From Verrucomicrobiia bacterium (lineage in GTDB: Bacteria > Patescibacteriota > Saccharimonadia > Saccharimonadales > JAGQNK01), in the NCBI GenBank assembly GCA_035489575.1, contig DATHJY010000007.1, positions 1,047 to 65,046 on the forward strand: a stretch of DNA of 64,000 nt. Direction: 5' to 3'. Position 1 is the stretch's first letter, and every line of letters starts with the position of its first letter. Of the stretch, positions 1 through 64,000 are shown one piece after another. The translations under genes and the position numbers were made by a program. Below the pieces are notes generated by a model. That model was not told where the DNA came from, did not search any database, and saw only the letters and a program-made list of their open reading frames with translations.

Positions 1-196
1 TGGCCAGAGCTGTTTGCCGGGCTGCGCCGCCCGAATCTGGACTTTGTACCACAAAGCCAATCACCAATGCTAAAAGAGCAAAGTTGGCAGCCAACAACCC
101 ATAACGAATGATTCGTTTACGAGATTTCTTGAAAGCCCGAGCGAATGAACGCGGGAGCAGTGTGCGCTTTGACTTTGAGTCGGCTTGGCGGCTCAA
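1..196 (-). CDS. partial CDS (5' end) of a membrane protein, continues past the left edge
   Basis: Minus-strand frame reads ...KKSRKRIIRYGLLAANFALLALVIGFVVQSPDSG (basic stretch plus TM helix) and stays open to position 1. Start codon not resolved; TTG at 196 is a guess. Confidence 0.3.
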   Translation of the reverse strand, partial: MSRQADSKSKRTLLPRSFARAFKKSRKRIIRYGLLAANFALLALVIGFVVQSPDSGGAARQTALA

Positions 197-467
197 TGTA
201 TGCGAAATGGTGCGAATACTAGTCTCCGGTTCCGTTATGTACGGAACGTGCCGATATATTGGTTCTTATTTGCTAAATACAAGAGTGTTCGACCAATCTT
301 GTGTATGCGAGTGTTAAGCCTGTTCAAAGCCTCACTCGGGAGGTTTTGGGATAGGTTTTTAAAAACAATATTCCGGGCAACTTAGGTTTGCCACTTAAGA
401 AAAGTGAGGCAGCCATTAGTTGCCCCCAGATACTACCAAAAAACTAACATTAAATCAATATTATCCA

Positions 468-507
468 CCCCTGTTACGTCTCTGTTATCATAATTTCGTT
501 AACGGGG
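468..507 (-). terminator. hairpin downstream of mltG
   Basis: CCCCTGTTACG (468-478) pairs with CGTTAACGGGG (497-507), just past the mltG stop at 518. Confidence 0.35.
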
Positions 508-517
508 GTCAGGGGCA

Positions 518-1564
518 CTAACGGTTGCAGAGCTTTTTGCAGTGCTGCTCGGTTAAGGCTTCGTGCTCGGTTAAGGTATTAGAGAAATAAGTCTTGCCAT
601 CGTCGCCCGCTACGAAAAACAGATAGGAGGTTCCCGCTGGGTTGGCCACTGCCTCTAAAGAAGATTTGCTAACATTGCTGATAGGTGTTGGTGGCAACCC
701 CCCGTGAGTGTAAGTATTGTAGGCCGAATCGTAGAACACGCTTGGCTCTTGGCCAGCCAGGATAGCCCCGTACTTGGCCGTGGGGTCAGATTCTAACCGG
801 CGGCCTTCGCGCAAGCGTCGCAAGAACACCTGGGCTACTACCTTGCGATCGTCAGGGTTACCGACCTCGCGTTCGATGATAGAGGCCAAGACAACTCCTT
901 CGTGCACCGTTAGCCCCTGGCGCACAATGCCCGCCCGAAGACCGGGGGTCAATGCCGATTGCATCTGGTCCAAAGAAGCTCGAATAATAGTCCCTGGACT
1001 GGTATCGGCTGTTTTCTGGAAAGACTCCGGGTACAGATAGCCTTCCAGGCTGGCGCCAGCCGGCTTGTCGGTCAAGGCCGGGTGGTTGGCATACAGGTCA
1101 GGCTTGAGCGCGGCGTCCACCGCAGTTGCCGTAAAGCCGTATTTCTCAATCAGGGCGCTGCGTATCTGATCTAGCCGTTGGCCTGGCAATACAGTCACCA
1201 GGTCAGTCGCAATCTTGCCATCGGTCAAAATAGCAGCAATCTCTGGGACCGATAGGCTGGGTCGCAGGCTGTAGGTACCAGCTTTTAGGTCGTCGTTGAG
1301 GCTCTGGTTACGAAAATACCACTCGAAGCTCCAGGCCGCACGGATCAAGCCCGCCTGTTTCAGTTGGCCAGCCACCTGTTTTACCGATGCGTCTTGTTCT
1401 ACCTTGATAAGCTGACTGCTCTGGGAAATACTGACTGGTTCTAGGTTTTGGTCGTAGGCCCGGCGAGTCACAAACGCACCGCCCACGGCCACCAGCACAA
1501 TCATGACAAACAGAATGGTGAGAATAATTGGCCACCTGGTTTTGCTTTTAGGTCTAGGCTGCAT
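518..1564 (-). CDS. mltG: endolytic murein transglycosylase MltG/YceG
   Basis: 348 aa with an N-terminal TM helix, a YceG-like body and the C-terminal motif YNTYTHGGLPPTPISN. Confidence 0.85.
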   Translation of the reverse strand: MQPRPKSKTRWPIILTILFVMIVLVAVGGAFVTRRAYDQNLEPVSISQSSQLIKVEQDASVKQVAGQLKQAGLIRAAWSFEWYFRNQSLNDDLKAGTYSLRPSLSVPEIAAILTDGKIATDLVTVLPGQRLDQIRSALIEKYGFTATAVDAALKPDLYANHPALTDKPAGASLEGYLYPESFQKTADTSPGTIIRASLDQMQSALTPGLRAGIVRQGLTVHEGVVLASIIEREVGNPDDRKVVAQVFLRRLREGRRLESDPTAKYGAILAGQEPSVFYDSAYNTYTHGGLPPTPISNVSKSSLEAVANPAGTSYLFFVAGDDGKTYFSNTLTEHEALTEQHCKKLCNR

Positions 1565-1973
1565 GATAGGTTTCTTGGCTCCGTAGATAATCTTCTAGTA
1601 TGTAGGTTGCTGCCAGGGCGTCAATATCAGCCTTGGCAAATTGCTTGCCCCGCGCCTGCAGCTCGGCCTCGGCCTGCCGCGACGTAAGAGCTTCGTCCTG
1701 AGTCTCTATGGGTACATCAGTATGTTGTCCCAACTCAGTAATAAATACTCGTGTGGCAGTAGTCTGGGCAGTATCGTCGCCGCTTAGGTTGCGTGGCAAC
1801 CCTACCAGTATGACACTGGGCTGCTCGATGGTGAGTAATTTTTCCAACTCCGGCCAAAAACTATCGTCACGTACCAGGGTAGTGAGCGGGTTGGCCAGTC
1901 GTGCCACCGTGTTGGCCGCTGCGACGCCCACCCTTTTTTCACCAACGTCTAATGCTATGAGATTAAACTCCAT
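1554..1973 (-). CDS. ruvX: YqgF/RuvX putative pre-16S rRNA nuclease (Holliday junction resolvase-like)
   Basis: MEFNLIALDVGEKRVGVAAA N-terminus. An AAGGAGGG SD precedes the ATG at 1973; the longer track ORF (to 2066) has no SD. Confidence 0.85.
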   Translation of the reverse strand: MEFNLIALDVGEKRVGVAAANTVARLANPLTTLVRDDSFWPELEKLLTIEQPSVILVGLPRNLSGDDTAQTTATRVFITELGQHTDVPIETQDEALTSRQAEAELQARGKQFAKADIDALAATYILEDYLRSQETYHAA

Positions 1974-2133
1974 CTCATAACCCTCCTTGAATGCACGGAT
2001 AACCTTGGCGAGCAAGATAGCGGTTTTCTTGTGACAAGGCATAACCGTAGTTATGGTGCGAAGCAAAAAACCGGTAGCTTGCCGTCAAGGTTGGTCGTGG
2101 GCCAAGATGGGTTTTGAGATGGAGTCCTATCAT

Positions 2134-3777
2134 TTACTCGGCTTTTTCGAAAACAAAGGTTATCTTACTGGTACTCTTGGGTGTCGATTGTACCCAAAAC
2201 GGACTGTAAGCCACCTCTACGTCGCGGACACCTGGCCGGTTTTTGAATAGTTCCTGTATTTCGCCCCGCTTTTTGCCAGCAATCTCTTGCTTCAGGGCGG
2301 TCTCGTCCAGTTGCGGGCCGGCTACCACGGTGGTCTGAATATTCATCTCTGTGCGAGTGTTGGGCTTTTTCTCGGCGGTAGATTTTATGGTGGCCTTGTC
2401 TATGCCGTTGTCTTGCACTCGTTGCTTTGAAGTGTCTAGCTTGGACTTGGCCTCTTCTTCGACCAGCTTCTTGAGGTCGTCCCTTTTGATACCCAACATG
2501 GTAAATACAGAGGTAGAAGTCACAGTGACTTCGCTCGCCTCGTCACCCACGTTTGGTGTGCTGGTGACCGTGGCGTTGCCCAAAGTCAAGGTGTCGGTCA
2601 GGGCCATTCGGCCCCCTTCTTCGAACTTTTGTTTGAGCTCATCCGGGGCTTCGCCGCCGGCTCGCTCATTGATACGCTGTTTGGCCAGGTCGACGTCCTC
2701 CTGGCGAATAATCTTTACGACCTTGCTGGTACCACCTGCAAAGGCTGCGGCATTTGTGCCGGATACGGCCGAATAACCAGACACGGCAAAAGTCTTGCCT
2801 ATCTCTACGTTGTATTGCTCACCTGCGCTAGTAGCCACGACATCGGCTGTACCCTGGAAACGGCACTGACCACCAACAACTGCTGGGGATAATGTCACCG
2901 GTGCGGCCGTACCATAACTGAGGTTGCCAGTACTAACCGTTGTGCCCGTAGGGATTGTTGGCACATTGGACGAACAGACGGTTGACAGCGTCACTTGCCC
3001 GGCAGCCCTGGTCCCTAAGTCTTTCTGGCCTGTAGCCGGCACTTTTTCAGTGTCGGTCTTGCGGAATTCTTCGTTTTTGGCAGGCAAGACTTTGGATTCG
3101 GTGTTAACCTCTTGGGCTGCAGGATCAGCCGCAAAGGCAAAGCTGGTGTCTATATTTTGAGTGTCGGTTTTAAGAATAACGGTGGCTTTTGGCAGCACAA
3201 AGAACGCTAGAATAACGCCGCCAATGAGAATAACTCCTGCGATAGCTCCCAGGATGAGCCGTGTCCGGAACTTTTCAAAATTGGGTATATTGAACTTTTT
3301 CTTGCCACCGTCAGCTCCTTTTTTGCCCTTTTTGCCCTTTTTCTTCTTGCCATTGGGGCCACTGCTGTCATCGGAGCTGTTGTCTACTTCTATAGATTCA
3401 TCGTCATCGTCCGCAGCCAAAGCACTCGCTGCCGCTGCCGAACGTTCCAGCGGCACATCGGCTTCATCGTCATCAGCTGGTGGGGTATCGTTGGGGCCAG
3501 CAGGAATCTCTGGTTTGCTCTGCAAAGACTTAGCTACGTACATACCAACTGCACCAGCCAGGGGTAGCAAATTGGCCTCAGAGGTAATAAGCACGACGCG
3601 CTTGCCTTGTTCGTCGGCGGTACGCTTGAGCAACTTCATATTCACCAAGCTCTGGAAGACCGCGGCACGCTTAGGCAAAACGAGGGCAACAATCTTTTGG
3701 CTGGAATCCTGAACCTTATCGATGATACCGGTTATCTCGTCATCGACATCGATGTAAATGGTGTCCTTATTGTTCAT
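2134..3777 (-). CDS. hypothetical single-pass membrane protein, Lys-rich linker
   Basis: 547 aa. Conserved-looking N-terminal cytoplasmic domain, acidic then GKKKKGKKGKKG low-complexity tract, one TM helix, large Thr/Val-rich ectodomain. ATGA overlap with ftsA. Confidence 0.6.
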   Translation of the reverse strand: MNNKDTIYIDVDDEITGIIDKVQDSSQKIVALVLPKRAAVFQSLVNMKLLKRTADEQGKRVVLITSEANLLPLAGAVGMYVAKSLQSKPEIPAGPNDTPPADDDEADVPLERSAAAASALAADDDDESIEVDNSSDDSSGPNGKKKKGKKGKKGADGGKKKFNIPNFEKFRTRLILGAIAGVILIGGVILAFFVLPKATVILKTDTQNIDTSFAFAADPAAQEVNTESKVLPAKNEEFRKTDTEKVPATGQKDLGTRAAGQVTLSTVCSSNVPTIPTGTTVSTGNLSYGTAAPVTLSPAVVGGQCRFQGTADVVATSAGEQYNVEIGKTFAVSGYSAVSGTNAAAFAGGTSKVVKIIRQEDVDLAKQRINERAGGEAPDELKQKFEEGGRMALTDTLTLGNATVTSTPNVGDEASEVTVTSTSVFTMLGIKRDDLKKLVEEEAKSKLDTSKQRVQDNGIDKATIKSTAEKKPNTRTEMNIQTTVVAGPQLDETALKQEIAGKKRGEIQELFKNRPGVRDVEVAYSPFWVQSTPKSTSKITFVFEKAE

Positions 3778-5078
3778 ATTCTAAGCATTCTATCAATTTT
3801 TTGGCGAACAGACCCAGTTGGTCTGTCGTTTTGTTGCTGGACCGTATCCAGCCCAACGCGCAGCAGACCCATGGCTGTTACAAAGGTATGATCTGTCACG
3901 TGACCAGTTTTATCAACCATACCCACCACTTGTTCGGGTTGAATATGCTGCACGACTGGTTTGCGGGTAAAGGGTAGTTCTTTGTACCAATCTGTCTTGG
4001 ACAGTTGCTCCATAAGCATGCCCAGGCTGGAGCCGCCGCCACACAGTAAAATCCTGTTAGGCAAGTGGTCTAGCTTGTCAAATTCACTCAGCGCTAGTTC
4101 GACACCGCTTGTCCATACGTCTAGTGTCTTACGCAGGCTCTTTTCTAGCACCTTTGCTTTGTGCTGGGGAACACGGCCGCTGCCGATGGCTAGCTTGAGC
4201 TCTTCGGCCTGAGCAAAATCAACGTCTAGGTCGCGCTCGATTGCCCGGGTGTACGCCCGGCCACCAATACCAAACATCTTGGTACCTTGCACACCGCCTT
4301 CGTTAATAACTGCAATGTCGGTAGTACCACCCCCGACATCCATAAGGATGGCACTCATGGTAGCATTCGGGTCATCACCAATAACTGAACGAGCTACAGC
4401 AAAGGGTTCGGCCGCGACGGCCAACAGATCAATATCCAATTCTTGAGCCGTTCGCTCCAGAGCACCAATATGTATCAGCGGCGCAAAGGCGGTATACAGC
4501 TGCACCAGGACGTCTTTGCCCTGAAAGCCCACCGGGTTGGTTACTTTGTAGCCGTCGATATCAATGCCTACGAGCGCACTGTTGACCAGCCGGATCTCTA
4601 CTTCTTTGCCACCCAACTCCCAGGCCAGTTCTTTTTTGGCCTTGGCCTCGGCCCGCCCCTGAACTAGCCCAATAATTCGCTCTAGCTCGGTTACGTCCAA
4701 GGGTTTGTTGGCATCTTTGCGCGTACACCGCACCGTGGTAGTGGTACCTTTTACAAGCTCGCCGGCTATGCCAATGACCGCTGTGCGGGCACTAACTCCG
4801 GCCTGTTGTTCGGCCTGGGCCAGCGCGGCATCGCAGTTACCCACCACGGCCGCAATATCCGAAATAGCGCCAGCCTGCATATCAGACAGCTCTTGGTGTG
4901 CGCGCCCGACGCCAATGATCTCTAGGGTGTCGTCCTCTGTAATTTTGGCCACCAGAGCTTTTACAAACTCGGTACCGATGTCTAGGCCCACTAAATAGTT
5001 CTGCGCATCAGCAGGCTCAGACTTTTTTCTTTTGAGGGCGGAGCTAGAAAGGCTCGAGAGTTTATCAAGCATAGGCAT
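3774..5078 (-). CDS. ftsA: cell division protein FtsA (actin-like ATPase)
   Basis: LVGLDIGTEFVKALV phosphate-1 motif, DVGGGTTDIAV phosphate-2 and LCGGGS adenosine motif. Start taken at MPMLDK (5078), not at the upstream ORF extension. Confidence 0.8.
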   Translation of the reverse strand: MPMLDKLSSLSSSALKRKKSEPADAQNYLVGLDIGTEFVKALVAKITEDDTLEIIGVGRAHQELSDMQAGAISDIAAVVGNCDAALAQAEQQAGVSARTAVIGIAGELVKGTTTTVRCTRKDANKPLDVTELERIIGLVQGRAEAKAKKELAWELGGKEVEIRLVNSALVGIDIDGYKVTNPVGFQGKDVLVQLYTAFAPLIHIGALERTAQELDIDLLAVAAEPFAVARSVIGDDPNATMSAILMDVGGGTTDIAVINEGGVQGTKMFGIGGRAYTRAIERDLDVDFAQAEELKLAIGSGRVPQHKAKVLEKSLRKTLDVWTSGVELALSEFDKLDHLPNRILLCGGGSSLGMLMEQLSKTDWYKELPFTRKPVVQHIQPEQVVGMVDKTGHVTDHTFVTAMGLLRVGLDTVQQQNDRPTGSVRQKIDRMLRI

Positions 5079-5170
5079 AATCCTTACTATTCTATCATGA
5101 GAAAGTGGGAGTCTTATCAGATATGCCGCTGGTGGTTGACTTTGACAGAGCGCTGTAGTTATGTGAGTGC

Positions 5171-8100
5171 ATGGGAAGCCGCTTGCCCGAAGCTTCCGAT
5201 GATAGTGAAAGAGGTATAGCATATCTGGCGGTTGATGATGTTATACCCGACATGACTTCGGGAGCAATCGAAGTCCCTTTTGCCACTGAGTTCTTCTTGG
5301 AACTGAGCGATGTAGATTCTAATGGCCACGGCTCGGATGATTATGACCCTTATGACGAAACACTTGCTGTCGGGCGTGGACACCGTGAGCTGCCTACCAA
5401 CAGGGATACTGAGTGGGATGACGGAATATCACTTGATAGTCTCCGGCAATTCCGCCAAACAATGGGGTACGACGCCATACCCCAACCCCAGCCCAAACTG
5501 AAACACGATCCAGTAGAGATGCCCGACGAGGAAGAAACAGAGGAAGAAGAGTTATCTGAATTTTTTATTCGTGACCTTCTGGCCAGCGTCGAGCTGCAAA
5601 ACGCCAGGACAGCCCCAAATACCGACATCCCACCCGCTCTTCAGGTAAGCACTGGCGAGCAAACGCTCTCTTATTGGGTTAAAGACCAAAACCCAGGCGA
5701 CCTAACCACAGAAGTCCTGGGAGAGCTATCACTTATTACGATCAGTGCCGTCAAAGATATGCTGGGCATAGCCAGTCATGCCAGGACAAAAACAGCTGAA
5801 TGGCTTATTGAAAATGGTCGCATCCCCAAACCAATTGGTATCGTGCCTTATGGTGACAAAAAACAAGGGCTGCCTGTCTGGAGCAAGCAGCAAATACTTA
5901 TCCCGCACGAAAAAACCATTCCCCAAGAAACTCCGAAAACAGAAAACGAGGCATGGCGGGCCCAGGCTGCCTGTCTGGGTTCTAGCGCCACAGAGTATTT
6001 CTTTGCGGAAAGAGGCGAAAACCAAGAGCCGGCCAAGAGTGTTTGCAGAGGATGTAGTGCACGCCAGGCTTGCCTAGAGTCGGCCCTTGCGCACAAGGAA
6101 AAGCATGGCATATGGGGTGGGACCAACGAACGAGAGCGTCGAGTAATCCGGAGAAGACGGAGCCTAATTGCCAAAAGAGCTGCAGCCGATGGAACGCTCG
6201 ACGGCCTGGACGATCACGACGAGCTCACCCTCAGAGGTCCGCTCGCCCCCGAAGTTCAGGCACTCGTAGACCAGAATCCCGCCCTCGAATCTATTGCTAT
6301 CAGTTTTGAATCGGCCGACCTGGAGGTTCGTGACGATCAGATCCAGGGAGTGCACGCGGTAGAGCAAGCAATAGAATCTGGCAAAGAGCGAGTGTTATAC
6401 CAAATGTATCCTGGTGGCGGCAAGACAAATATGGCGGCAATCATGGCCGACCGTTGGCTGAGCGAAAACCCCGAGAAGCGGGTGCTGTATTTGTGCCATG
6501 ACACACGCTTGCTCAGCCAAGCCCGCGCCCGATTCAAACACATCCTCGGGGACGAAGAGTACACCTATGGCACTTTTACTGGCGAAGAAAAGGACTGGGA
6601 CGATCCCACCTTTATGTTTGCGTCGTTCCAGACAATGCAACAGCAAAACTGGCAAGAATACTTTGCAGACCAAGAGTTCGACCTGGTCATAGTGGACGAA
6701 AGCCATCATTCCAAGGCAGCCACCTACGAAGCTGTGCTGGACCACTTTTTGCCACGCGCCATCAACAGCATAGCTATGAGTGGCACCATCAAGCGTCACG
6801 ACATGAGAGACATCCAAGAAATCTGGGGAGCACCCGTATACTCCAAGACATTTGCCGAAGCCATGGACGAGAAAAGACTGGTATGGCCCGAGTACATCGT
6901 CATGGAGGATCCCGATGAAGAAGAGACCTTTTTGACCGAAGGGATTGACCCCACCAAGCTCAATAGGCGAATCTTTATAGAAGCACGCGATAAGAAAATA
7001 GTTGCTGCCGCCCGCGAGGAAGTCAGAGCGTACGAGCTCAGACACGGCGTGAAGGCAAAGCCGCTGATATTTGATACAACCATTGCCCATGCCGACGTTA
7101 TCGCCCGGCTCTGGTCCGAGGCCGAAGCAGCAGAAAACGGCCAGACAGATATCACCGCCAACGCCGCCCGCACTCTCCACACACGCAGCAAGAACACCCT
7201 AGAAGCGTTCAGGAATAACGAGTTCCCTACGCTGGTTACAGTAAACATGCTGAACGAAGGTATCGACATAACAGACGTAAATGTCATCATTTTCTTGGCC
7301 GCTACCGATTCGGAGCCAAAATATATCCAGCAATTGGCGCGGGGCCTTCGCAAGAAAGCCGGCAAGCCATCGTGTTTAGTCCTGGATTTCCCTAATAACT
7401 GGGGGCATATCATGATGGGTAATCGAGCCGTCAAAGAGATCAAGGCCGGCCGCACACCTGCAACCCAATCAAAACAATGGGCCCAGACCGCCCTCCAGCC
7501 ACGAATGGTGCACCTGGATAATATCTTGTTTACTTTCCAGGCAACACGTGTGGACTTTGTGCAAAGAGTCAAAGAACTAGACAGAGACCCAATGTTACCC
7601 GATGCCATGAGTGTCAAGAAATATGCACGGGATCGCAGCCGCGACTTCAGAACAGTGGTCAGGTATATGCGAATTCTACACATGATCCCCCTCAGCCTAC
7701 CCAATCGCTACGGAGCATACTGGCTGCCGGTAGAGTACCAGCAAGAGCTAGATGCCCAGGCCGGGCTAGCCATTGAGTTTTTCAAACCAGGAGAAATACG
7801 GCTGCCCAAGGCCCTCAAGCAGCTTGGCGTAGGCCAAACAACCGTGGACAAGGCACTGAATGACGGCGACATACGTTTGCCCACGCGAAACTTTGATGAC
7901 GGCGGACCACCCGGACTGGCCGTAGATGAAGCCACCCTGGCGCTACTAGAAGCCAACCCCCGTGTCCAAAAGTACAAAGAGGTAGCTGCCGACGCCAACT
8001 CTCCTCTGGGCGAAGACGAGGAGAGCGTCTACGGCGCCGCACTATCCCTGAACGTGTCCAAGGAAGTTTTCATACACGCGCTTCAGATAGAACTTGGGAT

Positions 8101-8461
8101 ATCCCCCGATGACCTGCTGAACCGCAGCCGTTCTAAGGGCCAGCCATTCCAGGCGGTTAAAAAAGCCCATACGGCCTGGATAACTGGCTCGAAAATAATC
8201 GAGGAGGCCCAACCGGCGCCAACCGGCGCCGTATCGGTACACCAACTAGCAGTCGAGCTGGGCACAGCCGATAAAACACTGAAGGCCAAGGCCGCAGAAC
8301 TGGGTATCTTACCCAAGCGCAGAAAAGGTGCCCGCAACCACTACGATATGTTTTTTGTCGAAGACCTAGAACCCATTCGGGCCCACTCCTATTTCAATAA
8401 AAATGGCAGCAGCAAGTACCGAGGCCGAACAAAGAGAAAGCAGCAAGAATCGGTCACCTAA
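5171..8461 (+). CDS. WhiB-like [4Fe-4S] domain fused to an SF2 (DEAH / type III restriction Res-like) helicase, with a C-terminal tail of repeated HTH-like segments
   Basis: At ~5951-6160: AACLG...VCRGCSARQAC...GIWGG, i.e. C-Xn-C-X2-C-X5-C plus the G[IV]WGG turn. Helicase motif I is PGGGKTN (~6410) and motif II is VDESHH (~6693-6710). Start uncertain. Confidence 0.75.
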   Translation: MGSRLPEASDDSERGIAYLAVDDVIPDMTSGAIEVPFATEFFLELSDVDSNGHGSDDYDPYDETLAVGRGHRELPTNRDTEWDDGISLDSLRQFRQTMGYDAIPQPQPKLKHDPVEMPDEEETEEEELSEFFIRDLLASVELQNARTAPNTDIPPALQVSTGEQTLSYWVKDQNPGDLTTEVLGELSLITISAVKDMLGIASHARTKTAEWLIENGRIPKPIGIVPYGDKKQGLPVWSKQQILIPHEKTIPQETPKTENEAWRAQAACLGSSATEYFFAERGENQEPAKSVCRGCSARQACLESALAHKEKHGIWGGTNERERRVIRRRRSLIAKRAAADGTLDGLDDHDELTLRGPLAPEVQALVDQNPALESIAISFESADLEVRDDQIQGVHAVEQAIESGKERVLYQMYPGGGKTNMAAIMADRWLSENPEKRVLYLCHDTRLLSQARARFKHILGDEEYTYGTFTGEEKDWDDPTFMFASFQTMQQQNWQEYFADQEFDLVIVDESHHSKAATYEAVLDHFLPRAINSIAMSGTIKRHDMRDIQEIWGAPVYSKTFAEAMDEKRLVWPEYIVMEDPDEEETFLTEGIDPTKLNRRIFIEARDKKIVAAAREEVRAYELRHGVKAKPLIFDTTIAHADVIARLWSEAEAAENGQTDITANAARTLHTRSKNTLEAFRNNEFPTLVTVNMLNEGIDITDVNVIIFLAATDSEPKYIQQLARGLRKKAGKPSCLVLDFPNNWGHIMMGNRAVKEIKAGRTPATQSKQWAQTALQPRMVHLDNILFTFQATRVDFVQRVKELDRDPMLPDAMSVKKYARDRSRDFRTVVRYMRILHMIPLSLPNRYGAYWLPVEYQQELDAQAGLAIEFFKPGEIRLPKALKQLGVGQTTVDKALNDGDIRLPTRNFDDGGPPGLAVDEATLALLEANPRVQKYKEVAADANSPLGEDEESVYGAALSLNVSKEVFIHALQIELGISPDDLLNRSRSKGQPFQAVKKAHTAWITGSKIIEEAQPAPTGAVSVHQLAVELGTADKTLKAKAAELGILPKRRKGARNHYDMFFVEDLEPIRAHSYFNKNGSSKYRGRTKRKQQESVT

Positions 8462-8901
8462 AGGTACTCTTCTTTTGGCTCGACGGGAGTCACGCGCCCC
8501 TGGCTAAATCCACCATAGTGTTTGTCGGGCTTCTTGTATGGATTATGTGATCGTCGCTGCTGACGCTGTTCTGCCATTCGCCGCTCATAGATAGCCCGTC
8601 CATCTTGGACAATCATGCCCTTCGCCTCGGCTGCCTGGGGCAACCAGAGCATGCCGATAAAGGCTGCGTTGCCGAGCCGCACAATGGCAGGTGTCCAGCG
8701 CACAATAGCTACGTGCGGATCTTGCTCTTGCTCTTCTGGCGGAAGTGCCTCGTGGTAGGCGCGTACCTCCTGCTTAAAAGCTGTGTTGATTCTGCTCAGA
8801 TTGCCCGTAGCGGGGACCTCAATCTCTAGGCGAGTTCTGTCTTCTTCATCAATAGGAATTTCGTAGGCAATCAGTCCGTTAAGTATGGACTGTCCTTCCA
8901 T
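8458..8901 (-). CDS. hypothetical protein
   Basis: 147-aa ORF immediately downstream of alaS on the same strand, with backbone-like composition. Confidence 0.5.
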   Translation of the reverse strand: MEGQSILNGLIAYEIPIDEEDRTRLEIEVPATGNLSRINTAFKQEVRAYHEALPPEEQEQDPHVAIVRWTPAIVRLGNAAFIGMLWLPQAAEAKGMIVQDGRAIYERRMAEQRQQRRSHNPYKKPDKHYGGFSQGRVTPVEPKEEYL

Positions 8902-8904
8902 AAC

Positions 8905-10797
8905 CTAAGCCAGGACTGCCTTAATTCGGCGTACACCTGCGCTACTGGCTTCTTCTTTGGTGATTTTGAATTTCTTGCCGTCTTCAAAGAGTTGGAGCGT
9001 GTGGTCGACGTGGGGACCACCACAGATCTCAAAGCTAAAGGGTTTGTCTGCGCCGTCAGCAATCATCTTGTATACCTTGACCGTGTCACCGTAGCGGTCG
9101 CCAAACTGGCCCAAGGCGCCCTTTTCTTCACGCGCGACTTTTGTCGGGTATTCTTCCCAAGATACTTTGAGGTCTTTGGCGATCTGCTCGTTCACGATTT
9201 TCTCTACTTGGTCCAGCTGTTCCCGTGTTACTTTTTCGGGATGGCTAAAGTCAAAACGTAGGCGCTCTTCGGTAATATTGCTGCCGCGCTGAATGACATG
9301 ATCACCCAATACTTCGCGTAAGGCCTGGTACATCAGGTGCGTGGCGGTGTGGTATTTCTTGTGCTGCAGGGTTTGTCCGCCCAGGCCACCCTTGAAGGTG
9401 CCTTTGGCGGCCGTCTGTGAACGCTCGCGCTGTTCTTTCATTTTGGCGTCAAACTCTTTCTGCCACTCAGCAGAGACTTCGATACCCTGCATGGCCGCCT
9501 CTTCTACACTGAGCTCTAATGGAAAGCCGTAGGTATCATAGAGCGTAAAGATATGGCTGCCATCAAGCTTGCCAGCGCCGCCCATTTTTTGCAGTTCTTT
9601 TACGCCCTTGCGAAGGGTTTGGCGAAAGACCTTTTCTTCGCGAACCAGTATATCAACCACTTCCTGGCGCTTTTCGGCTACTTCTGGGAAGTCCTCGTGA
9701 TACAGATCGGCAATAGCGGGTACGATTTGTTCCAGGAAGTTCTGTTCGATACCCAGGTCAAAGGCAAAGCGGATAGCGCGACGCATCAGGCGACGCATAA
9801 CGTAGCCCTGCTCTTTATTGCTGGGCACCACACCGTCTACGGCCAGGAAAGTCGCGCTCCGCAAGTGATCTGCAATCACACGCATGCTGGTTGTGTGGCT
9901 ATCGTATTTTTTGCCAGACAGCTCTTCCAGCCGCTGCACAATTGGCCACATGATACTGATCTTGAACATATCGGGGCTATTAATAGCCGCCATGGCGATA
10001 CGCTCCAAGCCACCGCCAAAGTCGATGTTTTTCTTGGGCAGCTTTTCAAATCCTTGCTCGGTACGCCGATACTCCATGAGTACGTTGTTACCGATTTCTA
10101 CAAACCTGCCGCAATCGCAGTTGGGGTGACATTTTTCACCATATTCGGGATTGTGATCTACAAAATCAAACTCATAAAATATTTCGGTCGAGGGACCGCC
10201 CGGCTCACCCGGGGGCATGTCACTAATTTTGCCATTCCGGCACCACCAATTTTTGGCAGCATCATAAGCAAAGATACGCTGGCCAGGCTGCATGCCAGTT
10301 GCCGCGGCGTTTTCCTCGGACCCTAGGTCGGCCTCGGTGGCGTCGATGCCCTTAGCCTGGAATAGTTTTTTCCAGATGTCGGCAGACTCGGTGTCTTTAG
10401 GAATAGAAAACTCTTCACTACCAATAAAAGTAGTTACATAGAGTTTCTGCGGATCTAGCCCCACCACATCTGTGTAGAATTCAAAAATCCAAGGTAATTG
10501 CTCGGCCTTAAAATAATCCCCGAGTGACCAGTTGCCCAGCATCTCGAAGAAAGTATCGTGACGATTATCACCCACTTCTTCTATGTCTTGTACGCGAATA
10601 ACAGTTTGGCTGTCTACCAGTTTGGTGCCCTGTGGGTGCTCCTCGCCCAACAAATACGGGACCAGCGGCTGCATGCCGGAGCCCGTGAATAATGTAGTTG
10701 GGTCGTTTTGTGGCACCAGAAGTGCCCGCGGAATAACGGCGTGACCGCGTTCTTTGAAGAATTCAAGGTAGGCTTTTCTGATTTCTTGGGCATTCAT
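8905..10797 (-). CDS. alaS: alanine--tRNA ligase, short form (catalytic, tRNA-binding and editing domains; no C-Ala domain)
   Basis: MNAQEIRKAYLEFFKERGHAVIP...FTGSGMQP N-terminus and the HTATHLM editing motif; ends GGPHV...GVRRIKAVLA. Start at 10797; the track ORF extension to 11337 is antisense to a GC-rich ORF. Confidence 0.9.
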   Translation of the reverse strand: MNAQEIRKAYLEFFKERGHAVIPRALLVPQNDPTTLFTGSGMQPLVPYLLGEEHPQGTKLVDSQTVIRVQDIEEVGDNRHDTFFEMLGNWSLGDYFKAEQLPWIFEFYTDVVGLDPQKLYVTTFIGSEEFSIPKDTESADIWKKLFQAKGIDATEADLGSEENAAATGMQPGQRIFAYDAAKNWWCRNGKISDMPPGEPGGPSTEIFYEFDFVDHNPEYGEKCHPNCDCGRFVEIGNNVLMEYRRTEQGFEKLPKKNIDFGGGLERIAMAAINSPDMFKISIMWPIVQRLEELSGKKYDSHTTSMRVIADHLRSATFLAVDGVVPSNKEQGYVMRRLMRRAIRFAFDLGIEQNFLEQIVPAIADLYHEDFPEVAEKRQEVVDILVREEKVFRQTLRKGVKELQKMGGAGKLDGSHIFTLYDTYGFPLELSVEEAAMQGIEVSAEWQKEFDAKMKEQRERSQTAAKGTFKGGLGGQTLQHKKYHTATHLMYQALREVLGDHVIQRGSNITEERLRFDFSHPEKVTREQLDQVEKIVNEQIAKDLKVSWEEYPTKVAREEKGALGQFGDRYGDTVKVYKMIADGADKPFSFEICGGPHVDHTLQLFEDGKKFKITKEEASSAGVRRIKAVLA

Positions 10798-10845
10798 GGC
10801 ATGCATTATAACAGAGGTGAACAAAACTAGCCAATCAGACAAATA

Positions 10846-10874
10846 TTGATTTGTATATATTTTTATGTTATAAT
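10846..10874 (+). promoter_or_regulatory. sigma70-type promoter of cassette C1
   Basis: TTGATT (10846-10851), 17 nt, then TGtTATAAT (TATAAT at 10869-10874). Confidence 0.5.
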
Positions 10875-10962
10875 AGCAGAGCATGTGACTAGGGTGAAAA
10901 CTCGTTACCTGCGCCATTGACGCTGCAATCTCCCACAAGCCTCCAACCCAAGGAGACACCCC

Positions 10963-11394
10963 ATGTCCGACATTTCCAGCTCCCCCGTGGTCATCCGGCA
11001 TACCGACCTCGGCACCTACGTCGTCACGACCCCCGAGGACTTCGACTGCAACGACCCCTCCGCCAAGTGGGCGATCGACAAGGTCAACGCGGTGCTGAAC
11101 TTCCTGGCCCAGGCCGAGCCCCTCCTGCGTGACACCATGCAGGTCCCCCTGGTCGACGGCCAGCCCCCGCGAGGCACCCGTGCGCTCACCTACGGCGAGT
11201 CCTTCATGACGGACTACACGCTGGTGCACCACGACAACGGTGTGCACAAGCTGCTCATCAACATCGTGGTGTCCATGCCGACCATCAACGCCGCGGCGTA
11301 TCACGCAGTGGCCGTACTGACGCGCCACGCCCTGCATGGCGCAACGTCGCTCAACCAGCTGCTGATCAACGGCCTCCAGCTGATGAGCGCCTAG
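10963..11394 (+). CDS. cassette C1: GC3-rich hypothetical protein (143 aa)
   Basis: AAGGAGA SD at 10950-10956. 18 of the first 20 codons end in G/C, against 10 of 20 for the adjacent alaS. No recognisable domain. Confidence 0.7.
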   Translation: MSDISSSPVVIRHTDLGTYVVTTPEDFDCNDPSAKWAIDKVNAVLNFLAQAEPLLRDTMQVPLVDGQPPRGTRALTYGESFMTDYTLVHHDNGVHKLLINIVVSMPTINAAAYHAVAVLTRHALHGATSLNQLLINGLQLMSA

Positions 11395-11405
11395 GGGCCA
11401 TGATC

Positions 11406-11439
11406 GGGGCGAGCACTTCCACCATAAGGTGCTCGCCCC
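11406..11439 (+). terminator. GC hairpin 3' of C1
   Basis: GGGGCGAGCAC pairs with GTGCTCGCCCC 12 nt after the stop, followed by a C-run, a pyrimidine tract and TTATTTTTATT (to ~11497). Confidence 0.4.
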
Positions 11440-11559
11440 TCAGGCCTGCCCCCGCTCCGTCTCTGTCCGCCTATTGTTCTGTCTATTATTTTTATTCCAC
11501 GCTTAAAAAGTGATTATTTTAGCAGCTGTACTAAACCACCAGTATTATAGTTTTCGATT

Positions 11560-11940
11560 ATGGATACACTTATACCCCGAGACCGCTCCTCTTCACCAGC
11601 CCAAGACCTGTCTTTTCCCTTTCGGGTAGATGACGATGGTCTACATCTAGACCGGACAGAGGCCCAGCTCGTTTACGACGATCTGACCGATTCACGTATA
11701 AATGGTAACGACGCCCTTCTGGGGCATTTGCATACCGACCTTCAGGGTGCGCTAGAGGCTGATGAACTCCCTGATGCGCTTAGCCTCAGCAGAGAGCACA
11801 TTGTTGGGCTAAAGATATATTACGGCGAAATCGCTAACCAGATGGATCGCGCCGAACACAGGGGTGTCCGAGTCTACGGGCGCTACGTCACGATACTATC
11901 TGGCCTGATCCCACTGCCTTCCCCCGACGAAGTATCATAG
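11560..11940 (+). CDS. hypothetical acidic protein (126 aa), intermediate GC
   Basis: ORF between C1 and C2 on the same strand, with no recognisable domain. Confidence 0.5.
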   Translation: MDTLIPRDRSSSPAQDLSFPFRVDDDGLHLDRTEAQLVYDDLTDSRINGNDALLGHLHTDLQGALEADELPDALSLSREHIVGLKIYYGEIANQMDRAEHRGVRVYGRYVTILSGLIPLPSPDEVS

Positions 11941-11953
11941 TTCTTCCTGTGAA

Positions 11954-11982
11954 TTGATTTAAAACTAATTTTATGCTATAAT
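11954..11982 (+). promoter_or_regulatory. sigma70-type promoter of cassette C2
   Basis: TTGATT (11954-11959), 17 nt, then TGcTATAAT (11977-11982). Confidence 0.5.
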
Positions 11983-12171
11983 AATATAGTTAGCGTCTCT
12001 GGTATTTCTTGAGTCTCTAGCACTTTTATAACAGACAGAACGATATGATCCAGTTGAGCAGCAGGCCCGCTTTTACCATAAAAGTGAGTGTGCTGCTCAA
12101 CTGGCATCTTTTGGCAACCCAGCCAACAAGCAGCCGCTGACATCCTGCCCACCCCAAAGAATTGAGGCCTC

Positions 12172-12615
12172 ATGCCCACCGAACAACTCACCACCCTGCG
12201 CCGGATCGACACCCCTACGGTGCGGATCTCCCTGATGAGCAAGACCAAGAAGGAAGTCAACCCGGACGACCTGCCCGACTGGCTCGTAAGGCAGCTCGAC
12301 ACCCTGGAGCGGTTCCTGCGGCAGGTCGCACCCTACCTGGGAACGACCGACGACGATGAGGTCCGCACCTTCTCCTCGCCGCAGGCCATCCAGCCATGCT
12401 CGAACTACAACGGCTTCATCACGCTGCGTGATCCGGACAGCGACTTCCCCAAGTCCGAGGCCGAGGTGCATGTCGATGTGGAGCTGCCCTACGAGTACCA
12501 CGACAGCTTCGTCCCCCTCGTGTTCAGCGTCTGCAAGATGGCTCAAGACCACGTGGGTGGCACCTTCGGCTTCGTCGGCTTCGTCGTGAGCCAGATCCAC
12601 CGCTACGGCAAGTAG
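12172..12615 (+). CDS. cassette C2: GC3-rich hypothetical protein (147 aa), distant paralog of C1
   Basis: GC3-rich ORF. It shares a W-x3-(K/Q)-x5-FL-x-Q-x2-P-x-L segment with C1 (DWLVRQLDTLERFLRQVAPYL versus KWAIDKVNAVLNFLAQAEPLL). Confidence 0.7.
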   Translation: MPTEQLTTLRRIDTPTVRISLMSKTKKEVNPDDLPDWLVRQLDTLERFLRQVAPYLGTTDDDEVRTFSSPQAIQPCSNYNGFITLRDPDSDFPKSEAEVHVDVELPYEYHDSFVPLVFSVCKMAQDHVGGTFGFVGFVVSQIHRYGK

Positions 12616-12631
12616 CCACTCACGGTAACCA

Positions 12632-12665
12632 GGGGCGGGCGCCTACCATCATTGGCGCTCGCCCC
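12632..12665 (+). terminator. GC hairpin 3' of C2
   Basis: GGGGCGGGCGCC pairs with GGCGCTCGCCCC, followed by a C-run, pyrimidine tract, CTGTCT box and T-run. Confidence 0.4.
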
Positions 12666-12719
12666 ACGGCGTGCCTTTTTGCCCCCTTGTTGTCCGTTCT
12701 GTCTGTTATTTTTTATTAC

Positions 12720-13904
12720 TTACCGTGGCGAAATGCGAATAATCTTGTCCTGGCTGCTGCCATTATCGGTGGTTAGATACAGCTCTTCATTTGGGCCCAT
12801 AACTGCACTACGCAGCCGGCCAAATTCGCCCTCGAACAGTGTTTGCTGGGACACTACTTTGTCATTGATTATTTCCAGCAAGCGCACCTGCTTGTCCTTA
12901 AGGACCGCCATGGCCAAGCGACCATTGAAGTCCTTCCACTTAGCGCCAGAGACAAAGGTCATACCAGAGGGTGCGATAGTAGTCTCGCCCGAGTTCCACA
13001 CAGCATCCACGGCATCTGGAAACTTGGCCTTGTCTGTCATGGGAAAGTTCTCGTCGTAAGATGGCGGACCAGGACTCCACCCCATATTGCCTTTGATTAG
13101 TTTGTTCACCTCATCCTCCCGGTCCACGCCATGCTCTACGCTATAGCCATACACACCACCACGCGGCACCTGGTACATAGCCAACCCCTGTATATTGCGG
13201 TGCCCGTAGTTATAAATACGTGGGTCAAATGCACCGCCCAGATTATCCGAGACTGGCTTGCCGTCGCGGTCCACCCGCAACACCTTGCCAGACAGACTCT
13301 TTGGATCTTGCGGATTGGTGTAAATAGCTGAGTCACCGGTGCCTATCCATAGATTGCCATCGGCCCCAAACCGTGGACGACACCCCGAGTGACGTCGATT
13401 GGGCGTCTGTGGCGTAACCGGGTACGACTTGATGCCCGTCACAATATCTACCTTGTCAGTCAGACCGGTAACGTCAGCATTTACTTTCCAGCGGCTCACC
13501 CGAATATCTGGACGGGTATCGTAGCAGGCATAGATGTAGCGATTGTCTTTGAACTGGGGATCTATCGCCAAGCCCAATAGACCGCCCTCGCCCACAGCGT
13601 ATACATCTGGTAGTTTGTACACAATGGCTTTTTGCCCCTGCGCTAGCTTGCTAATGGTGCCCGCCCGTTCGGTAAATAGCATGGTGTCGTCGGGCAGAAA
13701 GGCCACATCCCAGACATTGTTCAGCTTATCCAGCACGATCTGGCGCTGCAGATCAGGGGCGCCCAATTTGCCTTCCTGAACCATCTGGGCGTCGTCGACC
13801 GCAGGGGCCAGCGCCTGGCGCACACGCACAGTCAGCCACAGGGCCACGCCTATGGCAAGTACACCGATGCCCAAGAGGAGCAACGTCCCACGCCTATTCT
13901 TCAT
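12720..13904 (-). CDS. PQQ-dependent sugar (glucose/sorbosone) dehydrogenase-like beta-propeller, secreted
   Basis: Signal/TM N-terminus MKNRRGTLLLLGIGVLAIG and YliI/GSDH-like motifs (HSGCRPRFGADGNLWIGTGD, YNYGHRNIQGLA). Confidence 0.75.
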   Translation of the reverse strand: MKNRRGTLLLLGIGVLAIGVALWLTVRVRQALAPAVDDAQMVQEGKLGAPDLQRQIVLDKLNNVWDVAFLPDDTMLFTERAGTISKLAQGQKAIVYKLPDVYAVGEGGLLGLAIDPQFKDNRYIYACYDTRPDIRVSRWKVNADVTGLTDKVDIVTGIKSYPVTPQTPNRRHSGCRPRFGADGNLWIGTGDSAIYTNPQDPKSLSGKVLRVDRDGKPVSDNLGGAFDPRIYNYGHRNIQGLAMYQVPRGGVYGYSVEHGVDREDEVNKLIKGNMGWSPGPPSYDENFPMTDKAKFPDAVDAVWNSGETTIAPSGMTFVSGAKWKDFNGRLAMAVLKDKQVRLLEIINDKVVSQQTLFEGEFGRLRSAVMGPNEELYLTTDNGSSQDKIIRISPR

Positions 13905-13976
13905 ACCTCTATGGTACCACGCCTCATAACTCAACAGCCCATCCCATATTCATCACCCTTTCCAAACCGCTCTCTC

Positions 13977-14023
13977 GCTCATTTCAGGGTCGAACCCTGA
14001 AACAGGGTTCGACCCTGAAATGA
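13977..14023. repeat. REP-like palindromic element (copy 1)
   Basis: CTCATTTCAGGGTCGAACCCTG, AAA, then CAGGGTTCGACCCTGAAATGAG: a perfect 22-bp inverted repeat. Related copies occur at 58734-58797. Confidence 0.8.
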
Positions 14024-14057
14024 GGACTCTGGATGAGGATCTCGCATAATATGGGTA

Positions 14058-14825
14058 TTATTTGATGATGAAGACTCCGAGTAGTGGCGAATGATCAGAG
14101 GGAGAGCGCGGCAGAACGTTGAACTCCTCTAAGTGCAGCTCGCCGTGTTTTGTCCAAAGTATATTGTCGTAGTTAGCAAGAGCAATCCGCCACTTTTGGC
14201 CATTCCAGCGCCAGGTGGGGTTTCGCAGCGAACCAGTGCGTCGCCCAAGGTGCTGGGGCATGCGAAGCCACGGTGCCATATATTTTGTTTCGTTAAAGTC
14301 ACCACCAATTATCACGCTCTTATGCGCGACGCTTTCCAGCAGCTTTTCGTAAGTTCGGCGGTGCTTAACATGCGTGGACCAGTTCATAAAGAACAAGGCA
14401 GCCAGATAATTTACGACGATGGCTACATCTTCTCCGCCGAATCGCAGGTGTGCCTCTATGGCTTTTACGTGGTAGCCTTGGTAGCCGCGCGCTTTGTTGG
14501 CCTGCGTATCCGGCCCCAGCCGGTGATCAACTATTTTGGTGGGCTTTTGTTTGGTTACCAGTGCGCTACCAATCATCCACTGATCTGACATAGGGCTAAA
14601 CGGTGCAAAGTGCGTTTTGTACCCCTGCTTCTTGAAATAGTCCAGCACCGGGGAGGCGTTGGTCTGACGATGGACCAGCACCTCATTTAGCCCAAATACG
14701 TCAGGGTCGTAGGCTTTTATAAAGTGGTCAAATTTTGCCTGCAGCTTGGAACCGTCGTCACGCCGGCCACTCTGTACCTGCTCCCAGATATTCCAAAAAA
14801 CAACAGTTACCTGTGTGTTTGCCAT
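14058..14825 (-). CDS. endonuclease/exonuclease/phosphatase (EEP) family protein
   Basis: VVFWNIW near the N-terminus, IIGGDFNE, and SDHSPLLGVF near the C-terminus. Start at MANTQVT (14825). Confidence 0.75.
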   Translation of the reverse strand: MANTQVTVVFWNIWEQVQSGRRDDGSKLQAKFDHFIKAYDPDVFGLNEVLVHRQTNASPVLDYFKKQGYKTHFAPFSPMSDQWMIGSALVTKQKPTKIVDHRLGPDTQANKARGYQGYHVKAIEAHLRFGGEDVAIVVNYLAALFFMNWSTHVKHRRTYEKLLESVAHKSVIIGGDFNETKYMAPWLRMPQHLGRRTGSLRNPTWRWNGQKWRIALANYDNILWTKHGELHLEEFNVLPRSPSDHSPLLGVFIIK

Positions 14826-14874
14826 GCAAATAACTATATCAAGTACAAAGCGCGACATGCATGATTGTCCAAAC

Positions 14875-14903
14875 TTGCAAAAAGTAGTTTTATATGCTAA
14901 AAT
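14875..14903 (+). promoter_or_regulatory. sigma70-type promoter of cassette C3
   Basis: TTGCAA (14875-14880), 17 nt, then TGcTAAAAT (14898-14903). Confidence 0.5.
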
Positions 14904-15062
14904 AGTTTTATCTCTATCAGAGGCTACGTCTCGTTAGAGTACCTTTATAAGCAGACAGGATCCTGTGGTCGGGTGTGAAATAAGCCTATCAACTATAGTG
15001 ATAGTTTTATTTCACATTCGACCAACCCCGACACGGGCACATGCCCGACACCAAGGAGAGAC

Positions 15063-15485
15063 ATGCTCCAGACCCTAACCCAGACGGCCAAGAACGGCGC
15101 GGACATCGCCATGCGACTGCTGGCGCCTTACGGCCTCGACATCGACTTCCGGAAGACCAGCTTCGGCTGCATCCTGTTCATCCTCGCAGAGAGGAAGTGG
15201 CACGCCGAGTGGAACCTGGCCCAGCAACGGGTCGAGGAACACTCCGAGCGAGTGAAGAGCCTGGAGGGCACCATCGGTGGCTTCGCACAGCACTTCAGCG
15301 GCAACGCCAGCTGGCATGCGATCAGGACCACCTTCATGGGTCATGACCTCAGCCTGTTCATCGCCATGGCCGAGGGCTACCACACGAACGCCGAACAGCT
15401 GGACTACCTCCTGCACTGGCTGAGCAACCCCCAGGCCGAGACCAGCCGCCTCGAGGAAGTCCTCAGGACGACGCGCCACCACTAG
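15063..15485 (+). CDS. cassette C3: GC3-rich hypothetical protein (140 aa)
   Basis: AAGGAGAG SD at 15053-15060 and a GC3-rich ORF. Distantly similar to C4b (KW-x-W/A, GH-E/D-L and DYLL-x-x-L segments in the same order). Confidence 0.7.
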   Translation: MLQTLTQTAKNGADIAMRLLAPYGLDIDFRKTSFGCILFILAERKWHAEWNLAQQRVEEHSERVKSLEGTIGGFAQHFSGNASWHAIRTTFMGHDLSLFIAMAEGYHTNAEQLDYLLHWLSNPQAETSRLEEVLRTTRHH

Positions 15486-15638
15486 CGGCCACTGACCCCG
15501 CAAGTCGACAGGACTGGACATAGGTTCAGGACACTGCTGGCTGCTGCCCGTGCTCCCCCTTTGTCCAGTTCCTGTCTGCTTGTTTTTCTTTTACGCCCCT
15601 CTGGGCTATTTTTTATACTATGCCCAGATGAAAGCGGG

Positions 15639-15666
15639 TTGATTTTTTATAATTTTATGGTAATGT
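15639..15666 (+). promoter_or_regulatory. promoter of cassette C4
   Basis: TTGATT (15639-15644), 16 nt, then TGgTAATGT. Confidence 0.4.
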
Positions 15667-15858
15667 ATACGCAACTCTAAGGTGCCGCTTGTGGCACCTC
15701 TATTAGAGTTCTTTTACAAGCAGACAGATGATGGATGAGTAGCAAGGCTATCTTTGCCCGGTAGTTTTGCTACTCATCCATGTCAAACGACAAAGGTTAG
15801 ATGCGACAATCGGTTGCGTCTAGAGTCCATGGACTCTGAGTTCCTTTTGGAGGCCATC

Positions 15859-16311
15859 ATGAAAGAAGGCGTCAAGAACTTCCTCCGTACCCTCTACAAC
15901 ACCCTCCGCACCATGCTCGACTCCACCCAGACCGAGGGCACTTCCGACCCCGAGCCCAGGCCCAACATTCCGGTTTACCGTGGCGCCCGTTGCTGCATCA
16001 GCATCGACGTGTTCGACGGCGACGAAGAACTGACGCGTCGGGCCGAGGCTTTCCTGGCCGCACTGGCCACGCATGACCTAGCCCTGGTGAACTACATAGA
16101 CCACTTCCCCGGAGGGATTCGTGTGTTCATCCGCCCCTTCCCGGGCGAGCACGATCTGGTAGTCAAGTACTACAAGCGCGGCAATTGTCTGGACCGTCGA
16201 GCCGCGACCTACCTGACCATCCTGGTCGAGGAGTTCTTCCGCGCCGACAACGTCGACGGACTGGCGATCGAACTCAGCAAGACAAGCTCCATCCCCGCAC
16301 ACATCCGCTAG
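15859..16311 (+). CDS. cassette C4a: GC3-rich hypothetical protein
   Basis: GGAGG SD at 15848-15852 precedes the ATG at 15859. An alternative in-frame ATG lies at 15829; the track start at 15754 falls inside the leader hairpin. Confidence 0.65.
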   Translation: MKEGVKNFLRTLYNTLRTMLDSTQTEGTSDPEPRPNIPVYRGARCCISIDVFDGDEELTRRAEAFLAALATHDLALVNYIDHFPGGIRVFIRPFPGEHDLVVKYYKRGNCLDRRAATYLTILVEEFFRADNVDGLAIELSKTSSIPAHIR

Positions 16312-16346
16312 TGCCGCGACACTCATTACAGACTGGAGATACCAGC

Positions 16347-16817
16347 ATGCTGGTTTCTGTCCTGAGCTTCCTGACTTGCTTCAAGGTGGAACACCTGGTC
16401 GATGAGTTCAGGAGACGGTTCGCCCCCGACCCCGAGCTCAACGTCATGGACAGCACCGCCCTCATTGGCATCGTGATCAGCTTCACCGCCGACCAGGAAA
16501 AGTGGCGCTGGCAAAGTGCCAGGCACGCAGTGCTACACCACTGCATCCGCCTACGCCGGATACACGAGGACATCCACTCCTTCCTGGAGCGCTTCGAAGA
16601 CTGCATCGGGAGTCGACCCGAGCTAGTGACGGACTACCGAGGCCACGAGCTGCGGACATGGTTCGACTGTAAGGGCGACACCGGGCTCTCCATGGCCGCC
16701 GCGGACTATCTGCTGCGAGTACTCGCCATGGTGGACGCCACCGACAAGCAACTCCGGAACGCTCTGCGCATCACCGAACTCCCCCAGGATGCCGCCATAG
16801 TGGCATCCGCGTCGTAA
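16347..16817 (+). CDS. cassette C4b: GC3-rich hypothetical protein (156 aa), second gene of the C4 unit
   Basis: GGAGA SD 7 nt upstream of the ATG, 35 nt after the C4a stop. Paralog-like to C3. Confidence 0.7.
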   Translation: MLVSVLSFLTCFKVEHLVDEFRRRFAPDPELNVMDSTALIGIVISFTADQEKWRWQSARHAVLHHCIRLRRIHEDIHSFLERFEDCIGSRPELVTDYRGHELRTWFDCKGDTGLSMAAADYLLRVLAMVDATDKQLRNALRITELPQDAAIVASAS

Positions 16818-16979
16818 CCGTAGCCCTCATGGGCCAAGCAGCAGGGCTGGACGAAGGCTCAGGATGTTGCTGGCTGATGCCGGTATCTCCCCCTTTGTCC
16901 AGTTCCTGTCTGCTTGTTTTACTTTTTATGCCACGCCCCTGTGGGCTTTTTTTATACCACCGCATAAGAAGGGGCAGGA

Positions 16980-17008
16980 TTGAATTTTATTAACTTTTAT
17001 GCTATAAA
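16980..17008 (+). promoter_or_regulatory. sigma70-type promoter of cassette C5
   Basis: TTGAAT (16980-16985), 17 nt, then TGcTATAAA (17003-17008). Confidence 0.45.
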
Positions 17009-17037
17009 ATTGATATAACGTACTCGCTTACTCCCTG

Positions 17038-19296
17038 ATGAGAAAGCTTTTTTTGTTTGCACCTTCCACTGAAGTGGACCGACAAAGGATCACGCACTTG
17101 AGGATCATCCACTCAAAGCAAAGTTTGCCCACCGAAATTGTCGGCCAGAAGTGCAACGGCTCCCTGTTCCTGGGAGGCGCACTGCCGCGGTCCGACAAGA
17201 TCAACCAGGAGCCTGCCCACTGGCGATCCGACGCCTACCGCTTTCTGGCCGAAAGGTTCGACGGCACCGTCCTGACACCCGAACGCCAAGAGGGCAGCCT
17301 GGCCTCCTACGTCAGCCAAGCCGACTGGGAGCAGGCTGCGCAGAACAGCGCAGACGTCATCTTCTACTACATGACCCGAACGGCCGACATCCTGGCCCTC
17401 AGCACCAACACCGAGGTTGGCCAGTACATCCGGTTCGGCCCCCAGCGTGTCGTGCTGTGTATTCCCGAGAACGCCGATTTGGCGATGAAGACCGAGTTCC
17501 AACAAACCGTTGCCAAAATGCAGGGCATCGAGCCGATCATCGGCCTCGAAGCCGGCCTGGAGCATGCCATCAGCCTGATCGGCGAAGGCGCCGAGCGACA
17601 TGGTGGCGAGTGCCAGGTACCCCTGTACGTATGGCGTACGCCCAGCTTCCAAGCCTGGAACAACGCCCTCAAGGCCGCCGGCAACCGGCTGGACAACTTC
17701 CACCTGGACATGACCCTCTGCCCCGTGCCAGCCTTTGTGCTGTTCTGGGCGGCAAAGGTCAGTATCTGGGTAGCCGGCGAGGAGCGTCACAAGGACAACG
17801 AGTGGGTCATTTCCCGCCCTGACATCTCGCACTGTGTGCTCGTATACCGCAAGGGACCGAAGACACACATAGTGGGTGTGCGGGAGTTTCGCAGCACTGT
17901 CCGCAACGCGGATGGCTACGTCTACGAAGCAGCGGGCGGCAGCTCTGCCAAACCCAGCCTGGACCCCATCCAGGTGGCGATCGACGAAGTTCGGGAAGAA
18001 ACCGGCCTACGGCTCCGCCCCGCGCAACTTCGCTTTGTGGCTTCCCGCCAGCTTGCAGCCACCACCACGGCACACCACGCCTACGTGACGGTTGCCGAGC
18101 TAACGGACGAGCAGTACCAGCAAGCGCTGGCCCAAGAGGGCACCTACGCCGGCGACCTGGCCGACAGCGAAATGACCGCTCTGACCGTGTCGACACTCAC
18201 CGAGCTGTTCGCCGGCGAAGAGCTGGACTGGTCCAACCTGGGCATGACCGCACAAGCGTTGCTCCAACTGGACGCCGAGCACAAGCCCAAGTACACCGTG
18301 GCCAGTTCGGCCGGCCAGACGTACGCCCTTGTCATATTGGACGCACTGACCGGCTCGGCCCTGGACACCATCCTGGGCATCATGGCCGCCGGGACCACCG
18401 TGGTCTATGCCGGACCCCAGCAGGGCAACCTCGGCTTCGAGCAACGCGTGGACATTGCGACCACACTTGGCTTGTTTGCTGACAAGCTGACCCAGCAGGG
18501 CATCGACGCCCAGTTCATCCACCTGGCCGGAGACGGCGAGGACCAGCTGAGGCGTTTGCAGGCACTGGTGGAGCCGGACAACCTGACCGTCTTCGCCTTC
18601 GTGGGCGACTACGGACTGAGTCCGGACGCAATCCGACAGGTCCAGCTGATGCGCCACCGTGGCGTCTCGGTCGTGGGCAGCTGGTGTGGCAGTACGCCGC
18701 AACCAGAGCTGTTGGTCGTGAATGGCTCGTTAGCCGCACCCGACATCGGGTATGTACCTTTTGCCAGGCAGTGGTCGCAGTCCGGCAGCGAAGTACAGAT
18801 CTGCACACCGCAGGACTGTGCCGTAGTGTCAGTCGGTCGGCTCACGCCAGCCGCCTACTACCGGTTGGCCGGATTGTTGATCGCCGGGACGCACCTCATC
18901 TACGGAGGAGCACCCGTCGACCAAGAAGCCCCCGAGGGCCGTATCCACCTGACTCGTTCGCTGAGACTGATGGCTGCCAAGCTTGGTGTTGCCGGCATCC
19001 CCGCCCGCGTCACCACGTTCGAGGAGCCAGACGTCGAGAGTCGTCGTCTGAAGTTGCTCGCGCTCGCGCAGCAACACTGCGCCCCGGTTCTGGCCTTTGT
19101 CGATGACCAAGGCTTGGCACCTGGCGTAGCCCAAGAATGTGCGTGGGCGCGCGACTGCGGCCTGCCGGTTACCGGCCTGTGGGTCGGATCGTCCGGGGGG
19201 TTCGAGCTCAGAACTCTGGGCGATGCCCTGGACGTGAACGAGGCCTCACTTCAGCCATTGGCGCAGATGCGTCAGCCAGGCCTGGTCCTGGCGTAA
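17038..19296 (+). CDS. cassette C5: GC-rich multidomain protein with a nucleoside 2-deoxyribosyltransferase-like domain, a Nudix domain and two Rossmann-like (SLOG/DUF2493-like?) repeats
   Basis: Nudix box GGSSAKPSLDPIQVAIDEVREETG (~17931-18006). The N-terminal LFLGGAL...ADVIFYYM...STNTEVGQY pattern resembles NDT/Rcl-type folds. Two similar ~140-aa C-terminal repeats each end in V(V/T)G(S/L)W. The true start is probably downstream of 17038, because the first ~20 codons are AT-rich leader. Confidence 0.65.
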   Translation: MRKLFLFAPSTEVDRQRITHLRIIHSKQSLPTEIVGQKCNGSLFLGGALPRSDKINQEPAHWRSDAYRFLAERFDGTVLTPERQEGSLASYVSQADWEQAAQNSADVIFYYMTRTADILALSTNTEVGQYIRFGPQRVVLCIPENADLAMKTEFQQTVAKMQGIEPIIGLEAGLEHAISLIGEGAERHGGECQVPLYVWRTPSFQAWNNALKAAGNRLDNFHLDMTLCPVPAFVLFWAAKVSIWVAGEERHKDNEWVISRPDISHCVLVYRKGPKTHIVGVREFRSTVRNADGYVYEAAGGSSAKPSLDPIQVAIDEVREETGLRLRPAQLRFVASRQLAATTTAHHAYVTVAELTDEQYQQALAQEGTYAGDLADSEMTALTVSTLTELFAGEELDWSNLGMTAQALLQLDAEHKPKYTVASSAGQTYALVILDALTGSALDTILGIMAAGTTVVYAGPQQGNLGFEQRVDIATTLGLFADKLTQQGIDAQFIHLAGDGEDQLRRLQALVEPDNLTVFAFVGDYGLSPDAIRQVQLMRHRGVSVVGSWCGSTPQPELLVVNGSLAAPDIGYVPFARQWSQSGSEVQICTPQDCAVVSVGRLTPAAYYRLAGLLIAGTHLIYGGAPVDQEAPEGRIHLTRSLRLMAAKLGVAGIPARVTTFEEPDVESRRLKLLALAQQHCAPVLAFVDDQGLAPGVAQECAWARDCGLPVTGLWVGSSGGFELRTLGDALDVNEASLQPLAQMRQPGLVLA

Positions 19297-19369
19297 ACGC
19301 GTTTGACGCAATCACCCGAGAGGGGGTCTTTTCGGGTCAAACCGATCTGACCTCCTCACGGGTAAATTT

Positions 19370-20425
19370 TTATACTACGATACCGCCGCCAAGCACTGTG
19401 TCTTTATCATAAATAACGGCGGACTGACCTGGAGTAATGGCCCGCACTTGCTCGTCCAAAATCAACCGTATACCCGTATCTGCCTGCTCAATTGTGCATG
19501 ACACCAATGGCGCTCGATAGCGCGTGCGCACTTGATACTTCTTATCCAAGTTTGGTTGGCCGTTTATCCAGTGCACATCTGTCAGGGCTAGCTCTTGCTT
19601 CCACAAGTTCTCATCATTCAGGTTGGTGGTCACATACACCTCGTTCTTGGCCATGTCTTTGCCGGTGACATAGTACGGCAAGCCACCACCCACGTTCAGG
19701 CCGTGGCGCTGGCCAATGGTGTAAAAAATAGCGCCGTCATGCTCGCCAATGGCTACACCATGCTGCTCTTTTATAACGCCCAGTTCGGTAGTGACATACT
19801 GGCTCAGAAAATCACGGATGCCGACCTTACCCACAAAACAAATGCCCTGGCTGTCTTTTTTCTCGGCCGTGGTCAGACCCAGCTTTTTGGCCAGTGCCCG
19901 TACCTCGGCCTTGGTTTTGTAGTCGCCAATGGGCATCAGGCTTTTTTTGAGCGCGTCCTCCGTAACTCGACATAAGAAATATGTCTGATCTTTTTCGGCA
20001 TTGGCCGCCACCAATAATTGCCCGTCTTGTATCCGAGCGTAGTGGCCTGTGGCAATCAAGTCTGCACCGTCTGCTAGGGCGGTGTCGAGGAACAACCTGA
20101 ACTTGACCTCTTGGTTACACATGATGTCTGGGTTGGGCGTACGGCCAGCCTGGTATTCGGCAATCATGTAGTCTACGACTTTTTGCTGGTACTCGACCTG
20201 GAAGTCGTACATCTTAAAGTCTATGCCCAGCTGCACCGCCACGCGCTTGGCGTCCTGGTAGTCTTCTTTCCACGGACAGGGCATACCGGGCAGGTCTTTG
20301 CTCCAGTTTTTCATGTACACGCCCACCACGTGGTAGCCCTGTTCTTTCAGCAAAGCAGCAGTAACGGAGCTATCTACTCCGCCACTCAATCCCACATAAA
20401 CAGTCTGCTTTTTCTGGGGCTTCAT
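19370..20425 (-). CDS. mnmA: tRNA 2-thiouridine(34) synthase MnmA
   Basis: VYVGLSGGVDSSV PP-loop with a full-length MnmA-like body. Confidence 0.9.
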   Translation of the reverse strand: MKPQKKQTVYVGLSGGVDSSVTAALLKEQGYHVVGVYMKNWSKDLPGMPCPWKEDYQDAKRVAVQLGIDFKMYDFQVEYQQKVVDYMIAEYQAGRTPNPDIMCNQEVKFRLFLDTALADGADLIATGHYARIQDGQLLVAANAEKDQTYFLCRVTEDALKKSLMPIGDYKTKAEVRALAKKLGLTTAEKKDSQGICFVGKVGIRDFLSQYVTTELGVIKEQHGVAIGEHDGAIFYTIGQRHGLNVGGGLPYYVTGKDMAKNEVYVTTNLNDENLWKQELALTDVHWINGQPNLDKKYQVRTRYRAPLVSCTIEQADTGIRLILDEQVRAITPGQSAVIYDKDTVLGGGIVV

Positions 20426-20497
20426 ATCCGATCTATTTTAACAGATTAGCTCATGTTTTTCATACACTAGCAAGTAATCGTCGGCTTCTATTTTTTA

Positions 20498-20506
20498 TGT
20501 TATAAT
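20498..20506 (+). promoter_or_regulatory. extended -10 promoter of cassette C6
   Basis: TGtTATAAT within the same TTTTTTATGTTATAAT context as C1; the -35 is poor. Confidence 0.4.
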
Positions 20507-20591
20507 ATATTAGTTAGGGTCTCTCTAATACTCGATCGTTGCTCTCGACCTGACCGAGCAACCCCTACGCACCCCGAAAGAGAGGTGGACC

Positions 20592-20912
20592 GTGGCAACC
20601 GCCACACCAACCCTACCCCAGCTCGCCGAAGACAAGACGCTGCTCTCCATGGTGCCCCGCACCGAGACCAGACCCTTCCTGCGGTTCTGGACCAAGTCCG
20701 TTGTGCTCCCCGGCGAGTACTACATCGAAGTAGACGGCCAACGCCTGTTCGAGTACGAGCTGATCAGCTCACGCTATGTGTTGGCACTAGCCACTATGCA
20801 GTGGCATGGCACCTGCGCACCGGTAGACAATCTGGACGCCCAGTACGAGATCCTCACCGAGCAAGCCTTCCCGGATCTCCGTCATCGGATCGTCGGCATC
20901 CGCCGTATCTGA
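20592..20912 (+). CDS. cassette C6: GC3-rich hypothetical protein (106 aa), GTG start
   Basis: GAGAGGTGG SD precedes the GTG start. GC3-rich ORF with no recognisable domain. Confidence 0.65.
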   Translation: MATATPTLPQLAEDKTLLSMVPRTETRPFLRFWTKSVVLPGEYYIEVDGQRLFEYELISSRYVLALATMQWHGTCAPVDNLDAQYEILTEQAFPDLRHRIVGIRRI

Positions 20913-21023
20913 GAACCGAAGCCACAGCTGGCCACCGAGGGGGCGATAGCCTCAAACCCTCACCGGCCATGCCTTGCTCACCCTCCATCTCTCTTTCTTT
21001 ACCTATGTGTTATACCCTAGTAT

Positions 21024-21054
21024 GGGCGACCCTTTTCATTTTTGAAAGTCGCCC
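21024..21054. terminator. bidirectional intrinsic terminator
   Basis: GGGCGAC..(loop)..GTCGCCC hairpin followed by GATTTTT, between convergent C6 and the 21082-24873 gene. Confidence 0.6.
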
Positions 21055-21081
21055 GATTTTTCTACCCAAAAATCTTATATT

Positions 21082-24000
21082 TTAGAATAGTTCGCTGTAG
21101 TTGCGGGTGAGCGTGGTGCTCCAATTGCCAGCCCTATCTTGGGTGCGCAGAAAGAAGTTATGCGAGGTGAAGAAGTTGCCGCTACCGGTATCGATGATGC
21201 CCGTGTACGTGCTGCCAGTGGTATGTGTTGCAGCCGTACCGCTGCCCTGTCCAGGGTCGGTATCAAAGTAGTATTCGACCCGGTTCACGCCTGACAGCGC
21301 ATCGGTTGCAGTGGTGCTGAAGTTTTGGCTTCCTACCACCAGGAAGAGCATTGCTGGTGTGAAGTTGCTTTGAGTGGGCGCTACTTTGTCCAGAGACACC
21401 TGGGCCGAACCGGTAGCACAGTTGCCAGCCAGGTCGCAGCTTTGGGCACTGGTGTAAGTAACGTTGGCGGCCTGCGTAGAAGCAACGGTGTTTGCTGGGT
21501 CAGTTGGCGAACCACTGCCCGTGTCAGTCGCCTGCCAGTCGATAGTTACATCGGCCTTGTGCCAGCCGTTGGCATTGGCGGGCGTACTGAGCGTCCGACC
21601 TACCACAGGCAGCGTGGCATCGTATTTAACAGTTACGCTTTGGTTGGCCGCACCACCAGCACTGGTGGCCGAGCAGAAATAGGCGTAGCTGCCGTCGGTA
21701 TTGACGGTAACTTGGGCGCAGCCCGTTTGACTAATTACGGTCGATTCGGCGTCTTGCACTGTCCAGTTTAGAGTGACCGGTGCTTTGTGCCAGCCATTGG
21801 CGTTAGGTGGTGTGCTAAAGGTATAGCTGATGACTGGTGCCGTGGTATCCAGCGGCAAGATAACTAGCTGGGTGTCGATCACCGTGCTCCAGTGGCCCAC
21901 GGCATCTTTGGCCCTGATGTGCACCGTATATGTACCGGGTGCTAGGCCGTCACCAAGGCTGGCAGTCAGTTCGTTAGCGTTCAGATTCATAGCCGTGGCG
22001 TTACCCTGGCCGGGATCGGTCCCCAGGTAGTATTCGCCAGCCGCTACACCACTAACGTTATCGGCAACAGGCACGGTAACGGTGGCATTGTTTCCTTCAA
22101 CAGCCGGATTGTTAAACCAGCTCGGGCTTCCCAGGGTTGGGCTGGTGGTGTCGTACGCAACATTGACCGGACCAGATTGTGCACTACACCCCACCTGATT
22201 GCAGGCGGACACGGTGTAGGCATAAGTGCTATCTTGGGCAAGTGCCGAATCTGTAAAGCCAGGAACGGCCGGGCTGCCCACCTCTACTCCATCACGAAAT
22301 ATCTTGAACGAGGACGCCGCTAGCACGGTGTTCCAGCCAAGCACGGGAGCACTGGCAGTGGGCGAAGGGCCAGCCAGCCCTGAAGGAACTGTGGGTACAG
22401 CGTCAGGGATCAGCGGCACCAGCACGGCTGCTGAATCAGTCATGTCCTGGCTTATGCCTGGTACATCTGTCTGATTGGCCGGTAATGAGTACCCGGCAGG
22501 TGGTGTGTTGAAATACACCAGCTTCAGTGGCACATTGGCCAAAACATCTAGTGGTACCAACCCATCACCACCCGAAGCAAGCAACCGCTGCAACGAGCCA
22601 GACAGAGAGGTCTGCAGGCCTGGCAATAGCTGGACACTCTGCGTTCCTGCGGTTGGCTGCTGGGTCATACCCACATTGACGCCCGTCGCTGGGCTGCCGT
22701 TTGGGTAGATTACTTTATATTTATACTTCACAAAGTTAACTACTAAATCTTGCGTGAGGTTACCTGTTAAATTTACCGTCGCGGCAGGACTCTGTATTCC
22801 AACAAAGCTAGAGAAGCCCGTCTGGCTATTCACGGTCACATTCACGCTGTACTGGCCGGGAAGTGCCTGCACGCTGAAAGCACCAGTCGCCGGATCGGTA
22901 TTAACCGGTGCAATACCACCAGCAGGGCCCTGCAGCTGGACACTGCCGCGCAGCGGATTGCCAGCTTGGTCTTTGAGGGTGCCCGAGTAAGTCACCGGCC
23001 CTATGAGCGTAGCCACCACTGCATCGCCATCTGTCATGTCCTGCGTGATCGCCGCAAGGTTACTGAGAGCAGGAGGGTTACCATAGCCTGGCTTGGTCCC
23101 AAAGTTTACTTGTGTAATAGGAGCGTTTGGCATCATGTCAAACGCAACAATACCGTTGGCATCGGTAGGTTGGTTTCTCTGCAGTGCGCCAGATAGCGTC
23201 ACCGTTTGTCCGGGTAACAGCTGGGTACTTTGATACGCTCCTGAGGAAAGCTGCTGAGTAATCTGTGTATCTACGCCCTGGGCGGGACTGCCGTCTGGGT
23301 ACACTACCTTGAACTTGTATTTCACAAAGTTGACCACTAGGTTCTGAGACATACTGCCCGTCAAGTCCACCACATCAGGCCCGCTCATCATGCCTACAGA
23401 GCTTGCAAACCCTATTTGGCTGTTGGCTGTTGCCACGATTCGGTACTGTCCGGCAGGAGCCTGCAGACTAAAAGCACCCGTGATTGGGTCGGTCGTAACT
23501 GGCGCAATACCACCGGCAGGACCCTGTAGCTGAACGGTACCACGCAGCGGATTGCCGGCCTGGTCTTTCAGTGTACCGGAATAGGTATATATGGGCGTAG
23601 GTTCGGCTGCAAGCTGGTAGACAAACAAGTCATTTAGCTGGTTGGTGTCACCGGGCTTTGGACCCACCGGATACTGACTGTAATAGTCTTGGGCAAAATA
23701 TGAAAAGCTATTGCCGGTGGCTGACATAGTGCCGCCCTCTGCGTTAGGCACGTACACCGTACTGGTGTTGGTCGTACGGTCATAGCGAAAAATATTGCTG
23801 TTATCTGCCAGCAAGTAGCGGCCATCTGCGGAAAAGTCAGTAGCGTTATTCATGCCGTTCACAACCGTCAGCGCAGAAGTCTGACGATCCAACAACGTAA
23901 CCTTGCCTCCCGTGCCCGTTGTGCACTGCTGGGATGAAAAGGCTACCCAACGGCCATCGTCAGAAATAGTTCCGCCCGCATAAGTTGACCCCATGGTCGC

Positions 24001-24873
24001 GCAGTCGGTAGGAGCAAAACGTTCGGTAGTACCAGTTTGCCGGTCGCGCAGAAAGACATCAATGGTGTTTCCATTTGGATCTGAGGCAACCAAGTTAGAG
24101 GCAGTGGAAGCAAACAATACATATCGTCCATCCGGAGAAATATCAAGCGCATCTGTATGCGGATAGTCTGTGTCAGCATTACCCTGGACTTCGTCGCTCG
24201 ACACGCTCACCAGTTCTACCGCCCCAGTCGCCAGGTTCTTTATAAAGAGGTCTATTCTGCCATTGGTGTCAGATGACACCAGATTCGTACCGGCCGAATA
24301 GAATACTACCCACTGACCATTGGCCGACAGCTTTCCAAAGTTGCTATGGGCATTTGCTACGACTCCGTTACCGTCGCTACTCACGATCTGTGTGGTAGCT
24401 GTTTGCCGGTCGCGCAGAAAGACTTGGTTTTTGTAATTAAATGATGGATAGCCCGTGAGGGCTGGCACTGCCGAAACAAACGTTACCAAGCGACCATCTT
24501 GGCTTATGGTAGGCTCACTGCCAACCCTGTCTGTGAAGTTACTAGCAGCACTCACTTGCTGGTCACTATCGTTGAGTGACACTCTTTCTGTGGCATTCGT
24601 AGATAGATTCTTAACAAACACATCCATCATGCTGTTCGTATCACCAGCAACCAGATTGTTTGCGTGCGATTGAAATGCCACAAAAGCTCCATTGGCAGAT
24701 AGAGCCGAACGAGTAGAGTCGCCATTGGATTCGGCACCGCTCAGTCCGTCCGATACCTTGACGGCTTGCGGGTAGGTTACTGCCCGAGCCTGCCCAGACA
24801 ACACCCCAAAGCTAAGAGCTAGCTGCGAGATTACAAAAATACCCGCCAGTATAAATGGTTTTACACGCTTCAC
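21082..24873 (-). CDS. giant secreted surface protein: TolB/PD40-like beta-propeller repeats, duplicated ~200-aa module and Ig/FN3-like repeats
   Basis: 1263 aa with a signal peptide. Recurrent S-x-DG-R/Q-x-V-x-F-x-S propeller-blade signatures, YSGTLKDQAGNPLRG module twice, and C-terminal repeats with NANGWHKA twice. Confidence 0.7.
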   Translation of the reverse strand: MKRVKPFILAGIFVISQLALSFGVLSGQARAVTYPQAVKVSDGLSGAESNGDSTRSALSANGAFVAFQSHANNLVAGDTNSMMDVFVKNLSTNATERVSLNDSDQQVSAASNFTDRVGSEPTISQDGRLVTFVSAVPALTGYPSFNYKNQVFLRDRQTATTQIVSSDGNGVVANAHSNFGKLSANGQWVVFYSAGTNLVSSDTNGRIDLFIKNLATGAVELVSVSSDEVQGNADTDYPHTDALDISPDGRYVLFASTASNLVASDPNGNTIDVFLRDRQTGTTERFAPTDCATMGSTYAGGTISDDGRWVAFSSQQCTTGTGGKVTLLDRQTSALTVVNGMNNATDFSADGRYLLADNSNIFRYDRTTNTSTVYVPNAEGGTMSATGNSFSYFAQDYYSQYPVGPKPGDTNQLNDLFVYQLAAEPTPIYTYSGTLKDQAGNPLRGTVQLQGPAGGIAPVTTDPITGAFSLQAPAGQYRIVATANSQIGFASSVGMMSGPDVVDLTGSMSQNLVVNFVKYKFKVVYPDGSPAQGVDTQITQQLSSGAYQSTQLLPGQTVTLSGALQRNQPTDANGIVAFDMMPNAPITQVNFGTKPGYGNPPALSNLAAITQDMTDGDAVVATLIGPVTYSGTLKDQAGNPLRGSVQLQGPAGGIAPVNTDPATGAFSVQALPGQYSVNVTVNSQTGFSSFVGIQSPAATVNLTGNLTQDLVVNFVKYKYKVIYPNGSPATGVNVGMTQQPTAGTQSVQLLPGLQTSLSGSLQRLLASGGDGLVPLDVLANVPLKLVYFNTPPAGYSLPANQTDVPGISQDMTDSAAVLVPLIPDAVPTVPSGLAGPSPTASAPVLGWNTVLAASSFKIFRDGVEVGSPAVPGFTDSALAQDSTYAYTVSACNQVGCSAQSGPVNVAYDTTSPTLGSPSWFNNPAVEGNNATVTVPVADNVSGVAAGEYYLGTDPGQGNATAMNLNANELTASLGDGLAPGTYTVHIRAKDAVGHWSTVIDTQLVILPLDTTAPVISYTFSTPPNANGWHKAPVTLNWTVQDAESTVISQTGCAQVTVNTDGSYAYFCSATSAGGAANQSVTVKYDATLPVVGRTLSTPANANGWHKADVTIDWQATDTGSGSPTDPANTVASTQAANVTYTSAQSCDLAGNCATGSAQVSLDKVAPTQSNFTPAMLFLVVGSQNFSTTATDALSGVNRVEYYFDTDPGQGSGTAATHTTGSTYTGIIDTGSGNFFTSHNFFLRTQDRAGNWSTTLTRNYSELF

Positions 24874-24969
24874 CCCGAACCCCCTAAAGCTTAGTTTCCA
24901 ACACTAATTATCAGCCTATTTTCAGCAAATACAATACCGATCGTAGCTTTTGCAACCTCTCTCATCGGG

Positions 24970-25845
24970 CTAGAACGGGCGTTCGCCGCGTTCTATCTTT
25001 TTCTTGAGGTATTTCAGCTCATACTTGCGACCCAGCCAAAAGGTAGACAGCATCATAGGTATCAGTATGGCTGCCGGTTGCCACAGTATAACTGTCTTGG
25101 TTTCACCGGTTTTATCTTCTTCTTTATTTTGCCCCTGGTCCTGGCTGAGTGGACCATTAGCTACTGCCACCAGCTGCAAGAAGGCGGTACCACCGTCACG
25201 GTCTACTGCCTTGACTACTACGTTGTAAACACCGGCAGAATCATAGGCATGCTTAATATTGAATGGCCCCGGAAAGCCCAGGCTCATAAGATCTGGTGGC
25301 TTGCCGTCACCCCAATCTACGCTAATGGCGTATGGCCCAGAACCGCCGGATAGCACAATGGGCCAGACCAGTTCTTGCTTGGGATTAACGCCGCGCTTGG
25401 CAAAGTTACTGGTCAGGGTAGGCCGAGTAGTCACGTTGGCCCGAGCGTCTACAAATGTCACACTCACTGTATTAGAATCCGGGCCAGGTTGGTCCAAGGC
25501 GTCATACACCCGAGCGACCAGTTCGTTTGCACCCGTAAACAAGTCTAGGATCACCGAATAGCTGCCATTTCTACACTGCGCAGAACCGGCAAAGACATTG
25601 TTCTTGAAAATCTTTACCAATAAATCACCGGGGCACAAGCCGCTGACGGTAATAGGAATCTGGCTAAAAGATTGCCCGCTGCTAGGCACACTGATAGTGG
25701 CCCCACGGGTGGGTGGCGGCTGCGAAATGGTACCCTGCATACCCACGGCACCACTCTGTGGGTTCTCTACCTGCGCAAATGCCGTAGCAGGAACTGCTAG
25801 GAGCAGACAGCCCAGAGCTGCAACAAAGGTCTTAAATCCACGCAT
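24970..25845 (-). CDS. secreted PKD-domain protein with C-terminal TM anchor
   Basis: Signal peptide MRGFKTFVAALGCLLLAV, a PKD-like segment (WGDG...HAYDSAGVYNVVVKAVD) and a C-terminal TM helix. Confidence 0.65.
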   Translation of the reverse strand: MRGFKTFVAALGCLLLAVPATAFAQVENPQSGAVGMQGTISQPPPTRGATISVPSSGQSFSQIPITVSGLCPGDLLVKIFKNNVFAGSAQCRNGSYSVILDLFTGANELVARVYDALDQPGPDSNTVSVTFVDARANVTTRPTLTSNFAKRGVNPKQELVWPIVLSGGSGPYAISVDWGDGKPPDLMSLGFPGPFNIKHAYDSAGVYNVVVKAVDRDGGTAFLQLVAVANGPLSQDQGQNKEEDKTGETKTVILWQPAAILIPMMLSTFWLGRKYELKYLKKKIERGERPF

Positions 25846-25888
25846 GTTACTAACTAGTGTACGGTTAGAGCCAGATAAGCTCAAGCGT

Positions 25889-26914
25889 TTAGAAACGTCT
25901 GACTGATGGAGAATGAGGTGTATTCACACCGCGACCCCGGCGCCCACGCCGACCACCACCGCCACGGAATTTCACAAAGTACAGCACCGCGCCCACAATT
26001 GCCAGAATCAGGACCACTATCAGGATCAGGAACCAAGTAGGCAAGTACCAAAACGTCTTGGTAGTAGAAATCAAGTCGCCGCTGCCCTGGCTATAGCCAA
26101 TATTGGCAGCTATGGTGTAGCGACCAAACCAACCCCGCCCTGGTTTTTCAATAGCGTCTTCAAACTTACGGGTACTGTCTGGCAAGATGTTTGCTCGTGG
26201 GTCGGTTGCGTTCAGCTCGAACTCTTTAACTGTTTTGCCAAACATGCTTTTTATAGTGACTTTACCGAATGGCTGAACATGGATGTCGCCGACGTTTTTC
26301 AGGCGTGTCAGTACGGTAACGTTTCCGCCCCTCATAAAGCCTTTGACCTTACCACCCTGCGCTGCACCCAGTTGCACCAGGCTGAGTTTTTCATTTAGGT
26401 CGCCAGGCACCTTGACCAAAATAATAGTACCTACGCTCGCCGTCAGGCCAACGTTACCGCTGCCTGCCGTACCAGCCGGCACAAACCGAACGGCGCCATA
26501 GTAACCACCGGCATTGCCGCCTTTAGGTACCGAGATATTCACTTGCAGATCTTTCTTTTGGCGTGGACCTAGCTGCAAGTCTGGCAGGTTTCTGACCAGG
26601 TCCTTAAAGCTGTTGCGTGGCTTTGGCGCCTTGTCGTCCAGAATCAGCCGAGGCTCGCCGTCTTCTTTATCACTGGCCACAAAATCGTTCACAATAGGCT
26701 TAGCTATGACCGTGCCGTCGGTGGGGTTTTCGACTGTAATGGTCATACTTTCGGTAGCACCCTTGTCGATCACAAACTCGCTGCGTACCGGCGACACCCG
26801 AAAACCGTTACCTGCCGATCCAGCCGTTTGGGCTGTCGCCAGGCCGCTTCCCAGCCCCAGTATCATAACCAGTCCGGACACGAACAGAAGTCCGCGCTTC
26901 AGTACTCCCCTCAC
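25889..26914 (-). CDS. cell-surface protein with DUF916/DUF3324-like architecture (signal peptide, two beta-sandwich-like domains, TM helix, Arg-rich tail)
   Basis: The architecture and the GFRVSPVRSEFVIDKG..ESMTITVENP segment resemble WxL-locus accessory proteins. Family assignment is tentative. Confidence 0.5.
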   Translation of the reverse strand: MRGVLKRGLLFVSGLVMILGLGSGLATAQTAGSAGNGFRVSPVRSEFVIDKGATESMTITVENPTDGTVIAKPIVNDFVASDKEDGEPRLILDDKAPKPRNSFKDLVRNLPDLQLGPRQKKDLQVNISVPKGGNAGGYYGAVRFVPAGTAGSGNVGLTASVGTIILVKVPGDLNEKLSLVQLGAAQGGKVKGFMRGGNVTVLTRLKNVGDIHVQPFGKVTIKSMFGKTVKEFELNATDPRANILPDSTRKFEDAIEKPGRGWFGRYTIAANIGYSQGSGDLISTTKTFWYLPTWFLILIVVLILAIVGAVLYFVKFRGGGGRRGRRGRGVNTPHSPSVRRF

Positions 26915-26990
26915 TTAGTCATCCCTTTTAGCTTATTCACTGTTAAAAGTATCTTAACATAAGAGTTACCCTGAAGGGTATACCCCCTTT

Positions 26991-27150
26991 AGAGCCTCTC
27001 CACATCTCCCTGTCGGCTAAAATCCCAAGTTCTGCCACTTTGTACCTGTTTTTTGTTTTCGGTTCGTACCGATGGGTACGACCAAAAGCCAAGAAAACAG
27101 GTACAAAATCATGGCAGCTGCTTGGGATTCGCTCGTCACAGGGAGACGTG
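26991..27150. repeat. 160-bp long imperfect hairpin (CCGTACC-core family)
   Basis: AGAGCCTCTCCAC...TCGTACCGATGGGTACGA...GTGGAGAGGCTCT. The arms pair end to end with internal loops; located in an intergenic gap. Confidence 0.75.
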
Positions 27151-27159
27151 GAGAGGCTC

Positions 27160-28230
27160 TTAGAAATTGGCCAGCGCAATAAAAGTGATGGTCGTAGCAT
27201 AGATACCAGCACTTTGCTGAGCACTGACGTTGGCAACATAACTAACAGTAAATTTGCGGTTGTCGGTCGTAGTGGTCGAGGTTACGACGTTGTCTGCCTG
27301 CGTAAACCTATACTGATTTGGCGTGTTGTACTCCGGCGTTGGCGCCGACACCCCAGGTCCTACCGGCTCGGCGCCAATACTGGGATTGGTGTTTGCTCGC
27401 AGGTTCAGCCCAAACTGGCTGTTGCCTGGGCTGGACGGTGCCTGCACGGCGAGTGACGGGATAAAATTGTTACCAGATGTCAGGGTAGTTCCCGCCAGAG
27501 CAATACTAAACCCAAACGAGGCATTGGTGGCCACCACCATCTCGGACGAAGCAAAGCGCGCTTGCGTGCGTGAAAATTCACCAAAATCTATAAAAAAGCT
27601 GGTAGCCGTAGAGCAATCAAAGGCAGTAACAGTCACCGACGCGCAAAACCGCAGGTAGGGCGGGACCTCTGCCGACACGTCAAACATATCATTCATAACG
27701 AACACCACTCCACCTTCTTCTAGAGCGGTCCCCGTGCCGTCGCTACTGCCAAAAGTTTGCAGGCGAACATAGTAGCTTCCCTCTGCGTCAGGATTGGTAA
27801 TGTTATTAAAATGGTACTCAGATACCGCGTTAGCCGGCGTGGGCGTAACAGGCCCCCGATTGATCACCAATTTGTTAGGCGTGGTAGCTGCCCCGTTTAT
27901 GTTAAAGCCCGTCAGCCCTGCCTGCGTAAAAAGTACCGCGTTGTCCACGTCCAAACCGGTTGGTACTGTGCAAGGCAAGGCAGTTAGTGGACTGTTAGAA
28001 CAAAATTCAAATACCACCGACCCTACCGGGTTACTCAGATCGTTGTATGTAAACCCAAACTTATGGATAGCCACCGAGCTAACAGTAGAGTCAGAGATCA
28101 TGTCATAACGCTCGGACATCTGCAAAATCTGCGCATGCCCTGTTACCGGCACCAAGAAAGTGCACGCGTAACCAATGGCTACCACCATGTAATGCCAAGC
28201 CTTACGCCTGTCCTTATATAGAAACCGCAT
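27160..28230 (-). CDS. secreted surface protein, paralog family member 1
   Basis: Shares FCSNSP...C-x-PTG-x-D, QFG-x-N/C and the C-terminal YATTITFIALANF pattern with 28249, 30120 and 31556. Confidence 0.6.
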   Translation of the reverse strand: MRFLYKDRRKAWHYMVVAIGYACTFLVPVTGHAQILQMSERYDMISDSTVSSVAIHKFGFTYNDLSNPVGSVVFEFCSNSPLTALPCTVPTGLDVDNAVLFTQAGLTGFNINGAATTPNKLVINRGPVTPTPANAVSEYHFNNITNPDAEGSYYVRLQTFGSSDGTGTALEEGGVVFVMNDMFDVSAEVPPYLRFCASVTVTAFDCSTATSFFIDFGEFSRTQARFASSEMVVATNASFGFSIALAGTTLTSGNNFIPSLAVQAPSSPGNSQFGLNLRANTNPSIGAEPVGPGVSAPTPEYNTPNQYRFTQADNVVTSTTTTDNRKFTVSYVANVSAQQSAGIYATTITFIALANF

Positions 28231-28248
28231 ATGCTAATTGTAACGTAA

Positions 28249-29526
28249 CTAGTAGGTGCCGGTGGCGACAAATGTCAGTGTCGTCGTATAGATACCGGCC
28301 TCGGTAGTGTTACTGATGTTGCCGATGAACACCATGGTACCTGTAGAGTAGTCCCCCGCTATCTTACTGGCAATGTCGTCGCCGTAGGTAGAGGTCGTAC
28401 CGGAGCCGCTCGTGTCATAGGCAAAGTCTGTAGTGCCCGCACCGCCAGTCGTACCCGTGCCTGCGCTTTGGGTAGTGCCCGTGCAGTCGGCCGGGTTACT
28501 GCCTACTGAATCGCCGTCGTAAACAGGGTCTGCAGTTAGACCGCTACCTGCGGATTGGTAGGTACAGAATCCAAACTGCTCAGTAGTAGCGGCGCTAGCC
28601 ACAGGCGTACCACCAATAGCGTCTATGGTGTTACTGCCACTCGTGAGCGTCACCCCCTTCAGGCGAATCACCGCACCCCCGGACGCGTTAGTCGTTATGG
28701 AGTATTTGGCACTTTTATCTACATAGGGGCCAGTTGGATCAAGCACACCATTGGTATCCCCTAGCGTGACCGTAGTGCCGGACTTGGTCGTACAGTTGTT
28801 GCCGACACCAGTCGTGTAGACACAGAAGAACAAGCGTTCCTGCACCTTGGAGGTCACGACAATCTGTGCAGCAGTACTGAGTGCTATACCACCGGCGTCT
28901 ATCACAGGAGGCTCGGCACCAGGATTATTGACGTTACCTGGTCCAGGGGTAGCAGAATCGTAGTTTTCGGCCCCTGCAGCCGTAGTAAAGGTGATGATAC
29001 GTGCATAAAAAGTGGTGTTCGAGTTGGTTGGGTTAGTTACGCCGTCACTAACGGCGCCAGTTCCCAGCGTAAACACCTGGGGAGCAGCCGCACCAGGGTT
29101 GTAGGGAGTTACGGCATTTGTGAATACCAGCGTGTTAGCGTCACTGTCACCAGTATCTTTCGTGAAACCCGTCAGACCAGACGAAATGTTTATGGCCAGG
29201 TTAGTAATATTCAGGTCAAAACCCGTAGGAGCAGTACAACTGTCGCCAATAATAGGGGTGTTAGAACAAAAATCTACTACCACACCAGAGATATCCTGAG
29301 CATCGGTGGCAACGTTAAAGCTAACTTCATAAGTAACGTCTTGGCCGGCTGCGGCAGAACCAGTAGCCGAGCTGCTCATGGTAATCTTGCGTGATGTTAT
29401 GGAGCCGTAGGCTTCAGCTTTTTGCGGTCTCAGCAAAGGCAGTATGCTCGCAACAACGAGTACACTTGCTATTACCAAAGTGCCCGATTTTTTCACCCTC
29501 GCGAACACTGTTTTCTCCCCTGTCAT
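28249..29526 (-). CDS. secreted surface protein, paralog family member 2
   Basis: 425 aa with a signal peptide, closely similar along its length to 30120-31367. Ends TTEAGIYTTTLTFVATGTY. Confidence 0.65.
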   Translation of the reverse strand: MTGEKTVFARVKKSGTLVIASVLVVASILPLLRPQKAEAYGSITSRKITMSSSATGSAAAGQDVTYEVSFNVATDAQDISGVVVDFCSNTPIIGDSCTAPTGFDLNITNLAINISSGLTGFTKDTGDSDANTLVFTNAVTPYNPGAAAPQVFTLGTGAVSDGVTNPTNSNTTFYARIITFTTAAGAENYDSATPGPGNVNNPGAEPPVIDAGGIALSTAAQIVVTSKVQERLFFCVYTTGVGNNCTTKSGTTVTLGDTNGVLDPTGPYVDKSAKYSITTNASGGAVIRLKGVTLTSGSNTIDAIGGTPVASAATTEQFGFCTYQSAGSGLTADPVYDGDSVGSNPADCTGTTQSAGTGTTGGAGTTDFAYDTSGSGTTSTYGDDIASKIAGDYSTGTMVFIGNISNTTEAGIYTTTLTFVATGTY

Positions 29527-29763
29527 TTTGTTTTTTAAATGAATGTAACTAGGTGAAGATTAGCATAAGCAAAGGGGCAGCACAAGCTTTTTGTACAACG
29601 CGAATAAGCACTGTGGATTTCTCAGTGCGGATTATACAGGCCTACTCACAAACGGGGGGCGTATATGCAAACATGGCCCTAGCGGTTACCCGCTCGTCCA
29701 TAAGCAAACAAGCCACTACACGTGGGTAGCTGCCTTATTCAGATGACATACATTTGCACTTGA

Positions 29764-29853
29764 GCGCACAGTGCATTTTCTCAGCGAGGAACGGACCGAG
29801 CCGTACCAAAGTACGGTGAAGGGAGTACCACAGCTGAAAAATGTGCTGGGTGC
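29764..29853. repeat. long hairpin (CCGTACC-core family)
   Basis: Core GAGCCGTACCAAAGTACGGTGAAG; flanking arms pair with two G-U wobbles when read on the + strand. Confidence 0.55.
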
Positions 29854-30119
29854 CAAGAAGACAGCAGGGTCACGAGCTCTGCTCGGGAGCCGGCTGGCTG
29901 GTGCACATGTATGTTAGAGCGGTCAGTCACGATTGCTCTTAACCCTATTTCATCCACTGCCCGTTAGCGTAAAACCAGTAGCACTTTTAGCAGCTCATCG
30001 ACTATACTGAGTAAGAACCTTGGGAGGTCCGAATACTCATTCTGCGAAAGTGAGCGTCTTTGTTAGTGCATACTCCTTTTTGTTTTAGCTTAAGCTGGGG
30101 GATAAAATAGGCTGTTGTT

Positions 30120-31367
30120 TTAGTAAGTACCGGTGGCAATAAAGGTCAGTACGGTCGTGTATATGCCGGCTTCGGTAGTGTTGGCGATGTTAGCCGCCAG
30201 GACGATGACGCCGGTCGAGAAGTCGCCGGCAGGCTTGCTGGCAAAGGGGTCGCCGTAGGTAGACATAGTTCCGTCGGTACCGTTGGTGTCGAAGGCGAAT
30301 TGGGCTGTACCGACACCACCAGTAGAGGCCGTACCGGCCGTTTGGGTCGTGCTACTGCAAGGAGCAGAGTCATATGGAGTCGTAGCGGTTAGTCCGGCTG
30401 CGCCGCCACCCGCATCGCGGTAGGTACAGAATCCGAACTGCTCGGTATTTGCAGCACTACTGGCTGCAGCTGCGCCGAACGGTGCGATGTCGAATGACCC
30501 GGTCTTGAGCGTGTCGCCCTTTATACGTATGGCAGCACCCTGCGAAGCATTGGTAGCTACATTATATTTAGTCGTCTTATCAACATATGGTCCGGCAGTA
30601 TCTAGCACGCCGTTGGTATCACCCAAGATGACCGCCGTGCCACTCACCGTACAGTTGGCGTAGTTAACAGCAGAAGTATAGACGCAGAAGGTCAGTTTTT
30701 CCTGCACCTTAGAGGTTACCGTGATCTGGGCAGCCGTACTCATGGCGATACCACCAGCATCTACCACAGGTGGCTCGGCACCAGGGTTGTTGACGTTGCC
30801 TGGTCCGGCAGTGGCAGAGTCGTAGTTGTCAGCACCAGCAGTAGTTGTAAAGGTCAGGATACGTGCATAAAAGGTGGTGTTGGCATTCTCTGGGTTGTCT
30901 ATGCCGTCGTTAACAGCTGCTGTTCCAAGCGTAAAGGTAGCACTGTCGTTGGCCGTTGCAGACCAAGGTGACGAGGCGTTTAGTACCAAGGTGTTAGCGT
31001 CACTCTCGCCCGTGTCTTTTGCAAATGACGTCAGACCGGCATTGATAGTGACTGCCAAGTTGGCGGCATCAATATCAAACCCGGTCGGGGGCGTACAAGC
31101 CTCGCCAACGATAGGTGAGTTAGCGCAAAAATCTACCACCAGGCCGTTTAGGGTCGAGGTAGTGGCAACGTCAAAGTCAACTTCATAGGTAACATCCTGA
31201 CCGGCAGTGAGGGTACCATTGGCCGAACTACTCATAGTAATTTTGCGGAGTCCAATCAGTCCATACGCGTGGGCGTCTTGGGTAAAAATTGGAACAGCGC
31301 TAGCCAGAATCAAGAGAGCAGCCGCAGCAAGAGCTTTAGGCCGTTTTAGCTTGTGTGCTAAAACCAT
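30120..31367 (-). CDS. secreted surface protein, paralog family member 3
   Basis: 415 aa with a signal peptide. ITMSSSANGTLTAGQDVTYEVDFDV...FCANSPIVGEACTPPTGFD; ends TTEAGIYTTVLTFIATGTY. Confidence 0.65.
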   Translation of the reverse strand: MVLAHKLKRPKALAAAALLILASAVPIFTQDAHAYGLIGLRKITMSSSANGTLTAGQDVTYEVDFDVATTSTLNGLVVDFCANSPIVGEACTPPTGFDIDAANLAVTINAGLTSFAKDTGESDANTLVLNASSPWSATANDSATFTLGTAAVNDGIDNPENANTTFYARILTFTTTAGADNYDSATAGPGNVNNPGAEPPVVDAGGIAMSTAAQITVTSKVQEKLTFCVYTSAVNYANCTVSGTAVILGDTNGVLDTAGPYVDKTTKYNVATNASQGAAIRIKGDTLKTGSFDIAPFGAAAASSAANTEQFGFCTYRDAGGGAAGLTATTPYDSAPCSSTTQTAGTASTGGVGTAQFAFDTNGTDGTMSTYGDPFASKPAGDFSTGVIVLAANIANTTEAGIYTTVLTFIATGTY

Positions 31368-31555
31368 AGACTGGTTCTCCTTTTTAATTGGTACCTGACT
31401 AATTTGACTCAGGTATATTTTTGTTTTTTGGATTTACTCATTCAAATTACCATGCCATTTAATCAAGCACAAGCACTTTTTGGGTACAATTATCCACAGA
31501 TTGTGAAATATTTCGTAGATTACCCTGTTAGGCCTGGTTAAGGTTTATTTAAGTT

Positions 31556-32335
31556 CTAGTAGGTAGCCGTGGCGACTAGCACGTGGTTGAAGTTGTACTG
31601 GCCCGATGTCGTGTCGTCGTCGATATTAAATATATAAGACAGAGTATATATAGTCACGCTGGTGCTTTTGGGTGACTGCGCAACGATATCACCCTTTATA
31701 TACTTAAAAGAATTAGCCACGTCGTAGCCCGTAGCTGCCACACCGAACGAGAAGGTATTGTCTGGAACCTGCTGAGGCACCGCCCCAAAGGTAGCAGGAG
31801 CAGTGTTAGCCACCAGATTCATGCCAAACTGCTCAGTGCCTACCGACGAGGCAGCAGGAGTGACCATGGGGTCTATCTGCTCGGCAGGAAAGGTTAGGTT
31901 AGTGGGCGGATCAGACTCAGTAGTTACCACATATCCGTTGGCCTGCCAGGCGCGTATATAAAAGTTGCCGTTGGCTGTTTTGGTCTGCCCCACATCTAGA
32001 TAATCTAGGTCTACATTGTTGCCGGTTACTACAAACTCCAGGTACGGCTCGTCCGTGGTATTAAAACCAGCATAGGCCTGGTAGTTCAGGCTAGACGTAT
32101 TGCCCACTCCTAAATCGCCTAATGTGGCCTGAGCTTTATACTGGCCAGACTGCAAGTCTTGTTCGCTGCCGGTGCTAAATATTGTTTGATCTACTTTGTA
32201 ATTACTAGAGGACGAGGACTGGGCAGCGACAGGTACCGGCACCCATAGCAGACTTGCCAGCAGCATAGTCCAAAGACGCTTTATTTTCCTAAGAGCCTGT
32301 TCCAGATCTCGCTTTTGATGCCAAAAGTGATCCAT
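31556..32335 (-). CDS. secreted surface protein, divergent paralog family member 4
   Basis: Start taken at MDHFWHQK...RKIKRLWTMLLASLLWVPVPVAAQ (signal). Contains GTEQFGMNLVANT and ends VLVATATY. The upstream part of the track ORF overlaps a hairpin repeat. Confidence 0.55.
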   Translation of the reverse strand: MDHFWHQKRDLEQALRKIKRLWTMLLASLLWVPVPVAAQSSSSSNYKVDQTIFSTGSEQDLQSGQYKAQATLGDLGVGNTSSLNYQAYAGFNTTDEPYLEFVVTGNNVDLDYLDVGQTKTANGNFYIRAWQANGYVVTTESDPPTNLTFPAEQIDPMVTPAASSVGTEQFGMNLVANTAPATFGAVPQQVPDNTFSFGVAATGYDVANSFKYIKGDIVAQSPKSTSVTIYTLSYIFNIDDDTTSGQYNFNHVLVATATY

Positions 32336-32342
32336 TTCGAGT

Positions 32343-32407
32343 GACAATTCGTTCTGGGTTTTGAACCGTACCCATAGGTACGGCTCGGAAGCCAAGGCGA
32401 ATTGACG
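32343..32407. repeat. hairpin (CCGTACC-core family)
   Basis: GAACCGTACCCATAGGTACGGCTCGG core (reverse orientation relative to the 29.8 kb and 40.8 kb copies), with CAATTCG/CGAATTG outer pairing. Confidence 0.5.
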
Positions 32408-32563
32408 CCGGAAGGGGCGGTTTTGGCGCGAAATTGGAGATCTGGAATAGGCTCGAACCCTCATGTCATGAATATTTTGTCCTACTTTACACCTTTTCGC
32501 AATCTGTTTATGCTTCACGGCCCGTGGTATCATAAACGTAAAGAGATCAACGAAAGTTTAGGC

Positions 32564-33556
32564 ATGGAAGAACCGGTACAAGACCCGAATGAGGTAAATT
32601 CGCTGGAAGGCCCTGCGGATGGCGACTCGGCTGGCGGCAGCGAGCCTGCTTCTTTGGGTGCCGAGCCCAAGCCTGACGCAGCTGCCCCCAAACCTGAAAA
32701 ACCCAAAAAAACAGGCTCGTTACTACAACGCCTAGTCAGCCACATCAACATTTATCTGTTGCTGTTTATGCTGATTATTATCATTGCCGCAGTCGTGGTG
32801 TTCGTGGGCATGCAGCGCAACAAAAAAGCACTAGAAACACCAACCATTGCCACCCAAGAGCTTACCCAGGAAGCCCTAGACACCATAAGCAACAGCGAGA
32901 CAAAAGTAGGCGACCCCAAACAAACACTGTCCATAGAATCCAACGCCATCTTTTCTGGCAAAGTACTCATCCGCGACAGCTTGGACGTGGCTGGTACCAT
33001 CAAAGTTGGCGGTGCCCTGAGCCTGCCAGGCCTGACCGTAGCCGGTACCAGCAACTTTGACCAGTTGCAGGCCAACAAGCTCTCCATAGCCGGCGACACC
33101 AATGTGCAAGGCACCCTGACCGTTCAGAAGAACGTGGCCGTCAGTGGCGGTGCAACTTTTGGCGGACCTATCTCGGCACCGCAGATCACTGCTCAGAGCC
33201 TGCAGCTTAACAGCGATCTATCCCTCATCAGACACATCGACGCCGGCGGACCCACACCCGGACGCACCAATGGTACCGCCCTGGGCAACGGTGGCACCTC
33301 ATCCATCAGCGGCACCGACACGGCCGGAACACTCACCGTTAATACTGGTGGGGCACCCGGTGCGGGCTGCTTTGCAACCGTTACCTTTGCCGTCAAATTC
33401 AATTCGACGCCCCACATCATCATTACGCCCGTAGGCTCTGCGGCTGCCGGACTCAACTACTACATCAACCGCAGTACTACCGACTTCTCAGTATGCACCA
33501 CCAACCCCGCACCAGCCGGGCAAAACTTTGCCATTGACTATATCGCCATCGACTAA
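32564..33556 (+). CDS. membrane-anchored protein with beta-helix-like repeats
   Basis: Start at MEEPVQDP. One TM helix (INIYLLLFMLIIIIAAVVVFVGM), then repetitive V/L-x-G-x-L/T segments. Confidence 0.55.
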   Translation: MEEPVQDPNEVNSLEGPADGDSAGGSEPASLGAEPKPDAAAPKPEKPKKTGSLLQRLVSHINIYLLLFMLIIIIAAVVVFVGMQRNKKALETPTIATQELTQEALDTISNSETKVGDPKQTLSIESNAIFSGKVLIRDSLDVAGTIKVGGALSLPGLTVAGTSNFDQLQANKLSIAGDTNVQGTLTVQKNVAVSGGATFGGPISAPQITAQSLQLNSDLSLIRHIDAGGPTPGRTNGTALGNGGTSSISGTDTAGTLTVNTGGAPGAGCFATVTFAVKFNSTPHIIITPVGSAAAGLNYYINRSTTDFSVCTTNPAPAGQNFAIDYIAID

Positions 33557-33927
33557 CTGAGTCCCGTCCCAATCCACGCCACAGCTATCGCATCGGGCAC
33601 AATAGACCATACCACCAGTCGCCCCAGCTCAATCTGCGCGGCCTCATGCTCTTGAGCATCTATATAAGAGTCAACAAATTCGATGGGATCACCCTCATCA
33701 AAGTTATCACCACCAATTTTCTGTCCTCCGGGAACGCCGTCTTCCATGCACTCAACCATTTTCTTGCTAATGGTATCCTGTTGCTCGTTCTCCAGATCCC
33801 GGCATGTCTCGGCCGTAATAATTTTGCCTTCTGCAATCTCGTTCGTATGATTTTCAACCGCCGCACCAAGCCCTACACCAACTGCAAGCGAAAGACCAAA
33901 CCCAGCCACCGCTTCATATGCCCGCAT
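33553..33927 (-). CDS. hypothetical small membrane protein
   Basis: Start at MRAYEAVAGFGLSLAVGVGLGAAV (TM helix); acidic middle region and hydrophobic C-terminus. Confidence 0.45.
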   Translation of the reverse strand: MRAYEAVAGFGLSLAVGVGLGAAVENHTNEIAEGKIITAETCRDLENEQQDTISKKMVECMEDGVPGGQKIGGDNFDEGDPIEFVDSYIDAQEHEAAQIELGRLVVWSIVPDAIAVAWIGTGLS

Positions 33928-34032
33928 GTATCGCTCCTTATATATTACGATACAAAGTATACTAGATTGCACAAAGCTTGTGTTAAAAATAAAACATCGA
34001 TGACATGTAAAGAAGTGCTTACCTCTCCTGCG

Positions 34033-34417
34033 CCAGACAGGCGATTGCAGAAACATGACTGTCCAGCCAGCGAGATACTATCTGGCTCCTGCGGAACTCC
34101 CTACGGTCAAACATCCTCGGACCGCAGGTATCATCTCGCTGGCTAGCCAATCAGTTTCCACAAAGCCTGATCTGGTCGCAGGAGAGGTAAGCCGCACCGC
34201 TAGACCTTGGAGAGCGGACTGTCTTCTTGGGAGTGCTCAGCGTGAGCGGCTTGCGCCTCATACCCTCAGATCAGGCTTTGAAAAACTGATTGAACAAAAT
34301 AACCAAATCTAACCGCGTGGTGAGGACCAGCCCCTTGCGGGCCGACTGAAAGGAGTTCCGGAGGCACCGGTGATTTGGTTATTTTGGGCAGTCCTGTTTT
34401 TTCAACCGCCTGTCTGG
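34033..34417. other. ~385-nt ORF-free nested-helix element (candidate structured RNA or composite palindromic repeat)
   Basis: An outer stem (34033-34064 with 34386-34417) encloses three long hairpins: 34065-34146, 34149-34302 and 34307-34385. Confidence 0.4.
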
Positions 34418-34450
34418 GGGTGTGGGGCACAAGCACTTAAAATAACGAGC

Positions 34451-34744
34451 CTATACGTCTAGGAATACAACCACGCGATCGGCTTTGACGTGCATGATGC
34501 CGCGCTGGATAGCTACTTTTTCTTCGCCCTTGTCGCTGCGCACAATAATATCGCCCGCACTCAGCAACGTCATGAAGTTATGGTGCCGTGGCAAAATATC
34601 AAAAGGCCCCGTGTCATTAGTAGCCGAGATACTGTCAGCAATGCCATCGTAATAAGTTTTGAACGGCGCATACACTTTGACATGCATTTTCCCCTTTGGA
34701 ATTTCCACTTCCTTCTTGGGAATGACCATCTTTTCTTCTTGCAT
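34451..34744 (-). CDS. atpC: F1 ATP synthase epsilon subunit (short, beta-sandwich domain)
   Basis: FDILPRHHNFMTLLSAGDIIV matches the epsilon signature (G-x-F-G-I-L-P-x-H). Lies downstream of atpD. Confidence 0.7.
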   Translation of the reverse strand: MQEEKMVIPKKEVEIPKGKMHVKVYAPFKTYYDGIADSISATNDTGPFDILPRHHNFMTLLSAGDIIVRSDKGEEKVAIQRGIMHVKADRVVVFLDV

Positions 34745-34824
34745 AAGCAGTATTATAAACCAAGCAGCTGCTTGGTGTTGCCGAGTTTATGCCTCCAAAC
34801 TCTGAGCGAGCTAGATCATATCGA

Positions 34825-35090
34825 TTACTTATAAAGTTGAGCGTGAGTTCCGATAGCCACAAAAAGCACATGGTTTTCGCCTTGCAGCAAATAGTGCGCC
34901 CGCCAGTCACCCCCAAAAAAGCAATAGAGCGATGACCCCTCCACTTGCCCAAGAGTGCATGATTATACAAATCGGGATGATGAGGCTCGATTTTAAATAA
35001 TGCAATTGCCTCTTCGAAACGTCTCTTTTACGCCAGTCTTAGATCTTTATACTGCTTATCAAACGACTCATGAAAGGTAGTTGTTATCAT
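34825..35090 (-). pseudogene. RelE/YafQ-family toxin pseudogene (in-frame TAA plus a frameshift at a T6G5 run)
   Basis: MITTTFHESFDKQYKDLRLA*KRRFEEAIALFKIEPHHPDLYNHALLGKWRGHRSIAF, then after a frame change GGDWRAHYLLQGENHVLFVAIGTHAQLYK*. ATGA overlap with the antitoxin stop. Confidence 0.7.
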
Positions 35091-35362
35091 AACGACCTAA
35101 GGTGCTCAAGCGTCTCCTCCACTGTGGTAGTAGTGGTACTATTGCGGCCAGCTTTATAGTCTGCTTCTGCCTCCTTGATGATCTCTTCCAGATAGGGAGT
35201 AGGTTCAAGGCTGGAGGTAAGCCGTACTTCGCCCGTGCGCACGGCTTGCATGGTGGCCGCCAGCATGAGGCTGGTAGTAGACAAACCAACAGAGGCAGCA
35301 AAGTCTGCTATCTGCTGTTTAGTTTTAGCGTCGGTTCTAATAGTTACAGTTGCATTACTCAT
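35087..35362 (-). CDS. RelB/DinJ-family antitoxin (intact)
   Basis: MSNATVTIRTDAKTKQQIADFAASVGLSTTSLMLAATMQAV is RHH/DinJ-like. Start at 35362. Confidence 0.7.
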   Translation of the reverse strand: MSNATVTIRTDAKTKQQIADFAASVGLSTTSLMLAATMQAVRTGEVRLTSSLEPTPYLEEIIKEAEADYKAGRNSTTTTTVEETLEHLRSL

Positions 35363-35372
35363 AATACCTACT

Positions 35373-35401
35373 ACTGTACTGCAAGTGACTGCAGTATGCA
35401 A
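35373..35401 (-). promoter_or_regulatory. promoter with operator-like palindrome for the antitoxin-toxin pair
   Basis: On the minus strand: TTGCAT, 17 nt, TACAGT. The spacer holds the inverted repeat ACTGCA-N6-TGCAGT (35378-35395). Confidence 0.45.
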
Positions 35402-35422
35402 GCTTTTAACTGCAATGTGCAA

Positions 35423-36781
<1,359 letters not shown>

Positions 36782-36890
36782 TTATCGGTGAGAAAGGGTA
36801 CCGGGCGTACACCGCCGAGACGAGAAGTATTTTTGGCGGCTTGGGCGAGCCCGCAGCGCAAAGAGAGGTGCAAATATGAGTACACGGACA

Positions 36891-37760
36891 TTAGCTTGCT
36901 GTCCCCACTTGAGCCTTCTTTAGGCCGTTGATAATTTCCTTCAGGCGTTCATCTTTGATACCGCGCTTGGCTCGGTTATAAGCCAGGTGCAGATCTGCCT
37001 TAGCCTCGTCAGCCCGCTGGTGCGAGGCGCTCATAGCCCTAAAGCGGCTGGCATACTGGGCCAGCTTAGATTCCAAAATGAGCTGGCTAACCGCAATCTG
37101 CATCATCGAGCGTTCCAGGTGATCGACGACGTCATAGGTAGTTGGCTCAAATATATAGTTGGTCTCGGTGATCAACTCATCAGCCTTTTCGGCATTGGTG
37201 CCCTTCTGCTGCACCGCGGCTGATAGCTCGATCCTCTTGACGTCTTGGCTCATAAGCGATAGATATTCCTGCGAAAAGACACTGGTAGATTTGTATCTTT
37301 GGGCTTCGCGAATGATAGGCATGACATTGATATTTTGGTCGCGGGTTGGCAACTTAAAGTATTTTTTGTACATGATACCGCGCTGGGCCAACTGGATAGC
37401 ACCGTGGTGGCCAATCACAATGATATCGTTTTGGTCAGCGTTAAAGGTTTGCAACATAAGAGCAATCAGCTTTTGGTCAATGTCACCGCTAAAGCCACCC
37501 TCGGCAGTGATAATAACGTACAGTTCTTTTTGAATGATCTCGGCCTGCTCTGCCTGGGAGCGACCAAAGCCAAAGTAGCTACCCACGCGCAGCTGCGAAT
37601 AAATAGCCCACAGCTCGTTAAAGAATTGAGTCGCCTGCAGCACCTGGTTTTTGATCTGCGCAATACGCATACTGGCAATACCCTCGAACACGCTGGTTAG
37701 TTCTACCAGAGTGCCCATGGCCATTTCTTCGCGTTCTAGCTCGTTTGGCCGCTTACTCAT
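36891..37760 (-). CDS. atpG: F1 ATP synthase gamma subunit
   Basis: 289 aa, positioned between alpha and beta, with gamma-like N- and C-terminal helices ([15 protein letters not shown]...[12 protein letters not shown]). Confidence 0.75.
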
Positions 37761-39346
37761 TTTTTAACCTCTGTTTTCTCGGCGGACTTTTCTTCTTTCT
37801 TTTCCTCTTTTTTGTCGTGTTTTTTGTCTTCCTTGGAATTCTTTTGGTCTTTGGCGGTGACTGGGGCGGGTGCCACACTGGGCATGGCAGGTGCGCTGGT
37901 CACTTTGGCCTTTAGTTCGTCACGGACTTTGTCGTAATCTTCGTCGGCCTTGATCTTGGCAGCAAATTCTTTGACGTTCAGCTTCATAGCCGCTACGTCC
38001 AGTGTGCTACCGACTTCGTTGTTCAGCACCAGGTCCAGCATAAGCTGCTGGCAGATGAGCGAAAAGGTATCGGTGGGCGCCTGAGTGACCAGCTCAAAGA
38101 CTTGCTTACCCACACTCAGGGCGCGCTTAGCTTCGGCGGCCAGTTCGGTACCAAAGTGGCTGAACTCTTCAGCCTGACGGTAGTCTGCCAACAGTTTCAG
38201 CGTTTGTGAAGCCAGGGCCTTTTGGCGCTTGTTATGGCCAATACCACCGGCACGCGTCACACTCAGTCCAATGTTCAGGGCAGGACGAATACCATTGCGG
38301 AAGATGTCCATGTCCAATATCCACTGACCATCTGTAATAGACATAATGTTAGTAGGTAAATAAGCGGTAATATCACCACCAGCCGCATTTACCACCGGAA
38401 TGCTCGTCAGATGCTTGCCATTGCGATCCAGCCGGCCAGCTCGCTCTAGCAAGCTAGAGTGGGCATAGAACATGTCACCAGGATAGCTGTCGCGACCAGG
38501 CGAGACACCAGATAGCAACGCAACCTCGCGGTAGGCATGGGCATGACTGGTCAGATCGTCATAGATAATAATGGTATCTTGGTCACACTTCTGCCACAGG
38601 TATTCAGCCATGGCACAGCCCACATAGGGCGCCAAATAGCTCATGATAAGCGACTCGAACATGGTGCTCACAATCACAATGGCCTTTTCCATACCACCCG
38701 TCTCGTTCAGGCGGGTTAGCAGCGTGTCTACATCGCTGCGACGCTTGGCAATCAGCACATACACCACCACTTGGTCGGTGTTCTTCTGGTTCATGGTCAG
38801 CTGGGTTACCAGCGTACTTTTGCCCGACTTGCTGTCCCCCAGCAAGGCCATGCGCTGTCCGCGAACAATCGGGAATAAGGCGTCTATAGTGGTCACGCCG
38901 CTCTCTAACTGGTCACTCAGCAGCTTGCGTTCGTACAGAGGTGGCGCTGTATTAAAGACAGGCCAGACAGAATCAGCCGCAACTGGCCCCTTGCCGTCCA
39001 ACGGTTCGCCGGTGACAGAGATCACCCGTCCTACAAAATCCTTGCCCACCTTGCTCACCAGCTCTTGGTGTTGAATAACACCTACCATACCAATGCGTAA
39101 GGTCTTGCTGCCTAAGTGCAAGATAACGATATGGTCAGTGTGTACCTGGTGCACAAAGCCCTTGCTGCCGTCCTCGAACATGATGAGGGCGTGCACAGCA
39201 CAGGGCTGTAAGCCACTGGCCTTAACCAAAAACTTATCAACGGCGATAACTTCGCCAACCGGATTGCCAGCCACCACCAAGCGATCAAAGTGCTGGTTGC
39301 CGCTGGTGGTAGGGGCTGGTGGTGTCGTAGGCGTAGGGGCTGTCAT
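37757..39346 (-). CDS. atpA: F1 ATP synthase alpha subunit with Pro/Thr-rich N-terminal and Lys/Glu-rich C-terminal extensions
   Basis: GDSKSGKST Walker A and an alpha-like body. ATGA overlaps with atpH and atpG. Confidence 0.85.
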
Positions 39347-40104
39347 GCGGAGTGCTCCGTTGGTGGTGGCGCGGGGGCCGGAGTTGTTGTTGCTGGGGCT
39401 GGGGCCTGGGGCGCAGCCTGGACTAGCGCCGGGGCTACAGCTGGGACCACCTGTGGCTGCTCCAGCTGGGCAATGGCTGATTCGACTATCTGGGCCAATT
39501 GTTCGGAAGTCTCACCGCCTGTGGGTATCGCAGGCACTGCAGCAGCTGGAGCTGGCGGAGCCAGAACGGTGTCAGGAGCGCTTGCAACTGCCGTAGCCAC
39601 AACCGGAACCGGCGTATCACTCATAGCATGCAGGCGCTGGACCAAGGTATCTCGTTGTTTCTTGAAGCGGTGTCGCAGGCTAAAGTCAAACTGCTTGTTG
39701 GTGGTACGCATGATCATGCCCGCCCCAATGTTGGGCTGCAGTCCTACTTGCAATAACACCTGGGGGTGGATTTCTGCCCGCAGCCAAGTCATCAGTTTGG
39801 ACAAAAACAGTGGCGAAGGATCTGCCCCAAAACTCATATGCAGCACCGGCGACCGAGCTTTTACGGCCGTCAGAAAGGTCAGCAGCTGTTTGCGATCTTG
39901 CTCGTGTAGCATGTTCAGCTGGCTACCGGCCAACATCTCATCCATAAGTCGGCTGGTTTTGGGCATTTTCAGAGGAGTACCAGGCTGGCGGATAGCTGCC
40001 TGCTGCATGAAATTATCCAACCCCTCTACTTCACGCAACAATCGGCCCACGTCTACGCGGCCGACTACCTGTACGGGCAAGGATATGGTGGTCGTCTTAT
40101 CCAC
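39343..40104 (-). CDS. atpH: ATP synthase delta (OSCP)-like subunit with Ala/Pro-rich C-terminal tail
   Basis: Operon position. The [31 protein letters not shown] segment resembles the delta C-terminal domain. ~90-aa A/P-rich extension. Confidence 0.55.
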
Positions 40105-40750
40105 TGCGTCCTGCTCCTTCGGTGATGTCTTTTATGATAGCTTCTTTGTTTTCTTGCAGGTCGGCCAGGATGTATTCCAGCTGGTCATTCAGGTCTATTT
40201 GGTCGCCTATGGCAGACAGTACGTAGTGGTTGATAATATCGGCCATATTTTCTTCGAACCGCTTGGTCAGTCGAGCTTTTTCGTCACCCAGCTCTTTGGC
40301 AATCTGGGCGCTCATGGCCTTGCGCTGCTCTTCAATGGCTACCTGGGTTTTGTTAATAGAATCTATAGCCAGCTGCTTGGCGTCGGTTATAGATTCTTCG
40401 TACTTGGCAAATTCTTCCTGCAGCTTCTTGGTGATCTCGGTCTTCATGAACTCGTTCAGCTGCGAGGTCGTCAGACGCAGATCTTGCTGCAAGAACATGG
40501 CATTTTCACCAATAATTTTCTCGAAGTGTAGGCGGCCACGGTTGCGCAGCTCTTCGCGGAAGGTCTCGTTAAAGATGTGCTCGACATCTTGTTCGGCCAT
40601 CTCGGTATAAGGGTCTTTGGTGTCTTTCTTGCCCTTTTTAGAGCCACCACCGCCACTGATGGCCATCCAAATAAATGCCAACGTGGCAGCCAATAGGCTC
40701 CCGAGTATGAGTGCTAGTTCCCACAATTCCACTATGCTAGTTCCCACCAA
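40097..40750 (-). CDS. atpF: ATP synthase Fo subunit b-like
   Basis: N-terminal TM helix followed by a long charged coiled-coil, and operon position. Confidence 0.55.
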   Translation of the reverse strand: MVGTSIVELWELALILGSLLAATLAFIWMAISGGGGSKKGKKDTKDPYTEMAEQDVEHIFNETFREELRNRGRLHFEKIIGENAMFLQQDLRLTTSQLNEFMKTEITKKLQEEFAKYEESITDAKQLAIDSINKTQVAIEEQRKAMSAQIAKELGDEKARLTKRFEENMADIINHYVLSAIGDQIDLNDQLEYILADLQENKEAIIKDITEGAGRSG

Positions 40751-40760
40751 TTCCTTTTTA

Positions 40761-40882
40761 AGGACTTTTCACAAAATAGTGCAGCTTGGTTTCCGAGCGA
40801 GCACCGCAAGTGAGCCGTACCAGAGGTACGGTGAACGCGAAGCGCAGATCGGGGGCCAAGATGTGCATTTTGTGAAAGTCCT
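40761..40882. repeat. 122-bp long hairpin (CCGTACC-core family)
   Basis: AGGACTTTTCACAAAAT...GAGCCGTACCAGAGGTACGGTGAA...ATTTTGTGAAAGTCCT. Confidence 0.75.
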
Positions 40883-41729
40883 AAAGCTTTAGTAGTAAAT
40901 ATACTCCAAAAAGCCCTAATATGAAAATAATTAACCCCGAGATAATAACCTGTAACATGCCCCGGATGATGATCTTTTTGCCCAAGGGGTTGCGCCCCAT
41001 AGAAGTCATACCGCTGCGAATACCACCGTACATGAGAATGCCAGCCACAAGCGTCGATATAGCCAACACTACCAACCCTATGTACACCCGAACAGCTGCC
41101 ACCGGCTTGCCGGCAATAGCCTCTGTTGCGCGCTGCAAGAACTGAGGTAGGTCCGGCTCGTGCCCTTTCATGAGCGGGTTGCGCGAGATACCGATCTCGA
41201 CAGCAATACGCCCCATCTTTACGTCGCGTTCGGCCCCAGCACTATCCTTGATCTTGGTCGAGCCTATCACTACGCTGCCGCCGTCGAAGGCCGCCAGGGC
41301 TTTGCCGACTACCATGGGTTCTTTGTCGGTCGCCTTGGCTCCCACCCCTGTAATGGCAGATAGGGTTACATAATCACCCGCTTTGATGTCACCGTTTTGC
41401 GAACTGACCACCACGTCGTAACGCCCAGCCGTGGCCACAAAGGCTTTCTGGCCATCACTCGACAGCGTTACAGCGGCATCGTTAGAGTTCACCACCACGC
41501 CATGCATCTTGTCCATCTCCCCCAGCTTCAGTGGAGTGACCTTATTCACATCGTCCTGCTTCAGCCGAACAATCAAGCCCAGCTGCAGAGGTTGGTCAGT
41601 CGCATATCCCTGTATAAAAGCCGTCTGAGCACCCAAAGGATTGGTCAAACCCAGCCACACCAAAAAAACCAAGCCTGTGGCAGCCAGCAGCCTTGGAAGA
41701 GAGATGAGATTCTTGATCTTTGTCTTCAT
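40881..41729 (-). CDS. hypothetical membrane protein (signal/TM N-terminus, two C-terminal TM helices)
   Basis: 282-aa ORF with backbone composition and no recognisable domain. Confidence 0.5.
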   Translation of the reverse strand: MKTKIKNLISLPRLLAATGLVFLVWLGLTNPLGAQTAFIQGYATDQPLQLGLIVRLKQDDVNKVTPLKLGEMDKMHGVVVNSNDAAVTLSSDGQKAFVATAGRYDVVVSSQNGDIKAGDYVTLSAITGVGAKATDKEPMVVGKALAAFDGGSVVIGSTKIKDSAGAERDVKMGRIAVEIGISRNPLMKGHEPDLPQFLQRATEAIAGKPVAAVRVYIGLVVLAISTLVAGILMYGGIRSGMTSMGRNPLGKKIIIRGMLQVIISGLIIFILGLFGVYLLLKL

Positions 41730-41774
41730 GTTTCTGTAATAAAACCATAATCATTATAAGTCTAAACTACTCCC

Positions 41775-42926
41775 CTACACAACCAGAGAGGCAAGAGCTT
41801 TGACTGTGGTATCTACATCTTCTGCGGTGGTTGCTACGCCCATAGTAAAGCGCAGGGAGGCTTGGGCATCCTGCTCGCTCAATCCCAAAGCGCGCAACAC
41901 ATGCGACGGCTCGTCGTTGCTAGCGCTGCAAGCCGAGCCCGCCGCAGCTTGAATACCTGCTTCATCTAAGGCCATAATCAGCCGCTCGTTATCCTGGCCC
42001 GGAATAGTCGCATGCACATTGTTTGGCAAACGGTGCTTTTTACTACCGTTAATCACCGCCCCCAGAATAGACCGCTCAAGTTCTTTCATAAATTGCTGCT
42101 GCAAAGCCTGTAACCGATGCGTCTCATCGTGCCGACGGGCCTGGGTCAATTCCAGCGCCTTGGCTAGACCCATGATGCCAGCTACGTTTTCGGTGCCGCT
42201 GCGCAGCCCACGTTCTTGCCCACCGCCCAAGGTCTGGGGTGCCAGTTGTACGCCCGCCCGCACATAGAGCAACCCACTTTGTTTGGGGCCATAGATTTTG
42301 CCACCGTTAACGGTCATCAGATCCACGCCCAGCCGGCTGATATGCAGGTCTAAATAATTGGCTGCTTGGCAGGCGTCGGTATGAACATAGAGAGGTAGAT
42401 TGTTGCCAGCCTGCTGACGCTGCTTGCGCACCGTCTCTACCAGCTGTGTAATCTGGCGAATAGGCTGAATCGTACCAATCTCGTTGTTGGCATACATAAC
42501 GCTCACCAAAATCGTGTTGCTGTCTATCAATTTCTGCAAAGCGTCCAGGTCCACCCGGCCGTCGGTGGCTACCGGCGTCTCTTTACAAGCGTACTGGTGG
42601 GCTGGCCGCAGGACCGACTCGTGTTCGATGGCACTGACCACCACATTGGCCTCTGGGAACTCATGCATAATGCCCTGGATGGCCAAATTATTAGCCTCGG
42701 TACCGCCAGCTGTAAAGAAAATCTCGGCCGGTCGGGTACCCAAAATACCAGCGATACCAGCCCGCGCAGTGGCAATATCTTTAGCCACAGCCTTGGCCGA
42801 CAAATAAAGAGCCGAGGGATTATAAAACTGCTGCATAAAGTACGGCTGCATAGCCGCCAACACCGCAGGGTCCATGGGCGTAGCCGCCGCATAATCCATA
42901 TAAATCAATTTCATCTCTTTGGTCAT
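41775..42926 (-). CDS. cysteine desulfurase (class V aminotransferase, NifS/IscS-like)
   Basis: YMDYAAATPMDP N-terminus, a PLP-lysine region, and a GSACSA active-site Cys loop. Confidence 0.85.
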   Translation of the reverse strand: MTKEMKLIYMDYAAATPMDPAVLAAMQPYFMQQFYNPSALYLSAKAVAKDIATARAGIAGILGTRPAEIFFTAGGTEANNLAIQGIMHEFPEANVVVSAIEHESVLRPAHQYACKETPVATDGRVDLDALQKLIDSNTILVSVMYANNEIGTIQPIRQITQLVETVRKQRQQAGNNLPLYVHTDACQAANYLDLHISRLGVDLMTVNGGKIYGPKQSGLLYVRAGVQLAPQTLGGGQERGLRSGTENVAGIMGLAKALELTQARRHDETHRLQALQQQFMKELERSILGAVINGSKKHRLPNNVHATIPGQDNERLIMALDEAGIQAAAGSACSASNDEPSHVLRALGLSEQDAQASLRFTMGVATTAEDVDTTVKALASLVV

Positions 42927-43134
42927 AAGTTTTACCAGTATATTTTACAAAAACTTTCTGGATTCACTCCAGAAAGTTTTTATCTGATTGAGGGAAGAAC
43001 AGCCCGAGAACTTGTTTCTCGGCGCGTTAGGAGGTGAGAAATGCCAGTGGCATTTTGCAAGGCAATCTTCTCTTGAAAACTTTGTTTTCAAAGATGAAGT
43101 TGCGGGCCCGCTGAAAGTGGGAAATCATCCCCTC

Positions 43135-43503
43135 CTAAACTACAAATGCATACAATTCAGAACGAACCCGCTGCTGGTACTGTTCCATAGCATTCTGCAG
43201 GTTGATAGCCTCTTGGCGAGTCAGCGAACGGTATTGACCACCCTGTGACTTGATAATGCCATTGGGACGGATGTCGTAGCGAGTAGTAGCAGCTTGGTGC
43301 TGACCATTTTCGTCAACCCACTCTTCGTGCCATACCCACGTGCGCTCATCTAGGCAGAAGAACTCGCGGCGGCCGCCCTGGGCAACCGGACCGAATAGCT
43401 CGCCACCAATACGCGCTTCGTGGCGGATAAGGTTGCGGTACAAATCAGCTCGTCGCTGAGCTTCTTTTTGGGCGATAACGCCTTTAACCAGTTTGGAGAT
43501 CAT
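43135..43503 (-). CDS. hypothetical protein
   Basis: Start at MISKLVKG (43503). Conserved-looking RREFFCLDERTWVWHEEW core with no family recognised. Confidence 0.45.
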   Translation of the reverse strand: MISKLVKGVIAQKEAQRRADLYRNLIRHEARIGGELFGPVAQGGRREFFCLDERTWVWHEEWVDENGQHQAATTRYDIRPNGIIKSQGGQYRSLTRQEAINLQNAMEQYQQRVRSELYAFVV

Positions 43504-43843
43504 GGTAATCCTCATACTCTGCAGTTGGGACAGCTGCGTCGTTAGCTGCACGAAGGCTGCGTTGAGCGTCTAGGTCAATGACGGGCGCAGGTGCTGCAAC
43601 TCGTTCATCCACATACATAGCTTGCTGGGGTACTTCTGGGGTCTGTGGCTGGTCGGTACGATTTTGGCGGTATGTTTCCATATCTACCACGATACCCATT
43701 TTTTCAAAAGCAGCCGCACTCCGCCGTCTGGTTTCATCCAGGTGTGCTACTCGGGCAGCACCAACAATCTCGGCCCCTGTTCTAGGGCCAAACTGCTCAC
43801 GCGAAATTTCTGCCGGATCAACCGGCTGTTGTTGGAAAGACAT
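43484..43843 (-). CDS. hypothetical protein
   Basis: 119-aa ORF overlapping the next gene by 20 nt. Confidence 0.4.
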   Translation of the reverse strand: MSFQQQPVDPAEISREQFGPRTGAEIVGAARVAHLDETRRRSAAAFEKMGIVVDMETYRQNRTDQPQTPEVPQQAMYVDERVAAPAPVIDLDAQRSLRAANDAAVPTAEYEDYHDLQTG

Positions 43844-43850
43844 GTAACTC

Positions 43851-44618
43851 CTAAATGTTGAATAGATCTATTGCATTGTGCGTTGTAGCGGTTGCCAAAT
43901 CTTCAAGGCGTTCGCCCCGAAGCTTTGCCAAAAACTCCGCGGTTACTCGCACATGCTTTGGCTGGCACATTGTACCACGGAATGGAACAGGGGTCAAGTA
44001 CGGAGCATCAGTTTCTAGTAATAATCTATCAATTGGCACTTTCTGGGCCGCCGTTAGCTGTTCCTGCTGCTTAGAGAACGTCACAATGCCATTTATCCCC
44101 ACATACAGCCCTCGTTTTAGTATCTGTGCCAATTCCACCTCTGTTGCAGTAAAGCTGTGGATGACTCCCCGCAACCCCTTGTAGCTGTCAAAAATGGGCC
44201 AAAAGTCCTCAAATGCGTCGCGCACATGGAAAATAACCGGCAATTTGTGCTCTGTTGCGATATCTAGCTGAAATTTCAGCATTTTCTTCTGAGATTCGCG
44301 TGGCGAGTGTTCATAGTAATAATCCAGCCCTACTTCCCCTATGGCCACCACCTTGGGCTTACGCGCCAGATCATGGAACTGTTGCAGCGCCTGGTGATCG
44401 TCCACATATGTTGCCGCCTCGTGCGGATGCAGCCCAATAGTTGCCCATACGTTATCTCTGCCGTAGGCAAACTTTATGGCCGCCTGGCTGTCCTTCAGCG
44501 TACAGCCCACACATAAAACTTTCGTGACGCCGTCAGCGGCCGCGGCCGCCAAAACATCGTCAGGATCAAGCTGATAGTCCGAGAACTGGACATGGCAATG
44601 AGTATCAACCAACTGCAT
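43851..44618 (-). CDS. tatD: TatD-family metal-dependent hydrolase (DNase)
   Basis: MQLVDTHCHV N-terminal motif and a full-length TatD-like body. Confidence 0.85.
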   Translation of the reverse strand: MQLVDTHCHVQFSDYQLDPDDVLAAAAADGVTKVLCVGCTLKDSQAAIKFAYGRDNVWATIGLHPHEAATYVDDHQALQQFHDLARKPKVVAIGEVGLDYYYEHSPRESQKKMLKFQLDIATEHKLPVIFHVRDAFEDFWPIFDSYKGLRGVIHSFTATEVELAQILKRGLYVGINGIVTFSKQQEQLTAAQKVPIDRLLLETDAPYLTPVPFRGTMCQPKHVRVTAEFLAKLRGERLEDLATATTHNAIDLFNI

Positions 44619-44622
44619 GATC

Positions 44623-45216
44623 TTATTGTACCGTGTGGTACAACCCTAGTCGGAAAATACAGTCCAAGACTGCTTTGCTCACAAGACCGTCTATAGCCTG
44701 TCCAGCGCCCACTGCTTGGCGCACTTTGGTAGAAGATGCACACATGTCCAGGACCTCTTGCGGCAAAGGCACGTGACGCACCACAGCAGAGGCTGGTGGG
44801 CAACTATCACCGTGACGTTCCACAACCAGCATCGGCAGCGTTGCTTGCAACTGTTTTCCGCCCCGCCAGGTTGGCATAGCCCGATAGCTATCCGCCCCAA
44901 ACACGAACCAAAAGTCATGCTGGGGATACGTTGCTTGCAAGACCTGCACGGTAGTGATTGTCTCTGTTGGGCGCGGCAACTGCATTTCGAAATCGGTAAT
45001 CACCAGACGTGAATTATCACCAAATACCTGCTGACCAATACAAGCCAATAATTCTAGACGAGACGCGTCACTGCTCATCCCTGGTTTATCTTCTCGTACG
45101 CCAGACGGCATGATCCAGATTTGATCAAAATCTGACATGGCCAGGCAGGCAGCAATGATCGCTTCATGGGTAAGGGTCGGTGGATCAAAGGTACCGCCAA
45201 AGAGGGCAATTTTCAT
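44623..45216 (-). CDS. nadD: nicotinate-nucleotide adenylyltransferase
   Basis: MKIALFGGTFDPPTLTHEAII ((H/T)xxH motif). AAGGA SD upstream of the ATG at 45216. Confidence 0.85.
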   Translation of the reverse strand: MKIALFGGTFDPPTLTHEAIIAACLAMSDFDQIWIMPSGVREDKPGMSSDASRLELLACIGQQVFGDNSRLVITDFEMQLPRPTETITTVQVLQATYPQHDFWFVFGADSYRAMPTWRGGKQLQATLPMLVVERHGDSCPPASAVVRHVPLPQEVLDMCASSTKVRQAVGAGQAIDGLVSKAVLDCIFRLGLYHTVQ

Positions 45217-45319
45217 AAGAGGGTCCTTTTTCATGTTGTAAGTGTTATATTGACACTTACTATGCAATACTGTATTCTACGAAGTAATTATTGTCAACGT
45301 AACACTAACCAGAAGGGAA

Positions 45320-47230
45320 GTGACCCTGGAAAAATCAGCCGATAGCAACTATATACGCGTAGCAACTGCCTGCCCCGAGGTAGCCCTAACCGACGTTGCC
45401 ACTAACACGCAGCATATCAAGGACCTCTATAGCGATGCTATCGACGCAGATGCTGCTCTGGTGGTCTTTCCAGAGATGTCGGTAACTGGTTATTCCATCG
45501 GTGACCTAGTCCAAAATAATCAGCTTTTGGCCAACGCCCGAACTGGATTGACGCAGTTGGCCGAGGCCACCGCCAATAAGCCGACCGCCATGGTAGTCGG
45601 TCTACCCCTGGCAGTCGGCAGCGCTATCTATAACTGTGCGGCTGTTTTAGCAGATGGCCAGGTTAAGGGCATCGTCCCCAAGTCCAACATGCCCACTTAT
45701 GGCGAATTTTATGAAAAACGCTGGTTCCAAGCCTGGGATCAGCCAAATATAGAGGTGGAAGTAGCCGGAAAAGCAGTTCCCTTTGGTACTGATTTGCTGC
45801 TTGACATCAATGGCACCAAGGTTGGCGTGGAAATCTGTGAAGATTTGTGGGTTGCCGATCCGCCCAGCCGCAAACTGGCCGAAAATGGCGCCCACATCAT
45901 AGCCAACCCCTCCGCTTCGCCGGAGCTGATCGGCAAGGCTGATTATCGCCGACAACTCGTAGCCCAACAGTCAGCCCGGCTGGTAATGGCCTACCTATAC
46001 GCCGGCTGCGACCCGTCCGAGTCGACCATGGACATTGTCATGAGCGGTCACCAGTTGATTGCCGAAAGCGGCCGCATTGTGGCCGAACGCACGCCACTAT
46101 CAGACGAAAGCCGGCTGCAAATTGCCGACATAGACATTCAACACCTGGAGCACGACAAGCGCAAAGACACCAATACTGTGGTAAAAACAGGGGCGCAGAT
46201 CATCCGCTGTGGTATAGATCCCAACCGTTTCACCCCTGATCTCAAGCTCAATAAATATCCATTTTTGCCCCCAGAAGACAGTGCCGAGCGCGAGCAACGA
46301 TTGGACCGTGTCATTGCCATTCAGGCCACTGGTCTGGCGCAGCGCGCCAAAAGTAGCCACCAGGAACGAGTTGTCCTGGGGCTGTCAGGGGGACTGGATT
46401 CCACCCTGGCGTTGCTGGTGGCCGTAGAGGCAGCCAAGCGCCTTGGCAAGGAACCAAAAGATTTTATCCATACCATCACCATGCCTGGCGAGGCCAGTTC
46501 TGACCGTACCCAAAGCAACGCCGTCAAACTGGCACAGAGTCTGGGCGTACCTAACACCCAAATCCCTATCGGCAAGCTCAGCCAGGAACAGCTTTTGGCC
46601 CTCGGCCACGATGGTGAAACGCAAGATATCACTTACGAAAATGTCCAAGCCCGCCTGCGCACCAGCATTTTGTTTAATTACGCCAATAAAGCAGGCGGCA
46701 TGGTGCTAGGAACAGGCGACCTAAGTGAAATTGCCCAAGGGTGGTGCACCTACAATGGCGACCACATGAGCCACTACAACGTCAACGCCAGTATTCCTAA
46801 AACACTCGTGCGACATCTGGTCGCTCATCTGACCACCAAGCCATCACACGAAACAAGCAAAACTACCCTAGAAGACATTCTGCAGACACCCGTATCGCCA
46901 GAGCTGGTAAGCGCGCAGCCAGGCCAAATCAGCCAAGAGACCGAAGCAATCATCGGCCCCTACGCCCTGACCGACTTCTTCCTGTATTACCTCATCCGCT
47001 GGGGTGATGCGCCCAACAAAATCCAGTTCCTAGCCGAGCAAGCGTTTAAAGACGATTACTCACCAGAGGAAATCAGTAAGTGGCTCGGTTCATTCCTCAA
47101 GCGCTTCACCCAGAACCAATTTAAACGCTCAGCCATGCCCGACGGACCAAAGGTGGGCTCAGTAGCCCTCAGTCCCCGTGGTGACTGGCGCATGCCGTCT
47201 GATATTCCCTCTACAGCCTTGTGGTCCTAA
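45320..47230 (+). CDS. nadE: glutamine-dependent NAD+ synthetase (nitrilase-like domain plus NadE domain)
   Basis: The N-terminal CN-hydrolase domain includes GVEICEDLW (catalytic Cys). The C-terminal domain has LGLSGGLDS (PP-loop). Confidence 0.9.
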   Translation: MTLEKSADSNYIRVATACPEVALTDVATNTQHIKDLYSDAIDADAALVVFPEMSVTGYSIGDLVQNNQLLANARTGLTQLAEATANKPTAMVVGLPLAVGSAIYNCAAVLADGQVKGIVPKSNMPTYGEFYEKRWFQAWDQPNIEVEVAGKAVPFGTDLLLDINGTKVGVEICEDLWVADPPSRKLAENGAHIIANPSASPELIGKADYRRQLVAQQSARLVMAYLYAGCDPSESTMDIVMSGHQLIAESGRIVAERTPLSDESRLQIADIDIQHLEHDKRKDTNTVVKTGAQIIRCGIDPNRFTPDLKLNKYPFLPPEDSAEREQRLDRVIAIQATGLAQRAKSSHQERVVLGLSGGLDSTLALLVAVEAAKRLGKEPKDFIHTITMPGEASSDRTQSNAVKLAQSLGVPNTQIPIGKLSQEQLLALGHDGETQDITYENVQARLRTSILFNYANKAGGMVLGTGDLSEIAQGWCTYNGDHMSHYNVNASIPKTLVRHLVAHLTTKPSHETSKTTLEDILQTPVSPELVSAQPGQISQETEAIIGPYALTDFFLYYLIRWGDAPNKIQFLAEQAFKDDYSPEEISKWLGSFLKRFTQNQFKRSAMPDGPKVGSVALSPRGDWRMPSDIPSTALWS

Positions 47231-49392
47231 CGAACTGCTAGCAGGCCTAGGTCGCGAGCGACCGCATATGCCGGCCCATGGTAATCAACCGGCCCCTCAA
47301 CGCCCTTTTGAGCGTTGAGCATATCAGCAATTCGATGGTTCATATCAAAGGGCCGATAGGTCACAGGCTTGCCACGCTCACGCATCTTGGCAATACTCAC
47401 GGCCGTAATATTACCGCCACCGTATGCTGCGATACTATCACTAGCACCAAGGAATGTGCGAGTGGTAGGCGAAAGCAGTCCACTTGCCCGCTGTTCATAG
47501 CGATACCCGCCCCATCCCTGATCTTTGACCACTACCAGCTCATCCACACCGTCGGTGACCTCTTCGTTACGGCCAACAGCCGTGCTGGCAACGATTCCCA
47601 AAGTATGAAAACCAAGTTCTTTTATAACCGGATACAATCGGCCAATGCCGTAAGGAGTAGCGCCGATGGCAATAGCCGTTTCCTCTGGATCAAGCGCCTC
47701 CAGATCCTCTACCACCGCATCAACCAGTCCGTCCGGATCTTCGTACTCTAGCAGCGAGTAACCAAACAGAGCGTGGACCTGCATGCCGTGTTCTCTGGCC
47801 TTGCGTATGGCGCTTATAACTCCCAGCGGCTTGACGACCCCCATCTTGAGCCGGTTCTTTCCGGAACCGTCTGCGTTAATGATGTTGGCCATGTTGCCAA
47901 TAAAAGCATCTGTAAAATATTCGTCTGTCGACACTAGGTCGCGACAAGTGGCCAGCAAGTCCTCCTGCGAGATCTGATCGTCCGAGACCAGCCGATACAA
48001 ATCAGCCGCACCCTGAGCAATAGCCAGCCTAGTTCTGGCAAAGTCGCTGCCCAGGGTCGTACTACGCCTTCCTGGCAGGTCAAAAAAGTTGCCAGACAGC
48101 TTACGGAAGACGTGAGCCAGCACAGTGGCACGCTCACCCATAAAGTGCTCGACCACCGTGCCGTCAGTGGCTTCAAACGGCATACGCTCGCCAGGGGTGC
48201 GCATGATGGCGTCTGCGATTGTGTCACGGGTGGGATCGTAGGCGTCTTCGTGCAGAATCTCGAACAAAATCATACGCATGGCAACTCGACGATCCCACTC
48301 CTCACCGGCGGCTATGCCCTCTAGGTCAACTGCCGGTAACAGCGTCTCGTGTATAAGCTTGGTGGCATCTTCACAGTATTTGCGCATACTCACGCCTTCA
48401 CGTTCGGCACCTAGCAGCAACTCTTCATACAGCCTGCGAGTATGGTTGACATCATGATGGAAGAATTCATAAGGTGTCTGCGGGCGACCATCGACCGTCA
48501 GCGTATCTGTTGAAGCCCCGACAATTCCTATCGGCACGCCGCGAACCTTCAAAAGATCAAAGGCCGTCAGGCCGGCCGTTGATGGCAGCACAAAATAATC
48601 ATCTTCGCGCGGCAGAGTGTGCCAGTCATACTCGAACCGTTTGGTGTGGTAAATCGGTGGCGAGTCTGGCTCGTTCACCCGGGCAACGACGTCAAAAAAT
48701 GCAACCGTGTCTTCTATCAGATCAAGCGTGCTGGTATATCCAAAGGTTCCTTCGTCAATCTTATCCTGAACATTTCGAATAACACGATCGCGCATCTTGC
48801 TTGTCGCAGGAGAGAGATCGCAAGCAGCCAGGACTTGCTGCTTGTTAACCAAGTCATAATAGAGCGTCTTCAGGGTAGCACCGAACTCTGGGAATAATGC
48901 CTCCATGCCGCCTTCTGTCCGACGCTTGTTGAACTCATCGTATACCGCTAGCGGATCACTCAGCAGGCGGTCCATAGCAGCCTGTTCTTCGGCCTTCGCT
49001 TCGACCTTATAGGATTCTGGCAGTTCCTCACGGCGCCACTCAGCTGGCTCGCCGTCGTCTAGAACCACCTCTGTAAAGTACGTGGCCTTATCTAGGGCGC
49101 GGCTGGTAGGCTGTTCGGGATACGCTTCGGTTCGGCGCAACTCGTACGGAAAATCATCGCTGTCGGCCGCAACCTGAAAGCTATACGTAACGTGTGCCAG
49201 GTGATTCTCTGCCTGCGTAAGTATGGGCATGAGCCCCGGATCACTGGACTGATCAGGGTATAACGCCGCAAACTCCTCGGGGTTTTCGGCTATGTCGTGT
49301 AGACGGTCCAGAAAATAACCGACTTGTTCGCGGTTTTCTGCCTCTGCACCATCATATACACCGTCTCTCTCAATAGATACTGACACGTCCAA
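47227..49392 (-). CDS. large hypothetical protein; the C-terminal ~170 aa look Rossmann/LOG-SLOG-like
   Basis: 721-aa ORF with backbone composition. The C-terminus AIGATPYGIGRL...LGIVAST...AYGGGNIT resembles LOG/DprA-type nucleotide-binding folds (tentative). Confidence 0.55.
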   Translation of the reverse strand: MDVSVSIERDGVYDGAEAENREQVGYFLDRLHDIAENPEEFAALYPDQSSDPGLMPILTQAENHLAHVTYSFQVAADSDDFPYELRRTEAYPEQPTSRALDKATYFTEVVLDDGEPAEWRREELPESYKVEAKAEEQAAMDRLLSDPLAVYDEFNKRRTEGGMEALFPEFGATLKTLYYDLVNKQQVLAACDLSPATSKMRDRVIRNVQDKIDEGTFGYTSTLDLIEDTVAFFDVVARVNEPDSPPIYHTKRFEYDWHTLPREDDYFVLPSTAGLTAFDLLKVRGVPIGIVGASTDTLTVDGRPQTPYEFFHHDVNHTRRLYEELLLGAEREGVSMRKYCEDATKLIHETLLPAVDLEGIAAGEEWDRRVAMRMILFEILHEDAYDPTRDTIADAIMRTPGERMPFEATDGTVVEHFMGERATVLAHVFRKLSGNFFDLPGRRSTTLGSDFARTRLAIAQGAADLYRLVSDDQISQEDLLATCRDLVSTDEYFTDAFIGNMANIINADGSGKNRLKMGVVKPLGVISAIRKAREHGMQVHALFGYSLLEYEDPDGLVDAVVEDLEALDPEETAIAIGATPYGIGRLYPVIKELGFHTLGIVASTAVGRNEEVTDGVDELVVVKDQGWGGYRYEQRASGLLSPTTRTFLGASDSIAAYGGGNITAVSIAKMRERGKPVTYRPFDMNHRIADMLNAQKGVEGPVDYHGPAYAVARDLGLLAVR

Positions 49393-49485
49393 AACATCCT
49401 TATTTTAATTTATAATAACATTTTTGTGCAATTTGTGCAATACTTTAGTGTACAATATACAATAATCTGGTATAGTGAGTCTATC

Positions 49486-50166
49486 GTGAAGTATGCTACC
49501 GAATATGTGCCCCCGATCCTTGTAGTCGATAGCGTCATCTTTCAGTTGGTCGATAACCAGCTGTGCGTATTGTTAATCCGCCGATCCCAAGACCCATTCA
49601 CAGGCGTCCGTGCCCTTCCTGGTGGATACAACGCCCAAGGTCAAACCACTAGAGACGCTATGGCACGCGTCCTCAAAACTAAGACCGGCTTGAACACAAA
49701 AGACCTGCCCTTGATCGAGCAGCTCTATACCTTTGACACCGTAGCCCGTGACCCCCGTGGTCACGCCGTATCAGTCACCTACATGGGACTGGGTAAAGAC
49801 CTCGTGCCCGTCAGCAGTACCACTACGCAAGAGCCAGAGTTCTTTCCTGTAAAACAACTGCCTGACCTTGCCTATGACCACGGCAGCATCATCCAGTACG
49901 CCCACGATCGCTTGCAGGCCAAGGTGACCTATACCAACGCCGTATTCTCGCTATTGCCAGAGTTCTTTACCCTTACCCAGTTACAATCTGCCTACGAGGC
50001 CATCTTGGGCCGCGAGCTAGACAAACGCAATTTCCGCAAGAAATTCCTCAGCCTAGACCTTATTCACGCCACCAACGAATACCGCCGCGAAGGTGCCCAC
50101 CGACCCGCACAGCTGCACACCTTTAATAAACAATCACTCGAGACCCTCGTCCGCAGCTTTGATTAA
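49486..50166 (+). CDS. nrtR: NrtR-like regulator (Nudix-like domain plus C-terminal winged helix)
   Basis: Nudix-fold N-terminal half, then a C-terminal half YDHGSIIQYAHDRLQAKVTYTN..F..LP..FTL.QLQ..YE.ILG...DKRNFRKK typical of NrtR. GTG start at 49486 assumed. Confidence 0.7.
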   Translation: MKYATEYVPPILVVDSVIFQLVDNQLCVLLIRRSQDPFTGVRALPGGYNAQGQTTRDAMARVLKTKTGLNTKDLPLIEQLYTFDTVARDPRGHAVSVTYMGLGKDLVPVSSTTTQEPEFFPVKQLPDLAYDHGSIIQYAHDRLQAKVTYTNAVFSLLPEFFTLTQLQSAYEAILGRELDKRNFRKKFLSLDLIHATNEYRREGAHRPAQLHTFNKQSLETLVRSFD

Positions 50167-50388
50167 CAAGTAATAAATATTTCACATGGCGGGAAGGAGG
50201 ATGGGCTAAAGAGCCTTTCTACTGTTACTTCCGCGCCATGACCTGGCAGGCATATATACATGACTGTAAGGATTTATACTCCACAGAGAAAAAGAGAGCT
50301 TACGGGAAGGACCGGGTGGTTGAAGGGCCGAAGCCACATTGACATGCCGTCAATCTCCAACCACCCGGTCCTGGCATCACCCGTCAGA

Positions 50389-50634
50389 TCAGGCGAGCAC
50401 CTTGGCGGTCACCGGCTGGCCGGCGGCCATGGCACCGAAGTTGAACTCGTCGTTCTTGACGCCCTCCACGAAGGCATCCCACTCGCCGCGGGTGAAGGTG
50501 AGGGTCGGACCCTGCCGATCCTTCGTGTCGCGCACGACGACGTTGCCGTCGACGACAGCTGTCTCCACGCACTGCATGCCGTCGCTGAACGAACTCGTCA
50601 GCCAGTCGATGGTGCTGTCCTGGTGCTGTGACAT
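50389..50634 (-). CDS. cassette C8: DUF397 domain protein (GC3-rich)
   Basis: DWLTSSFSDGMQCVETAVVDGNVVVRDTKDRQGPTLTFTRGEWDAFVEGVKNDEF matches the DUF397 pattern (W..SS.S....CVE.A....V.VRDSKD..GP.L.F....W..F..G.K.GEF). AGGAGAGG SD. Confidence 0.8.
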   Translation of the reverse strand: MSQHQDSTIDWLTSSFSDGMQCVETAVVDGNVVVRDTKDRQGPTLTFTRGEWDAFVEGVKNDEFNFGAMAAGQPVTAKVLA

Positions 50635-51024
50635 TGATATTGCCTCTCCTGTAGCTGTCGACTACACCCTGGTGGGTGAGCCTCCCGGTTTCCTGAGTAA
50701 ACTACCTCAAGGTGGGATGGCTACACGCTACTAAAGCGTGCACCTATCCCACCTTGAACTTTCTCTTATGAAGGTACAAATGGCCCTTAAAATAAGGGTC
50801 ATTCATGTAACGTCCCCCATCTGCCATGCAAATGAGGGGTGCCGAACAAGTCTAAGATGTAAGGGGCTTGGGTTCTGTTAAAAATCACACAATGGCAGTT
50901 CATTTTTTGTTGCATGTAGCCTCAAACTTCTTGGGGGCTCAGTACAAAAGTTCATATACTTAGTAGAGCAGGCGCAAAGGAAAAATGAGTATGGGCGTCG
51001 CATCCGTTCACCTCTTATAAATTA

Positions 51025-51053
51025 TTGACAAATATTAAGTATTAAAGTATAAT
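51025..51053 (+). promoter_or_regulatory. consensus sigma70 promoter of the C9 three-gene unit
   Basis: TTGACA (51025-51030), 17 nt, then TATAAT (51048-51053). Confidence 0.6.
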
Positions 51054-51185
51054 AAACATATTCTCAGGTGGTCGCACTTGCGTATCATTTGAGCACTTTG
51101 ACATGTCAGGCAAATCGTTTGGGATATGGATACGAGCCATCTTGTGATGTTTCATATCCATACCCCAACCGAGAAACGAGATTCC

Positions 51186-51392
51186 GTGATCCCCAAGTCC
51201 GTCCGCAAGTGGACGCTCCGTCTGATGGTCGTCGGTGTCGGCGTCGTGGCTTACATCACCAAGCCCTGGTGGCGTGGTGAGAAGCTCGACCTGCCCTCGC
51301 GACATGTCCTCGACACGTCGACCCGCCAGATCGCCAACGAACGCCACGTCGGCTTCGACGAGGCCCAGCGCCTGGAAGCAACACCACGATGA
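51186..51392 (+). CDS. cassette C9a: GC3-rich small membrane protein
   Basis: GTG start assumed. One TM helix (LRLMVVGVGVVAYI). ATGA junction with the next frame. Confidence 0.5.
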   Translation: MIPKSVRKWTLRLMVVGVGVVAYITKPWWRGEKLDLPSRHVLDTSTRQIANERHVGFDEAQRLEATPR

Positions 51393-51469
51393 TCGAACGA
51401 GTCCGGAGAGTCTTCGGCCTCACCCGAGCCATCGTCGCGTTTCGCAACCCCCAGCAACAGGAGACATCC

Positions 51470-51682
51470 ATGATCAAGAAGATCTTCGTCGGAACCGTCC
51501 TCGCGGCCGTTGGTACCATCGGTGCCATCATGGCCTACGACGCCGCCAGCGCCGACCGCGACCAGCGCATCGTCCGCGGCATCAGGACCATGGCCCGCAC
51601 TCCGTGGACCCCGGTCAACAACGTCCGCGACCGCTACCAGCGGCGTGCCCGACGGCAGCAGGAAGTCACATCCCCCACCTGA
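51470..51682 (+). CDS. cassette C9b: GC3-rich small membrane protein
   Basis: AGGAGA SD then the ATG at 51470. MIKKIFVGTVLAAVGTIGAIMAY TM helix and an Arg-rich tail. Confidence 0.6.
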   Translation: MIKKIFVGTVLAAVGTIGAIMAYDAASADRDQRIVRGIRTMARTPWTPVNNVRDRYQRRARRQQEVTSPT

Positions 51683-51698
51683 CCCCGGAGGTCAGATC

Positions 51699-51863
51699 AT
51701 GAGCCAGACCCTCAAGCGCCTCATCATGGCACTCGGTGTCCTCGGCATCGTTGCCCTCATCACCGAGGTCGTGACGCTCGACGTCAAGATCGACTGGACC
51801 AACATCGGCGGCTCCACCGGAGACACCGCGCCCCAGGACGATCACGACGTGCAGCAGAGCTGA
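51699..51863 (+). CDS. cassette C9c: GC3-rich small membrane protein (54 aa)
   Basis: GGAGG SD then the ATG at 51699. TM helix LIMALGVLGIVALI. Confidence 0.55.
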   Translation: MSQTLKRLIMALGVLGIVALITEVVTLDVKIDWTNIGGSTGDTAPQDDHDVQQS

Positions 51864-51870
51864 ACCAGTT

Positions 51871-51909
51871 GGGGTGCCTCGTGGCGCTAGTATTGCCACG
51901 AAGCACCCC
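51871..51909 (+). terminator. GC hairpin ending the C9 unit
   Basis: GGGGTGCCTCGTGGC pairs with GCCACGAAGCACCCC, followed by a pyrimidine tract, a second small hairpin and TATTTTTATATA. Confidence 0.5.
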
Positions 51910-52081
51910 GCTGGCCTCGGCCTCTTCTCTCGTTCCGCCTGACATGTCATATCACTTATTCGAAAACCACAGCCACCCACCTGGTGGTATTTTTATATAT
52001 AAAATTAGACCCCCATCCCTGCATCTTCCATACCATGAGGCACGAAAGAAGAGAAATGGGGGCCAGGGCCTCTTGTCGGAA

Positions 52082-52549
52082 CTACTCCTGTGCTGGCTCG
52101 AGACGCCTCGCCCCTTGGGGTTGCGTGGTCTCGAGTGGCGCTGAGATGCTAGAAATCACTAAGGTCTCTGAGCCAAAGAAACTGGCACATATCACCATCT
52201 GGCGGCGGAAGCCATCGTCACCGGTGGCGCGCACCGTAAACTGGGCATCGTCGAACTTTCCTTTGCAAGTACTGTTCCCAAAGCCCCACACCGTTGCCTT
52301 GTCAATGACCTCAACGTCCGAGTATTCGGCTCGTTCAGTGGCATCGATGGCTACCTGGTCAGAGATCATGGCAGCCTGCACAGGTATGGACAACAGAACA
52401 AGAACGATCAAAGCCGCCACTACGCCGACAATAACTACACCCAGGTGCTGATCCGTCAGCTTCCAGGGGAACCAAGGCTTCTGTGGAGCGGGCTCGTAGG
52501 CACTGAGGTCAGCTGGTATGTAGGGGGGATATGGATCGTAAGGTGGCAA
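52082..52549 (-). CDS. Pro/Tyr-rich N-terminus, single-TM membrane protein (intermediate GC)
   Basis: GGAGG SD 5 nt before the TTG at 52549. PPYDPYPPYIPADLSAYEPAPQKPW, then a TM helix and a ~95-aa ectodomain. Confidence 0.55.
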   Translation of the reverse strand: MPPYDPYPPYIPADLSAYEPAPQKPWFPWKLTDQHLGVVIVGVVAALIVLVLLSIPVQAAMISDQVAIDATERAEYSDVEVIDKATVWGFGNSTCKGKFDDAQFTVRATGDDGFRRQMVICASFFGSETLVISSISAPLETTQPQGARRLEPAQE

Positions 52550-52680
52550 GATGACCTCCAAGGTCACAGAGTAAGTACGGATAGAAAAAAACGCACTGTA
52601 TGCGCTTATCTCTAGCCGTACTATCTGACAAGAAGCTGTAAAGGTACCCTGGAGCAAAAAGCTCTACAAAAGTAGAATAT

Positions 52681-52709
52681 ATTATACTATTTATATTGTA
52701 TTGAGTCAA
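52681..52709 (-). promoter_or_regulatory. sigma70 promoter for the 52082-52549 gene
   Basis: Minus strand reads TTGACT, 17 nt, TATAAT. Confidence 0.5.
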
Positions 52710-53009
52710 CAACGAGTCCAGGCCAACTCTTTTGGCCAGACGGTCGCGCTTGAGCTACAATGTGCATACGCTAACCGTCTAACAAAGACAAAGACAGCGC
52801 TCGGACCAGACCTCGGAAAGACCGTCACCGTAGAAAAAATAGTCCGTAACCTTGCCGCCAAAGACTACGACGCAATCATAGCCCAGTAAGCAGTTCGTGC
52901 TCCGTAGAAAGCATCGTGAATTGTGTCTTGCACACACTACCTCTTGACGAAACCAGCAATTCCATGTGATGCTGAGGCATCCCTTGCCGTTGACACCTTC
53001 GGAGGAACA

Positions 53010-53501
53010 GTGACGGAACATCCGGGAAGCACTACAACACCACACACGGCTCGCACCATACTGGCCTTTATGGCTACTACCGAGCAGCTCGAGCTCGCCT
53101 GCGCCCAGCTACTAGATGACCCGCTGATTACCGCAGTAGGAGCATCGAGCAAGCCTTCAGCGATACTGACCATTACCAAATCACCACGTGTGATGTGGCA
53201 TGTGATCCAGCCAACTATAGAAAAAGTGCTCAGCAGCATTATGGATGGACCGCTGAACATCAGCATCGTTGCAAGCGGCTACACTGGTGGGGTCGCATTC
53301 TTTGTTACCAAGTCCCACGCTCAGCGACATACGCTCACCATCAGCATAGAGGGAGGGGTTTATGAGGAGCTGCTGTTACTCTGTGAAGAGCAAGGCATCA
53401 CCATCACCGACCTCGTAAGGCGTGGCGTCGTCCTTCACAAGTTCTTGTGGGAACATCGTGACAAGAAGCTCAACGAACTGCTCCGGCTGCTTGGGATGTA
53501 G
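53010..53501 (+). CDS. cassette C10: protein with C-terminal ribbon-helix-helix (CopG/Arc-like) domain
   Basis: GGAGG SD then the GTG at 53010 (alternative ATG at 53070). C-terminal HTLTISIEGGVYEELLLLCEEQGITITDLVRRGV has a beta-alpha-alpha pattern. Confidence 0.55.
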   Translation: MTEHPGSTTTPHTARTILAFMATTEQLELACAQLLDDPLITAVGASSKPSAILTITKSPRVMWHVIQPTIEKVLSSIMDGPLNISIVASGYTGGVAFFVTKSHAQRHTLTISIEGGVYEELLLLCEEQGITITDLVRRGVVLHKFLWEHRDKKLNELLRLLGM

Positions 53502-53587
53502 AAATCAGTGCAACGTGCCAGGAGCGTGCGAATGTTACGCGGCAGCTTAGCCGGGCATTCGCCGCTCACTGGTACTATTTATTTTGC

Positions 53588-53621
53588 AAAAAAGAACCCC
53601 ATACACAGGGGTTCTTTTTTT
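53588..53621. terminator. bidirectional intrinsic terminator
   Basis: AAAAAAGAACCCC-loop-GGGGTTCTTTTTTT. Confidence 0.65.
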
Positions 53622-53725
53622 GAACAAGCATCATACAGTAAGTGTTGACAAGACACTAAGGTTGCGTTAGTATCAGAGCAATACTTACTTAGTGTATTTA
53701 GAACAATAACTAATCAAACAGGACA

Positions 53726-54973
53726 GTGAAGATGGAAAACTCGCCCATAACCTACGGACCAGAACTGGAGAGATCTTACATCACCTCCGGCCTAGACTAT
53801 TACAAGCCCACGATGAGCCAGTTGGCGCACGAGATAGAGCCAGACGCCGAGGTCACCTTCACCCTAAAAAACAGAGGTGAACAGAGGTTGGTGGAATACA
53901 TCGAGCCAGAGCAGTTGCAGGCCCGGTTAGACACTATCCAGGGGCGTGGCTTTAACCAAACCGAACTAGACTACATGGCCAGTCTGCATGACAGCCAGGG
54001 CGTACGCGTCTTTGCTGATTCGTTCCTGCAACACATTGCCGACACTCCCCTGCCAGAAGCAACCGTCACTATAGAAGACAACGACATAGCCGTACATACC
54101 ACCGGCGAGTGGAGCATGGCCACCTACTGGGAAACCGTGGTCATGAGCGAAGTCAACGAACTGTATTTTGAAAGCTATGTGACCAAAAACGGCCTGGATA
54201 TCTTCGAAGTCTACGACGAAGGCGACCGCCGCTTGAGCGAAAAGATCGAGATACTGCAACAAAACCCAGACATCAAAATTGTCGACTTTGGTACCCGCCG
54301 TCACTTCTCGCACCGCTGGCAACGGCACGTGACAGAACGCCTGGTCAACGAGTACCCGGACAATATGGTAGGTACCAGTAACGTCGCCCTGGCTAATGCC
54401 CTGGACATCAAGCCCATCGGCACCTTTGCCCATGAAATGCCCATGGTCTACGCCGGCCTGGCCGACAGCCGTGGCCAAGACATCCGGGCTTCGCATCATC
54501 AGTTCTTAGAGGATTGGCACGACCGCTACGGCGAAGACCTGTCTACCGTCCTGACCGACACTTTCACCACCAACTTCTTCTTTTCAGACTTTACATCAGA
54601 GCAAGCCGCCGAGTGGCGGGCCCTGCGTCATGATTCGGGCGATCCCATAGAATTTGGCGAACGCGCCCTGGCCTTTTACGAACAACATGGCATAGACCCT
54701 ACCACCAAAACCATTGTTTTTAGCGACGGTCTAAATATCGAAGAAATCGTGAAACTACACAATCATTTCAAGGATCGCGTTGGTGTCATCTTTGGCTGGG
54801 GCACCACACTGACCAACGACCTCGGCATTCCGCCATTGAATATCGTTATGAAAGCCACCGAGGTCGATGGCACGCCCACCGTCAAGCTGAGTGACAACCC
54901 CGGCAAACACACCGGCCCTGCCGGAAAAATAGCCCTGTACCAACACATTTTTCAAGAGGAGATCACAGCATGA
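53726..54973 (+). CDS. pncB: nicotinate phosphoribosyltransferase
   Basis: 415 aa with NAPRTase-like motifs (FGTRR, SDGL) and NAD-salvage gene context. Confidence 0.8.
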   Translation: MKMENSPITYGPELERSYITSGLDYYKPTMSQLAHEIEPDAEVTFTLKNRGEQRLVEYIEPEQLQARLDTIQGRGFNQTELDYMASLHDSQGVRVFADSFLQHIADTPLPEATVTIEDNDIAVHTTGEWSMATYWETVVMSEVNELYFESYVTKNGLDIFEVYDEGDRRLSEKIEILQQNPDIKIVDFGTRRHFSHRWQRHVTERLVNEYPDNMVGTSNVALANALDIKPIGTFAHEMPMVYAGLADSRGQDIRASHHQFLEDWHDRYGEDLSTVLTDTFTTNFFFSDFTSEQAAEWRALRHDSGDPIEFGERALAFYEQHGIDPTTKTIVFSDGLNIEEIVKLHNHFKDRVGVIFGWGTTLTNDLGIPPLNIVMKATEVDGTPTVKLSDNPGKHTGPAGKIALYQHIFQEEITA

Positions 54974-55782
54974 GCCCCGAAATGCGTAATGCCGAACCAC
55001 CCCACCCCGAAGAGATTATCCGCCGCGGCAGCATAGAGCTACTGGCCCAACGCGTCAAAGATCAGGCTTGGCCTGGCTATCCGCCATACGAAGAACGCAT
55101 CCAGGCAGACAACCTGCTGTATGTACCAGAACAACACAACGTGCTGCTACCCACCGACTATGGCTGGGTCAACCAAGCTGACCTAGCTGACGCTAGTTTT
55201 CGTAAGGAATATCCGGACACCGTCACCCAGTTTGATGCTGAGGGGCGCCCCTTGCACCCCTGGTTCTGGGACATGCTCCAGAGCGAAGCCGGTGTGCTAG
55301 GTGGCAAAGGTGCCTACTGGGAATGGGGACCGAATTACACCGCCGACCCCATCATCGTTCGTCACGACCTAGAAGAGCCGCATGTACTGCTCATTCAACG
55401 CTCGGATACGCACGGCTGGGCGCTGCCCGGTGGCTTTGTAGATCCTGGCGAAACCGGATTCTATGCGGCCATGCGCGAAGCTGGGGAAGAAACTGGTCCA
55501 GATATACAAATGGCCCTCCGCCGACCCGGCGTGGGTATGCACCTGGTATATCAGGGCCCCGTAGCCGACCTGCGAGCGACCGCCCATGCCTGGCCCGAAA
55601 CTACAGCAGTGCGATTTGATATCCCCGATCATGTAGCCACCGAACATTTACTAGAGATGCAGTGGGAAGGCAACGATGAAGCAGGCGAAATCGAAGCCGT
55701 CGCCTGGGTGCCTCTGAGCGAGATTGGCAACCGACTGCATGGCTCCCACCGCTTTCTTATCGAGACTGCTCTGGCTGCTTGA
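54970..55782 (+). CDS. Nudix hydrolase (ADP-ribose pyrophosphatase-like)
   Basis: Nudix box GGFVDPGETGFYAAMREAGEETG. ATGA overlap with pncB. Confidence 0.75.
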   Translation: MSPEMRNAEPPHPEEIIRRGSIELLAQRVKDQAWPGYPPYEERIQADNLLYVPEQHNVLLPTDYGWVNQADLADASFRKEYPDTVTQFDAEGRPLHPWFWDMLQSEAGVLGGKGAYWEWGPNYTADPIIVRHDLEEPHVLLIQRSDTHGWALPGGFVDPGETGFYAAMREAGEETGPDIQMALRRPGVGMHLVYQGPVADLRATAHAWPETTAVRFDIPDHVATEHLLEMQWEGNDEAGEIEAVAWVPLSEIGNRLHGSHRFLIETALAA

Positions 55783-55824
55783 CCAGCAGCCGTGAAGCCA
55801 AGAACTTCACTGAGTCCTGTCACC

Positions 55825-55995
55825 TTAACGTCGGTAGACTTCTCGACGGTGCTGTAGGTGCAGAATTACAATGTTTTGTGCATCCACGTCAAAAAGAATT
55901 CGGTAGGTACCCACCCGAAAACGATACTGAGCGTCCGCTGGTTTGTTAAAGGTTCTGCAAAAGTGGTTGCATGCGAACGTCAATGAGTCATAAAA
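55825..55995 (-). pseudogene. 5'-truncated RelE/ParE-family toxin remnant
   Basis: Minus-strand frame ...FNKPADAQYRFRVGTYRILFDVDAQNIVILHLQHRREVYRR* is a typical RelE/ParE C-terminal half. A TGA blocks the frame upstream and there is no N-terminal half or antitoxin. Confidence 0.55.
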
Positions 55996-55996
55996 T
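55967..55996 (+). promoter_or_regulatory. candidate promoter of cassette C7
   Basis: TTGCAT, 18 nt, then TAAAAT (55991-55996); CGTCTC follows at 56003-56008 as in the other cassettes. Confidence 0.35.
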
Positions 55997-56078
55997 CATA
56001 AGCGTCTCGTTCAAAATCCGAGCGAGGCTTTTGCAGTGGGGAGGCGTTAAAACCACCCCATATACAAGGAGCATGTTC

Positions 56079-56507
56079 ATGACACACAAGCTAAAGATCA
56101 GGGTTCCTGCAGAACACCGCACGGCGTTCTCGGGCACCAACGGCAGCAGCTTCACCTTCGATGAGGCCGCCCATCCCGAGAAGGGCATCCATGGCGTTGC
56201 CATGTCAAGCAATGCCATGGCACCGGCAGACCAAGATCGGGTGCTGTGGGTCAACCAGGAGCAGTTCGAGGCACTGTCACGGTACGTGTTGGCTCACCCC
56301 CAACTTCCGCAGGCTGGGACGTACTCCGTCCGCGGTACGGACCTGGTGCTGACCATCAGCGACGACCAGATCTTGTTCATCCACGGAGATGGCACAACCG
56401 TGTACGACCCAGATCTCAGCGCCTGGTCGGGCATGGTCCAGCACTTCCGTGACGGTCGTCGGCCCGGCCAACCCGTCACCGACGGACCGATTCTGGCCGT
56501 CGCCTAG
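56079..56507 (+). CDS. cassette C7: GC3-rich hypothetical protein (142 aa)
   Basis: AAGGAG SD at 56066-56071, 7 nt before the ATG at 56079. No recognisable domain. Confidence 0.65.
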   Translation: MTHKLKIRVPAEHRTAFSGTNGSSFTFDEAAHPEKGIHGVAMSSNAMAPADQDRVLWVNQEQFEALSRYVLAHPQLPQAGTYSVRGTDLVLTISDDQILFIHGDGTTVYDPDLSAWSGMVQHFRDGRRPGQPVTDGPILAVA

Positions 56508-56623
56508 CGAGTCACAGCAATACGGGTTTGGCTCGGACTGTCTGTCTTTTTATGGCAGTCCGGGTCACACTCGATCGAACATATCCCTTACTCCCCACTG
56601 CCCTTAACCTGCCTTAAACATTT

Positions 56624-58078
56624 CTACGCAGACTTGGCAGCAGCTACTTCTTTCCGGGGAAACAGCGTGCCTTCTATGGGCTGGATAACACCCTGTTCGA
56701 ACACATGACGCATCTTAAGCGCGGTTTCGGGCATGAATGGTTGCAGCATTTGGGCAATTTCTAGCAAGCAGCCGACTTGGTAAGCAAGCACTTCGGCCAA
56801 GTGTTCTTTGTCACCTTCCTTGGCAATTACCCATGGTTTTTGTTCGTCAATATACTGGTTGAGGCCACGGACTTGCTCCCAGACTTCCTCCAGTGCACGG
56901 TCAAATCGGAAGTTATCGAGCGCCTCTAGGTACTGTGATGTATCGTGTTCGGCTCCAGGGATATTACCGATAATGCCGTTTTGGTATTGTTTGATCATAG
57001 CGGCGGTACGCTGCACAGCGTTGCCCAACTCGTTCGCGAGCTCACTGTTATAGACCTCCAGCAATCGGTTGGCGCTGAACTCGCCATCACCATAGCTGGG
57101 GATATGGCGCAGCAGGTAATAGCGGAGGACATCGGCCGAATATTCGTTGATGATATCCATAGGGCTGATCACATTGCCGAGGCTTTTGCTCATCTTGACA
57201 CCGCCAGAGGCATTGATAAACCCGTGCACATACAGAGTTTTGGGCAAAGACACGCCCAGGCCCAACAATATGGCGGGCCAGATAGCTGCGTGGAAACGAA
57301 TGATATCTTTGCCAATCACTTGTACGTTGGCGGGCCAGAACTTTTTAAAATCTTCGTGTTCGGGATAGCCCAGAACCGTCAGGTAGTTCATGAGCGCCTC
57401 GAACCAGACATACATGACCTGCGTGTCATCGCCTGGGGCCGGGATACCCCACGATATCTTGTCTTTAGGTCGAGAAATACTGATGTCTGTCAGGCCATCT
57501 TTGATAACATTCAAGATCTCGTGCTTGCGGGTGGCAGGCACAATCCGGAAACTACCACTTTCTATGGCGGTCTGAATTTGTGGCGCGTATTTGGTCAGTT
57601 TGAAGAAGTAATTCTCTTCTTCTATCGTCTCGTATGGTTTGTCATGGTGGGGACATACGCCCTTGTTGTCTTTGGCCTGAGCCTCGGTCACAAACGCTTC
57701 GCAGCCGGTACAGTACAATCCACTGTAGTTGCCTTTGTAGATGTCACTAGCCAGGGCTTTCCAGATCAGCTGGGCCCGCTGCTCGTGTCCGGCGTCTGTC
57801 GTGCGAATGAAACGGTCGTTGCTGATGTTTAGCGCTTTGGCCAAATCCCGAAAGTTCTGGCTCATCTTCCCAGCAAACTCTTGGGGGGACAGTTTTTGTT
57901 CGGCTGCCTTTTCGGCAATCTTGCCGCCATGTTCGTCGGTGCCAGTACTAAAGATAACCGGCCTCTTTTGCACACGTGCGTGTCGAGCCAGTACGTCAGC
58001 CATGATAATTTCCATAGCAAAGCCAATATGCGGCTCGCCATTAACATACGGAATAGAGGTAGTAATGTAATAATTCAT
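56624..58078 (-). CDS. metG: methionine--tRNA ligase (short form)
   Basis: YITTSIPYVNGEPHIGF (HIGH region) and KMSKS present. Confidence 0.9.
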   Translation of the reverse strand: MNYYITTSIPYVNGEPHIGFAMEIIMADVLARHARVQKRPVIFSTGTDEHGGKIAEKAAEQKLSPQEFAGKMSQNFRDLAKALNISNDRFIRTTDAGHEQRAQLIWKALASDIYKGNYSGLYCTGCEAFVTEAQAKDNKGVCPHHDKPYETIEEENYFFKLTKYAPQIQTAIESGSFRIVPATRKHEILNVIKDGLTDISISRPKDKISWGIPAPGDDTQVMYVWFEALMNYLTVLGYPEHEDFKKFWPANVQVIGKDIIRFHAAIWPAILLGLGVSLPKTLYVHGFINASGGVKMSKSLGNVISPMDIINEYSADVLRYYLLRHIPSYGDGEFSANRLLEVYNSELANELGNAVQRTAAMIKQYQNGIIGNIPGAEHDTSQYLEALDNFRFDRALEEVWEQVRGLNQYIDEQKPWVIAKEGDKEHLAEVLAYQVGCLLEIAQMLQPFMPETALKMRHVFEQGVIQPIEGTLFPRKEVAAAKSA

Positions 58079-58216
58079 ACGGTTTAAGTGTACCTGTTTA
58101 TGAGTGATAAGAGAAAACTAAGAGAATAAGAATATCTACGCCCGCCCGGGCATCATAGTCATAGACTGGCGGTAGATATGTGTCATAAGTATTATTATAA
58201 CACCTTCTAAAAGATA

Positions 58217-58507
58217 CTAGCCGTTCTGCTCTTCGTCGGATCTAAAGCTTTCTAATAATTCCGGAGGATATTTCTCGGAGCCAAAGAATGGGAAGAGCCG
58301 ACCCTTCACTTCAGCGATATACCTTCCTTCGTACAAGTCACTAGTCAAAGTCTCCACATCCTTGTACAAAAGCTTCACTTCAGTAGCGTCAGCCCATTGG
58401 CACATAAAAGCCAATACTGCTTGTTCGTCATTATAGTCACCCGAATCCTCCGAAAAACTAAATTCACAGTACTTACGACCCATACCATAACGACCAACAC
58501 CGTACAA
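58217..58507 (-). CDS. hypothetical protein (TTG start), possibly the 3' part of a frameshifted gene with 58510-58695
   Basis: Two same-strand ORFs are separated by a TGA and a 2-nt frame offset. Confidence 0.35.
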   Translation of the reverse strand: MYGVGRYGMGRKYCEFSFSEDSGDYNDEQAVLAFMCQWADATEVKLLYKDVETLTSDLYEGRYIAEVKGRLFPFFGSEKYPPELLESFRSDEEQNG

Positions 58508-58733
58508 AGTCAGCCTATTGTAAAGCCCCCAGCTTGTTCGTATTTTATGACCGCTAGCTCTGGTGGATCTGCCTCGTCAAACGAGAGTCCTAAGTTAAAT
58601 AGGTCAGAAAACTTCTTCAGGTTCTTGTAGAATTCCATATGTCGTATTAAAACATAGCCATCGAAGTTAAGCGACCGAGACGCGACAACTCCCAACCCCT
58701 ACGCCAACGTTACCCATCCTGCTTGCAGAGCAC

Positions 58734-58797
58734 TATTTCAGGGTCGCATTTCAGGGTCGAACCCTGTTTCACTATTTCAGGGTTCGACCCTGAAATA
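58734..58797. repeat. REP-like palindromic element (copy 2, with an extra partial unit)
   Basis: CTATTTCAGGGTCG, CATTTCAGGGTCGAACCCTG and CTATTTCAGGGTTCGACCCTGAAAT share the same core as 13977-14023. Confidence 0.8.
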
Positions 58798-58912
58798 TGC
58801 TAGAAGAGGCAGGCTTGCCGGGGTAGCTCTTATGGCTCCCGCGCTGTCGGCTTAACTGAAAGCCATTTGTCTGCAAGACCCGAATCAACTGACGAGCGGT
58901 TAATGCTTTCAT
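58772..58912 (-). pseudogene. HicA-family toxin, 3'-truncated and fused into the REP-like element
   Basis: MKALTARQLIRVLQTNGFQLSRQRGSHKSYPGKPA, then the reading frame runs into the repeat and stops. Confidence 0.6.
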
Positions 58913-58921
58913 GTAGTCGGA

Positions 58922-59161
58922 TTAAGCCAGGATCACCTCTGCGATGATTGGATGGGTAGCATGATCAGGGATTGCTTGGTGGGTTGCTTTTAGCTCTTCC
59001 AGCCACAACCCTCAGACCTCGGCAGCCTTTTCCTGAGCCTATTCAAATGTGTGACCAAACGTAACGCACCCCGGGAAGTCCGGGAAAGATACCTCAAAGC
59101 CTCCGTCAGAACTAGGATTAAATAGAGCGATATAACCAGCCGTGACATGAGCCTGTTTCAT
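58922..59161 (-). pseudogene. HicB-family antitoxin pseudogene (in-frame TAG and TGA)
   Basis: MKQAHVTAGYIALFNPSSDGGFEVSFPDFPGCVTFGHTFE*AQEKAAEV*GLWLEELKATHQAIPD. Confidence 0.6.
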
Positions 59162-59232
59162 ACCAACAGTATACCATCCACCTGTGGCAAAAGAATTCAA
59201 CACGTGCCGGTAGGGGTGGGAGGCCGCCAGAG

Positions 59233-59733
59233 CTAGAACAGAGATGCTTGCTGGGGTGGTTTTTCTGTCTCGATGCCAAGCGCCTTGAGCAGCCGCTCGA
59301 CAAAGGGTGCTTGGGCGGGGTGGAGTTTTTGCATTGCTTTGTCTGGCGTGAACCAGCCAGCTTTATCTACTTCTCTGAATTCTTGCTCTTTGCCGCTTTT
59401 GGGCGGCCACTCTATCATCATGCTATTACTGTTGAGTTTTGTAATATCCATGTCGCCCTGGACCGCCCAGCCATATATGGTCTTGCCACTTTTATTCTTG
59501 ACGGTGCCCAGTTCTAGATATTCGCCTGCGGGCAGGGGTTGGCCGGTTTCTTCCTGAAATTCTCGTTTGGCTGCGTCCAGGGCCTCTTCGGTGTCGTTGA
59601 ACTCGCCTTTTGGCAGCGTCCAGGCCCCTTTGTCTTTCTTTGCCCAAAACGGACCACCAGGGTGCACGATCAGCACCTCGACCCCACTTGGCTTTTTCCG
59701 ATACACCAGCACACCAGCACTTTGTTTTGCCAT
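59233..59733 (-). CDS. Nudix hydrolase
   Basis: 166 aa with Nudix box LPKGEFNDTEEALDAAKREFQEETG. Confidence 0.8.
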   Translation of the reverse strand: MAKQSAGVLVYRKKPSGVEVLIVHPGGPFWAKKDKGAWTLPKGEFNDTEEALDAAKREFQEETGQPLPAGEYLELGTVKNKSGKTIYGWAVQGDMDITKLNSNSMMIEWPPKSGKEQEFREVDKAGWFTPDKAMQKLHPAQAPFVERLLKALGIETEKPPQQASLF

Positions 59734-59751
59734 AGTTCAGAGTATAGCGCG

Positions 59752-60468
59752 CTAGCCATCCAAGCTAAAGGTTGTATTGATACCCGCCCGCTGCAGATCT
59801 TCATGATAGGCAATAACCGCCTCTACATGCCCATTGTCGATCCGCTCATGGTCGCGAAGAACAGGAACAGCCCGACTCAGTGAAGTCACGGCGTTCATTT
59901 CGTAGCCCAGTGCCTCCAGATTTGCCCGTGCGTCTTCCTCGCGATCAAAGCCGACCGTCAGACTAACCGCCTGCAGCCCAACCTTCAACAGCACGTTAGC
60001 CCCCTCGATCTTGGATGCTCCGTTGGTCGTATTATCATCCCCTAGATGCACCAGCTGGCCACTTTCGTAATGACCTTCTATCAGCTCCTGGTGCGCACCA
60101 TAGTGCAGCTTGTTTGGGTCTGGGACACGCTCCCACAGATATGACATGCCTGCCTCGTAAGCAGCCACCGCCATCGGGGCCGTGGCTGCTTGGGCCTTAC
60201 CAAATACATGGTCAAACCGCGCATTAATCTCCATAAACCGTTGGGCATAACCAGCGATAGTATTACGAATAAGGTCCTGCTGCTGCTCGATAGGCATGCT
60301 GCCGTCCCTAATCCGACGCTGATCATACGAGAGCAGTGACCGCATGTTGTGGTAGTACGGTGTAACCCTGCCCGACTTCAGGGCAAGACCTCCCTCCGGA
60401 AAGCCCAGCACGCCGCGGTCAAACATGCCGACTATGTATTTCTCCTCATCAAATACTCGCTCCGTCAT
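59752..60468 (-). CDS. phosphoribosyltransferase, orotate-PRT-like
   Basis: LALKSGRVTPYYHNMRSLL resembles the OPRT F-x-L-x-SG-x-x-S-P-Y-Y segment, and VHLGDDNTTNGASK resembles a PRPP loop. Confidence 0.5.
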   Translation of the reverse strand: MTERVFDEEKYIVGMFDRGVLGFPEGGLALKSGRVTPYYHNMRSLLSYDQRRIRDGSMPIEQQQDLIRNTIAGYAQRFMEINARFDHVFGKAQAATAPMAVAAYEAGMSYLWERVPDPNKLHYGAHQELIEGHYESGQLVHLGDDNTTNGASKIEGANVLLKVGLQAVSLTVGFDREEDARANLEALGYEMNAVTSLSRAVPVLRDHERIDNGHVEAVIAYHEDLQRAGINTTFSLDG

Positions 60469-60498
60469 GCCGCCCTCCTGGTTTATGGCTATTATAGC

Positions 60499-62256
60499 TT
60501 AAGCGGCGATTGGCCCCATGGTGTCGGACGTTCGCCAGCGATGGTCACCTTGGTACATACCCTTCGTGGCTCGGTTGTAGTGCATGTAGGTCCTAAAGCC
60601 GGCATACAATGTAGAGAACTCACGGTAGTTGTGAGTAAAGCGCAAGACGTCAATCTGGCGAGCCATGTCAGCTTTTAGACCACGGTCGATAGATAGTTGA
60701 GTCATACGCACCGCCCACGCTTCTGAATTATGAGCGTCCTCGACAAAGCCTGACCGTCCCGGAATAACTTGCAGCGGCATGCCACCCCTCGCAGCTACAA
60801 TGACCGCCTTGTTGTGCCAGATCCACTCCGAAACGCGGTTCTCGAACCCTTCACGCCTGGACGGCTGCAGACCGAACTCGGCCTCGTGCATCAGGACATT
60901 GATAGCCAGGTCGTCATGAGGAACGCGTACTACCTTTATATCGTCCTTGAAGGCTTGGTACTTAGTGGCGCGGGCATGCATGACCAACGCCAACATGTCA
61001 TCACCGTCAGGGTCGTCAATAGACCCATTGCCAGCAATAACTAACGGCCTGATCTGGTCTTTTTTACCCTGGGCAATCATGATCTCTCTGTACCGAGCAT
61101 AGTGTTCGAGGATAGAAGGATTGCCGTCTATATCTACCAGATTTTTGGCCGCATCAAAACGGGCCACAACCGCCATAAATGGTCGATCCCAATCCATCTC
61201 GGCCTGTGTCCAATCCTCGCGGTCCCAGTCTGTGGATGCCGGTATAACATCTGGTCTTCTTTCTGGTTTGCGCTGTTCACTGGTCTTAAGCTGGTCGTCC
61301 CAAAAATCGCGTTTTGCCATCCCCTCTTGCTCGGTAATTCTGCGGTTTAGGTCGTCACCCGCTTCAAAGGGTGCAGGCGCAAAACCCAAGGACGCTTCGG
61401 GGACAACGTCGGGCACAAAAGAGTCTACGGGATGAAAAAGATGCACCTGAGCACGCTCGGCCTTGCCCTCCCAAAAATACTTCCAAATCTGGTGCTGGAT
61501 GGTGTTTGAGTCGGCCACAAGTTCGCGCCTGTTTTCGATATGACTCTGCCATATAGTGGGCATGCCGGGAGGCAAGAAATCGTACAGGCCATGTGGTTGC
61601 GGATCGTGCAAATACGCCAGGTCTACCTGGGCCAGCGAATTCCGCAGAGCTGGCTCTACCTCATCACGAATCCAAGCTTCATACACAGTGATACCAGCCC
61701 GAAATTCCCCACGAGTCATCTCCGGCACGGCAACTCCCTGGCTGTTGTTGTGCCAGTCTTTGGTCACCCTAAAAGCAGTCTCGCTCTCCGGCATCAGCGG
61801 CCATCGTTCGTCTACGCCCAGGTCACGGGACAAAGGCACACGGTTCATCAACCAGTACTGCACCCCGCCACCATTGGCCGTAGGATTTACATTACCAACG
61901 ATCAATCCACGTGACTGGTCGGCTTCGGCCGCCACCCGCTCCAAGTCCCTGACTGCCCATGGTCCGATTTCTTCAGCAAAACGTACTCGGTCAGCAAAAG
62001 TTATATCGCTCTGCACGATAACCTCGCGCGTCTGAGTATCCAGTAATTTACGAGTGACATCTGTTGGATGAGAATAAGACACATAACGATCCGGATCGCC
62101 CGGATCAGGCACAGTGGTAGGCAGTGCTACCTGGCCCACTCTGGTAATAACGTCTTCTGCAGACACCAGGACACTGTTGGCAGCCTCCGTGCTTGCATGA
62201 TCCCCGCTGTCTCCACTAGCAAATCTTTCGCCGGTTTCGGCATCTGGTATTGTCAT
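60499..62256 (-). CDS. GT-B glycosyltransferase, trehalose synthase (TreT)-like
   Basis: C-terminal EGFENRVSEWIWHNKAVIVAARGGMPLQVIPGRSGFV matches the GT4 E-x7-E region. Adjacent to the trehalase gene. Confidence 0.55.
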   Translation of the reverse strand: MTIPDAETGERFASGDSGDHASTEAANSVLVSAEDVITRVGQVALPTTVPDPGDPDRYVSYSHPTDVTRKLLDTQTREVIVQSDITFADRVRFAEEIGPWAVRDLERVAAEADQSRGLIVGNVNPTANGGGVQYWLMNRVPLSRDLGVDERWPLMPESETAFRVTKDWHNNSQGVAVPEMTRGEFRAGITVYEAWIRDEVEPALRNSLAQVDLAYLHDPQPHGLYDFLPPGMPTIWQSHIENRRELVADSNTIQHQIWKYFWEGKAERAQVHLFHPVDSFVPDVVPEASLGFAPAPFEAGDDLNRRITEQEGMAKRDFWDDQLKTSEQRKPERRPDVIPASTDWDREDWTQAEMDWDRPFMAVVARFDAAKNLVDIDGNPSILEHYARYREIMIAQGKKDQIRPLVIAGNGSIDDPDGDDMLALVMHARATKYQAFKDDIKVVRVPHDDLAINVLMHEAEFGLQPSRREGFENRVSEWIWHNKAVIVAARGGMPLQVIPGRSGFVEDAHNSEAWAVRMTQLSIDRGLKADMARQIDVLRFTHNYREFSTLYAGFRTYMHYNRATKGMYQGDHRWRTSDTMGPIAA

Positions 62257-62414
62257 TTTATTCTTTCGTTAGAACGTTAAGAGCTTTAAAACCACAAAAA
62301 TGCGCAAACTGGTTATTAAAATAAAAGCCCCCTTGCCCAAAAGGACGGTGAGCTTACAAAGACAAAAAGCTTGTGTTATTCCTCCACAAGTATGATACAC
62401 CCAATTACATAAGC

Positions 62415-62597
62415 TTAGTCTGTAAAATTGGTGCTAGACAAATGCCACAAACTGCAATGCTGGCAGTGGTAGACCCTTACGCGCGTACCGTGCTGCCACT
62501 CGGTCACCGTGGCGGTCGCCTCGGCTTGTTCCTTGGTATCAAAAGCCAGCTTGTCTGCACATGGCAGACTACTGCTTTGACTCTGGTCCGATTCCAT
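62415..62597 (-). CDS. small Cys-containing (zinc-ribbon-like?) protein
   Basis: MESDQS...CADKLAFDTKEQAE...YHCQHCSLWHL. Overlaps the trehalase 3' end by 29 nt. Confidence 0.35.
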   Translation of the reverse strand: MESDQSQSSSLPCADKLAFDTKEQAEATATVTEWQHGTRVRVYHCQHCSLWHLSSTNFTD

Positions 62598-63855
62598 CAA
62601 TATAATCTTTACAAAAGCGCTCAAAAACAGCGTTAGTCCAGCCAAAGCCTGTTTGTGATGGATAGAGTCCCTTCACGGGTGGCTTGTCAGGAGACACAAC
62701 ATTGTACTTCTCCAAAAATACGCCGTGTTCTTTGTACCAATCTAGGTTGGTTTTGATCCATTTTGTAGCAATGCGCTTGGCATCTTCGTGGTAGCCATAG
62801 CGCTCCAACCCCTGCACCACAACCAGGTGCAATGGAGCCCAGCCATTCGGATAAGCCCACTGAGTGGGCACGGTGGGTATACCAGGCACTCGCTTGGCTA
62901 GTTGCGCCACATCAGTAGTCGCCAGGCCACCCTTGTTCTCGAACCGCTTTAGGGCTTTGACCAACTGTTCGGCTTCTTTTTTGGTGACCATACCGGCCCA
63001 CATAGGAAAATAGGTAGCCAATGAGCTGACCGCACCACGTTTTTCTTTCTTAAAATCATAGTCATAATACAAACCCTTGAGCTTGCTCCACATCAGCCCG
63101 TCCATAACCCGCTTGCGATACTTGGCGGCATCCTGCCATTTGGTTACTTGGTCTTTTTTGCCAATCAATTCGTAATACTTGGCAAAATCCATTTCGTATT
63201 TATACAGCAGGGCGTTCAGATCTACAGGCACAAAGTGGAGAGCCTTGCGTCCAAAACGTGGCGTCATGTCCCAGCCGCTCTCGGCCTCGGCGATATCATG
63301 CAGATAATTAAAGTCGTAGTAACGGCTGAGGCCCTTGTATACCTGGCGAGCATGCGGCTTGCGCGTGCCCATCCATACGGTGTGATATTCGGCCTCGGCA
63401 ACTTTGAGCATTTTGCCCAGCCACTTCTTGTCCATGTTGTAGGCCTCGTAGACGTCCCAAATAAAGCTGCTCAAAAACGGTGGCTGCGAGCGGCTAGTCA
63501 GATACAGGCGGGAGGCGTTGGGAATAATCTTGAACCGCTGGAATAAATAGACCAGGTCTTCGAGGATACCCAGCACCAGGTCTTTGTGCTCGGCGTCTAG
63601 CATGCCCTGCACCATAAAGTAGCTGTCCCAATAGTACAGCTCGTTATAGTCAAACTCGTGACCTTCTTCGTACGATGGCACCAGAAACGGCTTGGGCAGA
63701 CCCACTAGACTTTCGTCGTCTTTGGGGTGATAGCGCTCCACTTTGTGCCAGTAACTGTGAATGTGATCCAGCGCCGGCAGCACGTCTTTGGCGGTTATGT
63801 TGTGGTCGCGCTTCAGCGGACCAAATTTTAATAATTTATCAGTAATACTAATCAT
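62569..63855 (-). CDS. alpha,alpha-trehalase (GH37)
   Basis: GH37 signature-like segments: RSQPPFLSSF, DLNALLYKYE and QWAYPNGWAPL. Confidence 0.8.
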   Translation of the reverse strand: MISITDKLLKFGPLKRDHNITAKDVLPALDHIHSYWHKVERYHPKDDESLVGLPKPFLVPSYEEGHEFDYNELYYWDSYFMVQGMLDAEHKDLVLGILEDLVYLFQRFKIIPNASRLYLTSRSQPPFLSSFIWDVYEAYNMDKKWLGKMLKVAEAEYHTVWMGTRKPHARQVYKGLSRYYDFNYLHDIAEAESGWDMTPRFGRKALHFVPVDLNALLYKYEMDFAKYYELIGKKDQVTKWQDAAKYRKRVMDGLMWSKLKGLYYDYDFKKEKRGAVSSLATYFPMWAGMVTKKEAEQLVKALKRFENKGGLATTDVAQLAKRVPGIPTVPTQWAYPNGWAPLHLVVVQGLERYGYHEDAKRIATKWIKTNLDWYKEHGVFLEKYNVVSPDKPPVKGLYPSQTGFGWTNAVFERFCKDYIDGIGPESKQ

Positions 63856-63904
63856 TACTATTCAGCCTATAAGCCCTGAGTGTTAGCGTCAACCCACGTC
63901 ATAC

Positions 63905-63928
63905 ATTTTCTTAACAAGTTAAGAAAAT
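63905..63928. promoter_or_regulatory. operator-like palindrome upstream of the trehalase gene
   Basis: ATTTTCTTAAC-AA-GTTAAGAAAAT, a perfect 11-bp inverted repeat 50-70 nt upstream of the start codon at 63855. Confidence 0.45.
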
Positions 63929-64000
63929 ACTCGTGACAACATAAGCACATCAGTGTCTACCATGATTCATACTCTTCATCGATAGGAACAAGCTCGATCC

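Follow-up and report, generated by a model that had tools for sequence, protein, structure and literature searches.

A nearly undecayed relE/parE toxin remnant beside an apparently acquired orphan gene unit at the variable Nudix/metG junction of a soil Saccharibacteria genome

Between a Nudix hydrolase gene and metG in the genome of a soil Saccharibacteria member, half of a RelE/ParE-type toxin gene lies directly against a small unit, C7, that carries a single orphan gene. From its alignments, the toxin sequence (55825-55972, minus strand) is a true remnant of a longer gene, now without function, and its truncation is recent. Weighing the possible histories of this site, we give slightly better than even chances to one in which the C7 unit replaced a toxin-antitoxin (TA) module in a single event at a variable slot. 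The C7 unit has six siblings elsewhere in the window, by which we mean the whole 64-kb stretch of DNA that was analyzed.

The window has a mean GC content of 0.53, and its backbone genes have a GC at third codon positions (GC3) of 0.53-0.63. The conserved left flank of the junction is a plus-strand gene for a Nudix hydrolase (54970-55782; Pfam NUDIX, E 2e-15; GC 0.58, GC3 0.58), and it converges with the conserved right flank, the minus-strand metG gene for methionyl-tRNA synthetase (56624-58078; identified by its Pfam families; GC3 0.60). Among the matches listed, the closest named relatives of the Nudix protein were Candidatus Saccharibacteria or Saccharimonadales, at 36-50% identity. An alignment-based search returned distant Saccharibacteria at 42% identity or less, likewise among the matches listed, and a single-protein search of genome contigs found no relative. 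MetG is 50-76% identical to its relatives in conserved synteny, and the wider neighbors of the junction are NAD-salvage, tRNA synthetase, and trehalose genes. Assemblies of soil metagenomes contain the DNA of the window too, as does a 254-kb NCBI MAG contig. Independent assemblies (Logan SRR7026570, JGI 3300020034, and the NCBI MAG contig) agree exactly on the junction between toxin stump and C7, which is therefore not an assembly artefact. No integrase or transposase Pfam match was found on the called genes from about 46 to 64 kb of the window, and Rfam gave no match over the whole window. The tRNA scan was also empty, so there is no tRNA integration site. Two other features were observed nearby. 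Just beyond metG, a HicA gene is reduced to its N-terminal half (58775-58912), a further toxin stump, and a DUF397 gene near the junction has a GC3 of 0.89 and matches only Actinobacteria in the plasmid collection.

The minus-strand open reading frame (ORF) at 55825-55983 matches the Pfam family ParE_toxin (PF05016) over positions 56-89 of the 89 in the model (E 6.8e-6; 27 bits against a cut-off of 23). With the stump as query, a protein search found 81 RelE/ParE proteins (E 1.5e-15 to 1.5e-4), with a median length of 87 aa, and in all of them the stump aligns to the C-terminal half only. It is 70-91% identical to that half of the 87-aa toxins, and the conserved ...QHRREVYR tail is included. 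An earlier, sequence-only reading of this DNA had proposed that the minus strand from 55825 onward encodes the C-terminal half of a RelE/ParE toxin, and the Pfam match and the 81 longer homologs bear this out. At the nucleotide level, the stump is 80% identical to the full-length relE of one contig (L014) over 142 nt (55832-55972 of the window; E 3e-31), with a single 1-nt gap. It comprises codons ~42-87 of a toxin of ~87 codons; the homology is clear as far as 55962 and becomes ambiguous over 55963-55972.

The gap corresponds to a 1-nt deletion on the minus strand at about 55942-55944, where it affects the Lys codon that separates FAEPLT from PADAQ, and it appears in blastn alignments to two relE genes. 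The ancestral frame reads ...FAEPLT/KPADAQ..., and the ...TTFAEPLT segment upstream of the deletion is now read in another frame. The frame given in the earlier reading is therefore correct 3' of ~55942-55944 and, upstream of that point, out of frame with respect to the ancestral gene. The same frameshift is present in an independent assembly, L002. When it is corrected, the mean identity of the stump to its homologs is 79% (maximum 91%), compared with 77% among the homologs themselves, and at the 26 columns with 90% conservation or more the stump shows 0 departures. That it has hardly decayed apart from one frameshift is what marks the truncation as recent. A 15-nt imperfect direct repeat (13 of 15 positions), at 55802 and 55975, brackets the stump; with a chance expectation of about 0.3 for repeats of this kind, it is close to the chance level.

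A working RelE/ParE toxin would need a full-length domain of ~80-90 aa in one open frame, which is not present in the stump. It is also hardly credible that the 52-codon ORF found here is a functional short protein, be it a mini-RelE or a regulator. The ORF is uninterrupted, has a TTG start, and keeps its conserved C-terminal residues intact, but each of the 81 homologs is 80-91 aa long, and for this reason we regard it as a remnant and not as a complete short protein, in agreement with the earlier reading. Moreover, its first ~12 codons are out of the ancestral frame through the 1-nt deletion, no ribosome-binding site or promoter lies upstream, where the C7 leader occupies the opposite strand, and existing gene calls leave the interval from the Nudix gene to C7 empty.

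Two close relE homologs with contigs that were examined (L014 and L015) indicate what is missing. In each, relE lies directly 3' of an 80-aa Phd/YefM gene, with a one-base overlap. At the junction, one would expect the antitoxin gene and the initial ~40 codons of relE on the minus strand at ~55973-56330, a stretch now taken up by the C7 leader and ORF on the opposite strand. When the whole 64 kb were searched by tblastn with all 81 toxins and two YefM proteins, neither an antitoxin nor a relE 5' remnant turned up, and the distance from the C7 stop to the metG stop is only 116 nt. As neither the 5' half of relE nor the antitoxin is found beyond C7, the event included a deletion or replacement that removed at least ~420 bp, and the module has lost the 5' part of relE, its antitoxin, and its promoter.

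The C7 ORF (56079-56507, plus strand) encodes 142 aa and is called as a gene in independent records. A ribosome-binding site, AAGGAG (56066-56071), is found 7 nt before its ATG. The protein is an orphan: a word-indexed search of 5.8 billion proteins returned only the self-match, a phmmer search run exhaustively against 1.84 billion representatives gave no homolog apart from C7 itself, and tblastn against phage and plasmid collections gave no match. Three short, low-complexity phmmer matches in very long proteins were treated as noise. There was no family match in Pfam, PHROG, PADLOC, or NCBIfam. A match to DUF2092 was set aside (E 0.24), and a resemblance of the C-terminus to DUF397 was dropped after BLASTP to E 10 and hmmscan gave nothing. 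The AlphaFold2 single-sequence model, with a pLDDT of 46, was too poor for use. C7 had been described as a GC-rich cassette, and this is clear at third codon positions, where its GC1/GC2/GC3 of 0.64/0.46/0.76 exceeds the GC3 of the backbone genes; in bulk, the excess is modest (0.62 vs 0.53 for the window and 0.58 for the adjoining Nudix gene).

The order of NAPRTase and Nudix genes followed by a convergent metG is kept in nine Saccharibacteria relatives, while the content of the Nudix/metG gap differs among them. It is empty (~10-25 nt) in two (L009 and L098) and holds an inositol monophosphatase gene (Inositol_P) in another two (L004 and L100). A ~315-aa ORF occupies it in L018 and L099 and is fused to the Nudix gene in L019. 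In the closest relative, which has an 83% identical Nudix protein, the gap contains a 147-aa gene and a 229-aa gene. Compared with that relative, the window has also lost pncA, and its gains comprise the DUF397 gene, a 719-aa gene, and several small ORFs of high GC3. Neither relE, yefM, nor C7 is found at the junction in any of the nine. Because the content of the gap differs among relatives and none has relE or C7, the gap is a turnover hotspot at which both C7 and the toxin module are non-ancestral, lineage-specific arrivals. In the data searched, we found one genotype of this species and no strain of it that lacks C7.

For C7, a non-ancestral origin is supported by its lack of homologs, its atypical GC3, and its absence from the junction in the nine relatives. 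The sequence-only reading had concluded that the unit was inserted and is not ancestral, and had taken the truncated toxin as direct evidence for this. The second half of its conclusion stands on the grounds just given; a clean insertion does not, since the far-side half of relE is lacking. Evidence that the unit was acquired comes from the comparison with relatives and not from the truncated toxin alone, which loses its value as direct evidence because the antitoxin is missing along with the far-side half and there is no target-site duplication. The intact relBE or parDE that the reading suggested looking for at the Nudix/metG junction of relatives was present in none of the nine.

The features that had been listed around C7 are all there: an in-frame TGA (55996-55998 in plus-strand coordinates), the promoter-like TTGCAT-N18-TAAAAT (55967-55996, plus strand), CGTCTC (56003-56008), the C7 ORF, and a 3' hairpin with CTGTCTGTCTTTTTAT. 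What they say about the left boundary of the unit is a separate matter. Protein-level homology of the stump stops at the Phe codon at 55960-55962, and nucleotide similarity is ambiguous up to 55972 (6 of 10 matches). The breakpoint, as judged from these alignments, lies at 55963-55973, in the region of the proposed -35 box. The promoter-like site matches the consensus at 8 of 12 positions, with 3 of 6 in the -35 box, and was uncalled by a consensus scan that needs 4 of 6. Its counterpart in cassette C4 is TTGCAA-N17-TAAAAT. The breakpoint zone of relE and the -35 box of C7 overlap, and the TTG of the box varies between strains: L002, otherwise 99.9% identical, lacks 55966-55968, so that the TTG is deleted. 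With the box lying in the ambiguous end of relE homology and part of it missing from L002, the left boundary of the unit cannot be tied to the promoter. The earlier bracket for this boundary, ~55960-55995, does contain the end of toxin homology, but the promoter edge on which it drew is soft. The ends of C7 have no target-site duplication (the flanks are CTTTT and CCTTA), and no recombination signature was found at them.

In the replacement that we favor, the slot would first have held a type II phd/yefM-relE module on the minus strand, co-oriented with metG. The C7 unit of ~630 bp, which consists of a weak promoter, structured leader, ribosome-binding site, 142-aa orphan ORF, 3' hairpin, and trailer, in that order, would have come to occupy the site where the TA module had its promoter, its antitoxin gene, and the initial ~40 codons of relE. 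This would most likely have been one illegitimate-recombination or replacement event with its left end at 55963-55973, bringing C7 in and taking at least ~420 bp of the TA module out. The cell would survive loss of the antitoxin only if the toxin were disabled in the same step, which one deletion or replacement accomplishes. The stump may then have gained its one frameshift and little other decay, consistent with a recent event. We infer all three elements of this account, namely the presence of the TA module before C7, the single replacement event, and the donor. An order of toxin module first and C7 second is the parsimonious one, although the presumed intermediate, an intact yefM-relE at this site, is found in no relative.

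A simpler event would be the transposition or integration of the C7 unit into an intact relE, with the stump marking the exact point of insertion. Homology to relE does stop abruptly at 55963-55973, where the upstream region of C7 starts, and C7 is compositionally foreign. We nevertheless consider such an insertion improbable. The remaining half of relE and its antitoxin (~360 nt, with a promoter in addition) should then lie beyond C7, where there are only 116 nt and from where they are absent, as they are from the tblastn results for the entire window; the missing target-site duplication and the lack of a transposase or integrase nearby also speak against it. A less likely account than replacement, but one with an appreciable share of the probability, is that the two pieces have some other relationship. 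The stump and C7 could be the leftovers of one island, whittled down by deletions, in which the TA module served as an addiction system, or the truncation of the module could be unrelated to the arrival of C7. TA modules typically travel on mobile DNA, the HicA remnant beyond metG indicates that TA decay is common in the region, and different relatives have different gene sets at the junction, all of which would fit. On the other hand, the stump and C7 contrast strongly in composition (GC 0.46 vs 0.62), the leader and trailer motifs of C7 recur in six units at a distance of 40 kb, none of which has TA remnants, and the minimal decay of the stump argues for little time since truncation. We retain replacement of the TA module by C7 as the preferred history.

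The regions around the C7 ORF are themselves structured. A leader hairpin (56003-56029, plus strand) starts with CGTCTCGTT, a 9-mer that is also in the leader of cassette C4 (at 14927), and its centroid structure pairs 56004-12 with 56020-28. It is followed by the leader arm of an inverted repeat, GCAGTGGGGAG (56033-56043, plus strand), which is complementary at 11 of 11 positions to the trailer arm, CTCCCCACTGC (56591-56601, plus strand). With 547 nt between them, the arms enclose the ORF; a perfect repeat of 11 nt was reached in 5 of 2000 shuffles, and non-cognate leader/trailer pairs showed complementarity of 8 nt or less. The trailer arm lies 22 nt from the metG stop and places the right-hand limit of the C7 unit at ~56601. 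Between the ORF and the trailer arm, a 3' hairpin (56523-56573, plus strand; dG -32.8 kcal/mol, z -5.6) carries the trailer motif of the family, CTGTCTGTCTTTTTAT, in its loop region (56538-56553). Since its stem is not followed by a U-tract, the hairpin does not qualify as a canonical intrinsic terminator.

The six other units, C1-C6, are on the plus strand at 10.8-19.3 kb, between alaS and mnmA. Their ORFs have a GC3 of 0.71-0.90, except for C2 (0.53), which is not an outlier, and they carry AT-rich promoter-like sites, as does C7. A trailer motif, CTGTCT-N-TTTTTAT, occurs three times in the window, where 0.01 occurrences are expected, each time just 3' of a high-GC3 ORF, and it has no occurrence in about 100 loci of other genomes. 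One match to it in a scan of viral contigs lay in a contig of 21% GC and was judged to be due to chance, and a second trailer-motif pattern found no match in that scan. Cognate inverted repeats between leader and trailer are present in C3, C4, C5, and C7 (15, 12, 12, and 11 nt, respectively). In minimum free energy folds of these four putative transcripts, the repeat arms form a closing stem around the ORF; for C7, the stem is also present in the centroid structure. On the basis of these models, the repeats may pair as RNA and close the mRNA into a long-range stem. The leader arm of C1, however, overlaps the -10 box, which favors repeats that act at the DNA level over RNA pairing. The cargo proteins are mutually unrelated, with no paralogy among them. 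A comparison of C7 and four sibling proteins with PHROG gave nothing below E 0.07, and the ORFs around the 10.8-19.3 kb array had no match to Phage_integrase. We infer that C1-C7 are acquired genes wrapped in similar expression signals, probably from high-GC DNA of an actinobacterial host.

By itself, the junction reflects ordinary genome turnover, in which a TA module would have been overwritten at a recombination hotspot, and the value of the stump is that of a dated footprint, so little decayed that the turnover can be called recent. The cassette architecture is the more unusual part. Episymbionts with reduced genomes are usually considered to be streamlined, yet at least seven orphan units that share expression signals (with high GC3 except for C2) are found within 64 kb, along with a neighboring gene of clearly actinobacterial type. 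Should a host origin and a shared route of installation be confirmed for the units, they would offer a concrete way into the question of how Saccharibacteria take up host genes. One could go further and see in C1-C7 an undescribed class of promoter-bearing Saccharibacteria cassettes, in which high-GC ORFs from actinobacterial hosts are placed in a shared leader and trailer and installed at the ends of convergent housekeeping genes, overwriting resident DNA, TA modules among it, with the cognate repeats either closing the mRNA or marking DNA ends. We hold this reading to be doubtful, and a literature search found nothing specific on such cassettes in Saccharibacteria; were it true, the relE stump would be the first footprint of the installation process.

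Several known systems resemble parts of this locus. The stump is like the toxins of type II modules that pair RelE/ParE (PF05016) with Phd/YefM in the last 34 positions of the Pfam model, and it differs from them in that it is a pseudogene of ~45 of ~87 codons, frameshifted and without antitoxin or promoter. The units as a group share with integron cassettes their short, single-ORF form, the arrangement of six in one orientation, a structured repeat at the end, and unrelated cargo between conserved flanks. However, they have promoter-like sites of their own, and their repeat arms flank the ORF and are not a local attC. By reading, no GTTRRRY/RYYYAAC pair of attC core sites flanks the hairpin at 56523-56573, and no IntI or other integrase was found on the called genes at 46-64 kb or the ORFs around the array at 10.8-19.3 kb. 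As in MITEs and transposons with terminal inverted repeats, a perfect inverted repeat of 11-15 nt brackets each of four units. These differ from such elements in having no shared termini and no transposase, in a promoter that lies outside the repeats, and, at C7, in the lack of a target-site duplication; the repeat sequence of C7 is unlike those of C3-C5, which leaves no common site for a transposase.

Phage morons, a concept of Juhala and Hendrix, are reportedly autonomous units of promoter, ORF, and terminator, with deviant base composition, that are inserted between genes. C7 differs from them in its lack of prophage context, with no phage genes seen nearby and no PHROG match, as well as in its weakly matching promoter, its hairpin without a U-tract, and its cognate leader/trailer inverted repeats, which are not a moron feature. 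It is like a moron in having a single ORF with a promoter-like site, ribosome-binding site, and 3' stem-loop, in its deviant GC3 (0.76, compared with 0.58 for Nudix and 0.60 for metG), and in its position between two unrelated genes. The minimal mobile elements of Neisseria, described by Saunders and Snyder, are said to be variable gene sets between conserved flanks that are exchanged by transformation and homologous recombination. Judged by its gene content in one species-level genotype and in relatives, the Nudix/metG slot resembles them in its conserved flanks, its freedom from mobility genes, and its four other states, including an empty one, among nine relatives.

A second strain, represented by an independently assembled contig from JGI 3300020034 (L002) that spans the junction of the truncated RelE/ParE toxin pseudogene, the orphan ORF unit C7 (56079-56507, plus strand) and metG, was 99.9% identical to the window across 5.2 kb. 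Over these 5.2 kb, the two differed by one SNP and two deletions. One deletion removes from L002 (at L002 3995) the TTG of the putative -35 element of C7 (window 55966-55968), and the other takes 33 nt out of metG in frame, close to the 3' end of the gene (window 56702-56734; L002 4727), so that L002 lacks MPETALKMRHV. The pseudogene itself (55825-55972, minus strand) is bracketed by an imperfect 15-nt direct repeat, GAACTTCACTGAGTC at 55802-55816 and GAACGTCAATGAGTC at 55975-55989, with 13 of 15 positions matching. Because approximately 0.3 such pairs would be expected by chance in this region, the repeat is not significant.

Another toxin stump lies just beyond metG. This ORF of 46 codons (58775-58912, minus strand) matches Pfam HicA_toxin over positions 1-25 of 58 only (E 4.6e-6), and no intact hicB was recognised. 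Copies of TTTCAGGGT(T)CGACCCTG(AAA), tandem or palindromic, adjoin this stump (58700-58800).

The siblings of C7, six promoter-bearing units (C1-C6), form a plus-strand array at 10845-19375 that is flanked by alaS and mnmA and broken up by two genes, one for a GSDH and one for an EEP nuclease. Their GC at third codon positions (GC3) is mostly high, the exception being C2, which is no outlier. Perfect cognate leader/trailer inverted repeats were found in C3 (15 nt), C4 (12 nt) and C5 (12 nt), and C4 and C5 have in common a homologous trailer of approximately 110 nt, while their ORFs are unrelated.

A 720-aa ORF (47227-49392, minus strand), flanked by nadE and nrtR, has no Pfam family and is missing at the syntenic position of a Saccharibacteria relative whose Nudix protein is 83% identical. 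Three small called genes of 88, 70 and 54 aa (51126-51863, plus strand; GC3 0.73-0.89) likewise have no Pfam family, and in the same relative their place is taken by other small ORFs and pncA. A 1096-aa protein (5171-8461, plus strand) carries, by domain matches, a WhiB transcription-factor domain (residues 262-324) fused upstream of a ResIII/SNF2-type helicase. WhiB proteins are a typical feature of Actinobacteria and the phages that infect them. An 81-aa DUF397 gene (50389-50634, minus strand) has a GC3 of 0.89. Since all 15 matching records in the plasmid collection are from Actinobacteria (Streptomyces, Nocardia, Kitasatospora, Nonomuraea and Embleya), its sequence matches point to a host-derived gene.
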